From Blasia pusilla (lineage: Eukaryota), in the NCBI GenBank assembly GCA_050084515.1, contig CM114271.1, forward strand, positions 5,828,001 through 5,892,000: a DNA stretch of 64,000 nt, in the 5' to 3' direction. This document shows positions 1 through 64,000 of the stretch, one piece after another. How positions within the stretch are numbered: position 1 is the stretch's first letter; every line of letters starts with the position of its first letter. The notes under the pieces are model-generated. The model did no database searches. It was given only the letters and a program-made list of their open reading frames with translations, and had not been told where the DNA came from. A program made the translations under genes and the position numbers.

Positions 1-506
1 AGTACTTCTAGAGATTCTTGGGGTCCCCCTACCTTTTGGAAAGAGCACCCGGGCCCCTCTTTTTGGCCCTCAACCCGACTCTCCATACATTTGGTTTTGG
101 CCCATATCTTGGATTTTTCTTAAACGTTTGCCAAGATATTTGTGCATTGAAACCGGCTCCATATAAGCTTTCCAATGCTACCTTACTTGTCCCAAACGCA
201 TCTTGGGACTAAAAATTATGGTCAAAAGTACAATTGCAAACTCCAAACGCTAGTTGCGTCCCAAGTCCGGTTCTCACCCCTTGGCCGCGTCTCCTTCCGA
301 GACTCATCTTCCCTTAAGTCTGGGTTCCGCATTTGGTTCTAGTTTCCTTAGTCATGAATATAAATGCATGAAACACTTGAAACGCTTGCGTGCTTGCGTC
401 TCGTACTTGTGTTTCTCTGACTCCCAAAGCGCAAACCATCCTAGCGTGAGCTTGCTAGAGTTCGGATGTTTCGCTTGGCACTCGTTTGGTTATGAGGGTC
501 GCGACA
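1..506 (-). repeat. 3' LTR (partial) of the chromovirus
   Basis: On the minus strand it begins TGTCGCG at 506, directly after a PPT; direct repeat of 6370-6822. Confidence 0.88.
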
Positions 507-520
507 CGCACCCCTCTTTA
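507..520 (-). promoter_or_regulatory. polypurine tract of the chromovirus
   Basis: Minus strand TAAAGAGGGGTGCG immediately precedes the LTR start TGTCG. Confidence 0.75.
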
Positions 521-1211
521 GAGATTGATGCCCTCATCAACGCAAACCCTTTAATGTCAAGTCATTTTGGGGAAGCCGACCCCTTGACATCGAATTGCGT
601 TCTGGTAACTAAACGGCAATTCCTCTTTTGCCTTAAGTCTTAGGTTGTCGCTTGCAACACTAAGCATCATTTAGCATCTCCTCTTTGATGAGCCTAGACC
701 GATTCTCAACCGATCTATCCTATCAAATAAGCTAACTAAGGTTGCTACCTAAGACTTCTCTCGCTCACAACTTGTAAACATCTCACTTGTTTACACGGTA
801 TACAATTCGTAATACTTTTGGGTCGCTCTCGTATTCGACTTAGGCGCGTCACTAAGTTCACTCGTGCACACACGAGTAAGATCATCCCAAGCCCCAAGAC
901 AAAGTGATCTGCCCCACTGACGCTAGGGCGAGCCCAAGTGTTAGTTACCCAACACTTTGTCTTGTTCTAGGTACATATCCGAATGGAATCTCTTGCCTCA
1001 AATACTCCTTGTGTATCCTCTTGACTTTACATCCTAAGCATATGAGGAAACACTCATTGCCATGCACTACCAAGGACAAATTGCAAATAACACAAGCATA
1101 GAATCTCCAAATTCATGCATTCCTTTATTGCAACACTAGCCTTTTCTAGTTACAACAGCCTTTAGCCCAAGCTTCCTATGGCACAAGTCATGTCCCTAGC
1201 TACTCCTTGTA

Positions 1212-4200
1212 CTAATGCACGTGCAACCGTTTGAAGTCTTGCAACACCTCTTACGCGTGTTCCACGTCTGCCTCCGCAATCCAAGTCGCCTCTTTCAAAT
1301 GGTAGCCCTTCCACTTGACCAAGTACTCGTACTTGTTGGCCCTACGCCTCAAACAAAAAATGGTCTCCACTTGAAACTCCGGTTCTTCATTCACGATTAT
1401 CGGATGCGGTCTCCACGCCTGTCTTTGCTCGGGACGCTCATTATCCGGAGGATACTTCTTCAAGAATGACACATAGAAAGTGGGATGTATCCTGAACTCT
1501 TCTGGTAGCTCCAATGTATACACGTTTTCAAACAGGTTTGCCTTAATCACATATAGTCCAACATACTTGGCATATAGCTTCGCGGAAAACTCCTTTGGAA
1601 GAGTGAGATTCTTCACACTCAGCCACACTTGTTCCCCAACTTGGAATCTCACTTGACACTTGCTCTTGTTAGCATGCTCTACGTACCTCACTTGAGCCTT
1701 TTCAAGGTTTCGCCTTGCTCGCTCCTAATCTCGCATTTCCGCTAACAAACCTTCTGCCGTGACTTGTCAGGTCTGTGCCGATGTAGTATCTTTGAAAGGT
1801 CCAGGTCAAGAGGCCCTTCTCGCTCACGTCCATAAGCCAAGAGAAACGAAGATTCTCTAGTTTCAGAATGCTTGGTTGAGTTGTAGCATAACTCCGCCAT
1901 ACTCAACTACTTCGCCCAATCTTTCTGGTCCGCGCTGACGTAATTCCTTAAGTACTGGTTCACGAGGGAGTTTACCTTTTCCGTTTGCCCATCCGTCTGC
2001 AGATGGAAGGCCGTGCTGAAACTGAAACTTAGCTTGGCCTTGAACCTCATGAACAAGTGTTTCCAAACGGCACTAGTAATTTTGGATCCTGATATGAAAC
2101 AATACTCCTCGGCAATCCGTGCACGCGCCACCAACTATCCAGGAAGAGTCAAGAAGTCGTACAAGCCGTCATTGAATCCACCGTCGGCACGAATCTCCTA
2201 AACTGACTGAACCGATCAACTATCACAAGTATAGCGTTGTATCCCTTGGACTCTGGAAGACTCGTTATGAAGTCCATACTCATACTCTACAAGGGTCCAT
2301 CCGGAATTGGCAAAGGGTGCAGCAAGCCTTTTTTCTTCGCATAAGAAACTTTGTTAGTCTGACAGGTCACACAGGTCTTCATATATTGAGCAACATCCTC
2401 TTTCATGTTGGGCCAGAAGAGCCTTTTAACGAGAATAGCCAACATGGATTTATCCCCTTTATGTCCTGACAAGGGTCCGTCATGACATTCCACTAACATC
2501 TTGGTTTGCAGTCTGCCTTCACCCGCATAGATCTTGCTCTGCTTGAACCTTACCAAACCGTGCCTCAAACTTATGTTGGCCACCTTCTTTCCCTGCTTCA
2601 ACTTCCTTAGGTACTCACTCGCGTGGGTGTCTTGCATGTATCCCTCACGAATTCTTCTTTCCAGATCTATTTCCTTAGGGAACATTGCTCTCAAGACCTG
2701 TATTTTCAATGGCATGTCCTCATCCCTGCGAATCAATGCATCTAGAATGACATTATCCTTCACTGGCTCGTGGATCACTTGCACATTTGTCAATGCCAAG
2801 GTATCATGCCATCGCAGTTGTTTCGGTGTCACTCGGTCCTGGGTCTCAAAATACTTGAGTGGTACGTTATCGGTGAACATTCGAGTCCTGTGAAGTCCCA
2901 AATAGTGACGCCACTTCCTCAACCAATGGACCACCTCAAACAACTCTTTCTCATGAGTGGGCCACCTCCTCTCGGTGTCACTGAGCTTCTTGCTCTCATA
3001 CGCTAGAGGTCTTCCTTCCTCTACCAACATTCCTGCAATTGCAAAATCACTAGCATAAGTATGCACCTCTAACGGCTTGTCGAACTTCGGGAGCTTCAGC
3101 ACTAGCTCTTGCGATAGGATCTCCTTCACTCGGTTGAACGCGCCATTTACTTCTTGGGTCCAGGTTGTGTTAGCGTACTTCGCGGTCCAATCTATGAGAG
3201 GTCTCAGAATCCCCGAAAAATTCCTCATATAGGTTCGGTAGAGCTGCACCGTGCCGATAAACCTCCTCATTCCCTTCATTGTGGAAGGCGGTTTCCACTC
3301 AGCGATGGCTTTCACCTTGTCCATATCTGGACTAAATCCATCTTTGCTAACCACATGCTCCAAGAACTTGATCTTGCGCAACCCGAACTCACTCTTTTCC
3401 ATATTCGCGTATAGCTTGTTTGCCCTTACTTTCGACAACACCGCCCTCAAGTGTCAAGCGTGCTCCTCTAGTGATTTTGAATAGATGAGTATATCATCAA
3501 TGTAGATGATCACGTACTCATCGGTCTCCTCGTGAAAAATGGAGTTCATCAATGTGGTGAACATTAGAGGCGCATTACACAAACCGAAGGGCATCACGAT
3601 AAACTCGAACGAGCCATATCTCGTTCTACACGCAGTGTTTTCCACATCCGCTTCGGCAATCCGAATCTGGTATTATCCTGACTTCAAGTCAATCCTCGTG
3701 AAGTACTTTTCCCTTGATAGCCTATCTAAGAGGTCATCGATCCTCAATAGAGGGTAATTGTTTCTCACCGTCACCTTATTTAGTGCACGATAATCCACAT
3801 AGATTCTCATCTTTCCATCCTTCTTCTTCACAAAGAGAAAATGCGCTCCATATGGTGACTTGTTGGTTCTAATGTAGCCCTTCTCTAAGAGCTCACTTAA
3901 CTGCTTTTTCAACTCATCAAGCTCCTCCTGATTCAATCTGTATGGTGCCTTGGAAGGTGGTTGAGATCCGGGGATGACCATCTTATGATCGACTGCCCTA
4001 TGTTGCGACAACTCATTCGGAAGCTCATTTATCAAGACATCACCAAACTCCTTGATTACTCTTAGTAGTAGCCCTGGGATTCTCCTCGAAGTCGCGTCCG
4101 GATCTTCTCGCTTCACGCTTGTGATGTCCTCCACTTGTCTCATTAAGAAAAGGAATCCATACTCCAACTCGGTCAGACTCCTCCTCGTAATGGCATTCAC

Positions 4201-4851
4201 CAACTCCTTTCTCATGGGCATCTCGCGAACCAATCTCACCTACACCTGTTTGCCTTTCACTAAGACACTCAACCTCAATGGCCTTCTTCTTAGCTCCACC
4301 TCATACGTATCCAAGAATGTGTTCCCTAAGACTCCATCAATGCCATCCAACTCGCACACTGAGAAATTCTCCTTCAACTCAAATATTGCGCATCCTATCG
4401 TCAAACCCAACACCAACTCGGAAGTTAGATGAGACTTGCCTCCGGCAAAGCCTACTCGAATGGGCTTGTCCGCCTTAGACGTTGACAAACCCAACTCCTT
4501 CATGATTCTTGGGCTTAGGAAGGATTTCAAAGCACTTGTATCCATGAGCAACATTACATCGCAATCAACAATCTTGGATCTTAGGTACACCAAGTTGGAC
4601 GTCCTATTGGTGACTTGAAGGGAGGTCTCTAGACCTCTCGCCGACAAGTGCTTAACGGCCAACGCAATCATACTCCCATTACTAACCTTCAATTTGGAGC
4701 ATCTCTTTGCCATGTGCCTAGGTTCACCATAGTTGTAGCATACCACCTTGCCATTTCCTGACTTCGGATGTTGCGCTCCCTTCGGCTTAGCATGGCGTTC
4801 CTGTCGCTTGCCTCCTGGTTGCATTGAGAGACTCTCCTTGGTCCTGCTCAA
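1212..4851 (-). pseudogene. pol: Ty3/gypsy pol (zinc-knuckle remnant, protease, RT, RNase H, integrase, chromodomain), disrupted by stops and frameshifts
   Basis: ORF fragments: LLMDTSA (PR); [26 protein letters not shown] (RT); ASDFAIAG..HEKEL..FTDN (RH); CHDG..GH..CVTCQ (INT Zn); STAFHLQTDGQTE (INT core); FQVETI..YLVKWKGY..EATW (chromodomain; a premature TAA at 1251 is followed in frame by a TAG at 1212). Confidence 0.93.
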
Positions 4852-4858
4852 CCCTACT

Positions 4859-5653
4859 CTAGACTCTCTTGGGTGCCCCTTTGTTTTTCAAACTCTTGGA
4901 AAACCTTTTCGTCTCAAAGGGCTTTGGTGTTTGGACCTCATCATCCCCAATTCGCTCTACCAGCCTCAAAAGCTCCACGCAGGAGTTCGGCAACTCTAGC
5001 ATCATGTGCAAGGCCTTCTCCGCACTCGGTTTGAGTTTATCGATAAATATCCCTATCTGAGATGCCTCATCTATCTTAGGAATGGAGTTCAACTTTGCAC
5101 TAAACTCCCTCACATAAACGCTCAGGGACCCAGTCTGCCGTAGTCGCATGAGCTCTACCCTATTGCGAATCTCTTGGTACTCCGGGGTGAATCGGTCACC
5201 AATCAGCGTCTTCAACTCCTCCCAACTTAGAGGTGAACCACCGGCCAGATGTTCTTCTCGCTGCGCTGTCCACCACTGTAGCGCATGATCTTTTAGGAAG
5301 GTGACTGCCACTGCCACCTTATCTTGCTCCGCTGCCCTCTGCACCTCGAAGTAGTATTCCATCTCCATAAGGAAATCTTTCACCTTGCGAGAACGCCCCA
5401 CTCCAGTGAATGGCATGGGCAGGTTCCTTTTGCAAATCTTTTTGCCGGAACTTGAAGCTCGGTTTGACTCGAGCTTTGCAATCCGCTTGCTTTGCAAGAA
5501 CACTTGCTCGGTCATCATCTTCATATAGTCCATCATTTGGGCATAGAATGCCGGTTCATTTAAGTTTGGAGCCGCTGGCCCCGCGGGAGGGTCTGTGTTT
5601 GCGACCCCCTCATGTCTGGTGTTCGACACCTCGGTAGATGGAATCTCCTCCAC
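4859..5653 (-). pseudogene. gag: Ty3/gypsy gag (capsid)
   Basis: 264-aa ORF with retrotransposon gag motifs (ALQWW, LRQTGSLSVYVREF) between PBS and protease. Confidence 0.85.
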
Positions 5654-5854
5654 TGGATCCCGATTAGTTCTCGTTGCTTGACTCGACGTTTCCGTGGTTC
5701 ATCTCCCTCGGTCGCCATCTTCAAGCCGCCACACTCAGACCTCCTCCTTATTTCTTGTGTCCCTCCCCGAGCGTTTGGGCCTCCCCGCTACCTTGGGTTT
5801 TCCCCAAGTGTCCGATTGCTCCCATGACCCCAAATTCTTGCTTACCAAGGATTA

Positions 5855-5866
5855 GCTCTGATACCA
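5855..5866 (-). promoter_or_regulatory. primer binding site (tRNA-iMet)
   Basis: Minus strand TGGTATCAGAGC, 2 nt after the LTR end TGACA. Confidence 0.92.
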
Positions 5867-5868
5867 CA

Positions 5869-6822
5869 TGTCATGCGCCTACTCCCTTCAAATGTCAATC
5901 TTAGTGTTGCGGAAGTGTACGTTCAGTAGGACACGCTATCATCGCCAACCTCCACCCAAACGCACTCGCGTTAGTCTGGCTTTGGGTCAAGCGGCCTTCC
6001 AACCCACCAAGTCCTCAACTTGGCAACTCATCAAGCTCAACCTTCCTTCATTCTTAGATTCCCAACACGGGCAAGTCTTCCGAGACTTGGGACAGACTTT
6101 CTGGATAGTCCAGGCACCTAAAATGGCGTTTGCGCACCTAGCAATCCCAACTGTCAAATGGAACTTGCATCAGCCCCCAACTCAGACTAAAAAATATAAG
6201 TCGCGAGTTGGAATCCAAAAGGGACCTCCAAAATCCACTCTATTTGACTTGGTTCGGATTTCGAATCCCAACGCCAAAACTCTTGATCCGTTCCGTGCCC
6301 TTGAGTCGCCCCTTGGCGCCCAAAGTGGGGATCGAGTCCCAAGCACTCTTGGAGACCTTCCCCCTTACTAGTACTTATAGAGATTCTTGGGGTCCCCCTA
6401 CCTTTTGGAAAGAGCATCCGGGCCCCTCTTTTTGGCCCTCAACCCGACTCTCCGTACATTTGGTTTTGGCCCATATCTCGGCTTTTGCTTAAAAAATTTC
6501 CAAGATATTTGGTGCATTGAAATTGGCTCCACATAAGCTTTCCAATGCTACCTTACTTGTCCCAAACGCATCTTGGGACTACAAGTTATGGTCAAAAGTA
6601 CAATTGGAAACTCCAAACGCTAGATGTGTCCTAAGTCATGTTCTCACCTCTTGGCGCGTCTCCTTCCGAGACTCATCTTCCCTTAAGTCTAGGTTCCGCG
6701 TTTGGTTTTGGTTTCCTTAGTCATGACCATAAATGCATGAAAAACTTGAAATGATTGCGCGCTTGCGTCTTGCACTTGTGTTTCTCTAACTCCCAAAGCG
6801 CAAACCATCCTAGCATGAGCTT
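5869..6822 (-). repeat. 5' LTR of the chromovirus (its first ~50 bp displaced by an inversion)
   Basis: Ends TGACA next to the PBS; matches 1-453; similarity stops abruptly at 6822. Confidence 0.88.
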
Positions 6823-7796
6823 TTACATGTATGAGGACTGGGAAGTTGATAAAAATTGCCATTATATATTGAATTTTATCCACATATGCCTCATCTATAG
6901 GATACTCGAGGATCCCCTATATAAGGTAATAGATGGAGCCATTTCATTTATTTCAAAAGGATATACTCCAAGAATTTGGATACATAGTCTATGAAGTCAA
7001 TATGTACACCACTAACTCATACACCTTAGATATAGATGGTGAAAAGAGTCTAAGTTGTCAAGGGACTTAATGAGTTTCTCCACTCTCTTCATAATGTCTA
7101 CTTCATAGATCTTTCACTCAGCTGTATAAGCAAAAGCTTCAACTGATGTTTTTAGTGATAAGGGTTGTTTAGGAGTAGATGGGGATTGGCATTCCTAGAG
7201 ATTAACGCAAGACATGAAAAAAACCACACTTTTCATCTACGTGGTTTTTTTTCATGTACAGAGTTGGACTCAAAGGTTTAAAAAAGAGACTTGTTACACA
7301 AAATGGTTGCAAATAAAAATCATATGAGAAGCATGACCTATAGTTTGGGTATTATTAGCAATAAAAGAAAGAGAACAAATGGAAATACTTGAGCTAATGC
7401 TCGATGAGAAAAAAGATTGTACAATGATAAAAAGTATGACATTTATGAGCATATTTTTACATATGTCAATATGGTAAATTCATAATGTTTTCTTTTCTAA
7501 AATTAGAATGATGGGAATAGATAATGGGGATATCGATATCGTAGGTATAAAGGAATAATTAAATGGAATAAAATTTGTAGTTTTTCTTGTACAAAATGTC
7601 ATTCCTTGAATGTGGGTGCACAAGAGATTAAATTGAATTGAATGCATTAGCCATATCGACTCGAATTGTAAGTCAATCTAGAATATTCATAGTGGAGCGC
7701 AATTATGAATCACTATCTCAAAATAACCAAGGATGGCCGATCTTTTTTTTGTGGAAATAATTGAGTGTTGAAGTCGATATAAAATTGCAAGCAAAG

Positions 7797-7846
7797 TGCC
7801 GCGACCCTCATAACCAAACGAGTGCCAAGCATAACATCCAAACTCT
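7797..7846 (+). repeat. inverted 5' tip of the chromovirus 5' LTR
   Basis: TGCCGCGACCCTCATAACCAAACGAGTGCCAAGC... is the reverse complement of 457-506, the piece missing from 5869-6822. Confidence 0.85.
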
Positions 7847-7951
7847 GCCACAGTCACCTTCACTTACAAATATTTTTGGGAGTTTGGCTTTGGTTTCCTA
7901 TATAATGGTTTTGAGGGTTTTCCAAAAAGATAGGTATGTCTTAATAGATTA

Positions 7952-9763
7952 CTAGTAAGGTGTTTGTGCGATGCACGTGAGAGATGGAGGGTTAATTTTG
8001 TTTTTGGTAATGACTATCCGTAGATGAATCATGCTTAAGTGGGGTGCTAAGTTTAGGGTTACTTTGTAGGTTACTTGGTTTAGAGTATATGAGTTAAGTA
8101 CTCTTAGACAAGGATCAACATAGAAGAGAAATTCATACACATCATCTCAAAGGCAATCTCTAAGTAGCTTCTATTTTTCCAAGTAAAGCTTTACATGTCT
8201 TAGAGCACTATATGAATGAATTAAATCTACCCGTGACCTAGAGCAGACCAAGAAAGGCCCTTTCTGAGGGCCTTTCTTGGTCTCCTCTAGGTCATGGGTA
8301 GATTTAATGGGCCCATCAAGATCAAGTGGTGATCCCCTAGAAGATGGTGAGCCAAGTCTTTGCATGTTCATGTGTGGTGTTTTATGCCGTTTCTTTGCAG
8401 ATGTTGCCTTGGTCAAGCACTCTATCTCATTTCTTGGCCTCCTAACATTGTACTCGGGGGTCCCTTGGACGTATATATGAATGTCATCTTCCAAGGCCTC
8501 CATTGGCATAGGAAAATACCCCTTGTCTCACAATTCAAGCTCTCCACTAGTAGGGAGGGAGTTCTTTACCACGTTTTCAAAGCCTGGAGGACGCTCGTGA
8601 CTCATTCGCTCCCCCCCCAGGGGGATTGATCCCAAAGTGGGACTTCTTCCATTTACTCAAACGAATACATCCTTAGGATATGGGAGACCATTTGGAACTG
8701 CCCAATGGCTCCTGATCAATTAGCTTTATACCGAAATTCTTTTTTTAAGAAGTCAACATGCTTACAATACTCTTTCCCTTTCCTTGGGTGGACTTCTTTG
8801 CTGTTATTCTCGTTGCCATCCTGGTGATTTTTTAGCTTTGATGTGTTGTATGCTTATGTTGAAGTGGCTGCAGGTTGGAGCTACAGTTGAATCTCAAGGA
8901 GCACTCAGACTCGGGAGTTGTAGGAGACAAGTTGGAGTTGCAATTGAATATGTAGGAGCACTCAGACCTTGGAGTTGTAGGATATTGATATGTTGGAGCT
9001 GCAGTTGAAATTGAAGGAGCTCTTGGACCTGGGATCAATTGCTAACAGGAGGTGAATTAGGAGCCGTTGTCTAACCGTGAACTGTTGAAAACTGTTGAAG
9101 GACCTGACGCAAGAGCTGGAGCAGGAAAACACCTTGTAGAGTACTTGAATGCAAGAAAATAGTGACTTGTATGAGTTGAGCTATATGCTACATTAGTATC
9201 TTGCATGAACAACCCACAGTAAAACTCAAATACTCTTATACAACCTACCTAAATTGGACGCATGTTATCGTTTGTATATAACAGTAAAGCTTAGAAGCTC
9301 TCAATTAAGTGTGAATGGCTTCTTATGCTTCTTGCATGAGTAAATGCAAATAAAGACATGGTATTACCTGAGCATAGGTTGAAGCGTGCAATACTGTTTG
9401 GGAGTTTTAAATTCATGTGTAAGAAATAAACACTCTCTTTCCTCAAGATCTATAAAAGCCCTGGTATCTCTTCGAGAAGTGAAAGGACGTTTCATCGACG
9501 GATCTCCCTCGTTGTGTAGATCTAGTTGTCTCTAGTACCAAAATTTTGAATTTGCTAGACAAAAACGGTTATAAAATATTACGGTGGCCAAAGAACCCTA
9601 AGGGACCCCGATACAACGGCTTAAAAAATCTCATCAAACGGTTATAAAATCGTGAAATATGCCCAAGATTGGCCGAGTTTATTTTTTGCTTGGCCCGAAG
9701 TGCCAAGTGTCAGACGCTCGAGTGTTTGCGTGAGGAAATGGCACTCTCCCATAATAGTATAGA
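7952..9763 (-). mobile_element. non-autonomous Helitron, ~1.8 kb, with internal cargo
   Basis: Minus strand A|TCTATACTATTATGGGAGAGTGCC ... CACGTGCATCGCACAAACACCTTACTAG|T: 5' TC, subterminal hairpin, CTAG end, inserted between A and T, no TSD. Ends are shared with the short copies at 23803 and 58873. Confidence 0.8.
8872..9035. repeat. ~57-bp imperfect tandem repeat (about 3 units) inside the Helitron
   Basis: Recurrent GTTGGAG(C/T)T(A/G)CA(G/A)TTGAA...AGGAGC(A/T)CT units. Confidence 0.75.
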
Positions 9764-9929
9764 TGTGGTCAATGTCAAGGAACTATTATATAAAAGAATA
9801 GCACAAGTGGTCCTAGATCTATGGTCATGGGACTCGAGACTACTTGTATTTTTTGTTCCAAATAATGATAATGGGTTTCATTTTATCTTTACTATTTTGA
9901 GTTGAATAAGCAAACTATTCAAATTTCTT

Positions 9930-10640
9930 ATCCATAATTGCCTTGCATAGATGATTTACTAGATTAGTTGAAGGGAGAATTTTTTTTTATGGAAAGTTTA
10001 TCTTCAAAATGCATGTCTATTGGAAGAATCCTATTTAGTCAAAATATGTGTCCTTGACTACATTTTGTACAAGGCGTACACACTTTGAATTATTGGTCCT
10101 TCCTTTTGGACTTACTAACATCCTAAAAATGTTCATGAGTCACATGGATTATGTATGGTTCACATACTTATCAATTTTATTCTGGTTTTATTACAATATT
10201 TAAAATCATAATCAAACTTATGTTAAGCATGAAAACACCTTCTAAACATTTGGAGTCACTCACACTAATGGAATTTCCTTGTAAGCAATCAAAGTGTGAC
10301 TTTTAGAAGACAAAAAATGTGATTTTTTATCCCAAGTATTCATAGTAGGAATTAAAATTGGACAAGATAATATTAAGGCTATCCAAGAATGATTAGTCCC
10401 AAAGGTTCTTTAGGTTCTAGAGTGGATAGGTTCTATGCATTCTATTGGCTTGTTGGTTTTTATCGATGCTCATGTTTATGCATCATTGACCAACCTCTTT
10501 TGAAGAGATCTTATGATATTGGGGTAAGGAGGAAGTGAAGGTATTTCAAAATATAAGGATATTGTTAGTTTTCCATCAATTCCCCAACCATATAATCATA
10601 AATTCATATGCATTTTGGATTTTGATATATCTAATTTTTG
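9930..10640 (+). pseudogene. highly decayed Ty3/gypsy RT relic
   Basis: Manual translation across stops and frameshifts: LPCIDDLLD*LKG, FELLVLPFGLTN, KQSKCDF, AIQE*, IGLVGFYR. Confidence 0.65.
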
Positions 10641-13257
10641 TATTAGAAGTATTTTATAACAGCAATCAAGAGTCTCGTATGGCTTGGGTTCGTTGCATGT
10701 GATTGGGTCCCATATTTTGTGACTCATAAGCAAGTTCTTTATCCTAGAGGTTCATTGGGAATATATTTTGGATTAAATTTCTCTCAAATTATGACATGCA
10801 CTAATTTATATATGGCAGAAATAAAAAACATGAAGTTATAAGGATTTGAACATCTAAAATGGAATTGTTGCTCTATCTCTTGAGCATAAAAAATCAATTC
10901 TTGAACCACTATTAAATAGTTTCTATAACGTTACTACAAGATCAAAATTTGGTAAGAAATCCAAAATACTTTATTTTATCAAAATTGAGTTCTATATGAA
11001 GAAAACGACTTTGTAATTTCTTAATTAAGGTTATCAACTTTGGAGCCCAAATTTGTTCATAAGAGGGAATTTCCTCAAAATCAATAACACCAATAGATTG
11101 TGTTTTTTGTTTTATCGTATCTTCGACCTCGTGATTTCAGCCTTCAAACCGTATATATATATATGAGAGGGTTGGAAAGGAGGAATGGATTGACCTTCCA
11201 ACCTTCTCCGGGAAACCCTCTCCATTCCTCTAACTAGTGCAGGGATGGATCTCTCGAACCCTCTTTGGAGGGAAGGAAGATATAGAGAGGGAGAGACTTA
11301 ATCTCCATCCCCATCTCCTCACGCTTTATGGATGGATGGATATAGAAAACATGGAAGAGAATAAAAGAAGGATTAGAGATAAAGAATGGAGACAATACGA
11401 GGACAAGCCATTATGCATTTCTTTGAAGTACAAAGATACGAAGAGGAATAATAATGAGATGGACAAAACGAGAAAGGGATGAAACCTAATAGAAGGATCC
11501 TACATTTTTTGGAGAGAAGGGAACCATGGAATTGGAGTGGATCCTTTTCTCTCCTCAAATGGATCAAAGATGGACAAAATCCCTAATTCCCTAATTTACA
11601 CAAGGCAAAATATGAATTAAAATTTGTTATATTAATTTTTTTTTTGCTTTGGACATGGTTTTATTAATGAGTCAATGTTTTTTGAAACTTTTTGAATTCC
11701 AATGCCCATCTTATTTTACTCATTACCCTAAAACGTGGGAAAATCTAACATCGACATAAAGGACAAGAAGAAAAGAAGATGGGAAGACTTAGAGATTCCA
11801 TGACTAAGGCCACACTCTTGCATAGGACTTATAATCAAGGTGTCAGACATCAACCTCTTGTTACCTATAAATGTTGCGATACACAATGCCAAAATGAGGG
11901 GGAGAGCATCCATCCATGAGCAACACCCTTCTCTACCCATGGAAGTCGCTCACCATATAAAGCACAACACCCCAAATAACATTGTGATTGGCTATCCTCT
12001 CACCCCCAGTTAGAAAGCGTATGAAATATGAACCTCTAACGAAACTCACAATGATTAGAAAAGGCCCTATTAAAACCAGACGGTTGCAATAAATATAAAT
12101 GATACATTACGGAGGGATGAACCCACGAGTCCAATTCCATCCCCAAGCTTGGACAATTACAAACCCCAAACAAGATTCAAAGCCAAATGGACAAAAATAA
12201 CTAAGGTGGAGAAGATTGGAAGACCAACTCTAAATCCATCTACAAGATAATAAAGCACCCAAAAAACGCATTTTACAATAAATAAATAATAAAATTATAA
12301 GTTTATTTTGCATGGGCATCTATCAATCACATTTCGACATTAACTTTAACAATATAATGCGACTTTGAAACAAATCCAAAAATACGCGGACCATCGGGTA
12401 GATAGCAGATCCCGGTAAGAGCGGAACCAATAATCGGACCGGACTCTAACACGACCCGGTTCTCAGTCCTACTGGAAGATAAGAATAGAAACCCACGGTC
12501 CAAAGGACAGCTGTCGTTTCTTTCTTTCTTTCTTTGATGGCTTGGCAAACCAGTACATGTTAGGGAAAGCAGATATAAGAACTCATGAGTTGGAAGTGTC
12601 AGATGCTGACCGGGCCAGATTCGAATCCTTTTATGAAGTTTTCCGATAATAATAATAACAATAAATTATTACAATTACAATTAGATAATAAAAAATACGA
12701 AGTAATGTAATCTCGTAACTCCGGTTTGCCGTTCCTTACGTCCGTGGATGACTCTGGACAGAGTACAGTACCGGAAACCCCAGTACATCCATTTTGACTT
12801 TCAGCATATCATTAGTTACTAAGTTAGTACTCGTCCCCCCTTTGGGTGAAAGCGCTAGCTAACCCCTGGCTAGAGTCCCATGTAACCGTACCCCGCGGCG
12901 AGACAGCGCCGCACAGGCTGGACTCTGGAGCCGCGGGCTGCCTGGCAATTGAAAGGGCGCTGGTAAGATATGGCGGTCTGGAACTCCAGAAATTCAAACC
13001 TGCCTGCCTGGCGTCGGTTGAATGTGACAGTTAAGGAAGTACGTGGGGGTTAGAACGGGTGAGGTGGCGGAATGAGCGGATTGGGGGAAGGGGAGGGGGA
13101 GGGCGGAAGCCGTATGGCGCCACTGCGATTTGGAGGTGACTGAGAAACGGATTTGGAGGCGGTTGCGTCCGCCGTCCCCGCTACTTTGGCGAGCTGCTAT
13201 ACCGTTGGGGAAGGGTTAGTTTCTTCCTTGTTTCATTTCCTTTCTTTGTAGAGCTTA

Positions 13258-13482
13258 GGGCCTTATCCCAAGGACGCGCGCGTCCTTGGGATAAGGCCCT
13301 AAGTTATGTAACCAAATAAGTTTCCGTTGAATGATAGAGAAATATATATCGGTTCTTGCTAATTGCTTCGGGTTATAGACGAAGTTGAGAGGACGTTGGG
13401 TTATTTTTGCATCCAAAAGTTTTCGTATAAAATTGGCGACCCTCTAAGGTCGTCGTGACCGGGAGTGCATGGGATAAGGCCC
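13258..13482. mobile_element. MITE (PIF/Harbinger/Tourist-like) with a fold-back left end
   Basis: TIRs GGGCCTTATCCCA...TGGGATAAGGCCC, flanks TTA/TTG; reverse complement aligns with 13958-14188. Confidence 0.6.
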
Positions 13483-13957
13483 TTGGACAATCCCATGGCT
13501 CAACAGGCAAGTCCAAAATCTTAATCGCAACAATCTAAGATTACAATTAGCTATAACAATTTTCATTAAAAAAAAGTTTATACTTCTAGTTTTCAGTAAA
13601 AGAGGGAGATATGGAGTTTGAGAAGGAATAGGGACGTATTAGCCTCTTTGATTGGGATTTATGGAAGGCTAATCAATCACTATCCATTTAGAAGAAGAGA
13701 AAAAATATTATCTCTCTCTCTCTCCATATTTATCCATCAACACTTCTACGGACAAGGAGAGGGTGGGGATGGGCCTCTCTATTGCTTTGGTGAATAAAGG
13801 TACCCAAAGATTTAGTGGATAGAGAATTAGTTTAGAGGGCAGGGGAATGGATGGTACTAGAAAACTAGGGAGAGGGAATGACCCTCTCTTCTTTTGAGAT
13901 GAGAGGTATAAGATAAGAGGGTCTCACTCTTTTCTCTAAAATAGATGGCTCCTCTCA

Positions 13958-14188
13958 GGGCTTCATTCCATGAGTGCGGGGTTGCGGCGACCATAGAAGG
14001 TCGTTGATTTTTTTCGCCCAAAAATTTTGGGTGTGGAATTGGCCCAGCGTACTCGCAACCTTATTTAATGGAGGACCGAAAGTAATCAGCTGAGAGAAAA
14101 TATTTTTCTCCATAAACGAGTGGATAACCGTTTTGGGCGTAAAAAATGGGTCGTCGCGACCTCCTTGCGTGTCCGTGGAATAAGCTCC
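13958..14188. mobile_element. second, inverted MITE of the same family
   Basis: TIRs GGGCTTCATTCCA...TGGAATAAGCTCC, flanks TCA/TTA; internal blocks (CGACC.TAGA.GGTCG, CCCA.CGT.CTC.CAAC, CCGAA..AAT.AGC) are shared with the 13258 copy. Confidence 0.6.
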
Positions 14189-14827
14189 TTAAGGAGCTTA
14201 GAGGATCCCTATCGCTGGATAAATCAAATAGGGCAAAAATATATCAATTATTATAATGTGATTGTTATGCACTCACTTAATATTCATGTTACCCAAAAGA
14301 ATGACCGCTTGTTGCTCATTTTAGAAAAAACAAAGAGACTCTTGCAGATCATGAAGCTATCCCTAGAATAGTATGAATCTCTCATGAAATCGAGTTTTAG
14401 ATAGTACATATTTTGTCTTGATGAAACTATTTATAAGATGGTTGGAAACATCTATTGGAACATAAGAAGATTTTTTTGGTAAAAGACACATGTGAACTAT
14501 ATTTGATGCTTTCATACAAATAAAAAGTAAAAAAATAGATTTTTTTGAAAGAGAAGGATTTTCTCTTTCAATGGCTAAAAAATTCTCCTAATTTTATTAT
14601 GTTCTTAGACATATTATTTTGTATCACCAGAAATTTTTAACTCAACATTAGTGAAGTCAGTATGGGGTTGTTTGAGTAGCCCTATTGATTGCTTTATTCT
14701 AGTGGTTTATTCCATTATTAAATGGTACATGATCTTATTCATCTTAGTAGATCAAATAGTATTTTTTAGTAATTAAAATTAAAAATATTCTATGTTAATA
14801 ACACAATTAAGGGTTATGGATCCATAA

Positions 14828-15004
14828 TCTATATTATTAAAAGAGGACGGGGTTTGGGAAACCCCTTCTTTGGTATTGACATGTGTTCATTTTGGCTCTA
14901 TGTGGTGATGGCACGTGTAATTCAAGAATTAATACATAATAGTGCGTGCCCGCCCTTTCCTCACGGATGATTTTCACCCATGCAAGGCACGAGCATTATA
15001 CTAG
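14828..15004 (+). mobile_element. mini non-autonomous Helitron
   Basis: A|TCTATATTATTA ... CCCATGCAAGGCACGAG hairpin ... CTAG|T. Confidence 0.7.
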
Positions 15005-15848
15005 TATAGTAATAATATAGAAATCCTAAAAGTAAAAGGAATGGGGAGGGGGATCTTAGTTAAGGATATCATCTATTCATGGTTTATGACTCTAGAAAAA
15101 AAAATCGAATTCAAAGGTCTACAAACGAGATTCAAGTACAAACAAAAAGAATTTATAAACGTGTGATTTCCAATTATGGGAACCAAAGAAGGGAAAGAGC
15201 CAATGGGGTAAAGTTTGTATCTATGAAAAAGGAGGGGGTGAAGTTTAGAAAACAACGACGTGAGAAACTTTCTAAGTCAAGTTTATATCCATAGATCAAA
15301 ATCAGCTTGTGCAAATTTTCCTTTTTCCATATTCAAATTAAGGGAAATAATCAAAGGTAATGAATTGTTTTTTCATCTCGATTGTGGATGATTTATTTGT
15401 TATGCTCTTTAAGTCCCCTCAGTTTCTTTTCCATATTGGTCTTCTTATTCAAGCCTTTTCATATTCCATGCCTTGTTCTTTTTTAAAAGTGGATTCCGAT
15501 ATTTGATTTGCTTTATCAATACATTTAAATCCTTTTTATAACTTTTTTGAGGATTTTTTTTTCTTTAAAGGACCTTTTTTCTACGTCAATAATGTTAAAA
15601 ATACATTTAAAATATTTCATATAAATTTCTATCCCCTAACCATATACAAGTAATGCAAAATCTCCAAAATAGAACAAAGTAGGCGTTAACCAAATAAGTT
15701 GTAAGAATACTGATAAGTTGAAGTCCAAGGTAATTTAAAATATGCTATGTGGTTAGAATAGATTATGGTTTTGTTAGTTTGTAACATGATTCTAATATGA
15801 CGGGACATTGAAGATTTTATTTATGGTTGGAATTTAGGTCTTTAGTAT

Positions 15849-16159
15849 TATTGAAGATTGAGTTACAATCAAGCTCATGAGACACTTGAACTCCTACATT
15901 TGGTACTCACACGAAGTAGGGAAGCTTAATCTTGGTTAGTCAATTAAGCGCGATTATCTTAACCAGGTTAGTTAATCACACTTAGTCTAACTCGAGACTA
16001 TGGTTAAGATTAGGGTTAGGGTTTCTTGCACTTACCCTATAGAATTGAGAAGGGGACCAGCCTCCACTCATTCTCTCATTGCAAATTTCGTTCTCCATGG
16101 TGGTGTGTGAGTGTGAGAGTCGTTTCCCACCAGTTATGCTTCTTTAGTAGTTTTCCACA
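15849..16159 (+). repeat. copia 5' LTR
   Basis: TATTG...CCACA; direct repeat of 20802-21113 (roughly 90% identical by eye). Confidence 0.92.
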
Positions 16160-16171
16160 TGGTAGTAGAGC
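16160..16171 (+). promoter_or_regulatory. copia PBS (tRNA-iMet, 2 mismatches)
   Basis: TGGTAGTAGAGC versus canonical TGGTATCAGAGC, directly after the LTR. Confidence 0.75.
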
Positions 16172-16675
16172 GATAGGAGAATATCACTTGAAATTCTTGG
16201 TATTTGAGGAGAGAAGGGAGGAAATAGAAGGCATAATTTCAGTTTGGGAGAAGAAAATTTTGTTCAGAGCTCAATGGATGCAGATTTCAGGTGGATCTTT
16301 GACCGTGATAAAACTTTGGGGGTATTTTTTAGGGCTTTCCCAGTCAATTTAGGCATCTGGTTCCGCATTGTCTATAACAAAGCTAAGGGCTCAATCTAGA
16401 CGTCTTGTAGAGCTCGTTGAGAGCTTTCCAACGCACCCAAAATCGCTCGATTCTGACATTCTAAGCTCTTGTAGTAGCAATTTCACTGTAGAAAAGTGCA
16501 AGTAGTGAAGAAAAGTTGTGAAGTTTGCTCTCTACAGGCCAATTTCGACTAGTTATTTCATACATTTGATCAATTTTAGAAAATTTCACGTTGATTTCTG
16601 TGTAGGAGTGATCTATGCTTCAATTGGAGCAGTAGAGAGCCTGAAATTATGTTTTTGTGAGTGAAATCGTTCGTC

Positions 16676-19600
16676 ATGGAGTATTTCTCAACAACAATCA
16701 CAGACAAGCTAGATAAACATAATTACAATGTCTATAAGTTTCGCATGAAAAAAAATTTCATGGGTCAAGAACTATGGGAGCTTGGCACACGTGATGAGGC
16801 CAAGCCAAAAGGTGACTCAACAAACTTGAACGTTCGCGCTTGGAACAAACGCGCAAGGCAAGTAATCCACTACATTTCAATAACGATCAGTTCGCCAATG
16901 ATAGATCACATTCAAGATATTGATTTTTTGAAGGAGGCCTGGGATGCATTGGAAAATCTGTTCCAGACATCTACAAAGGCCACAAAGCTTTAATTGAAAC
17001 AACAATTGAACGAAGTGAGGAAAGAATCCCAAAGCATCAATCATTATGTTTTGAGTATCAAACATATTGTTGATCAGTTAAATAGTATTGGAGTCATAGT
17101 AAAAGATGATGATCTGATTTTGTTCACTCTTCAAGGCCTTCCAAAGGATTACAAGTCCTTTAAGACCTCTATCTCTGTGAGAAAGAAGTATCCAACCTTT
17201 CAAGAGTTAGTCCCACTGTTAATCAATGAAGAGATGTGCCTAATAGGTAGTGGAAGCTCGTCTAGTCTATAAGAGAGTGCGGTATTTGCAGGTTATGGAT
17301 CAAACAGAGACAAGGGTCGTTGTACAAGCTTCCGTGGTCGTGGTGGATATCAAACATATGGAGGAAGAGACACTCAATATAACGTCACTCAATCAACTAC
17401 AAACCACTACCAGACATAATCATAGGGTGGTGAAGGTGGAAACCGTTGGGGTCGAGGTCAGCAGCAGAGGGTCCCTGGATCTTGCAATTACTATGGCATA
17501 ACGGGTCACTATGCAAAGTTTTCTTCAAGAAGAAGGCAGATATGAGAATAAGAGCCATACAACAATAAAACTATGTGGAGCAACAATACCAAGAGCAGTA
17601 CCAAGAACAACAACATTCACAAATAGAGCATCTCTTGGTCATATGCGAGTAATGGTCAAGAAAGATTCAACAACAAATTGGTATATTGACTCTAGTGCAT
17701 CAAATCACATTACCTCACAAGCAAAAATAATTGTTCAATAGTTTGGAGCCGGTGAAAGATCTTGCAATTGTGCTTACATGAGATGACACTCAACATCATA
17801 TCACGCATACCGATAAAGTTCCAATAGCATTAGATGGTCTTTGTGTTCTTGGAAATGTTCTCTGTGTTCCATTGCAAGAAACCTGATCTTTGTAGGACAG
17901 ACAGTAGAACAGGGTTATCGAGTGAAGTTTAACGCAGATGGTTGTTTCATTCAAATAATGGATGATCAGACTACGATAGCCAAAGGAACTAGATCTGGAA
18001 GAATGTTCAAATTAGATATTTATATGCCAGAGATTCAAACAACAATGTATGGTTAAACCAGCCAACAAGTCATAAATCTAAATGTGTGGCATAAAAGAAT
18101 TGGACATATGAATCTTCAAAGATTACAGAATCTTTCATCATCTAATATAGTAATATGACTCCCTGCTTCGTTAGAGTATGTCTTGCTTGCCAATTTGGAA
18201 AACAAGCTAGATTTCTTTTTCCAAAGCAAGATAGAAGAGCATCCGGGATATTGGAGTTGATCCACAATGATGTGTGGACAACATCACAACATAGCCTTTG
18301 TGGTTGCCAATACCTTGTTTCATTTATTGATGACTTCTCTAGATATATATGGGTATATTTTCTGAAAGCCAAGTCAGAGGTATTCTCAGTGTTCCAAACA
18401 TTCAGAGTTTTAGTTGAAAAACAGACTAGAGAACACATTCTGAAATTGCGTTGTAATGGAGGAGGAGAGTATCTTTCAACAAAGTTTGATGACTATTTAC
18501 GTCATAATTGCATCCAACGTCAAGTGACTTGCCGTTACACTCCAAAAAAATGGAGTAGCTGAGAGGAAGAATCGACATATTGTTGAAGCGGTAGGAGCTA
18601 TGTTGAATGAGAAGAACATGCCTAAGATGTATTGGGCAGAGGTTGTAGCATGTGTAGTCTTCTTAATCAACCGAACTCCAACAGTAGGAGTTCATGATAA
18701 AACTCCATTCGAAGTCTTCACAGGAAGTAAACCTGATTTTTCCTTCTTAAAAGTATTTGGTTGTATTTGTTATGCTCATGTTCCTTCTGAAAGACGTCAG
18801 AAATTAGACCCCAAGTCTGAAAGATGTATCTTCATTGGTTATGCTGATGGAACTAAGGGGTATAAGTGCTACATTCCATCCTCTAGGCAGCTTATTATTA
18901 GTCGCGATGTTGTCTTTGATTAGCTAAAGGCATGGTATGCTCCATCACAGCCTATTCCACCTCTAAACTCGTTTGTTGAGGGGGAGAATATGACTGTAAA
19001 CCAACAAACATTGTCTTCAAATTCCCCAAGTACTAGTACAAGACTAGGAGAGGTCCTAGATTCATCAATTAAATCTATGAGTCCATGGATGGGAAGAATA
19101 CATATTCAGTCTGTTGACACTAGTCAGAGCTCGAGTTAGGTGTTAGAGGCATCTACCTCTGAACAACAACTTCGTAGATCAAGTAGAGTTATACATCCAG
19201 TTCATGGATTCATAAATGAAGGTTTCCTTGCGACACATCATGCATATATGATGACTATCATTCAAGAACAGGAGCCGAGTTGTTTTGAAGAAGCTGCAAG
19301 TAAAGTCGAATGGATTGAAGCTATGGAGGAAGGGATTGCTGTATTAAGACATTAACAGATATGGGAGTTGGTTGATATACCTTATGGTAAGAAAGTTGTT
19401 GGTTGCAAATGGGTTTACAAAATCAAGCGCAATCAAGATGGTACAATTAACAAATACAAAGCGAGATTGGTGGCTAAAGGCTATGCACAACAATATGGCA
19501 TCGATTATGAGGAAACATTTAGCCCTATTGCAAAGATGGCGACTACAAGAACAATGGTTGCAATTGCAGTAAGTAAGAAGTGGAGATTATATCACATGGA

Positions 19601-20801
19601 CGTCAAGAATGCCTTCTTGAATGGAGATTTAGACGAGGAGGTATATATGACTCAACCACCTGGATACGAGCATCCCAAGTTTTCATTTTGCGTATGCAGA
19701 TTGAAGAAAGCTCTATATGTGCTCAAACAAGCTCCAAGAGCTTGGTATGGCAAGATTACATATGTCCTACAAGAGTTGGGTTTTAGGATATGTGATTATG
19801 ACTCCTCGTTATATGTCTTGAGAGGACAAGATCATACGATTCTCATTGTGTTGTATGTTAATGATCTTCTGATTACTGGGAGTACTGAAGAAATGGTACA
19901 ACAAGTCAAGTTTAAGTTACAAGCAGAATTTGATATGAGGGACTTGAAAGAACTCAAGTACTTTCTTGGTCTTGAGTTTATGAAGGTTGGAGAGAGCATG
20001 TGGTTATACAACCATAATATGCTCTTCATATGCTTTCAAAATATGGTATGACGGCTTGTAAGCCAATCTCTATATTGTTGGACCAGAGTGTGAAGTTAAG
20101 AGTAGATGAAGGAGAGTTGCTTGCAAATTCTAATATATACATGCGCATGGTTGGAAGTTTGATCTATCTAACTATAAGCAGACAAAATTTGAGTTATGTT
20201 ATTGGTCTAGTGAGCCAGTTTGTGCAAGCACCTCGAAAATCTCACCTTGAAATTATGCGGTATGTGAAATTCTCTATTTAATTCGGGCTTCAATTTGAAC
20301 CTTCACAGAGTATTCAATTACAATGATTCACAGATGCTTATTGGGCAAGAAGCGTGTCTGATCGACACTCCACATCTGGTTATTCCTTTATTTTGGGAAG
20401 CGCAACTATAAGTTGGGCTTCAAAGAAGCAACCTACAGTTGCTTTATCTTCAACAGAGGCTGAGTACAGAGAAGCAACCAATACAACACGTGAGGCGGTG
20501 GGGCTTTATCGATTACTTGTTGAGATTGGTGTTAGTAACTTAGGACATAGTGTAATATATGCAAACAATATTAGTAGCATCAAGCTTGCTAATAACCCTG
20601 TGTTTCATGCTCGTACAAAGCATGTTGACGTGCAATGTCATTTTATCATAGAGAAAGTGCTTGCAGGAGAAACAAATCTTGTGTATATAGGTACAAATCA
20701 ACAAATTGCTGACATTTTTACAAAGGTATTGTCGAGAGATAAGTTTGAGATGTTTAGAAATGATTTAGGCGTTAGAGATATCGATATGAGCTTGAGGGGA
20801 G
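16676..20801 (+). pseudogene. Ty1/copia gag-pol, disrupted
   Basis: KLDKHNYNVYKFRM..LWELG (gag); WYIDSSASNHI (PR); CLACQFGKQ, FIDDFSRY, GGGEY (INT); GCKWVYKIK, MDVKNAFLNG, LYVNDLLI (RT); ISWASKKQPTVALSSTEAEY, QIADIFTK (RH). Confidence 0.95.
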
Positions 20802-21113
20802 TATTGAAGATTGAGTTATAGTCAATCTCATGAGACATTTGAATTGCTACATTTGGTACTTATACGAAGTAGGGAAGCTTAATCTTGATTAGTCAGTTAT
20901 GCGGGATTATCTTAACTAGGATTAGTTAATCACAGTCAGTCTAACTCGAGACTATGGTTAAGGTTAGGGTTAGGGTTTCTTGTACATACCCTACATAATT
21001 GAGAAGGGGACCAGCCTCCACTCATTCTCTCATTGCAAATTTCGTTCTCCATGGTAGTGTGTGAGTGTGAGAGTTGTTTCCCACAAATTATGCTTCTTTA
21101 ACAGTTTTCCACA
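20802..21113 (+). repeat. copia 3' LTR
   Basis: Follows the PPT; direct repeat of 15849-16159. Confidence 0.92.
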
Positions 21114-23802
21114 TGTGTTTCATTTAAACTCCTCATAAATCTACAGTACTCTTCTATATAAAAATGTTCTTCAATTCCCTTCTATTTCCTTAAGAAAAAA
21201 GTGTACGCTCATGCAAGTACACATTAGTTCTTTTATTCTTCATAATATGTTCCTTGTGTTAACAAAGCCACCAAAATAAATTGAGCCTTTAATGGCATAA
21301 AAAAAACCTATTTGAATTATAAAATAGGAAAATTTTCATTTCTCCATTTCTATGTCATGATAAATCATGTACATATTTATGTTCTATGAAATTATTTAAA
21401 AATTCTCATAATGTGTTAGTTAAGTATAAACCCAATCCAATTTTAGTGTCATATAAATTTTGATATCATTATATTCTATATTAGAAAAATATGAATAATT
21501 TAATTCAATGACACCAAAATTGATTAAATATTTTAACTCATTCACCAAGAGGGGAGGGAAATGTGCAAAAAGAGGTTATGTTGGATTAATTTGTATGTAA
21601 TCGAGGCTAAGGAAGAAAATCTAGTATTAATTAAATAAAATTGGGAGTTATGCACAACCTATAGATTGCTTATTCATATAGTCCATTATTATAAATAAAT
21701 AAATTGTGATCACATTAATGAGTATACATTTTGTTTCTATATATTTTCACTTGAAATTATTATAAATACTGATATATATATAATATTATAATTTTTTTAA
21801 TTATATGTATATACATCCCGATTAAAGGATGCAATTTCATTCTTTCAAATATCTTATCATATGATAAATGTCTTTCTTGCACCCAACCTTCATAAGTTGG
21901 GAAAAAGAATAGATATGAGTATGACATTGTTCCCTTCGTCCGTCCCAAATTTTTAGTATTAAAATAAAACTCCCTTTCAAATTTCCAATCCACTCTTTTT
22001 TCTCATTTATTCAAAATTGTATAAATATTAGTTTTTGGAAGATTTTTTCCTTCAAATGAAACACCAAAATTGACCATTGGATTCTTAAATGCAGATTTTT
22101 TAATATTTGACTTGCATTTTGAATGGATCCCTAATTCCCCTCTACTTAGTATATGTCAAAAATCCATCATAGAGAATACCATTTTTTTTCCTACATAAAT
22201 CATAGAGGAGGTTCAAACTCCTATATGATTTATGTTTATGGATATTATTTATGGATATGAGTACAACATTGTTCCCTTTCATCCCAATTTTTTACTATTA
22301 AAATAAAATATCCTATCCCTTTTTGTTCATGCCTTAGAAATTTTATATTTTTGTATATTCTCTTGTCAATCAAATCTACAAAGATATGTATTTCCATGGA
22401 ATAAATTCTTTTCATAATTTTTCAATAGAAAATTTCAGGATGGAATGTATGTCAATGAAAGGAGAAGTTTTTCTATCTTATATTGGCAAATATATATATA
22501 CTAACGAGAGGATTGCTCTTTCTTGGTGTGCACACTTCATCTAACATATGTCTACTAAAAAATACACTTGACATTACGACCCATTTATGTGTAAAAAAAT
22601 GCCTCAAAATCATTAAAAGAATGATCTTGGAGTGGCTAAAAGAGAGATTTTGAATAGCACAAGCATTAGATATGAAAAATTTTTTTTATATCTAACAATA
22701 TTTTTATTTTCATCCTTAAATTGAAAAATATTTTCAAAGGATTTTTTGAAATTTCTTATTATGTCAATAGGTAGATATGTGATTTCAAAATTTTTAACTA
22801 AATTAGGCTATATCTAATATTAAATAGAGTTCCTGCGATGCCTTCATGATTATAAATATTCTAAGAATACAATTTCCCAAGATGTTTTGAGCAATATTGT
22901 GATGGAAATATTTTATATTTTTCAAAACCCAAATTTGGACTTGCTTGATCACGTATACATATAAGAGTTGTTTCTCATAAGTATTTACATGTGTCATATG
23001 TCAGCTATGTTTAGGATTAGAAATCAACCATATAGATCTAAATATCCTAGATAGTTTGCAAGGCTTCAAGACATGGATACTTGACATTTTTCTTCATGCT
23101 TATGAGAATTATAATTATGAACCATATGCAAGGTTGATTGGCTTAAAATTTAAATTAGATTTTATGAGACAACGTTAAATTCGCTAATTTCTCACAAGGT
23201 TTTATAAAATATAATCATTTGTATAAATTTTGATAATGCGAATGGTTAGAATATATTTAATTTAGAACAAAAATTAGTGATATTTTTAGACTCTCATAAC
23301 ATCAATATTTGACACATAATTTAATGCCATATTTCTTAAAAATTAATCATTAACTATATAAGAAACTATTTTGACATTAATATTTTGATAATTTGTAATC
23401 AAAAGTTAAAAAATGAGTTTTCATGCTAAAGTACTCAATAAATAAAATAATGGATAAGTTTTTTTTTCTTATGCACAACCAAACTTTGCTTCTTTTCTCA
23501 ACAAGGGACTAAATCGCACTTGTTTCACAATTTTTTGTTAAAAGGGTTTGAAACGGGAATACGAATGTCATAATGAGAGTATGTTTATGTTTTCACCCAC
23601 TCGGATATTTGCATAGTCTTATTTTAAAATAATCTTGGTATCTATTTTACTCATCTACTTAATATTTTTGTTTTAAGAAGTGAGATAGTTTAAATTTTAT
23701 AATTTTTGATCGTATAATTTATTGAATAAAAGCTTGTTTCTAATCACTATTGATGAGTGCCCCTAAGCCTTTTTCGTTGAATGGTCATTCTTATACTCCT
23801 CA

Positions 23803-24228
23803 TCTATATTATTATGGGAGAGTGCCTACTTGATTTGCAAACACCTCTATGCTTGACATGTGGCAAATGGGCAGCAAGAGAATGTTTTGCATGCTACGGG
23901 CAGAAAAAAAAAAGATTTTATGTACAACATCATTAATCTCTTTCCTTCACGGGCTAGACGCTAACTCTTCAAACACGTTTTTATTTCCTTTCCATCGTAC
24001 TGGCACCTTATCTATATGATTATGTGAGAGTGCCTTCTTGATTTGCAAACACCTCTATGCTTGACACATAGCAACTCGACAGCGAGAAAAATGTTTCACA
24101 TGCTACAGGCAGCAATAAAAAAATTTTGAATTTATGTGCAGCATCATTGATCTCTTCTCTTCACGGGCTATGCACTAACTCTTCAAACACTTTTTAATTT
24201 CCCGTGCATCTCACAAGCACCTTACTAG
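23803..24228 (+). mobile_element. tandem pair of ~210-bp non-autonomous Helitrons (23803-24010 and 24011-24228)
   Basis: Both units start TCTATAT.ATTATG.GAGAGTGCC; the second ends CCCGTGCATCTCACAAG hairpin...CTAG|T; the first lacks the terminal CTAG. Confidence 0.8.
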
Positions 24229-25137
24229 TTTATTATTATTTTCCTGTATGTATGCCAGACGAGCTATAGAGTGAGTTCAGTCTACACCTGAGTGGCCACA
24301 CTCGAGCTGGAATGCTTGATCCTCTCCTCCCACCTTTGCCCTCCTACCTGCCGCCTCCTTCTCGAGCTCTTCCTCGAGCTCGATCTGAGAGAGAGGAGGG
24401 AGATCTCCGCACACACTCGAGCTTGGATTGAGCTCTTCTCCTCTCACTCTCCCCTCATTGCCCTCGCTGCCTCCAAGCTCAAACGCTTGATCCTCCCCAA
24501 TGTTCGGGGAGAACCGGGGCTACGTGTTGAGCTGGTCGGATGAAATTGAATTTTTTTTATTTAGATTATGATTTCCCGGCCAAAAACTGACCAAATTAAC
24601 AAGGGTTCCTTTGTATTTGTATTTGTATTTGTGTCCTTTGTAAATAGCCGGCCAGGATTGGAAAAACTTGAAAATTTACCATCCTTGCACAGACCGGACA
24701 AGTACCGATTCTCGTGAAAAAACTACCCGGACCCTGATCCTCCCCTCATACCTTCGGCCTCCTACCTCCTGCCTTGAGCTGATCAAGCTCGATGCACACA
24801 CTTGAGCTCTCCTCTCCCTCCGCACACTCACGCGCCGCACACACTCCGCCTCCTCACGCGCACTTGCCTCGCCAACTTAACCACCTCCAAACCCTCCGCG
24901 AGCTCTGGCCTTCCACCTTCGGCTTCCGGCCTCCTCCTCCAGCCTCTTCTCACCCCCGACACACAGCTCGGGCAGCCCCGCCTCAACCTCGGGTTAGCTT
25001 AACCCGAGGGTGAATAGGCGTCCCACATAAAGAGGTGTGTTTATTTACGGCCCCTACATGTATGCTTGGTTTTGTTTCTATTTCGATTTGTGTGATTGTT
25101 GTATATCGTGGATGAAACTTTTATGTTTCTACTTACC

Positions 25138-25213
25138 ATGGATCTCCGTAACCCGATTCGTGTGACTTGTGGATCTCCTTAACTTGATTCGTGTGACTCA
25201 TGAATCTCCTTAA
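25138..25213. repeat. 31-bp tandem repeat (~2.4 units)
   Basis: TGGATCTCC(G/T)TAAC..GATTCGTGTGACT repeated. Confidence 0.7.
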
Positions 25214-26105
25214 CAACCTCCTCCTCTGTGTAACACCCTCATTTGTAGGTTCCAATATCCTCACCCGTGTATACGAGGTATACAAACTTGTTTATATGCC
25301 GGCAGAATACCCTCATTATTTTCTCCATTCATATTTTTTCTTCTCCGTATGGCTAGTATACGTGCGTGGGATGATCTTGGAATACAAACTATGGTTCCCA
25401 CCTTATGGTTGTATTTTCTCTTCTTCGTGTGGTTATCCTCGTATGCATCTCTTGTTCGTATACAAACCAGTGGTAGTTTGTATTTCCGTTCCATATGGTA
25501 TACTCGTATACATCTCCGTTCATATTTTGTTCTCTCGGTGCCATCTACTCTATCGGTGATTTGTATTTCGGTTGCATCTCGTGTACAAAGGACATTTTTC
25601 TCTCCTCCCAAAATTACAAAATAAATTTTCATCCACCCTTAAGGCCGAACCCTTATCAAATTTAGCAGGGGCTTAAGAAGACGAAGACACGCTGCTCAAG
25701 ACAGGAAGTGGGGATTTAATAAGAAGGGAATTTTGTGAAGTCCTTGCCACGGACTCGCCTACTGTTCAGAGGATATGATGATGATGGGCAGTGCTATCAT
25801 CATCACATCACATCACATCCCATCAATTATCAATAAACTCGATAAACACGAATTGGAAATAGCTTAAATGCACTCAATTCAAATTTCAAAAGCGGCCCAC
25901 TTGACGCGTAAGTGAAAGATGCAACGGGCAGCAGATTTCGGGTTCACCGGGGAACGAACGAACGGATGTACTTATCCTCATGCGATCAAGAAGTTCCGTA
26001 ACAGAGAAGGCCTGAAAGCTTCAAGAGGAACCGTCAATCAACACGGTTTCCCTTCCCGCCCGCCACTTGGCTCACATGAAAGCCCCGCCTCCGGCACCCG
26101 CCTCA

Positions 26106-26240
26106 TTGGGGGGAATGCCCCCTTCTTCCTTTTCTGGTCGTGTTGTGGCCTTCAGGTTTTGACTCTTTGAGTCCCCCCCCTCTTTTGTACTTCCGATGGG
26201 TTTTCCATCACTCGTTTCTATCGAAGTGCATCTTTCCCTC
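26106..26240 (+). repeat. dispersed repeat, probable 3' UTR fragment of the CRE-like element
   Basis: Aligns with 59801-59932 (GGGGAATGCCCC.TTCTTC.TTTTC...TGTGGCC...TTGACTCTTT...CCCCCTCTTTTGT) and more loosely with 31150-31260. Confidence 0.55.
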
Positions 26241-26815
26241 CGGCACCCGGTCTCCGTCCGCTCTCTACCGACGGACGGCCGCTAAATCCCGTCTCGCTCG
26301 TTTAGCGGGCTTCCTGAGATCTGGCACAATCCGAGGGCCACCGGCGACCATCCTCCTCGTTGGATTCTAGTACGGAGTTCACCTTACCCAGGGACCGGGT
26401 GACCGGCTCTGTGATCACGAGTCTAGCGACTCTAGTCTCTAGTCCTATGGTCAGCAGTCCGATCGGATGCGGTTGGACTGTGCAGTGTACACGTCGCGAC
26501 TTACATGATTACATCGTTCGCCAGGTGAGCGGCGTAAGTTGGTGCGTCGTCCTGCTTCGACTGTGGTTCGCAGTCCGTGTACCCTACTACTGTCATCTTT
26601 TGTTTGCTGGTACCGGAGGTCTTTGTCACTATTGTGTCCCAGAGGATCCCACGGTCCTATTCCGTCCATGCCCTTGACGCCGGCGAACCGGCCAAGATCT
26701 GGCGACGTCGTGTAGCCCACCGCGCGGTGTGTGTCGGACGGCAGCGGCCCGATGCCCGCTTCATCTGACCAGAGGTAGCTAACCGGTTAGCGCGAGGCAG
26801 GTTGGGAACTCGGGG

Positions 26816-26870
26816 GCGGGCAGGGACATGGAGACGCGCCAGCAGGGCGCGTCTCCATGTCCCTGCCCGC
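26816..26870. repeat. perfect 25-bp inverted repeat with a 5-nt loop
   Basis: GCGGGCAGGGACATGGAGACGCGCC-AGCAG-GGCGCGTCTCCATGTCCCTGCCCGC. Confidence 0.95.
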
Positions 26871-29800
26871 TTCTGTAGAGAGTCTGGCAGTCGCTGTCGT
26901 AGTGACGCGCCAACTAGAATATACGCCACTTCCGCGGTCCGTCGAGCCACGCGTCCGGAATCCGCATCGATGACCGAGACGTCTTTCCGGTCAGAGCCTA
27001 CCGTATCCCCACAGTCGGGAAGCCGTGGGGTGCCACGTCGACTACAGTACACAATCTCGGATACGCTTTGCTATATGGACGGTCCATGGTCCTTCCTTCG
27101 ATGTATGATTGGATGGCCCACATCCTCAAACTGCGCAGTCGATGCCTCCATAGCCTCCGCTAGCGCGGTCGCTATTGGCCCGTTCGGCCAGTCATCGACA
27201 AGTTTCCCGCCGTCGATTGTGTGCATGAAAAACAGTAGGTCGCGCAAGAGGCCTTGTTGTCACGAACAGAGTTGCCAGAGGAGAGAGAGAGAGCATCGCC
27301 ACCACATTGCGATCCGAGTAGAGGACAAAAGCCGCCAATAATTGCGAATCGTAATATACCTCGCGAGAGCAAAAGGAAAGAACATTCTACACGAGACCGC
27401 TTTCTCTCTCTCTCTCTGTGTCGGTCGCCCGAACGGCGAGTGTTTGGGATTTCCCGAAGATCCTAGAGTTAACCAAATGCCCTCTGGAGGTGGGACTACG
27501 TGCTGACGCGTGGGCGAATGGAGAATATAGAGCGCACCCTTAACCGGCTTCCGTGCTCCACATAGCTCAGGCTACGTTCTTCTCCGGGTGCATTCACATC
27601 GCCTTCACCGACAGCGTACTTCCTGCGGTGCGAACGGACGGACTTACGGAGGTGGCGCGAGTCCGTCGCCGCTAAACGTTTCAGCCCCAAAGCGCAGTTT
27701 TGGCGTTGAAACGCAGCTCGTCGCAGTCGTAGCAAATACGCGTACGTGCTGCTCGCGTGAGAGAAACAACACGTGTTGAAGCCACATTTGCACGTTAGCC
27801 CACAGCGCGTGGTATGCAATGCATGCATAATGAAAACATCTGCAGGTCCTCTCTCTGTCGCAAACGCGAAACACGTTCACGCACCCTCACCGACTGACAG
27901 ACGGACTTCCTCCGACAGACCGAACGGAACCTGGATCCAAACTCTGTGCACGATGTGAATGTATGTATGTACCGCCAGTCCTCGAAATCGGTCGTTGTTA
28001 GTGTAAAGTCGCCGACGACGCGAACCAACGCGTGACATGTGTGGAAAGGTGCTATCGTGTCATAGCCCTCTAACCTAAAAAGCACCACACTTTATAGTAT
28101 TTAGTATAGCTAGATTCATGATCTGTACTAACTAAGTATAGCTTTGTAGAAATTGTCTTCAGATAAACTCTTGGCTTAGAGTCGGATCTTCCGTTCTTCC
28201 GGGTTCGTGAGGATTTCCGGGACCGATTTTGTCCAGCGAGACTTCTGCGGTCTCGAATTCCGGATTAAGTTAGTCATGTTTGGATCTATTCATTTTCGGG
28301 TTTTCTAATTTGGGGTCAAATTATTTTAACCATGGGTTTAGGATGGATATCACATACTAAACATGCACTTTATTATAATAACAAACTTCAAAAGAAGACT
28401 AAAAAAAAAGTAATAAAGCTTGTGAAGAGGAGTCAACAAACGCATAACGGAATGCAAAAAGAAAATGGTAACGAGCTAACACAAGGACCAACTCAACGAG
28501 CTGTAAGGTCACTAAAACGTTTATTGTTTCAACATGTCACCTACATGAGACTCTCGGACAATGGACAATATGCCCCTAGCATGTCCTGACTCAAATATGT
28601 CAGCATGTACTTGTTTTGGTTGAAGTCCCTCTTCCTCTCTATCTCATTTCTAACCCCTCTCACACTGACCCGAGGATGAATGGGCGCAAGGAATTTCATT
28701 GGTATCTATTTCCCATCCGGTGCACGGACTCAGTTTTTGGGACCGTGGAGTGGTCACAATGGTATCGAAGTGCCCATGGGATCCAGATCTTAGTATTAAA
28801 AAAAAAAAGTTATGGGATATGATTAAAATTTTGAATATGGTAGGTACCGCGGTAGGGAGGACACATAATTCGATTCCTCATCGTAAATCGAAAGGTCACA
28901 TGTGGTTTGCTAAGAAGGAGTAAATATGAGCTGAGCGGTTGTCCTCCTTTATCATAGGATTGATTCAATGCCGACCTCCAACCTCATCTAAAAGCAATGT
29001 GATACATGGGAGAGTTCTTGTAGTGACTCCTTTTTCAATCATAAGTCCAACACCCTCAATCAAAGGGTCCCATTTTTCTAGAGCCATATTTCTTGATCAT
29101 ATAGGCCATGAAACTTATTAGTGATAGGGGTTATCCTTTGAGATCTTTGTCCAATCTTTATCTCTACAATCTTTACCCAAGATGTTGGTTTTCGCCCGGC
29201 TCTTTCTCTCATAAAATGAAACTCAGTTATAATAATCTATACGTCTAAGAAGGAATAACTAGCATTGATATAATCTGAATAATATGGAATCCATATTCAA
29301 GTTAACTCACTCACGTAGGAGGATGCATAGGCAAGTTATCATGTGGTTGATTCGGAGTGGTTGTGAATTACCATATGGTTAATGGGAGCTACTTTATATG
29401 ATTGGGAGTCTTTCCATTCTTTTAATGAAGGAAGTTGTCCATATGCTGACGGAGTCATCCTTGAGATGTAGTGGAGTACTTGCATCTATTGTCAAGAGCT
29501 ATAAGTCCTCCACATGTTTACCTTCTTCTCAAGTCAACACTTTCTAAAGTTCCAAACTTGAGAATCTATAGGGTTGAGGTACAAACTAGGTTAACATGAA
29601 AAAAGCGGGAATACAAAAAGATATTGGAAGACCGTGATAATAAAATTGATGTGAGGAGAAGAAAGAGGGAAAACTACAAGAATTTTTTTTTCTAAAAACC
29701 CCAAACAAAGGGAAAAGATGTCACTCATGTAGAGTTTTGTATCCATAAATCCAAGTTCCATAAATATCATCTTCGAAGGAAAATCTTATCTTCAATAACA

Positions 29801-30974
29801 TCACAAAGTGATGTGTAGTTTTATATTATGGCATCTCAAATATTGGTTGGACATAGAATGCCGTCATTTTTAATGCATATTTTGGTCATAGAGGCCATAT
29901 AAGGTAGATGTTGTCAATAAAGAAAAAGTTGAAATGTTCATTGGGATATGACACATAGGTTTTGGATGGAGTCCACTTTTTCCAAGAAAACTTGGTTGGC
30001 ACAAAAGGTATAAGAAGCATAGTGTAGGCACTAATCAACACCCATGGCAAATCTCTACATGCACAACAAGATCTTTTTTATCCTCTCATTTGAATGGCTT
30101 CAAATTTCGTTTTTTATCCATCTTTACGATGAATATTAGAAGAGTTTCCCTATGATCCTCTTTGTGTATTCTATCTCTATCTAAAAGGGAACAAAACTCA
30201 TAAGAATAACTTTTCTAGTGGAATTTGGTAGGGCATTAATGGAGTCTAAATTCTTGTATGTCTATTCTAGCCACAAGTTATAACAATGAACTCAACTTAT
30301 TCTTCAACTCTTACGCTACAAATTTCATACAAAAGTTAGTCATGGTTGGTCATTAGGCATAAGAAATAAGAAATAAGACATGAATATACATATTATTCAA
30401 AGAAAATTATGTCTAGCTCCCATCATTGTTCATTGTCAACCTATTCAAATATGTCAATAGGGGTTTTTTTACTTCCCATATGAAGAACATATGAAGATTG
30501 TAAAATATCCTCTAGGGTCCTAGAATTTGGAGAAAGTTGGCTTGTAGAAGGTCTTTTTTTAGTATTGCTCCAACCTCCTGATCTTATACCTACCTAACTA
30601 CACTCCTTATCTCTTCTTACACTCTTGTGGACAACAAGAGATTGTGATTTTTTTGATGAGATATGCTCAAATCTATGAGCAAATTCGTCTTGATATGAAT
30701 CCTATTCTCACTTTGGCACTTATTGTAAGAAATATCATAACAAGATACTAAGACTCCTAGAGCCTCTAATGGCACACCCAAAAAAATTTCACTTCCAAAT
30801 TCATATCCCTTGCTTGGATTCTTTTATGTTGCAAAGCAGGTTTAAAACACAATTACTACAGGCATATTTATATTATGGTTTACAATACATTACAAGTCCT
30901 TAGACCTTGAATATGGGAAGCCATCAAAAAATAATTTGGATTTCTCATATCATTTCAATATTGGTATTTTATTT

Positions 30975-31308
30975 GAAGTTATTTATACTATTGTAGAGAA
31001 CGGATCTCCATTTCTTTGCGTTCACCCAAGCGAATGGGTTTTTGAGACACGCTTAGGTTGCGGAAGACGCAAGTGTTAGAGGCCCTCTTGTAGGTAGTCA
31101 TTATTTTTTAGTTGTCGTTGATATTATTTCTACGGTTGGTAAGGTTAGACTTTAGAGGGTTCCCCTTTTTGGTCTATCCCCTTGGCCGAGTGTGGCCCCG
31201 GTATTCTTGGACTCTCGAAGTCTCCCCTTGTTGTTTTCCGATTGGATTCCACCATCTGCTTTTATTCATGTAATGTATTTCTTGTCTATACCAATAAACC
31301 AAAAAAAA
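30975..31308 (+). mobile_element. 5'-truncated 3' end of a CRE-like (restriction-like endonuclease) non-LTR retrotransposon
   Basis: Translates YYCRERISISL../QANGFLRHA; homologous to 61083-61455 (minus); ends AATAAA..A8. Confidence 0.55.
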
Positions 31309-32799
31309 CAGATGAAAAGAAATCCGTCAAAAAACTTACAAAAAATCACCTATGCTCCTAGATGTTAGAAAACATGTGATGAACGATTTGCCTCCCATTC
31401 TTAAGAACATTCCTTATTAGAATGTACTATTATATGCTAGATTCATTCGTGCGTGAAACAAATATTTTATAATTATGATTTGAGACGTTGATGGGCTTGT
31501 GATGCAAGTTCACTCATGTTGAGATTAGTTGATAAAAACAGTTTTTTCACCATGGGATGATGGAACGTTTTGTGTGTCGAGATTAGTTGATAAAAACAGT
31601 TTTTTCACCAGGGGTGTGATCTTGATGGTTCTTTCAATCTTCTTGTTCAACAAAGTTTTTCATCTCCAATTCTTCATGGACTAAAATTTATATTTAATTA
31701 TTTTTATATAATTCTTGACATGACATTGAATTCAGTTTTATCCAAATGCCTTTTATTTAATTTAATCGTGTCACGTATATATATGATAAGAAGACTATCG
31801 TACTACATCAAAGCCAACGATATTCGAGGATCTCTTACATCACTAGATGACAATTCCCATTCCCCAAGTTTCCAATGCATTCATTCATCCTCCCCCAAAA
31901 AGAGTGCCATAAAACTTTCAGTTGTGGTTTTCCTCGAAACAAAGGTGTACGCTTTGAGAGTGTGGTCAAACTCGAAATAAATAAATAAAACTTGTGAGGA
32001 TATTGGGGGTCCTCCATTCTTTGCATGTGACAATTAATGAATATTTATGAGTGTGTATTTTGAGATCCGACCCATATTCTTAGGTCTACTTTATGTGTTT
32101 CTTTTCTTTTTCTAAAGTAAATGGAAGAAATACTATTTGAGGAAAGACTTAAGAGCTTTTATGACTTGGGAAATGCTCGTATATAGCTCTTCGAGGCATA
32201 CACGTGTCGACATGTCTAGGTCCGAATTTAATTGAATTTTCCTCCATTAATATTTCTACCCTCATGAGTTTTTTGTTGCCGTGAGGTAGTCCAAAAGAGA
32301 GAGGAAAAAAAAGTCTTTCAGGTTCACATATTTGAGGAAGGGAATATTTTCAAAGGGATAGGAAGTTGGCCAATGATTGAGGCGGTAAATTATTCTCCTC
32401 AAACTATAGAATTGTGAAATTCTTTCTCCCAAAATAGTTTTATTATGTATGTGTACGGAATTTAAAATAAAATGATTGTTTGGAAATGGATGGTAAACAA
32501 CAAGGTCCCAATTTACTAACAATTTATTTTTATCTCTTTTGCCCTATATGTTAGGGAAAACTTTTTGGTCCCTTACTTTTCTAAAATGATTGATGGCATG
32601 CAATTTTAAGCTTGTGGAAATTGCATAATGCATGAATGCTCCCTAGCCTGGATTTGGTAGCTCCACTTTCTTAACCCACATTTTAGGCATAGGAGAAAAA
32701 ATTATTTCCCTTGTCCTTGTCCAATATTAGTCAAATGATGGAAATTTTTTTTGTTATGTCTTCTCAAGGGAAAGAAAGGAGATCTACTCCATCCTTTAA

Positions 32800-34722
32800 A
32801 TTATTGCATATTGCATCATTTTGAGGATATGTCCCATGCCATGAGTGGATGGTGCTTGACTATGGTAGGGAAGAGTGGGGTTCCTTGAAGACTCAACCTG
32901 ATGTAGAGTTGGCTTGTTGAAATTGGAACCTCTAGATGGCGTTTGGGTCCCTCCAACCCCAAATATTCAATCATCTTGTCAAGAATAACATGCATCTTTT
33001 TGGTGGTAAGATCCATGTGCTCCCTCGCCCCATTTTTAGTTTCCCGTATGAAATCCATATAACTCTTAAGGAACATAAATTATCTAGGATATAGCCATCA
33101 TCCTAGAGAAACATTATCCAAGGGTGGCATCAAATGTGTCTTATATCACTCTTGCCAGCCACCAATACATGCTACCATCATAGACACACTCCCACTATGA
33201 TCAAGGACCTCCAACCATCCAACCTTAGCCATAAATGTTTAACGATAACCATGCACCTCCAATCTTGAATGTCATATCACCTCACCAAAATTTCAAGATG
33301 ATCCCAAATTTGGTATCTCATATCCCTCAACATCAACTGACCATAGCACTTGTGTCCCTGATGAAAACCTCACCACTAAACCTACATCCATCTTCTCAAA
33401 GAAGTGAGTTAGTAACACACAATCTATCAAACACTCTCACACATCAAAGGGTGCCATCTTTTATTTCCCCACTACAACTTGGTTGCAACCCTCCATCAAG
33501 GCTTCACTCCAAAGTAAGAATCATGGCACAAAGCTCAATGTCCGCCACACAAGCTCTATCATCTCAAATGAACGTTGGTCCTCGGCCATCACCAAATCCA
33601 TATCCACCATGGCCGCCTTGGGATATTACACCATGACTCCTACCACCACCTAGTGTGCCACTAGATGTCATTCCTCCAATGCACATCTTTGGGTGGAGAT
33701 CAAAACATGGCTCACATGTGTGATATGGACATTGACCAAGGTCACACCACATAAATGGGCATGCTTCCCCACCTATTATGGTCCTTAATATACATTGCTC
33801 AAACTTCCTATGAAACTCCCACTATCGATAAGCACCACCACAAGTCCAATAACTTCTATGGACCTTTGGCTAGCCTGCAAAGGAGGGAATAGATGTCACT
33901 CTTGCAAGTGTATGATGCAATAGTCTTGCCACTATTGGTATCGGACTATGTGTTGACTCTCACATAGCTAGAAAAAACCATCCACTCTAAAATAGAGTTG
34001 AGCTTGATACACTCAAACGCCTTAAAATTTCAAACACCTGATCCAAAGTTGGCTCCTATATTAGAGTTACCCAAATAAAATCTAGCACATGCATGATGCC
34101 TCCACAGCTCACGTTAAATTGCTCCATATCAATACTAAATTTCTTTGTTACTCCTTGAGTGACCCATAACACAAAGCTTATTTGCATATAAGCCTCCCTA
34201 ACCTAAGGCTCTCTTCCGGAAGCTAGCAAAAATATTGGAACTCGCAAAATTTCTCATGGTAGTTCTTCTAGAACACTCAAAAGGACTCAACCTCAAGGTT
34301 GAACAAAGGTCGCACATGTGTCCCTCTAGAAGTGTTGGCACCTCCAGGATCACTCGCTTCGATGTCTACAATAGAGTCTACCTAAATATTGGAGTCATAT
34401 CCCTTTGGAATCTCCTACGACATATATCCTAGGTCCCAATACCATATAGAAGCTCAAATCTTTGTCATTTTCCAACATGCAAACTTATCATAGATGACTA
34501 TCAATGAACCCTTCAAGTGCTCAAGCAAAAAAGTTTCATACCATGAACAGGGTGAATGTTTAGGAACTATGGATCATGTGTTGTGCACAACAAGTATCAA
34601 ATGTTCCCATAAAGTCAGAGTGCTTTATCAAACCTTATGAAAACTGCCTTTGGCCGCTCACGAATCCACACACAACATCCATGTCATCATGCAAAAATAA
34701 GTTGACACCAACACTTTGATAC
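32800..34722 (-). mobile_element. old Ty3/gypsy relic (PBS-like site, gag zinc knuckle, protease remnant)
   Basis: Minus strand TGGTATCAAAG near 34722; WCDLGQCPYHTCEPCFDLHP (33564-33752) resembles the knuckle CDYxQRYGHTRARxFSLH of the DNMT family; HVILDKMIEYLGL..PISTS resembles its post-DSG protease segment. Confidence 0.4.
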
Positions 34723-35013
34723 CAACCTTTATTCTCTTAACCCCCACTCGAATATCCAAACTTCAAAGGGTGGTCAATAGTGCAACCCACTTAGCATATA
34801 ACCATGAATACTGATTGTTTTTGCCCAAAAAACTTGTCTCCAATCCACCCTTTCTTATCATACTTTGTGCCCTCTCCAACAATGTTCAATTCATCTACTC
34901 TACTATTCCATTTTGTTGAGGTGTACCCATGGTAGTAAATTGTTGAATGATTCTTTCATTCTTGCAAAATTGCTTGAATTCATATTACTTGCACTCTACT
35001 CCATAATGACATC

Positions 35014-35900
35014 TCAAGCAGAAGGTTGCATGTGAACAAAGTTTATAAGTGTAGTCCTGGTCAAGTTAGTGGACTTGAGTCTACCATATGGAGAGACAAG
35101 TTTGTTTCTTTGATTGAAATCCAAGATTAAGATGGAAACCTCCATAGGGATGAGAAAGGAAAGTCTACGATAATTTCTGTGCCATGGAGGGACTTGCCAC
35201 TTGTCCATTTTGATGCAAGCATGGCCAAGAAATTTGATCTCTTTCTTATTCATTTTTCCATGTTGATCTTCCATTCTTTGGGAATTATCAATACTTTAAA
35301 ATTTGGCTTCCTCATGTACATCCGCATGTTTCTAGAGTAATCATCCACAAATGAAACAATTTAAAATGCTCCTACTTTTGAAAGAATCGGTGTGAGTCTC
35401 CAAAAATCTAAATGTATTTCATCCAAATCCTCTTTTTTGTTATGGATTGCAGTGCTAAAATTTAGAATAAATTTTGTTGCCAATTTACAACTATTTGAGT
35501 TTGGCATATATGCCCGAGAAAATCATATGCTTGCGCAACTTAGGAACATATGTAAAAAAAATTAATGCTCATAAAGTCCCATCAAATATCATAATTAAGA
35601 TTGTGGAAATTCCTATGGTCTAATATGATATGATATTGCCCATCTGCATAGTTCCACCATTGAATATATTGTAGGTATGAAACTAGTCTTTTAAAAGAAA
35701 TATATGATACAAGCAACTAGAGTTAAGAATCAATCTATTGAGAAATTAATCACTTCCAACAATCATAGAAAAAACATTCTCAGCCTCACCATCTGAGTAT
35801 GCAGAACAAGTATTTTCATTAAATTTTGCTCCAACCTTGTAAACTTTAAGATGATCTCCCAATACATATTGATTGTATTCTATTTTTGACATTGAAATCC
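35014..35900 (-). pseudogene. decayed Ty1/copia integrase relic
   Basis: Minus strand IVSFVDDYSRNM at ~35325-35360; boundaries approximate. Confidence 0.5.
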
Positions 35901-36393
35901 AATGCTTATTCTACTTTGTTAGGGTTACATAGTAGCACAAAGGATTTTTTTGGCATTAGGGTCCAAGGGGTTTCTTTTCACATAACAATTTTTTAAGCGA
36001 GAAAATTTTATGCATGGAATGGAGTGACATGTAGACTGCAATATAGCAAGGGTGAGGGATGGATGAGCAACAAGATGATAACACCATAGTCATTAGAGGT
36101 GGGTGAGTTTTGATATTTTGTGGTGCATCTTGCAGAAGTAGGAGGTTTGACCAATTTGCATATTGGATATGGTGCTATGTGGTATTAGGGGTTTTTTGGG
36201 TGCATCCTTTTGATGTTGGTTGGAATGGCCCTTGGGGGCATATGGTTTTAAGTGTTAAGGTGATGTAGGGGTGAATTCCTAGGGATTTGATTATTATGAG
36301 ATACTTTTTGTATCCTTTGCAGGAATGTATGTGGGCCAAACAGGGATCAATCAAGTGGTGGACTTCTTTGTGTTGTCTCGATTGGGTAGTATA

Positions 36394-36712
<319 letters not shown>

Positions 36713-37952
36713 TAGATCATGTCTTAGGGATGGGTATCAAGCATGGAGGTTTATCAAATTTTTAAAGTGGGTGATGTGTTGTCATTACCCATGGTGTGTT
36801 GAGTGTGTGGTCTAGTATTAATGCTACTAGTGAGTAGTAGATGCTAGTGGTGATGTATGAGGCACCAAGTGGTTATTTCGATATTCTCTTAGAGTTCTAA
36901 CGGAGGTGTAGGTTTGAGTTCATATGGATGTGATGTGATGTGTTTGTGGTATGTGTGATATTTTTTAGTATATGTTTATAAATGTGTACAAAGATGTATG
37001 TTGTGTAGCAATGTATATGTGCATGATATGACGCCTTGTGAGAGCAACGATTCTGGTTTCTCTTGCGTAGAGGTACTTACAAGAGAATTGGCTTGCATAT
37101 CTTAGGAGCAGATGCTTAGAAGAATCATGGCATCTTGCGGTAGCTAAGGTGGTGAAAAAGCCATCTAGTTCAGAGATAGAGCAAGCCATGATTACAACAT
37201 GTGCAATGATTGTGGCCAACTAGGTCAAGATATTCCAATTAGTTGGTCCATCAAGATTTTTGGACCAACCACAACATGTTATCCTTGATTCAAGAGTGCA
37301 ATTCTTTATGTTGGGAAGGTGACATACTTAGCGATGGGGTTGCGGAAGCGAAAAACCATTCTATGTCTGGTTTCGATGTAGACCTCACTTGGAGGTACTT
37401 CCTTAATACGATACATGACTCATGATGAGATAGCAGTAAGGGTTCGGCCCAACCATCGTGTAGATAGTACGGTGGTGAAACCAACCAATTTGTATGATGT
37501 TTTGGTAGGGGCTACCACATTGAATCCACTAGGCTTCACACTTGACTTCTAGATTATAGGCTTCATGGAAAATCTTTTATTCTCCATTGCTATGGAGTGC
37601 AAAACTCATGAGAAGATATAGTATGGTAAATTAAAGTTGTAGATTAGTCTATATTCAAAGTATTTGGATGTCATGCATGTGCTCATATACAACAAGACCA
37701 TACGTCAAACTAAGTTGGATTTAAAATGAAGGAACCTTATCGTCCTTGGATATAAGAAACTTGTGAAAGGATAGAGGATGTGGGATCCGAGTGCACAATG
37801 GATAGTTACGAAAACTATCACATCTTTTAGGATAGATCGGCGAGATCTAGTAGAGCCACTTCAGAGATATTGGAGGACAACCTCAGGAGGTCGAGGATGA
37901 CCTGCTAAGGCCACGGGTAACCTGAGAGAGCAGGTTTCCCCTTTGTTTCGAC

Positions 37953-38654
37953 ATAGATTTGGTCATTGCACGTTGGCCGTGTTAGGGCCAATCGGGTGCT
38001 GGACGAGGTAGCGGGTTAGTTGACACTCAATCTCGGTTGTTTTGGGAGATGATGCAAATCTTGCGACACTTGCAAGAGCATGAGTCACGTTCTCCACCAT
38101 ACATTATGGAGAATGTGCCGATTTTGGGCGATTCGAGGTCCTGAGTGGTGACAAGTGCACATCAGGTGCGCGCATGGATCTGCCCGATAGTGTTGTTAGA
38201 CGCGGCGAGTGTAGGTTCATGAGCACATCACCCATGTCTTTGGTGGACCAACTTGGTGCTACATGAGGTTTTTCAGGGGGCGTATGCGCGAGTGGAGCAC
38301 CCCTCCCATTTGTTGGTGGATTCTACTTTGGATCCAGGTTTCCGATCACAATCAATACGACACGATGATTGACCCCCGTTGACTGTGGTCAACAGGATTG
38401 GCATGCCACGAGCAACCTTTCCCACATTGGTGAGTTTCCCCGCTTCCTATACATTCAAGGAGGCTAGGCCAAGCTTGGTTTGGGATGACCACGTACAGCG
38501 ATTGGTGGATCCTAATGCCGATGAGCGAGAGCGAGCGATGAGATTCCCCTCAAGAGTGACGACAATACCGTCACTATCAGAGGCATCACAACGTCATGTC
38601 TTGGATCAAGTGATGGACCTGAACTGCTTGACATGGATTTTTAGCTTAGGGTAG
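37953..38654 (+). pseudogene. C5 cytosine DNA methyltransferase, C-terminal part (motifs IV-X), DNMT3-like
   Basis: IDLVIARWPC*GQSGAG (IV), YIMENV (VI, 38109), H.P.LWWTNL (VIII), ERERAMRFP (IX), RHVLDQVMDLNCL (X). Confidence 0.88.
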
Positions 38655-38952
38655 TTGAGCACCATCGTTTGAGGTTGCGATAGATTACAGCTATTGCGTT
38701 GGTGAGCTGAGCCCCATGCATACCAAGATGGTGGAGGCAGTGGCTGGGGGCGAGACTCGAGTAGATCGACATACCATAGATGATCGGGAGAGACACCCTT
38801 GGATTTCTTCGAATATTTTGAAGGTACGCCGGGAGATGATAGCCACAACATCGAGCGTGGTTCCGGGTATTGCATGTGGAGGAGATCAGAGTTTGCAGTT
38901 GGCTATAGGGGAGCAGCCGAGTTCTATTGTCCAAGACGGGGTTGCACCATAG

Positions 38953-41900
38953 CAACCACCGGCATCTGCGTCGAAGAGTCCTACCTGTAGTCACGATGGA
39001 GACTTGGGAGCCAGATATGGGCCCTAAGTTGATAGGAGGAGAGCGGCGCCGGATATACCAGTTCCTTAGGAGTTGTAGGAGCTGTTTTGCATTTAGCATG
39101 CATGATTTTGGTACGTTGAAGGGTCCAGGGATCAGCATTGAGTTGTCGAGTGACACGCCAATCTTCCCACGATCCGACAGATATAGTGACATGGAGAGGG
39201 CTCTGATTCAGAGTAGGAGCTAGGACTTGGTTGGAGCAGGACTAGTGGAGATGTCACATGGAGAGTATGCATCTGCCACTGTCATGCCTGCCAAGAAGGA
39301 TGTGCATGGGAGTAGGATGGATAGGCGGATGTGTGGAGATTATCGACCAATCAATCGCCAGATGAAGTCCAATAGATATGCCATGCCCATCCCTGAGGAG
39401 ATTTTTTATACTACTGGGCATGCAAAGGTCTTTAGTTTGCTAGATCTTCAATCCGGATACCATCAGTTGCGTATCAGATTGGAGGACAGGTTGAAGACGG
39501 AATTTTGGGGCATCAATCCTCACGAGAAGGATTGTTTGTACTAGTGGCGGTTCTTACCATTTGGGTTAAAGAACGCCCCGGCTGAGTTTGAGAGGGTCAT
39601 GGATAGGATCTTGGCAGGTCTGGATTTTGGTAGGTTTTATATTGATGACATCGTAGTTTTAGCGCCACAGTTGAGGAGCATGAGCGACATCTAGAGGAGG
39701 TGTTTTGATGATTGCAGTTTCATAAGCTGAAGCTACATCCAGGTAAGTGCAAGTTCTTCTACGACCAGATTAAGTACCGAGGGCATATGATATACTCAAA
39801 GGGGCCTTGGTGTGCATTAGACAAAGGTGGAGGCTATTTCACGCATTCCACGCCCTACAGATGTGAGTCGAGTTCGTGCATTCATGGGATTGGCAAACTT
39901 CTATCCAAGGTACGTCAAGGATTTCAGTTTGATTGCAAAGCCACTGACCTTGCTGACCAAGATGGATCAAGAGTGGCACTAGGGGATGAGCAGGAGAGAG
40001 CATTTCACCAACTCAAGGACAGATTGATGTGTGCGCCTATATTGAGGAGACCGATCAGGGCGTCCTTTCCAGTTGCATACTGATTGGAGCATGTTGGGGC
40101 TTGGAGCCATGCTCACCCAACATGATGATGAGGATAGAGAGTTCATGGTGGCTTATGTTAGTAGTTTGAACAAAAATGCAAAGGCAAAGTATAGCTCGTA
40201 TGAGGGTGAGTGTTTGGCGTGCAGGCTATTGCGCATTTCAGGTGTTATATATTCGGGAACCCATTTACCATCATAACTAATCATCAGCCACTTCAATGGT
40301 TGATGGAGTTTGACAAGCTTACAGGGAAGCTTGCAAGGTGGGCTCTATTGTTGCAGGAGTATGATTTCCAGATGGTGCGTAGACCTGGGATGCTCAACCA
40401 AGATGTAGATGGTTTGAGCCTTAACCCATGCTCGAGTCAGAGAGATATGACTCGAGCTTGCTGGCATGGAGAGAGTGATGAGGAGTTGGTGCCAAGATGG
40501 CACCCATCAGCCTATTTGGGCTTGTTGGCTATGGAGATCCAAATTGTTGAGACTTCGATGGCGAGGTCTAATGGAGAGTCCTTAGATCTAGAGGCCGATG
40601 AGGAGACGACAGGTGGCTGAGACATTCACGACGATGGATTAGTCTTACAATACCTACATAATGGCAGCGTCATGAGCACAATGGATGCTAGAGAGCGGGA
40701 TCGGATCCTACAGCGAGCCAGACGGTTCCAATGGGAGGGGACACATGTGTTGCAAGTGTGGGAGGATGGTAGGATACGTGTAGTGCCTCATCCTTCACAG
40801 AGAGCAAGTTTTGTGCGTCATGCCCACAAGGAGTTGGATCATTTTGGAATGAAGCAGACATATAGCTTGCTCTAGATACAATATTGGTGGCGAGGCATGT
40901 AGATTGACGTTCATAAGTTTGTTCCCAGGTGCATGGTGTGTGGTCGGGTCCGAGCATCGTTCAATGCTCCGACTCCACAGTTGCATCCACTTCCGATCAT
41001 GGGTTTAGGTTATAGATGGAGTTTGGATTTAGCAGGACCTTTACCTTTCACGGAGCGCCATAGTGGTTATGTGTTGATGATGGTCGAGCACTTCTTGAAG
41101 TGGATAGAGTTGGTTGCATTGCATGACAAAGCAAGTGAGGGAGTAGCGTATGCCTTCCAAAATGAGTGTTGAGTCATTACGGTGCACCAATTGAGGTGTT
41201 GATAGACCGGGGTACAGAGTTTCGTGGGGAGTTTCAAGCCTTGTGTGATCATGGACTTATCGACCACCGCACCACTTCGCGATATCATCTTGAGGTGGAT
41301 GGACTATCGGAGAGGGTTGTGCAGACGGTGAAGAGAGGATTACGCAAGTATGGCTTGCAGAGAGGTCACCTAGGAGATTGGGACCTCTAGTTGCCATGGT
41401 TGGCAATGGGATAGAGATTCAGCACGCAGACATCGTACGTGCTACTTTATGGCCGAGCGATTTACCTACGGCTATTTATCGAGATGTTGGTGAGGTGTTG
41501 AATCTTGATGACCTTGATATATGGATGCGAACTTGTTCTCAGAGGGCTGAGTTGTTTCAGAGAGTGATGCCCATGGCGTTTGAGAACTTGGCGATTACGT
41601 AACATCAGAATACGTTGAGGTATGCGACTATTCGGGGACGTGATTATTGACTGACTATCCAGAGGTTTCATCAAGGAGACTATGTTACTTGTAACAGACG
41701 GAACCCACAACGTGGGATGTGACTACAGGGCGCACCATCTTGAGAGTGCGTGAGGTTTTGCCATCTGGTATTCTTTGAGTTGAGGGATGCGATGGTATGG
41801 TTTGGAAGGAGCATGTGTGTAACTGTGCGCCATGTCACCTTCCTAACATTGAAGGTATAGTTGATCTGAGCTTAGTAGTAGTTCATGTACGCTTGCAATG

Positions 41901-42048
41901 TATGTTGTATGGTTCCACTCGTGGTGCATCCACTATGCTAGTATGTGATGGATGTTCGAGAGGGTGGCATATGGCATGCCTGACGTCACCTCTCACTAGG
42001 ATTCATCGGGGACGGTGGATATATCCCTGATGTACACAGAGTAGGTAG
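38953..42048 (+). pseudogene. pol: Ty3/gypsy RT - RNase H - integrase - PHD finger, copy 2
   Basis: RMCGDYRPIN, LPFGLKNAP, YIDD, HTDWS, YSSYEGEC, HAHKELDHFG, WSLDLAGP, DRGTEF, and C-terminal CMLYG..CDGCSRGWHMACLTSPL..W. Confidence 0.92.
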
Positions 42049-43019
42049 TTCTAGATTCTGACTTGTATCTATGACATGGATGACAAAAAGGTGACTAACG
42101 ATGGGGCCACATGAGCACCCAAACATTTTGCTCTTAGCGTCTGAGAGATGTATGTCATGGTAGGTAGGGATAGATGGCTATTTGGAGTTAGAGCGATCTA
42201 ACCACGAGCTAGGGGGGCGATTGGAGATATTTTGGTACTTCTCGTCTCGTTGTTTGGATACCATGAGTTACCATGGGATCGTGTATGTTTGTGTGTATGT
42301 TCGATGACAACGATGAATGTTGTGTAGCGATGTGTATGTGCACAACAACTATCACGTCTTTTAGGATAGATTGGCGAGATCTAGTAGAGCACCTTCAGAG
42401 ATACTAGAGGACAGCCTCAGGAGGTCAATGATGACATGCGGAGGCCACGGGTAACGTGAGAGAGTAGGTTTCCCCTTCGTTTTGGCTCATTTGGAGCCAT
42501 ATAGAGAAACTTACTATTTCAGGTAAGTTTCCATTTGGACTATAGTTAAATTTCCACTTTCAGAAGTGGCCCTTGACCCGCTGTAGCAGGTCAAGAGCCA
42601 AGGAGGTGATCTACGAGCATAGGTTACCGTGGAGAGAGCTTGGGAGAGGGAAGGGGGTATACCTCAACGAGAGAGAGTTTGAGAGCTCATTCTCTCTTTG
42701 TTGAACCTCTTGGCATGAGGCGGCGGACCTATGGTCCTCCTTGCCTTGTGTGTGTAACCCAAGCCTCTCATTAGGAGAGTGGGTTTGGTTTGACATGAGA
42801 GAGAGTGCACACCATGGAGAGTTTGGTATGAGATGTGATGTGAGATTTCATTGATTTATTGGAGATATTTTGGTACTTCTTGTCTCATTGTTTGGATACC
42901 ATGAGTCAGCATGGGATCGTATATATGTGTGTGTCAGTTCAGTGAGAGCGATGTATGTTGTGTAGCGGTGTGTATGCGCACGACAGTAGAGAGTGTGACA
43001 TTTTATGAAAATCTTATAT

Positions 43020-44620
43020 TGAAAAGTAATTGATGGCTAGAAATTGTTACAATTGGAAAGTTGAAATGTTCGAGAAGATAAAATATCTTCAAAAGAACCA
43101 AACATAAGACTTGGTGAAATTTCTTGAGAACAAAAAGGAAATTGATGATAAGTGGGTACATAAAGAAAAGGGAGGAAATCCCCAAATATTAGGAGAGAGA
43201 TGTAGGAAAAAGCTTTTAGCAAAGGGATATGTAGTATTATGCACATAAGCAAGATATCCACTTCAACAAGATCTTCTCCTCAATGGTAAGGATTATGTAT
43301 GCTTGTATTTTGTTAGCCATTTTTGCATTCTATAATTTGAAGCTAGATTCAATGAGATGTGAAGATTTATTTTCTTCATGGAGAGTTAAAGAGGGAATTC
43401 AACATGCATCAAGCAAAAGAATTAAAGGTCCAAGGGAAAAGAAGATATGATGCGCAAATTGAAGAAGTCTCTGTGTGGACTAAAAAAACCTTTTGTGACT
43501 TGACGATGGCACAAAAGGTTTGATGCCTTCACGACCAAGAAAGGTTATATCAAAATTGAATTAGAAGTGGGAGAACTCCAAGTATTTATCTTGGTATTAT
43601 ATATTGATAATATGTTGATAATTATATTACACGTGGCTAAGAATAACATAATTAGAATGCAACTTAGCAAAGAGTTTGATATTAAGGATCTAAGTTGTGC
43701 ATGTACAAAGGGTCTAGGGAAAGACATTCAAAAGGACAAGGAGTATTTATTGTTGATATCTCAAAGTTAGTTAACAGAGAAGGTGTTGGCATGCTATGAT
43801 GGCATGGATGATTCAAAGTCAATCGTTGCTCTCTTCAATACAATATCCTACCATAGAAGACAACAAAAATACGTGTCTATTATCCCTTATGGAAGTGTGG
43901 TGGGAAGTTTGATGTATGCAATAGTATGTACAATATCAAACATCTTGTATATTGTGAGTATATTTAGAAGATATATGGTGGATCCAAGGAAGGAGCACTA
44001 GGAGGCTATGAGGTGGATGCTTTGGTATTTTAAGGTGAGTATGGATGTTGGTATTATGCTTCATATAGACTATGTGAGAAAAGGAAATGTGACATATTTT
44101 GGGGTTCTAAATTTTATGGAGATCTAGACAAGAAGAGACCCATTACAAGTGATGTGCTTAGATTGGAAAATGTTCTTATAAGCTGAAATCAACATTGCAC
44201 CCCACCATTGCTTTGTACACTACAATGACACGATATATATTTGGTAGTTAGAGAAGTAGCAAAGAAGGATATCTAATTCAGTTGATTTATTGGTGAACTT
44301 CGGTTAATTCAAGATCAATTTATATTTCATTGTGAATCTATGATAGCCATTGTGAAATTCACTTGGATAAAGAAAACAAGTGCATCGCTTGGGCAAACAA
44401 GACTATTGATATTAGATATCATAACACTCGGAAGGTTTTGTATGATAATGAAGTTTGTATGCATAAGACATGTATGAAATTAAATGTGGACATGTTGATA
44501 TGGGCAAACAAGACTGTTGATATTAGATATCATAACACTCGGAAGGTTTTATATGATAATGAAGTTTGTATGCATAAGACATGCATGAAATTAAATATGG
44601 ACATGTTGATACGATCAGAA
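43020..44620 (+). pseudogene. highly decayed Ty1/copia RT/RNase H relic
   Basis: FLHGEL, LVLYIDNMLI, IPYGSVVGSLMYAIVCT, TIDIRYH. Confidence 0.75.
44390..44611 (+). repeat. 111-bp direct tandem duplication
   Basis: 44390-44500 and 44501-44611 are nearly identical. Confidence 0.95.
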
Positions 44621-47460
44621 AAGTTCCTTTCAAATTATACATTTTGAAATAAAAAATATGGAAAAATCAAGAAGGTGCACAAAGTGATATTTGTACAATA
44701 TGTATTTAATTCTTACATTTTTTTCTCTCTCTTTAAACATTTTTATTTGACATTTAAAAAAATCTATTTTACGTGGATCTTGAATCTATATATTAACTTA
44801 ACATTTTTTCAAAAATATTTTATCATTTTAAGGGTCGTGTAAATATTGGTAGGAGAATGATGTTTAAACACGAGCTATTAATAAGGGTCCATCCCTTGCG
44901 AACATTTTAAAAAAATCCAAATTTGTATACCCCAAAATAATAAAAAAATTCAATCGAAGATACTACATTTCCAAAAACGTGCATCTCTTATTTCTAAATT
45001 GTGGAGCATTCCGAAGTGTTTTCCTTCGTGATCATAAAAATTAGTGCCCGTGACAATCCTCTCTCTAGGGTATTAGGAACACCCCCTCTTACGACTCAGC
45101 CAGACCTGCCCCGTATTCAAACCCTTCCTCTGGGTATTAGGAACACGTTCAACCATGTAAGAGTCATGGAACAGACCTCCCCAAATTATATAGATGTAAT
45201 TATAGGATAGATGAAAAGATTCAAAACAAAGTGGTTTGGACTCTGGAGGACTTTTAAGTAAATGCGACCCCAAAAATTCCAGAAAAAAGAAAAGCAAGCA
45301 CATATCGCGTCTTTATGAACACAGCTCGAAAACAACGTGTGAACCCACGCCCCAGACAGCGAACTGAAACAATACTCACTCTGTCAGTTATCCCTTAATG
45401 AGCCCTCTCCTCTCAGGCTCTCACTCGCGCTTGTCCTTGTCATCATTGATAAATTTATTTTATTTTATTATTGTCGCTCATTCATAAATTCGTGTATGTG
45501 GGTATTTCGGTATTGGGGCCCCCTAGTGCTACAAGTTTGGGTATTGGGCACTAGTAGGGGAGGGGGCCCAATACCCACACACACGAGCATTGATAGATGG
45601 GTTTGGGTACAATGCTTTAATACACTTGCACCACCAATAACTTGCCAAAACGAGCCCATATTTCGAGGATGGTATTTTACTACGAGGCCTTGAGTGGTAG
45701 CCTAGCCTAGCCTCGTTTTGTCCTGCATGGCTCGTATTCCTTTGCATGCATCCATACAAGTTTTTTTTGCCTTTTTTGTATCATGTGGAGAAACTTGTTG
45801 CTCTTTTGGGTGGAGTTTGGGAATGGTTGACCATTTGGTGTTTCTCTAGAAGCACATGAGTGGGGACGAAAACCAACCTTGCTCACCAACCAACCAACAA
45901 AGACAGAGGGTAAGATGTGGAGAGATGAGCCCATGGAGAAGTTTTGTGCATATGCATTCTCTTATCGTGTCTTTGTCTCATTCATGCAGCAATGAAGGAA
46001 ACTCATGGAGATATGAGATATGGACCACACGTATGCTTTGCAATTGGATCCCGTTCGTTGAGTTAAATTATTAAATTCTCCTATCTCGATCTTATAAAGG
46101 AACTATTTGAAAAGAGTTATCTTCCATAGAAGTTAAAGTTCTAGGAATTATGCATGGGGCAAGCCATGGATCTAGTAGTAGGAGGAGGTATATATATCTC
46201 TCTAATTCCAACTTAAAACGTGTGGGGTCACTAGCTGAGCTCCAAAAAATTTGGGGGGAAATGTTTGGATTATCCCCTAACTTTTGGATCCATCCATCAT
46301 TGCCTTGGAAAAAAATGAGCTAAGGATAAGTTTTTTTCTTAGAGTATGGGAGAAAATAGGAGATGTGGTGGGGAGCATTGTTGTCTTCATATTATCCCTT
46401 GAAACCAACATTACGCAAGAGGTCCCTTTAGTGGGCTCTTAAGTTTGTTTTCATGAAGATATTTCTTCAATATATTTGACTCTCGGGTATGTTATGTTAT
46501 ATTATGATGTGATTTTGTTTTGTTTCTTGTTGGAGATCTCATAGACTTGGCACCGGTTTCCACATGAGCAAGATGGCTAGGTGAGAAACTTTGTTAAGCA
46601 CCCTTGCATCCAAGGTGCCGAGTTGTGCAATGAATGTTTCAAGCATACCTGTCATGATTTCTTCAAGATTCCAACCTTTCTCTTGTCGTCCCTTGACTCT
46701 TTTCATCTCTTGAGAAGGAAGTCTCATGAAGAGATTGGACTTCATAAAGTCCATGTATTTTCCACAACTATTCTCTTGTGACACTTAGCCAAGAGATAAA
46801 AGCTTGAATCCATTATTTGAATAGAATCTATCACACTAGAGGAGGAGGATGGGATGTAGTGGTCGTTATATGTCACCCACACACACGAATTATGTACATT
46901 TTTTTTATATTCTATGTTTTATGATTTTAAGTAGCATCCAATATTACTATAATTTTAAATATAACAAAATATTTTTATAGATCATATTGTGGATGAACAC
47001 ACCTTCTTCATGGAAACATAATTGCTTCCTTATATGATATAAGTGGGACTTCCGGTTTGAATTTCCTCGGAAAAAGAATTGTAACCACAAGGGCATAATC
47101 TGTAATTTCCAATGGAAAATGATTCAAAAGTTTTTGGAAGTAAAAAAAGTAAGAGATAAATTTTGGCATTGCAAAGATATCAAAATTATTTTGGAGTGAA
47201 AGTAAAAGAAGAATTAATTTATTTGGAAAACATAATAGAGAAGAAATTCCAATAAAAGAAACAGATAGAAAAGAAATCGAGAGATATTAAAGAAAATAAA
47301 CATCACTCAAAATATTTCCATGGGTAATTTCAACGATTATGAGATCTTATAGAGAGATTGTGACAATTATTTTTCAAAATAAAATCCTGAAAAGAACTTA
47401 CGAATGATGAATCCTTTTCATAGACGACACAAAAGTAAAGTGCTTAATATGAAGACTTAC

Positions 47461-47737
47461 CCTTGTGCCTATTCATCCTCGGGTTTTCTAACCCGAGGTT
47501 GGGTTAGTTAACATGATTCCTCTCCAAAGTTCTCTTATAGAAGACAGTTAAATGTTTTATGTTCTCCTTATTAGTATGTAAGAGAATGTGTAGTATAATG
47601 GGCAACTTCTCCCCTTGCTGAGCAGCAGGTTTTGTGTTAAAATCTAGCTGGTGCACTCATTTTTTCTTAAGTGTCCCTCACCACTTAACTCGACTCTCAC
47701 CCTCCATGGCTTAGCCCAAGGATGAATAGGCACGAGG
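47461..47737. mobile_element. 277-bp MITE with ~25-bp TIRs and an 8-bp TSD
   Basis: CCTTGTGCCTATTCATCCTCGGGTT ... AGCCCAAGGATGAATAGGCACGAGG; flanks AGACTTAC / TGACTTAC. Confidence 0.75.
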
Positions 47738-48438
47738 TGACTTACTAACGTTCACAATACTTATAGTTAACTTTTTCATTCATTCATTCACGTATAAATA
47801 TATATTGCTACATAGATCTTACTTAGATTAGAAAAATAATTGGTTTGCTCACTAGGATAGGAAAATGAGAAAATCCCTAAATGAAGAATTGCAAAATTGC
47901 ATATGGAAAAAAATCATGTTTGTGGACATGTCCATGCCCATAAACTTACGTCTGTCCTATGGAAGGACTTGTTCATGTGGGCCTCACGATTCTAAATATG
48001 TACCATCTCCCACCTAAACTTATCTATCCATGTACGTCTTAAAGATGCATATCTCTGTTTCTAAACAACCATGACTTAGAATTGAAAGAACGATTTCCCT
48101 TTCGTATGAATATCCATTTAATTATGAAAAAAATAAACTTCAAATGAGGACAAAGAAAGGTAATAACATCTCAAGAAGGGGAGGATTCAAGGATTCAATA
48201 AATGCACAATGAAATGCAAAAATAAAATGCCAATAATCCAACATAAACACTAAATCAATTAGCACCTCGATTAGTAGCATGAAAAAAATATGACAAGAAC
48301 ATTAGTCGGTGCTCTAATGGAATGGACGTAATGAATGAATGGACGACGATGTGAGTGACCCGTAACCTCTTCCGCTCAACATATCAACAACAAAGCTTGC
48401 ACATATTGTAAGGCCATCGAGATGCATTGCCAAAAATT

Positions 48439-48470
<32 letters not shown>

Positions 48471-48554
48471 GACTACGAGAAGGGGAAAGATGATAATTCT
48501 TGCGGGAGTGGTGAACAAATATTTTCATGAAAGTATCAAAAGATATATGTAAGT

Positions 48555-49068
48555 TGTCACATCTCTTAAGATAGATCGGTGAGATCTAGTAGAGCGCCTT
48601 CGTGAGTAGCGGAGTAGAGGCTCAGTAGGTCAAGGATGACGTGCTGAGGCCCCGGGAAACTTGAGAGAGCAGGTTTTCTCTTCGTTTCGGCTCATTTGGA
48701 GCCATATTGAGGAACTTACTATTTTATGTAAGTATCATTTTGAGTATATGATCTACTTTATATTTTTGGTAAGTGGCCCTTGACCTCTTACATCAGGTCA
48801 AGAGCCAAGGAGGTGACTTGGGAGCATAGATTACCATGGAGAGAGCTTGGGAGAGGGGAGGGATATACCTCAAGGAGAGAGAGCTTGAGAGCTCATTCTC
48901 TCTTTGTTGAACCTCTTGGCATAAGGCGGCAGAGCTATGGTCCCTTGCCTTGTGAGTGTAACCCAAGCCTCTCATTAGGAAAGTGGGTTTGGTTTGACAT
49001 GAGAGAGAGTGCACACCTTTGAGGGCTATGGTGTGAGATGGTGTAGAGAGAGATTGGATCTTATTTTA
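48555..49068 (+). repeat. terminal repeat block A1 (514 bp)
   Basis: Direct repeat of 58222-58735. Confidence 0.93.
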
Positions 49069-49083
49069 CAAAGAGAGAATGAG
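49068..49083 (+). promoter_or_regulatory. putative self-priming primer binding site
   Basis: ACAAAGAGAGAATGAG is the exact reverse complement of CTCATTCTCTCTTTGT (48892-48907), an initiator-like site ~30 bp after a TATA-like GATATAC. No TGG-type tRNA PBS follows A1. Confidence 0.6.
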
Positions 49084-50607
49084 AGAGTGAGAGAGCTTCA
49101 TGGGGGAGCTCGCTGGTCACTCGCTGTTTTTTCAGGTTGGAGAATGTGTTCCCCATTCAGCGGCTCATGGGAGTGCTCACCGGAGCAAGGGTTGCTTTGA
49201 TTGTTCTTTGCATTTGCCGATTTTTTGTGTGGAAGAGTGGCGCGCGGAAGTGCTGCCCAATTTTTGATAGGGATTGATTATGGGGGCGGATTGCCCCATG
49301 CCGGTGCTCTTGGGAGCACCATGCAGCTTGCTGATTTGTATTTTTACAGGTTTTACATTTTCGTTGGGAGAAATCAGCGCGGAAGCGCTACCAAATTTTG
49401 TGTAGGACAAAGAGACATTGGGCTTTACGACAGTCCCCGTCAGTTTTTAGTGGAATGTTTGATTCTAAATATTTTTTGACGTTGTTGTAGATCGTAAGGT
49501 TGTGCAAGATGTGCAATAAATAGTTTGCAATTTGGAGTTGCGAGCAAAAAGTTATGGTCAATCTTGAAAAACTGCCATTGCTTGGCGATTTTTAGGGTTA
49601 AATTGTTCAAACCCTAAACCAGCCGCCACACTGGCGGCGGCTGTCGCCGTCATAGTCACCATCAGCGGTCCACCATCGATGGTCAACCATCACCATCAAT
49701 GGTCAACCGTCAACCATCACCGTCACCGGTCGGCCATCACCATCAACGGTCCACCGTCACCGTCAACGGTGTACCGTATGTTGTCCACCCTTTGGTTGCC
49801 ATTGCCACCATTATGGAGTGGAGGGTCTTCCACGGCGTTCGTTGATTCTCTGACTTGCGTTGCCACCACGTACTTTGTTTTGGCCACCACCGTCATCGCA
49901 GTTTTGTCATCAACCAGTCATGGCAGATGACCTCTGGTTATGGTATTTGAGTTTGCTATGTTGTGATTTGTAGCCTCTCGACGAAGATTGGGTACCGTGC
50001 CGTGACGCTCATAGCCGCAACGCGCCGCCGATTGCTGCGCCGTGCCGCTCATGGCCGCACCGCACCATCTCGATCACAGAAGCGCTCCTTCACTAAGGAG
50101 CAGAGCGTGTGAATTGCTGATTGAGGAGGGTATGCCACCGAGTGCCGCACCCCATTCCCAAGTGCAGTGTTGTTTGTAGTCGTTCCGTGCCGCCAGTGCC
50201 GCACCGGACCGCTCAACCTGCACCGCACATCGAGGAAGTTGAGCAGCGTCAAACGAGAGGAGTACGACTTGCTGATTGGAGGAGTTTTCTTCACGACCGA
50301 GTTGGGGTCGAGATTTGCAGTTGTTGAGGAGCGATATCGACATGTGTTCAGGTTACCCATTCTGGTCCTTTACCCTACATGTGTGAGGGATTCTGGGTAG
50401 TTTATTTGGGGATATTGGGTTGTGTGGATGCTGAGAGCATCATTCATGTATGTGGTTTAGGGGACATAGACCTGTGTTGGATGTCCGGAGTTGAGGGTAG
50501 GTTGTCGATGAGATGATAGTCTGGTCGATTGGCCGCACCATGCCGCGTGTTGCCGCACGTTACACGGGGAGGGAGAGTGTAGATTGAGTGCTGCATGTTT
50601 GGGATGA

Positions 50608-52818
50608 GTGATTGAGGGGATTACTCGCGAGGTTGAGAGTGATCGGGTGAGAGGGGCTCGAGGGTCATCACGGGGTCCGTTCGGGACTTTGAGAGGTGAG
50701 GTGGTGAACCCGAGAGTAGCTCTAGAGGTTTTACGCGGATTGGCGCGAGGTTCCGAAGGTCTCCACGTGAGGGACCACCTCGACCTCCTTCTGTGTCATC
50801 GTCAGACGAGGGGGAGGGTGTAGAGGAGTTTGTGAGCACATTGCCATACATTGTGAGTGGTCCTACCAGTTGGGCGTACGAGATGGACGACTGGGGTAGA
50901 GGACCGCGTAGGTTTTCATGTGCAGTAGGCACGATTGAGTTGCACAATTTCATAGCAGAGTTTAGGAGTTGGTGCGACTCCCAACGGGCCAGGAAATCTA
51001 GAGAGTTGAACCCGTTTACAACATGGAACGGTATGTTCCAGCATTTAGAGGGGGCGCCCAAGGACAATTACCATGAGTTCTCCCACAGATATGCCCATGA
51101 GATTGAGGCATGGCGACTCTACTATGACCCACACTATGTGTCATGGACGGAGCCGTTCCCAGATGAGGAGGAGGAGCCATGAGAGGCTACTTCCTCTTCC
51201 ACTAGTGATGTTTTAAGAGGGGTCACTCGCACTGGAGCAGTTACACCATCTAGTCGGTTTCGTCCCTGGTTCAACCCCGTGGTTTGAGTTCTTCGCTGAG
51301 TTGAGGGCCATCTACCAAGGGGTATGGACGGAGAAGTTGTGGAGCATCCATGACTTCCAGAGGTGCCCGGGTGAGAGTTTACGTGAGGCTTACACTCGCT
51401 TGTGTCGGTTGATCAACGTCACTTAGGCTATCCAGTCATGTACGCGATGCTGGACCGGACCCTACAGACACGGGTGCGGGAGGGGGTGCTTCTTATGGAC
51501 ACCTCCCCTATATTGAGAGATGTTTTTAGGACCGCCGAGAACATTGAGAGCAACATGGCAGAGGAGAGCGTAGCCACCATGGGTTCTGGGCAAGAGCAGT
51601 CACGATTGGCTGCACCACTTGTGCAGCAACGTGGACTCCGAGATAGGTCGATTGTGGCACCACAAGCTCAAGGAGGATACCGGGAGGCTGTGCCACAGAC
51701 ACATGCGTCTTCATATGCGGCTCAACGATAGCCGCCTACTATTACTTGTTGATCATGTAGTAGAGCCCACCATCAGCGGGATTGCACTCGTCAGGGTCAT
51801 GGACGTGTGCCTTAGTATGGAGGAGGAGATGGTGCTACACCAGGAGGTTATCAATGTGACTATTTTCAGAGGTATGGTCATACACGCGCAAGGTATTTCA
51901 GTTTACATCTTGAGTTACGTCCGAACCGAGGGCTAGAGAGGGCACCAGAGCAAGAAGCCAGTCTGGGTGGACCTAGAGATTGTGCACCAGGTGGTCCCGT
52001 TGGGGGACGAGGAGCTGGAGTTGCCCGAAAGGGTGGTGGAGCTGCCCGTGGAGGAGATAGAGTACCACCACCTAGACACGCTGAGGGCGACGCCGGACGT
52101 GAGGCTGGGATGGCTGCTCAGATACACCAGCTACAGGAGCAGATTGCCGCTATGGCATTGAGGTTACTCGATGCCAGATCCGTGGGCATGGACATCATAT
52201 GGAGCAGCTAGAGATATGGAGGATCCTGGTTGGATGTGCGGGGTTGCCCAGATGGAGGCCGCCGTAGTTGTGACGAGTGGAGCAGCCGTAGAGTTGGATC
52301 CACAGCGAGGGGAAGCCAAAAAACAAACTAGGCTTCCTTAGTCTTTCACGTTGTCCGAAGCGATGAGGACCCCATCGATGGGTCCTCATCAAAGTTCCTG
52401 GAGAGTTGGTGATGTTGTTGGTGTGTAGGCACGGAGGGCGATGGGAGAATCGAATGCGATGACTCATATTTTTGATGCTCAGCAGGGGCATGTGTTGAGC
52501 ACGTTGTTGGGGGCGGCCACCATTGTGTACCGCGCTCCTTTATTTTTTGCTTTCGATGTTATGACATTGGAAGGTACGCCCGCTGAGGCTTTTCGGCTGG
52601 CCGCTACGCTATGTGAGCGTGGAGTTGGAGTTCCTACATCACGTTCAAAGGTGATTGCAGAGGAGGTGATGGACCTGCCCTTGGAGCCGATGCTCGGGCC
52701 GTCCACGTCATATTCATGGCAGGCTGCGGCTGCTAGGATGGGGGAGATGCCCGCTAGACCCGCGAGAGAGCGTGCCATTGCTTCTCCTGGTGTTGTGTTG
52801 CTAGATAACCGAGGATAG
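50608..52818 (+). pseudogene. gag: gag region with two zinc knuckles, disrupted (start approximate)
   Basis: Gag-like GPRRFSC..LHNFIAEFRSWCD..MFQHLEGAP; C*SCSRAHHQRDC (~51747) and CDYFQRYGHTRARYF (~51855) knuckles; last ORF is in frame with the protease across two TAGs. Confidence 0.65.
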
Positions 52819-52827
52819 ATCTTCTAG

Positions 52828-53200
52828 TTGGTGAGTCCCCGAGGTAGAGCTTTCAATCCGCACCGCGTCTTGTTGGATTCAGGAGCGCAACCCCTGATGT
52901 TGGGGAAAGCGTCATTCAGAGGATTGGGCTTGACGAGAGCCGATGTGGAGCGTTGTCCATTCCGGATACAGACATCCTTGGATGGAGTGAGTACCACACA
53001 GTATATCATCCGACAGGAGGTCGTGGTGAGGATTCGCCCGGGACATCCTACAGATGAGTCCGTGGTGCGAGCCAAGGCGATAGTGACTGATGCAGAGTCC
53101 TACGACGTCTTGGTTGGTGGAGCAGTGTTATACCCGATGGGGTTTCCCTTGGATTATTGGGAGGAGTCAGCATCCTACAGAACAGGATGGCACTCAGGTG
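52828..53200 (+). pseudogene. retropepsin aspartic protease domain
   Basis: VLLDSGAQPLMLG (DSG at 52876) and YDVLVGGAVL. Confidence 0.85.
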
Positions 53201-53586
53201 ATGGGTGCCTTAGCTCATTACCCATTCGATTCAGAGGTGCAGTGATCGAGCAACTGCCAAGAGAGATGGCGACCTTAGCAACATTTAGCAGTGCCATCAC
53301 TTGGCCTAGTGATTTGATTGAGGGACATGTCCATGCAGAGAATACTCCCGTTCCTGACATTTCTATGGAGAGGAGTGTTATGGTAGCCACATTATTCCGT
53401 GGAGGAGAGGTGCTTCTTTGGGGCTCGAATGAGGAGCTTCGACGATTGGCAGATGAGCACGTGCAGACCGCGTGGAGCGAGACGTTTGCACCGGAGCGTG
53501 ACGGGTCAGAGGAACCCGAGGTAGCAGGGAGTGCTACGATGACACCCTTGGATACCACACCCATTGTGTGGTGTACCCCGGAGGAG

Positions 53587-54500
53587 GGTATTCGAGTGTT
53601 AGATCTCTTTGGAGGGATTAGCACCGAGTTAGCTGCTGTTTTGCAGGCAGGAGTGCGAGTACAAAAATACCTGTATGTGGAGAGTGATGATGTTGCAAGG
53701 CGCATCTCACTACGACATGTGGCGCACTTACCCCTATGTTTTTCCGACTTATTTTTTCCGCGGTATAGGGATACTAGAGTTCCCTATCGAGGGATATTTC
53801 GTTGTTCGAGGCGCACGACTTGGAGCGGGTAGGGACCATTGATTTGGTCATTTCCGGTTGGCCATGTCAGGTCCAATCGAGTGCTAGACGAGGCAGCGGG
53901 TTGGCTTACACTCGATCCAGGTTATTTTGGGAGATGTTGAGGGTCTTACAGCAGTTGCAGGAGCATTAGTCTCATTCTCCAGCCTACATTCTGGAGAATG
54001 TGCCGATCTTAGGAGACTCCAGGTCACGGGTGGTCACGAGTGCTCATCATGTGCGTGCCTGAATCAGCCTAGCAGTAATCTTGGAGATGACGAGTGTAGG
54101 TTCTAGAGCTTATCGCCTGCGTCTATGGTGGACCAACTTGGTGCCCCATGCGGTGTTACAGAGGGCGTACGCGAGAGTGGAGCACTCCTCCCATTGGTTA
54201 GTGGATTCCATTATGGATCCAGCTCGTCAATCACAGGCAGTGAGGCACGATGATCGACCACCGTTGACTATGGTCAACAGGGTAGGCAGGCCACGAGCAG
54301 CCTTGCCCACTTTAATGAGTTTTCCCGCTTCCTATGCATACAAGGAGGCCGGTCCCGGCTTGGTTTGGGATGAACATGTTCAGCGGTTAGTGGAGCCCAA
54401 CGTCAACGAGAGAGAGAGCGAGCGATGGGATTTCCCACAACAGTGACGGCATGTCTTGGGTCAGGCGATGGACATGAACTGCTTGACATGGATCCTCAGA
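53587..54500 (+). pseudogene. C5 cytosine DNA methyltransferase domain (DNMT3-like, motifs I-X in canonical order) inside the polyprotein
   Basis: GIRVLDLFGGIST (I), YLYVE (II), DI (III), IDLVISGWPCQ (IV, PC at 53862-53867), LFWEMLRVL (V), YILENV (VI, 53994), RAYRLRLWWTNL (VIII), ER..AMGFP (IX), HVLGQAMDMNCL (X); frameshifts near 53755 and 54415-54450 and in-frame stops. Confidence 0.92.
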
Positions 54501-54803
54501 TTGGGAGTGGCTGAGCATCGTCGTATGAGATCGCGACAGCTCACGGCGGTTGCGTTGGTGAGCCCCATGCCTACCGAGACGATGGAGGCAGTGGCTGGGG
54601 GTGAGACCCGAGGAGATCTACACACCAGGGGAGATTGGGAGAGACACCCTTGGACTTCTTGGGATGTTTTGCAAGTACGCCAGGAGATGATAGCCACAGC
54701 ATCGAGCGTGGTTTCGGGCACTGCACGTGGAGGAGATCAGAGTTTGCAGTTGGATGCAAGAGAGCGGCCGAGTGTTGTTGTTCGAGACGGGGTTGCACCA
54801 TAG

Positions 54804-57760
54804 CAACCACCGATACCCATGCCGGAGAGTTCTTCCGTAGTCAGGATGGAGACTTGGGAGCCAAATATGGGCCCTAAGTTGACCGGAGGAGAGCGGCGCC
54901 GAATACATCAGTTCCTCACGAGTTATAGGAGCTCCTCTGCGTTTAGCATGGAGGATTTGGGTACGCTGAAGGGACCGGGGATCTGCATTGAGTTGTCGAG
55001 TGATACGCCGATCTTCCGATGACCCTACAGGTACAGTGATATGGAGAGGGCTCTGATTCAGAGTAGCAGCCAGGACTTGGTCGGAATAGGACTAGTGGAG
55101 ATGTCGCATGGGGAATATGCATCTGCCACTGTCATGCCCACCGAGAAGGATGTGCATGGCAATTGGACGGAAAGGCGGATGTGTGGGGATTATCGACCTA
55201 TCAATCAGCACACGAAGTCCGATAGGTATGCCATGCCCACCCCTGAGGAGATCTTTGATGCGATCGGTCACGCAAAGGTCTTTAGTTCATTGGATTTGCG
55301 AGCCGGATACCATTAGCTGCCTATCAGATTGGAGGACAGGCAAAAGATGACATTTTGGGGCATCGATCCTCACGGGAAGGATTGTTTGTACCAGTGGTGG
55401 TTCTTACCATTTGGGTTAAAGAACGCCCCGGTTGAGTTTCAGAGGGTTATGGATAGGATCTTAGATGGTCTGGATTTTGCTAGGTGTTATATTGATGACA
55501 TCGTAGTCTTTAGCGCCACGGTTGAGGAGCAGAGCGACATCTAGAGGAGGTGTTTCGACGATTGCAATTAAATGGGCTGAAGCTACATCCAGGCAAGTGC
55601 AAGTTCTTCTACGACCAGATTGAGTACTTGGGTCATACGATATATCCATGGGGCCTTGGTGTTCAAGCAGACGAAGGTAGAGGCTATCTCACGCATTCCA
55701 CGCCCTACAAATGTGAGCCATGTTCGCACATTCATGGGATTGGCGAACTTCTATGGACGGTAGGTCAAGGGATTTAGCTCGATTGCGAAGCCGCTGACCT
55801 TGCTGACCAAGGTGGATCACGAGTGGCACTGGGGGGATGAGCAGGAGCGAGCATTTCAGTTGCTCAAGGACAGGTTGACGTCCGCGCCCATCTTGAGGAG
55901 ACCGATGAGGGGGCATCCTTTCTAGTTACACACATATTGGAGCATGTTGGGGCTTGGAGCGGTGCTCACCCAACATGATGATGAGGGTAGAGAGTTCGTG
56001 CTGGCTTACACTAGCCGCTCAAACAACGCTGCAGAGGCAAAGTACAACTCATATTAGGATGAGTGCTTGGCTGTGGTGTGGGCTGTCGCGCATTTTAGGT
56101 GTTACTTATTCGGCAACCCCTTTACCATCAATCACTGAAGTGGTTGATGGAGTCCGACAAGCTTACAGGAAAGCTTGCAAGATGGGCTCTGTTGTTGCAG
56201 GAGTATGATTTTCAGGTGGTACATAGACCTGGGATGCTCAACTAGGATGCAGATGGGTTGAGTTGTAACCCATGTCCGAGTCAGCGAGATGTGACTGGAG
56301 CTCGATGGCATGGAGAGAGTGATGAGGAATCAGTGCCAGGATGGCACGCGTCAGCCTATTTAGGCATGTTGGCTATGAAGAGCCAGAGTGTGGAGACTTC
56401 AATGGCGAGGTCTAGTGGAGAGTCCTTGGATCCCGAGGCCAGTGAGGAGACGACAAATGGCCGAGATATTCATGATGATGGAGTAGTCTTGGAGTACCTT
56501 CGTACTGGCAGCGTTGCGAGCACAGTGGGTGCTAGAGAGGGGGATCGGATCCTACAGCGGGCCAGACGATTCCGTTGGGAGGGGACACATGTTATGAGGG
56601 TTTGGGAGGATGGCAGAGTACGCGTAGTGCCGCATCCTTCCTAGAGAGCACGACTAGTGCAGCATGCCCATGAGGAGTTGGGTCACTTTGGGGTGAAGCG
56701 GACGTATAGCTTGCTCCAGATTCAGTATTGGTGGCGAGGCATGCAGACTGACGTTCAGCACTTTGTTGCGAGGTGCATGGTGTGTGATCAGGTCTCAACA
56801 TCCTTCAATGCTCCAAATCCATAGTTGCATCCATTACCAATCATGGGCTTAGGGTATAGATGGAGTTTGGATTTTGCAGGATCTTTGCCTTTGAAAAAGT
56901 GTCACAGTCGTTATGTGTTGGTGATGGTCGAGCACTTCTCGAAGTGGATCGAGTTGGTTGCATTTCTTGACAAAGCGAGTGAGGGAGTAGCACATGCCTT
57001 CCTAGATCGAGTGCCGAGTCATTAGGGTGCACTGGCTGAGGTGTTGATAGACCAGGGTACCGAGTTTCGCGGTGAATTCCACGCCTTGTGTGATCAGGCG
57101 CTGATCGACCATCGCACGACTTCGCGAGATCATCCCGAGGCGGATGGATTAGGGGAGAGAGTTGTGCAGACAGTGAAGAGAGGTTTATGCAAGTATGGCT
57201 TGCAGAGAGGTCATCTAGGAGATTGGGACCTCTAGTTGCCGTGGTTGGCGATGGGATACAGATTTAGCAAGCAGACATCCTTAGCGTCTTTTTCACCGTA
57301 CTTGCTACTTTATGGCCAAGAGCCAGATTTACCTGCGGCCACTCGTCAAGATGCTGGTGAGGTGCTGGACCTTGATGAACCAGATGTATGGATGCGAGCA
57401 TGTTCTGAGAGGGCTGAGTTGTTTCGGAGAGTGATGCCCATGGCGTTCGAGAACTTGGCGATTGCGCAACATCAAGATACGTTGAGGTATGCGACTATTC
57501 GGGATGGTGGTTATCGACCAACTATCCGGAGGTTTCATCGGGGAGATTATGTCTACTTGCAGCAGACGGCACCGACGACGTTGGATGTGACTGCAGGGCG
57601 TACTATCATGAGAGTGCGTGATATTTTGCCATCCGGTGTTCTCTTGCTGGAGGGACGCGATGGTATGGTATAGAAGGACCATGTGCGTAATTGTGCGCCA
57701 TGTCACCTTCCTAACATTGATGGTACAGTTGATCCGAGCTTAGCAATAGTTCCTGTAGGC
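54804..57760 (+). pseudogene. pol: Ty3/gypsy RT - RNase H - DDE integrase, copy 1
   Basis: RMCGDYRPIN, LDLRAGYH, LPFGLKNAP, YIDD (55488), HAHEELGHFG..CMVC, WSLDFAG, DQGTEF, TTSRDHPEADGLGER. Confidence 0.93.
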
Positions 57761-57766
57761 TTGCGG

Positions 57767-57901
57767 TGTATGTTGTGTGGTTCCGCCCGTGGTGCAACCA
57801 CTATGCTAGTCTCTGATGGATGTTCGAAAGGATGGCATATGGCATGTTTGACGCCACCTCTCATTAGGGTTCCTCAGGGACAATGGATGTATCCCAGATG
57901 T
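57767..57901 (+). pseudogene. PHD finger at the integrase C-terminus
   Basis: CMLCG..MLVSDGCSKGWHMACLTPPLIRVPQGQWMYPRC; copy 2 has CDGC, giving a C4HC3-type consensus (the penultimate Cys is Tyr in both copies). Confidence 0.85.
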
Positions 57902-58074
57902 ACATAGAGTAGGTAGTTCTACATTTTGACTTGTGTCTGTGACATGGATGACAAGAAGGCGACTAACGATGGTGCCACATGAGCTCCCGGACTTCTTGCT
58001 CTTAGCGTCCGAGAGATGTATGTCATGGTAGGTAGGGATAGAAGGCTATCTGGAGTTAGAGGGACCTAACCACC

Positions 58075-58088
58075 AGATAGGGGGGCGA
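58075..58088 (+). promoter_or_regulatory. polypurine tract preceding block B1
   Basis: AGATAGGGGGGCGA; AGGGGGGCGA at the same place in copy 2 (42211). Confidence 0.7.
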
Positions 58089-58219
58089 TTGGAGATATTT
58101 TGGTACTTCTTGTCTCATTGTTTGGATGCCATGAGTTAGCATGGGATCGTGCGTGCGTGTGTGTGTGTGTGTTCGGTGACAGCGATGTATGTTGTGTAGC
58201 GACGTGTATGCGCACGACA
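58089..58219 (+). repeat. terminal repeat block B1
   Basis: TTGGAGATATTTTGG...GCACGACA; direct repeat of 58736-58862. Confidence 0.92.
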
Positions 58220-58221
58220 GC

Positions 58222-58735
58222 TGTCACGTCTCTTAGGATAGATCGGTGAGATCTAGTAGAGCGCCTTCGTGAGTAGCCGAGGACAAGCTAAGTAGGTCAA
58301 GGATGACCTGCTGAGGCCGCGGGAAACTTGAGAGAGAAGGTTTCCCCTTCGTTTCGGCTCATTTGGAGCCATATTGAGGAACTTACTATTTTATGTAAGT
58401 ACCATTTTGAGTATGTGATTGACTTTATATTTTTGGTAAGTGGACCTTGACCTCCTACATCAAGTCAAGAGCCAAGGAGGTGACTTGGGAGCATAGGTTA
58501 CCATAGAGAGAGCTTGGGAGAGGGGAGGGGTATACCTCAAGGAGAGAGAGCTTGAGAGCTCATTCTCTCTTTGTTGAACCTCTTGGCATAAGGCGGCGGA
58601 GCTATGGTCCCTTGCCTTGTGAGTGTAATCCAAACCTCTCATTAGGAGAGTGGGTTTGGTTTGACATGAGAGAGAGTGCACACCTTTGAGAGCTATGGTG
58701 TGAGATGGTGTAGAGAGAGATTGGATCTTACTTTA
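58222..58735 (+). repeat. terminal repeat block A2
   Basis: Direct repeat of 48555-49068. Confidence 0.93.
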
Positions 58736-58862
58736 TTGGAGATATTTTGGTACTTCTTGTCTCGTTGTTTGGATGCTATGAGTTAGCATGGGATCGTGCA
58801 TATTTTTGTGTGTGTACGGTGACAGCGATGTATGTTGTGTAGCGATGTGTATGCGCACGACA
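58736..58862 (+). repeat. terminal repeat block B2
   Basis: Direct repeat of 58089-58219; ends CGACA followed by the TSD. Confidence 0.92.
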
Positions 58863-58872
58863 AAGTGCTAAA

Positions 58873-59073
58873 TCTATATTATTATGGGAGAGTGCCTTCT
58901 TGATCTGCCAACACCTCTCTTGCTGAAAGAAAATATTTCACATGCTACGCGCAACAAGAAAAAATTTGAATTTATTTGCAACATCATTAATCTCTTCCCT
59001 TCACTTCACGAGCTATACACTAGGTGTTCAAACTTTTTTTTTATTTCTCGTGCATCACAGGGCACCTTACTGG
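58873..59073 (+). mobile_element. mini non-autonomous Helitron (same family as 23803)
   Basis: A|TCTATATTATTATGGGAGAGTGCC ... CTCGTGCATCACAGGG ... CTGG|T. Confidence 0.8.
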
Positions 59074-59800
59074 TGTTTGAGAATATTCACAACCATATCC
59101 AGATAAGAAGATTATCTATTTATTCATATTAGTGTATCGATGATAAGCTCTAATTTTTTTTTGTCACGGATGAAAGATCTTAGCATGATTAGAATTCTTA
59201 TTAGATAGGCAGTTACAAGAAATTCTCTTCAAATTTTTCTTATGTCTTTGTTGACAAGATTTTATACCCGTTCTCCCTTGCCATAGCTTTCCATGTTGTA
59301 AAACTTTTCTTCTCCTCTTACTTTGATACTTTTTCTTGGATGTATTTTTTCGGAAAATTAGATGGCTACTTGTTAACATCATAGCACCACTTCTCCATAC
59401 ACTGTTTGGAAAGATGGGTAAAGCTAATAGGTTCAAATCAGAATTGTGTATCATTTTCAAATCTTCAACAAAATATGCCACAAAAAGGGGGCATTTCTTT
59501 GTATAAAATATCTCAAAAAAATTCAAAAGAAAAGAATTACTTTTCCTCTTATAAAACATCTGAAATGTACCCATTCCTAGTTCAAGAGGTTACCTAGTGT
59601 CTAACGGTTCTACAATACACTTGCACTTATTACTTTAGGAAGGTGTGAGCTTTGGACACTTACGCCCTATGGCTTACTTTGAAGACAAAGGTAGGTAGGG
59701 TCCTTACACCCAAGCACACCCTCTATGATCTCTTCGATTACATGTGTGTGTATGAATGCTCACAACAAAGGTCTCTAGTTTAGGATATGTGCCCTTCCAC

Positions 59801-59932
59801 CAAGGGGAATGCCCCTTTCTTCTTTTTCAAGGCCGCATGTGGCCCTTGGACACTTGACTCTTTAAATCCCCCTCTTTTGTTTTTCTGGTGGGCTTCCCAT
59901 CATGCATATTTATTGAAGTTCGTCACTTTCCA
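59801..59932 (+). repeat. dispersed repeat, probable 3' UTR fragment of the CRE-like element
   Basis: Aligns with 26106-26240. Confidence 0.55.
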
Positions 59933-61082
59933 CCAAATGGCTGAACTCCAAATACTTTCACACACACACCCAAGGTCTAAGCTTGTTGACAAGTCCACTA
60001 AGTAAAAAAAATGAATGAGAGTCAACTTAGTGAAGCTGGCCACAAAGTACATATATTACCTCAAAAGTGGCTCAACTTAAGATCCATGCTTGGTCTCCAT
60101 ACTCACGGACCAGAGGTCTAAGCTTGTCAACATGTCTACTCAGTCTAAACTGAATAAAGGACAAAGCAAATTATTAAAAGGAGATGGGGATGTTAGTGTA
60201 AATAAATAAAAAACCATTTTAATTTAAAAACGGGGCTGAACTGCAGATGCATGATTGTTTGGACAGTCAGACACAGTGAGACACACCCGGTCCAGTTTTT
60301 TTCGAGTCACGAGTGCGTGTCTAAATAAACGAGAGTCAACTTAGTGAAGACGCCACAAAGAGAGTGAATATTGTAAAAATCGACCCCATCCCGATACGCC
60401 GTCATTATTAAAGCCCACGGACGCCATCCATCCATCCATCGTTTGTTCCTTCCTTCCTTCCTTCCTTCCATCGGAATCCATCCCTCCGTCGCGTAATCCC
60501 GTCATCAATACACATTCTCATGATGACGTCTCGCTACGGACAAGGACAGGGAGCACTGGAGCAGTGCTGTAAAATTGGAAAGAAGCTCAAAGAAAGATCT
60601 ATGACAAGCACATGCGAGAAGCGGCTACGGATTCACGGAAGGAAGGAAGGACGGACGGACGGACGCCTACGGGCTACCTTTAGCGGACCTTTACGGCAAA
60701 TAAAGTGCCTGCCTGTCAGGAGCACGCGCGACGGCGAGCGGTGCTTCGTACCCCTCTTATGTGGTCGGTCCCCTCGTCTCAATCCGTTCGGTTCTCTTGG
60801 ATGCCATCCATTATGGGAGGCGATTTGCCTCGAGTCCTGTATTATTTTATTTTATTTTGTAATCCTCGATTTGAGGTGATTTAATTTAACGATAAAAACT
60901 GGCTTCGTATGTTATTTTGATGTTATAAAAATAGATGAATTGTCAAAAAATATTAAGGGAGAAACCGCCAGCGAGTCCACAGTGGTTTGGAAAGTCAACT
61001 TCATTAGGATTAACTGGATGGACAAGAGAAGGGCTTATAGTTTTCGTTGACGTGAGAAAATGTGTGGCTCGACTCGAAGCGA

Positions 61083-61455
61083 ACTCGACTTGACTTGTTG
61101 GGGTGAATAATCGTTAGTAGAAAAAGAGAATATATAAAACTTAAGTAGAAAAGTGGATGGAAACCCATCAGGATACAAGCGAGGGGGGCATAGAGAACCA
61201 AAAAACCCCAAGGGCTAAAACCGGTCCCAAAGAGACAGAAGAGGGTCTGTCCCATAACGTCCAAAATCACTAACAGCAGAGACAATATCAGCAACACCTA
61301 GAGAACTATGGCGTCTCCAACCGCCTGAGCCCGCCGTAAAAGCCCATTTGCCTGGGCACGTTGCAAAACTATGGAGACCCGTTGCCTGCAATAAAGTATC
61401 ACAGTGGCTAAGGAAAACCCATTTCTCGACAGGAGATGATGGGCGCAATCCGTAA
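61083..61455 (-). mobile_element. 3' end of a CRE-like non-LTR retrotransposon
   Basis: Minus strand SLATVILYCRQRVSIVLQRAQANGLLRRA, resembling the C-terminal QRISxAxQR motif of RLE-type (CRE) elements; homologous to 30975-31308. Confidence 0.55.
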
Positions 61456-63049
61456 GAAAAAGAGTAGAAAAAGAAAGCGTTTAGTGTTTAGGAAAACTAG
61501 TTGGTTTTGATTGGTTGCTGGAATATCCATATTGTAAATCGAGGAGTGTTTTTATATGGCGACACCCGTGCAGTATGACATGTGTCACCCAAAACCGAAG
61601 CGTATTTCAGAAGGGCATATATGCATAGGGCATGCAAACATATGGGATGGGGGCGTATATGCACATGACCGTCCCTTACGATGTACAGTCCTCATGTGCA
61701 CTAACTAGTTGCAACACATTGAAATGTGGTACTTACAAGACAATCAAGAAGGAGAGAAGAGGGTCTAAACTTCCTTTTCTAGGATTATGCGATTATTGCT
61801 TCATTGATTATGGGAGTCAACTTTCTTTTCTATGAAAATTTCTAAAGGCACTCCATTTGTGTTTTTTTTTTCCTTCAATTTTCAAAATTTGCCTTTTTGT
61901 CTTTCTTTCAAAATTCACTTGTGGAACTTGTGTTATGTTTGAGGGTTCAAACTTCATCTTGACCCATCTAGTGCATCGAGATAATACTGGGATTTTTTTA
62001 ATTATTACCGCACCCTTTTTCCATTTGATGAAAATAATGATACTTTTGCCCTTGCCTAAATCTATGGAGTAAAGAAAAAAAGAAAAATAAATTTAACCCT
62101 TTGTGTATAGCAAGATAAAGCATCCTCAAATGACAACTTACTCTTCAAATTTCTTTTGGAGATAGGATTGCACTACTCCACCATGATTCAACCAATCAAG
62201 CATAGAAGTTTATGAGACAAGATCGAAGCAATCAAGCATGCATATTTGTGAGGTGGGAAGCTCATTATGTAGTTACATACCTGGAGACCCCTATGGGGAG
62301 ATAATAGAAGCCCCCCATCAATACTATTAATCGTGCAAGGATTTTGGTGGGGACTCCTAGATTCGCGTCACATCAATCTATCCCACACCCGTGATACTGA
62401 AGTGGGGATAATGTTAGGGCCTTTATGTTATTTCTAATACTATCCAGCCATGAGACTTTTAAAGATGGTTTCAGGAGTTATTTTCCTTACATGTGCAAAA
62501 GCACTTTAGCACTAGTGGTGATATATGGTAGAATGTTAAAAAAAAGGTGTGGCAACAGTGAGGATGTGTCACGAAATCTACAGTCAATGTAAAGTGATAT
62601 ATGTGTGTTCTTCCAAAGTTAGAGTTGTATGGTAAGGTGAGTAAGAAATTAGACCCGTCTCTAGAATTTGCTAATTTTTTCTAAGGAGAACAGGTTGTCA
62701 AATAAGAATGTTTTATTAGAGAAACATGACTGCATAGTTATCTATACTATCAGTAGCCTTATTAATTAAATTTTCAATGTGCTTTTTCCTACGTTTTAGT
62801 TTCATGACATTTGGCAAATGAAAAGCAAAAGAGGTGCTATAATCTGAAAACGTACATTAATTTTAATTAATTTTATTGTGCATTAAAACGTTTAACTATT
62901 GTAACGAATTAAAAAATCAGTTTTATTTGGAAGGAAACCTGCTGGAATCTTAAATTATTCAGTTGTCATGATCTTTCATGATTTTAATGTATTATACACT
63001 TTTCGCTGTATTCGTGGGAGATTCAATTGACTTCGAATTCATGGGCAAT

Positions 63050-64000
63050 TCGAGGTCACTGGGAACTTAGTAAGGGCTAAAGTAGGTGCCCTACTCGATC
63101 CAATAGGCCCGAGGCCGTACTTAGTCGTAATTGTGGACGGATCGTGACAGCGCAGCATACTTCTGTTCGATTATCGGGAGGTCCGCTGGTAGTTTTGTGA
63201 TTAGTCTGTCCCTGTTTGTAGGAACTAACTAACACTAATAAAAAGAAAATTAATGAATTTCAATAAACACTACTAACCCTACCCTTAATAATAACTAACT
63301 CTACTAACCATACCCTTACTCTTAGGGCGTGACTATCTGACACCAGCGTACAGCACGACAACATAGTTAGCCGAGGATTCCACCGTCAGGCTGGGCGGAT
63401 AGGTCTAGTAGTACGGAACTCTCGTATGCGAAGTCCCCTCAGACGACTACTACTACTACTACTACTACTAGTATTAAAGGTCAGCTGTATTTGGAGGTGG
63501 TATACGGAGCTCCAAGATCGAGAGGACGGACGGAGGTGGAGAGCGGAGCTGGAAGACCTCCAAAGGTAGAGAGAGGACGGCGCGAGCGATTAGGGGAAGC
63601 CAAGACAGATAGAGAGCGAGAGAGAGAGAGGTTTCTGGGTCGAGTATACGAGAGCGGGGGATGCGTGATGAGCAGTGAGTGATTGTTGTGGACAGTAAAT
63701 GGTGGGCATGGAAATCGAGGAGCGCCGGCTCGAGGGCGATCCAGCCAAGAAAGGAAAGCGAGAGAGGAGTCGGACGATCAGGGGCTGCGGAAATATCTGT
63801 CAGGGGGAGGTTTGAGAAATGAGGATTCACCGATTCGGGATTTACTGGCACTGACGGATCTGCTGAAGCTGCGAAGTTCCGTTCCACAAATTGGGTCAAG
63901 CTTTGATGGCTTTTGAAATGCGGTAATGTCACGCTCGCCAGGAGAGTCAATGATAAGATGGCGGTGTGGGAGCCGAGACTGTCCGTGAATCGGAAGCGAG
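63050..64000 (+). promoter_or_regulatory. CpG-rich, GA-rich non-TE segment; possible promoter/5' UTR of a gene beyond the window
   Basis: Composition only (CpG retained, GA tracts, (CTA)n); no recognisable CDS. Confidence 0.25.

Follow-up and report, generated by a model that had tools for sequence, protein, structure and literature searches.

In DIRS, Ngaro and PAT elements, whose split direct repeats are arranged as A1...B1-A2-B2, the B1-A2 part represents both termini as one unbroken stretch; their recombinase is of the tyrosine type, and descriptions of them report no target duplication. In Tf1, the 5' end of the RNA folds back and acts as the primer, a mechanism termed self-priming. Circles appear in two further settings: a model of the 1980s took the retroviral circle as the integration precursor, and in the IS3, IS30 and IS256 families a circle with abutted ends is the transposition intermediate. 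The family described here, found in a 64,000-nt stretch of DNA (the whole of which we call the window), shares the repeat arrangement of DIRS, Ngaro and PAT, but its integrase is of the DDE type, its ends are TG/CA and 4-bp duplications flank it. The IS families offer an analogy only, in that there too the junction cut by a DDE enzyme consists of two inverted ends a few base pairs apart; unlike the window family, they are prokaryotic DNA elements without reverse transcription.

Tf1/sushi and Tcn1-clade elements resemble the window family in that the 5' end of the RNA can pair with a site just after U5 and a tRNA-type primer site is lacking (PMC6317226), but their LTRs form an ordinary pair and a chromodomain is present (Neumann et al, 2019, PMC6317226), whereas in the window family the LTRs are permuted and the protein carries a PHD finger. 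The palindromic ...CA-(n)-TG... of abutted ends at the retroviral LTR-LTR junction, cleaved internally by the integrases of PFV and HIV-1 (PMC1180852, PMC1905944), is a further likeness. The retroviral palindrome arises by circularisation, as a side route, whereas every LTR of the window family already carries it, with a spacer of 2 nt, and the joint made by circularisation would be A|B. Finally, the legend to Fig. 4c of de Mendoza et al (2018, PMC5890265) gives the repeats of KnitGypsy-Dnmt3 from Klebsormidium nitens as arranged as in DIRS, the same source giving the layout of SymbioDIRS-Dnmt3 as A-coding-B-A-B. The first-pass annotation of the window, which knew of no described gypsy lineage behaving in this way, has to be corrected here, as DIRS-like repeats were noted on KnitGypsy-Dnmt3 in 2018 (PMC5890265). 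In both KnitGypsy-Dnmt3 and the window family, the polyprotein joins a C5 DNA methyltransferase to a Pol of the Gypsy type; they are likened by description, the one being from Klebsormidium and the other from bryophyte-like genomes, and no Klebsormidium-named protein was among the 26 and 48 matches listed in our protein searches. The passages describing KnitGypsy-Dnmt3 give no PPT, primer site, duplication or mechanism (PMC5890265).

A permuted split-LTR layout in the window and its relatives

Copy 1 in the window has the order AAGT|A1...PPT-B1-gc-A2-B2|AAGT, and the coordinates of the first-pass annotation hold. Its parts and the other copies are:

48551..48554, unstranded, left TSD AAGT, read directly; the same 4 nt follow B2
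~48555..49067, plus strand, A1, beginning TGTCA, 94.6% identity with A2; proposed to be the distal part of U3 with promoter, R and U5
58075..58087, plus strand, PPT AGATAGGGGGG (58075-58085) plus CG, directly 5' of B1
58088..58219, plus strand, B1, ending ...CGACA; proposed to be the 5' part of U3
58216..58225, unstranded, palindrome GACAGCTGTC, GACA-GC-TGTC with a 2-nt spacer at 58220-58221, read directly; putative integrase cleavage site
~58222..58734, plus strand, A2, from the repeat alignment with A1
~58735..58862, plus strand, B2, abutting the last U5 base
58863..58866, unstranded, right TSD AAGT, read directly
37816..42985, plus strand, copy 2: partial A1, internal deletion, then PPT-B1-ac-A2-B2
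36340..37029, plus strand, third, older B-like remnant including an expanded (GT)n run (36395-36712)

The split repeats annotated earlier are real: A1 (48555-49068) and A2 (58222-58735) are 94.6% identical across 514 bp, and B1 (58088-58219) is ~91% identical to B2 (58735/6-58862). No B follows A1 in copy 1. The PPT adjoins B1, as had been claimed, and the B1/A2 joint reads ...CGACA gc TGTCA..., with the palindrome exactly where the annotation had placed it. Since AAGT is present at 48551-48554 and again at 58863-58866, a 4-bp TSD surrounds A1 and B2.

Copy 2 is ~85% identical to copy 1. On its 5' side A1 37816-37950 alone remains, followed by the internal deletion; the annotated 3' end was confirmed at 42210-42985, with PPT-B1 at 42210-42347, the spacer 'ac', A2 at 42350-42857 and B2 at 42858-42985. 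No TSD is visible around this copy. A protease-like fragment (37125-37549) lies downstream of the third B-like remnant.

Related sequences comprised 80 loci (635,767 bases) on metagenome contigs, 40 of them with matches to four probes derived from the moss locus L018 (A; B; the 150 nt upstream of B1; the 150 nt downstream of A1). A runs straight into the leader, without B, at all 27 loci holding a 5' end, which represent at least 22 distinct insertions as told apart by their flanks. PPT-B-nn-A was seen at nine loci, seven of them distinct (L018 and L043 were counted as one insertion). The gap between CA and TG is exactly 2 nt at 10/10 junction loci read, namely the two window copies, seven moss loci and L056b. 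In window copy 1 and at each of 11 moss loci compared, the PPT stands directly before B1, its G-run carrying a substitution in L058/L059 and L074. A third lineage, of unrelated LTR sequence, has the same layout: L056:15048-17684 reads RNaseH-integrase-PHD-PPT-B1-GACA-gt-TGTCA-A2-B2, the repeat layout itself being seen at L056:17029-17684.

Of 11 both-ended elements, eight are bordered by perfect 4-bp duplications, next to the TG that opens A1 and next to the CA that closes the last B (AAGT in window copy 1, TCTC in L014, CATA in L018/L043, AAGG in L035, CACA in L068, ATTA in L016, TGTT in L025 and ATGC in L074). Copy 2 has no visible duplication, and the left end of L037 is damaged. Among 19 distinct moss 3' ends, 11 are of a plain A...B form (B|flank, no A2-B2), three with perfect duplications and one with 3 of 4; these could equally be primary products (of a one-LTR circle or of cuts at both sites) or secondary deletions between B1 and B2. 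The mirror form A|B-nn-A...B occurred at none of the at least 22 distinct 5' ends, versus seven distinct B-nn-A ends. The layout is found again in a third lineage and in independent relatives of other samples, which is beyond chance, and the permuted split-LTR arrangement is a real, clade-wide trait of the family.

Coding content, primer site and transcription

The internal part of copy 1 contains the following regions:

49568..52800, plus strand, leader and gag-like region, degenerate
52828..53600, plus strand, aspartic protease region, LLDSGAQP motif visible in the ORF
53600..54446, plus strand, C5 cytosine DNA methyltransferase domain, frameshifted in the window (PF00145 in relatives)
55023..56245, plus strand, reverse transcriptase and RNase H, fragmented (RVT_1 and RT_RNaseH matches)
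56645..57673, plus strand, DDE integrase (H2C2 zinc finger and rve core), fragmented (Integrase_H2C2, E = 8e-18)
57674..57907, plus strand, PHD finger (PF00628, E = 1.4e-7)

The gag-like fragments of the window (49568-52800) gave no Pfam match; a zf-CCHC knuckle is present in the gag-equivalent ORF of the moss relative L009. Over ~90% of its length, the protease-region ORF has 50-53% identity to proteins of Marchantia and other bryophytes, and 56% identity links the DNMT part of P0003 to window 54063-54446. The rve match is weak in the window and exceeds Pfam's cut-off in L018, which has Integrase_H2C2, rve and PHD in common with the window; the PHD finger was further seen in L056b, P0037 and P0050. 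For the RT-RNaseH-integrase ORF of L009, the top solved-structure match was Ty3 Gag-Pol (7q5b, E = 3e-86). Profile scans (E <= 0.01 or 0.001) for the tyrosine recombinase PF00589 found none in the scanned ORFs of L009, L018, L056b and both strands of the window. The earlier assignment of a DDE integrase holds. All both-ended copies examined are disrupted by stops or frameshifts. The window element is a degenerate Ty3/gypsy-type copy with the order gag-PR-DNMT-RT-RNase H-DDE integrase-PHD.

Three features in and next to A1 concern priming:

48863..48868, plus strand, TATA-like box ATATAC; the self-primer segment lies 29 nt downstream
48892..48907, plus strand, r1, segment of 16 nt with perfect complementarity to the primer site
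49068..49083, plus strand, primer-binding site of the self-priming type, directly after U5

No tRNA-type TGG primer site was found next to A1. Read from the last nucleotide of A onwards, the sequence is reverse-complementary to a segment inside A, r1, which we predict to be the 5' end of the genomic RNA and a Tf1-like self-primer. In most moss relatives compared, a TATAAAG-type or TATAG-type box lies ~27 nt upstream of the equivalent segment. Pairing extends over 16 nt in the window, 17 nt in L035 and 8-12 nt in nine further degenerate copies, and four copies gave no match of at least 8 nt. None of 2000 shuffles (0/2000) reached the observed complementarity length. Pairing is kept in two lineages though the sequence differs between them, R-U5 measures 175-176 nt in both, and in the MFE fold as in the centroid fold the closing stem is the primer helix (z = -2.55 and -3.28). 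Since the PPT precedes B1 and the self-primer site directly follows A1, the sequence supports a reverse-transcribed LTR, B-nn-A, that would begin with B at the PPT and end with A at the primer site, in agreement with the earlier proposal that the true LTR is B+A.

Two RNA runs gave 6,756 and 7,383 reads matched at >=85% likeness; most are only 85-95% like copy 1 and hence derive from other copies. The depth of first mates on minus exceeded that of first mates on plus in 30/30 bins of both runs, and the family is transcribed in sense. Reads spanning B-nn-A carried the spacer 'ac' (10 + 28) or 'at' (11 + 8), and contigs of other runs also span it. RNA depth persists across B2 (41-67 in the last bin), and the two runs had no pile-up of RNA starts at 48892 or 58559.

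The A2|B2 joint and a proposed cycle

The A|B junction was tested for being precise or variable. Six of eight distinct junctions share one register, in which the third base downstream of the PPT G-run follows the last U5 base, and two have leftovers or filler: 17 nt of filler with the PPT-adjacent CG kept in L014, and 10 nt of retained primer site plus 5 further nt in L040/L068. The six precise junctions do not distinguish between re-creation and inheritance, being compatible with both; B1 and B2 sequences form no position-specific groups. It is the two imprecise junctions that support the view that the A2|B2 joint, proposed to be that of two cDNA termini (58734/58735 in copy 1), behaves like joined cDNA termini and may be re-made from cDNA ends.

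The integrated form is probably a permutation of the reverse-transcribed form, produced when cDNA ends are joined and integrase cuts the palindrome inside an LTR. The promoter within A1 (TATA-like box at 48863) would start an RNA at ~48892 that ends within A2; its first 12-17 nt would fold onto 49068-49083 and prime the minus strand as in Tf1, and the plus strand would be primed by the PPT 5' of B1. The resulting LTR would be B-nn-A, with U3 made of B, the 2-nt spacer and A[1-337], and R-U5 of A[338-513]. Joining of the cDNA termini (U5 end and B start) would create the A2|B2 joint, integrase would cut both strands at the ...CA-nn-TG... palindrome within one LTR to leave TG...CA ends, and their insertion with a 4-bp target duplication would yield A1-internal-PPT-B1-nn-A2-B2. 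Starting from the layout, duplications, domains, PPT and primer-site positions, complementarity and A2|B2 variation, all observed directly, we infer every enzymatic step, the circle and the order of joining before cutting.

By inference, the mechanism of the first-pass annotation, a permuted 2-LTR circle, is thus largely supported: the geometry, the ends and the DDE integrase fit, but the circle is putative and the mirror form is absent. A random choice between the two identical CA-nn-TG sites of such a circle would make the mirror form as frequent as the observed one, yet its count is 0 among at least 22 distinct 5' ends, against seven distinct B-nn-A ends. The second common form, A...B, was not foreseen.

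A linear cDNA, [B-nn-A]...[B-nn-A], on whose permuted LTRs integrase acts with no free circle, is a less likely but serious alternative. Cutting at both internal sites would give plain A...B insertions, and use of the left-hand site only (both halves), with host repair joining the leftover termini, would give A...B-nn-A|B. Both forms (7 distinct B-nn-A ends, 11 B|flank ends) and the repair-like imprecise A|B joints would be accounted for, and the absent mirror form might be explained if the left LTR became double-stranded first. The route needs, however, concerted integration of an end held by a ~130-bp fragment only; the sequence data are compatible with either it or the circle-first model, which we favour.

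It is improbable that the entire A...B-nn-A-B, including the A2|B2 joint, is copied via a spanning RNA with unconventional priming and not re-made each cycle. The identical register of 6/8 joints and the RNA depth over B2 agree with such copying, but the PPT and self-primer site set the cDNA ends at the B start and A end, an RNA started at r1 lacks a B after A1 that could serve as terminal redundancy, the primer-site or PPT-adjacent leftovers at two joints are each unique to a single locus, and B1 and B2 have no position-specific lineages.

An ordinary A+B LTR that lost its 5' B, with a sub-terminal B duplication in the family, or an assembly artefact, can practically be discounted: A2+B2 does resemble a normal TG...CA LTR, but the complete A+B 5' ends then expected of most copies were sought and B was at 0/27, the PPT precedes B1 and not A2, several metagenome assemblies, two window copies and a third lineage share the layout, and RNA reads and contigs from other runs span B-nn-A. 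Hardly any weight falls on a closed circle integrated by a tyrosine recombinase, for which the split repeats would be typical (PMC5890265), against the missing PF00589 in the scanned ORFs of the window (both strands), L018, L009 and L056b, the perfect 4-bp duplications in 8/11 elements, and an RT-RNaseH-integrase order with best similarity to Ty3.

Beyond what the cited passages give for KnitGypsy-Dnmt3, the present family is thus described with a self-primer, a CA-nn-TG site, 4-bp duplications, junction leftovers and an A...B form.

Split repeats in the window and in related elements

The repeat blocks of the studied element (copy 1, 48555-58862) and of the second copy (copy 2, 37816-42985) are arranged in the window as follows:

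48555-49068: A1 of copy 1, the block at its 5' end (514 bp)
58088-58219: B1 of copy 1
58216-58225: palindrome GACAGCTGTC across the B1/A2 joint of copy 1
58222-58735: A2 of copy 1
ending at 58862: B2 of copy 1
48551-48554 and 58863-58866: AAGT on the two sides of copy 1
37816-37950: A1 of copy 2, reduced to 135 nt and followed by an internal deletion
42210-42985: 3' end of copy 2, reading polypurine tract (PPT), B1, spacer ac, A2, B2

In copy 1, A1 and A2 were 94.6% identical over 514 bp and B1 and B2 about 91% identical, and an unrelated leader without a B block followed directly downstream of A1. The PPT (AGATAGGGGGG followed by CG, with its last base at 58087) adjoined B1, which ended in CGACA and was separated by the spacer gc from the TGTCA at the start of A2. 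The first-pass annotation had described the repeats, PPT, palindrome and target-site duplication of copy 1, and its positions proved exact; the corresponding end of copy 2 was likewise recovered, at about 85% identity to copy 1. A long terminal repeat (LTR) consisting of A alone was rejected, because the duplication follows B2 rather than A2 and the PPT does not adjoin A2.

Other repeats were also present in the window. A third, older B-like remnant (36340-37549) contains, at 36395-36712, a (GT)n run expanded to about 318 bp, the counterpart of a short GT run within B. The end of this remnant, at about 37029, is a B terminus decayed by C-to-T changes, and a protease-like fragment comes next at 37125-37549. 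Short 20/27-nt tandem repeats (CACCATC...GGTCAACC units) occupy 49671-49779 in the leader and gag start of the element, and a 111-bp tandem duplication lies outside it (44390-44611).

The census of copies was based on metagenome contigs of relatives, not on the window's own genome. From these, 80 loci (L numbers; 635,767 bases) were obtained by searching with an alignment of the protease-DNA methyltransferase (DNMT) region. By self-comparison, the same A1...B1-A2-B2 layout was found in the moss relatives L014, L018, L035, L037 and L043, with A of about 340 bp and B of about 115 bp, and partial versions were found in other loci. Four probes taken from L018, namely A, B and the 150-nt stretches preceding B1 and following A1, were then run against all 80 loci and matched 40 of them. 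At the 5' end, A passed directly into the leader in 27 of 27 loci, corresponding to at least 22 distinct insertions, since identical flanks equate L018 with L043, L024 with L025, L032 with L035, L049 with L050 and probably L047 with L048. At none of these 27 ends did B lie between A and the leader, or B and a spacer upstream of A. Complete A+B blocks at most 5' ends, named in the first-pass annotation as the observation that would speak against its reading, were therefore not encountered, and the reading is not refuted by this observation. Repeat pairs in L036 (7364/7821) and L076 (6830/7189) were unrelated, tandem-like repeats and not B1/B2.

A third lineage with unrelated LTR sequence (L056b, at L056:15048-17684) reads RNase H, integrase, PHD finger, a PPT of 11 G, B1, the joint ...GACA-gt-TGTCA..., A2 and B2, and its A2 carries a TATAAAAG box. 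The region L056:10001-17684 is nested: an element of the A...B type, that is, one without A2-B2, ends at 15098 within another element, in the part that encodes RNase H, and this host belongs to a different LTR lineage while sharing the split-repeat layout.

In two RNA raw-read runs from Blasia pusilla, 6,756 and 7,383 reads reached at least 85% likeness; most of these were 85-95% alike and hence derive from other family members. In each run, all 30 bins had a greater first-mate-on-minus than first-mate-on-plus depth, which by stranded-library convention indicates sense-strand RNA. Reads crossed the joint between B and A with the spacer ac (10 and 28 reads) and with at (11 and 8 reads). Massive mapping was also obtained for the contigs of two DNA runs, in which the spacers were tt and at and A was followed by primer-site sequence; the depth of these contigs does not measure copy number. 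The split-repeat layout is real, clade-wide and transcribed. In the coarse 361-nt bins, which are blurred by cross-mapping between A1 and A2, read starts and ends did not pile up at the predicted start (48892 / 58559), and a poly(A) site was not visible.

The reads also bear on the make-up of the family. RNA reads left the reference right after the PPT (at 58088; 100 reads) and right after TGTCA (at 58226; 66-113 reads) and continued with starts resembling moss-type B and A; a second subfamily, whose internal region is similar but whose LTR blocks differ, is therefore present and transcribed in the same organism. Over 48300-59100, the other copies seen in reads and contigs differed from copy 1 chiefly by C>T and G>A, at about 520-590 places in the RNA runs versus 65-285 for each other change, which fits decay of methylated cytosines in old copies. 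Some RNA reads skipped 1,071 nt (54968-56040; 5 and 10 reads) or 73 nt (55648-55722; 15 and 20 reads) without GT..AG borders, and they probably stem from transcripts of family members with internal deletions.

Reverse-transcription signals and target duplications

The PPT adjoined B1 not only in copy 1 but also in copy 2 and in all 11 moss loci examined. No tRNA-type TGG site was present after A1. The bases from the last nucleotide of A onward are reverse-complementary to an internal A segment (r1): in the window, 49068-49083 pairs with 48892-48907 over 16 nt, and in L035 the self-complementarity extends to 17 nt, lengths equalled by 0 of 2000 shuffles in both lineages. Among other, degenerate copies, nine retained 8-12 nt and four (L018, L037, L014 and L012) had no match of at least 8 nt. 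Pairing was kept despite many differences between the window and moss sequences, an indel included, and the primer-site helix closes the minimum-energy and centroid folds (z = -2.55 and -3.28). The r1-type segment is preceded, at 27-29 nt, by a TATA box; the window has GGATATACC there, and most moss copies have a TATAAAG-type or TATAG-type box. In both lineages the segment is 175-176 nt from the end of A, despite A lengths of 514 bp and 339 bp. This pattern is that of the Tf1-type self-priming mechanism. Self-priming has also been predicted for the plant Tcn1 clade (Neumann et al, 2019).

Because the PPT precedes B1 and the self-primer site follows A1, the reverse-transcribed LTR is B-nn-A, where nn is the 2-nt spacer, in agreement with the earlier proposal that the true LTR is B+A. 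Only with the LTR drawn in this way does the primer site lie at the end of one LTR and the PPT at the start of the other, as in Ty3/gypsy elements.

Perfect 4-bp duplications were found beside the TG of A1 and the CA of the last B in 8 of the 11 elements with both ends: AAGT in copy 1, TCTC in L014, CATA in L018/L043, AAGG in L035, CACA in L068, ATTA in L016, TGTT in L025 and ATGC in L074. The first-pass annotation had asked whether duplications always flank these two termini. They did so in these eight, while L008 matched at three of four bases (GGTA / AGTA), L037 had AATG at the right beside a damaged left terminus, and no target duplication was visible at copy 2. At the internal joint, CA and TG were exactly 2 bases apart in 10 of 10 junction loci (L018 and L043 being one insertion), with the spacers gc, ac, at, gc, tc, gc, ac, gc, at and gt. 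The CA-nn-TG joint has been lost in L058:6852-7107, which equals L059:16155-16410, by a deletion between ATGAC microhomologies in B and A.

Proposed joining of cDNA termini and a candidate integration route

The proposed joint of the cDNA termini, A2|B2, was represented by eight distinct examples, six of which (window copies 1 and 2, L018/L043, L034, L035 and L037) join the last U5 base to the third base after the G-run of the PPT. The joint of L014 contains a 17-nt filler and keeps the PPT-adjacent CG, and that of L040/L068 contains the first 10 nt of the primer site and 5 more bases before B begins. The junction, for which precise and variable forms had both been envisaged, is thus in one register in most cases and carries filler or leftover bases in these two. 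Leftover primer-site and PPT-adjacent bases are expected from ligated, unprocessed cDNA termini and are hard to explain by inheritance of the joint. There was no position-specific grouping of B1 versus B2, and B1-B2 identity was no lower than A1-A2 identity, which fits regeneration of both repeat pairs at each insertion.

The 22 loci with B matches comprised nine (seven distinct) with B-nn-A, two (one distinct, L040/L068) with a rearranged A|B end, and 11 with a plain B end. In these last, all with different flanks, the CA of B runs straight into unrelated DNA without A2-B2. Both ends were present in four of the 11 (L016, L025 and L074, with perfect duplications, and L008, with three of four bases). 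Such A...B copies may be direct products of one-LTR circles or of cutting at both LTR sites, or they may have arisen later by B1 x B2 deletion. No solo A|B units were seen in 0.64 Mb of relatives, which argues weakly against frequent recombination.

The candidate route would begin with an RNA extending from the r1 segment in A1 to A2. Its minus strand would be self-primed and its plus strand primed at the PPT, yielding cDNA with B-nn-A LTRs whose two termini would be joined as A|B. Integrase would cut the 2-nt-spaced palindrome in a staggered manner, after each of its CA dinucleotides, leaving recessed CA-3'OH ends with 2-nt 5' overhangs, and the recessed CA ends would be inserted with a 4-bp duplication. 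The integrases of PFV and HIV-1 cleave palindromic LTR-LTR junctions internally in vitro (PMC1180852, PMC1905944). We regard the geometry of this route (B-nn-A LTRs, joined termini and an internal cut) as likely, and to this extent the mechanism put forward in the first-pass annotation is largely borne out by the comparative evidence.

The order of joining and cutting is less secure, and the only serious rival is a route with the same geometry in which cutting precedes joining. Random use of both sites in a 2-LTR circle would predict a mirror form, A|B-nn-A...B, which was found at none of the at least 22 distinct 5' ends; this counts against the circle-first order. Its absence might reflect earlier conversion of the left LTR to double-stranded DNA, or rapid collapse of the mirror form by A x A deletion. 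Circle-first integration specifically is accordingly held here as a tentative reading, one that we doubt rather more than we trust.

Encoded proteins and relation to known elements

All reading frames are broken in copies 1 and 2. Fragments give the domain order aspartic protease, C5 DNMT remnant, reverse transcriptase (RT), RNase H, integrase (H2C2 zinc finger and rve core) and C-terminal PHD finger. A 334-aa protease/DNMT ORF is 50-53% identical to Marchantia polymorpha proteins and also matches Calypogeia and Sphagnum proteins, with PF00145 in many of the matched proteins, so that the host is a bryophyte-like plant; the DNMT remnant of the window is 56% identical to the related protein P0003. 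Pfam domain scans, run on single ORFs, found the Ty3/gypsy order RT, RNase H, DDE integrase in the window, L018 and L009, and the RT-RNaseH-integrase ORF of L009 had Ty3 Gag-Pol (7q5b) as its top solved-structure match (E = 3e-86). A tyrosine recombinase (PF00589), a domain for which the first-pass annotation had proposed a profile search, had no match in the ORFs of the window (both strands), L018, L009 or L056b.

[quoted passage not shown] In the window's family, as in the Marchantia proteins (the comparison took in P0011 and P0026), the DNMT follows the protease and precedes RT, whereas in the more distant intact relatives P0050 and P0037 it lies between RNase H and integrase. Within the PHD-bearing group the domain has therefore either changed position or been gained on two occasions. 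In the Protein Atlas, P0037 fell only into generic RT/RNaseH clusters, for which taxa are not given. Another, distant gypsy-type element occupies about 2300-4220 on the minus strand of the window, with RT, RNase H and integrase pieces 29-47% identical to the studied element in translation.

The window family shares with Ty3/gypsy elements the TG...CA termini with a short duplication and the Pol order, but two complete, identical terminal LTRs were not found: the 5' end is A only (27/27) and the 3' end is B-nn-A-B or B alone. With DIRS/Ngaro/PAT elements it shares the split direct repeats, but it does not belong with them, having no tyrosine recombinase in the scanned ORFs and making 4-bp duplications, whereas to our knowledge those elements as a rule insert without target-site duplication. 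In common with Tf1/sushi-Tcn1 chromoviruses, the predicted RNA 5' end is complementary to the site after U5 (16-17 nt), but these carry a chromodomain at the integrase C-terminus in place of the PHD finger. KnitGypsy-Dnmt3 shares the Gypsy-type Pol with a C5 DNA methyltransferase (PF00145) as well as the repeat arrangement. This Klebsormidium element is described as DIRS-like in its repeats but Gypsy in its domains (PMC5890265, Fig. 4c legend), and neither section 9 nor that legend states the boundaries, any duplications or a mechanism. A DNMT-bearing gypsy element with this layout had therefore already been published, and the complete novelty claimed for it in the first-pass annotation was overstated. 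In the literature we found no described mechanism, and no account of the layout besides this 2018 figure legend; no match named as Klebsormidium occurred among the protein matches to the window family.

It is possible, with the balance in our view tipped slightly against it, that a plant-lineage Ty3/gypsy clade, in bryophytes and probably including KnitGypsy-Dnmt3, has as its obligatory integration substrate a palindromic att site within the LTR of end-joined (circular) cDNA. If so, a retroviral-type DDE integrase would act like circle-junction IS transposases and as in the abandoned retroviral circle-precursor model, and DIRS-like split repeats would have arisen by convergence, which would explain the layout without a tyrosine recombinase. 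In the textbook view, LTR retroelements integrate by a reaction on both ends of linear cDNA; the insertions of this clade can be accounted for only if integrase uses an LTR-internal site and the true cDNA ends are joined, and the clade would provide a natural system for internal, restriction-like cleavage by a retroviral-type integrase. The layout would give a concrete reason for mis-annotation by standard LTR finders of elements that are abundant and transcribed in Blasia pusilla, and the combination of a DNA methyltransferase and a PHD finger in one Pol is relevant to the interaction between transposons and host chromatin.
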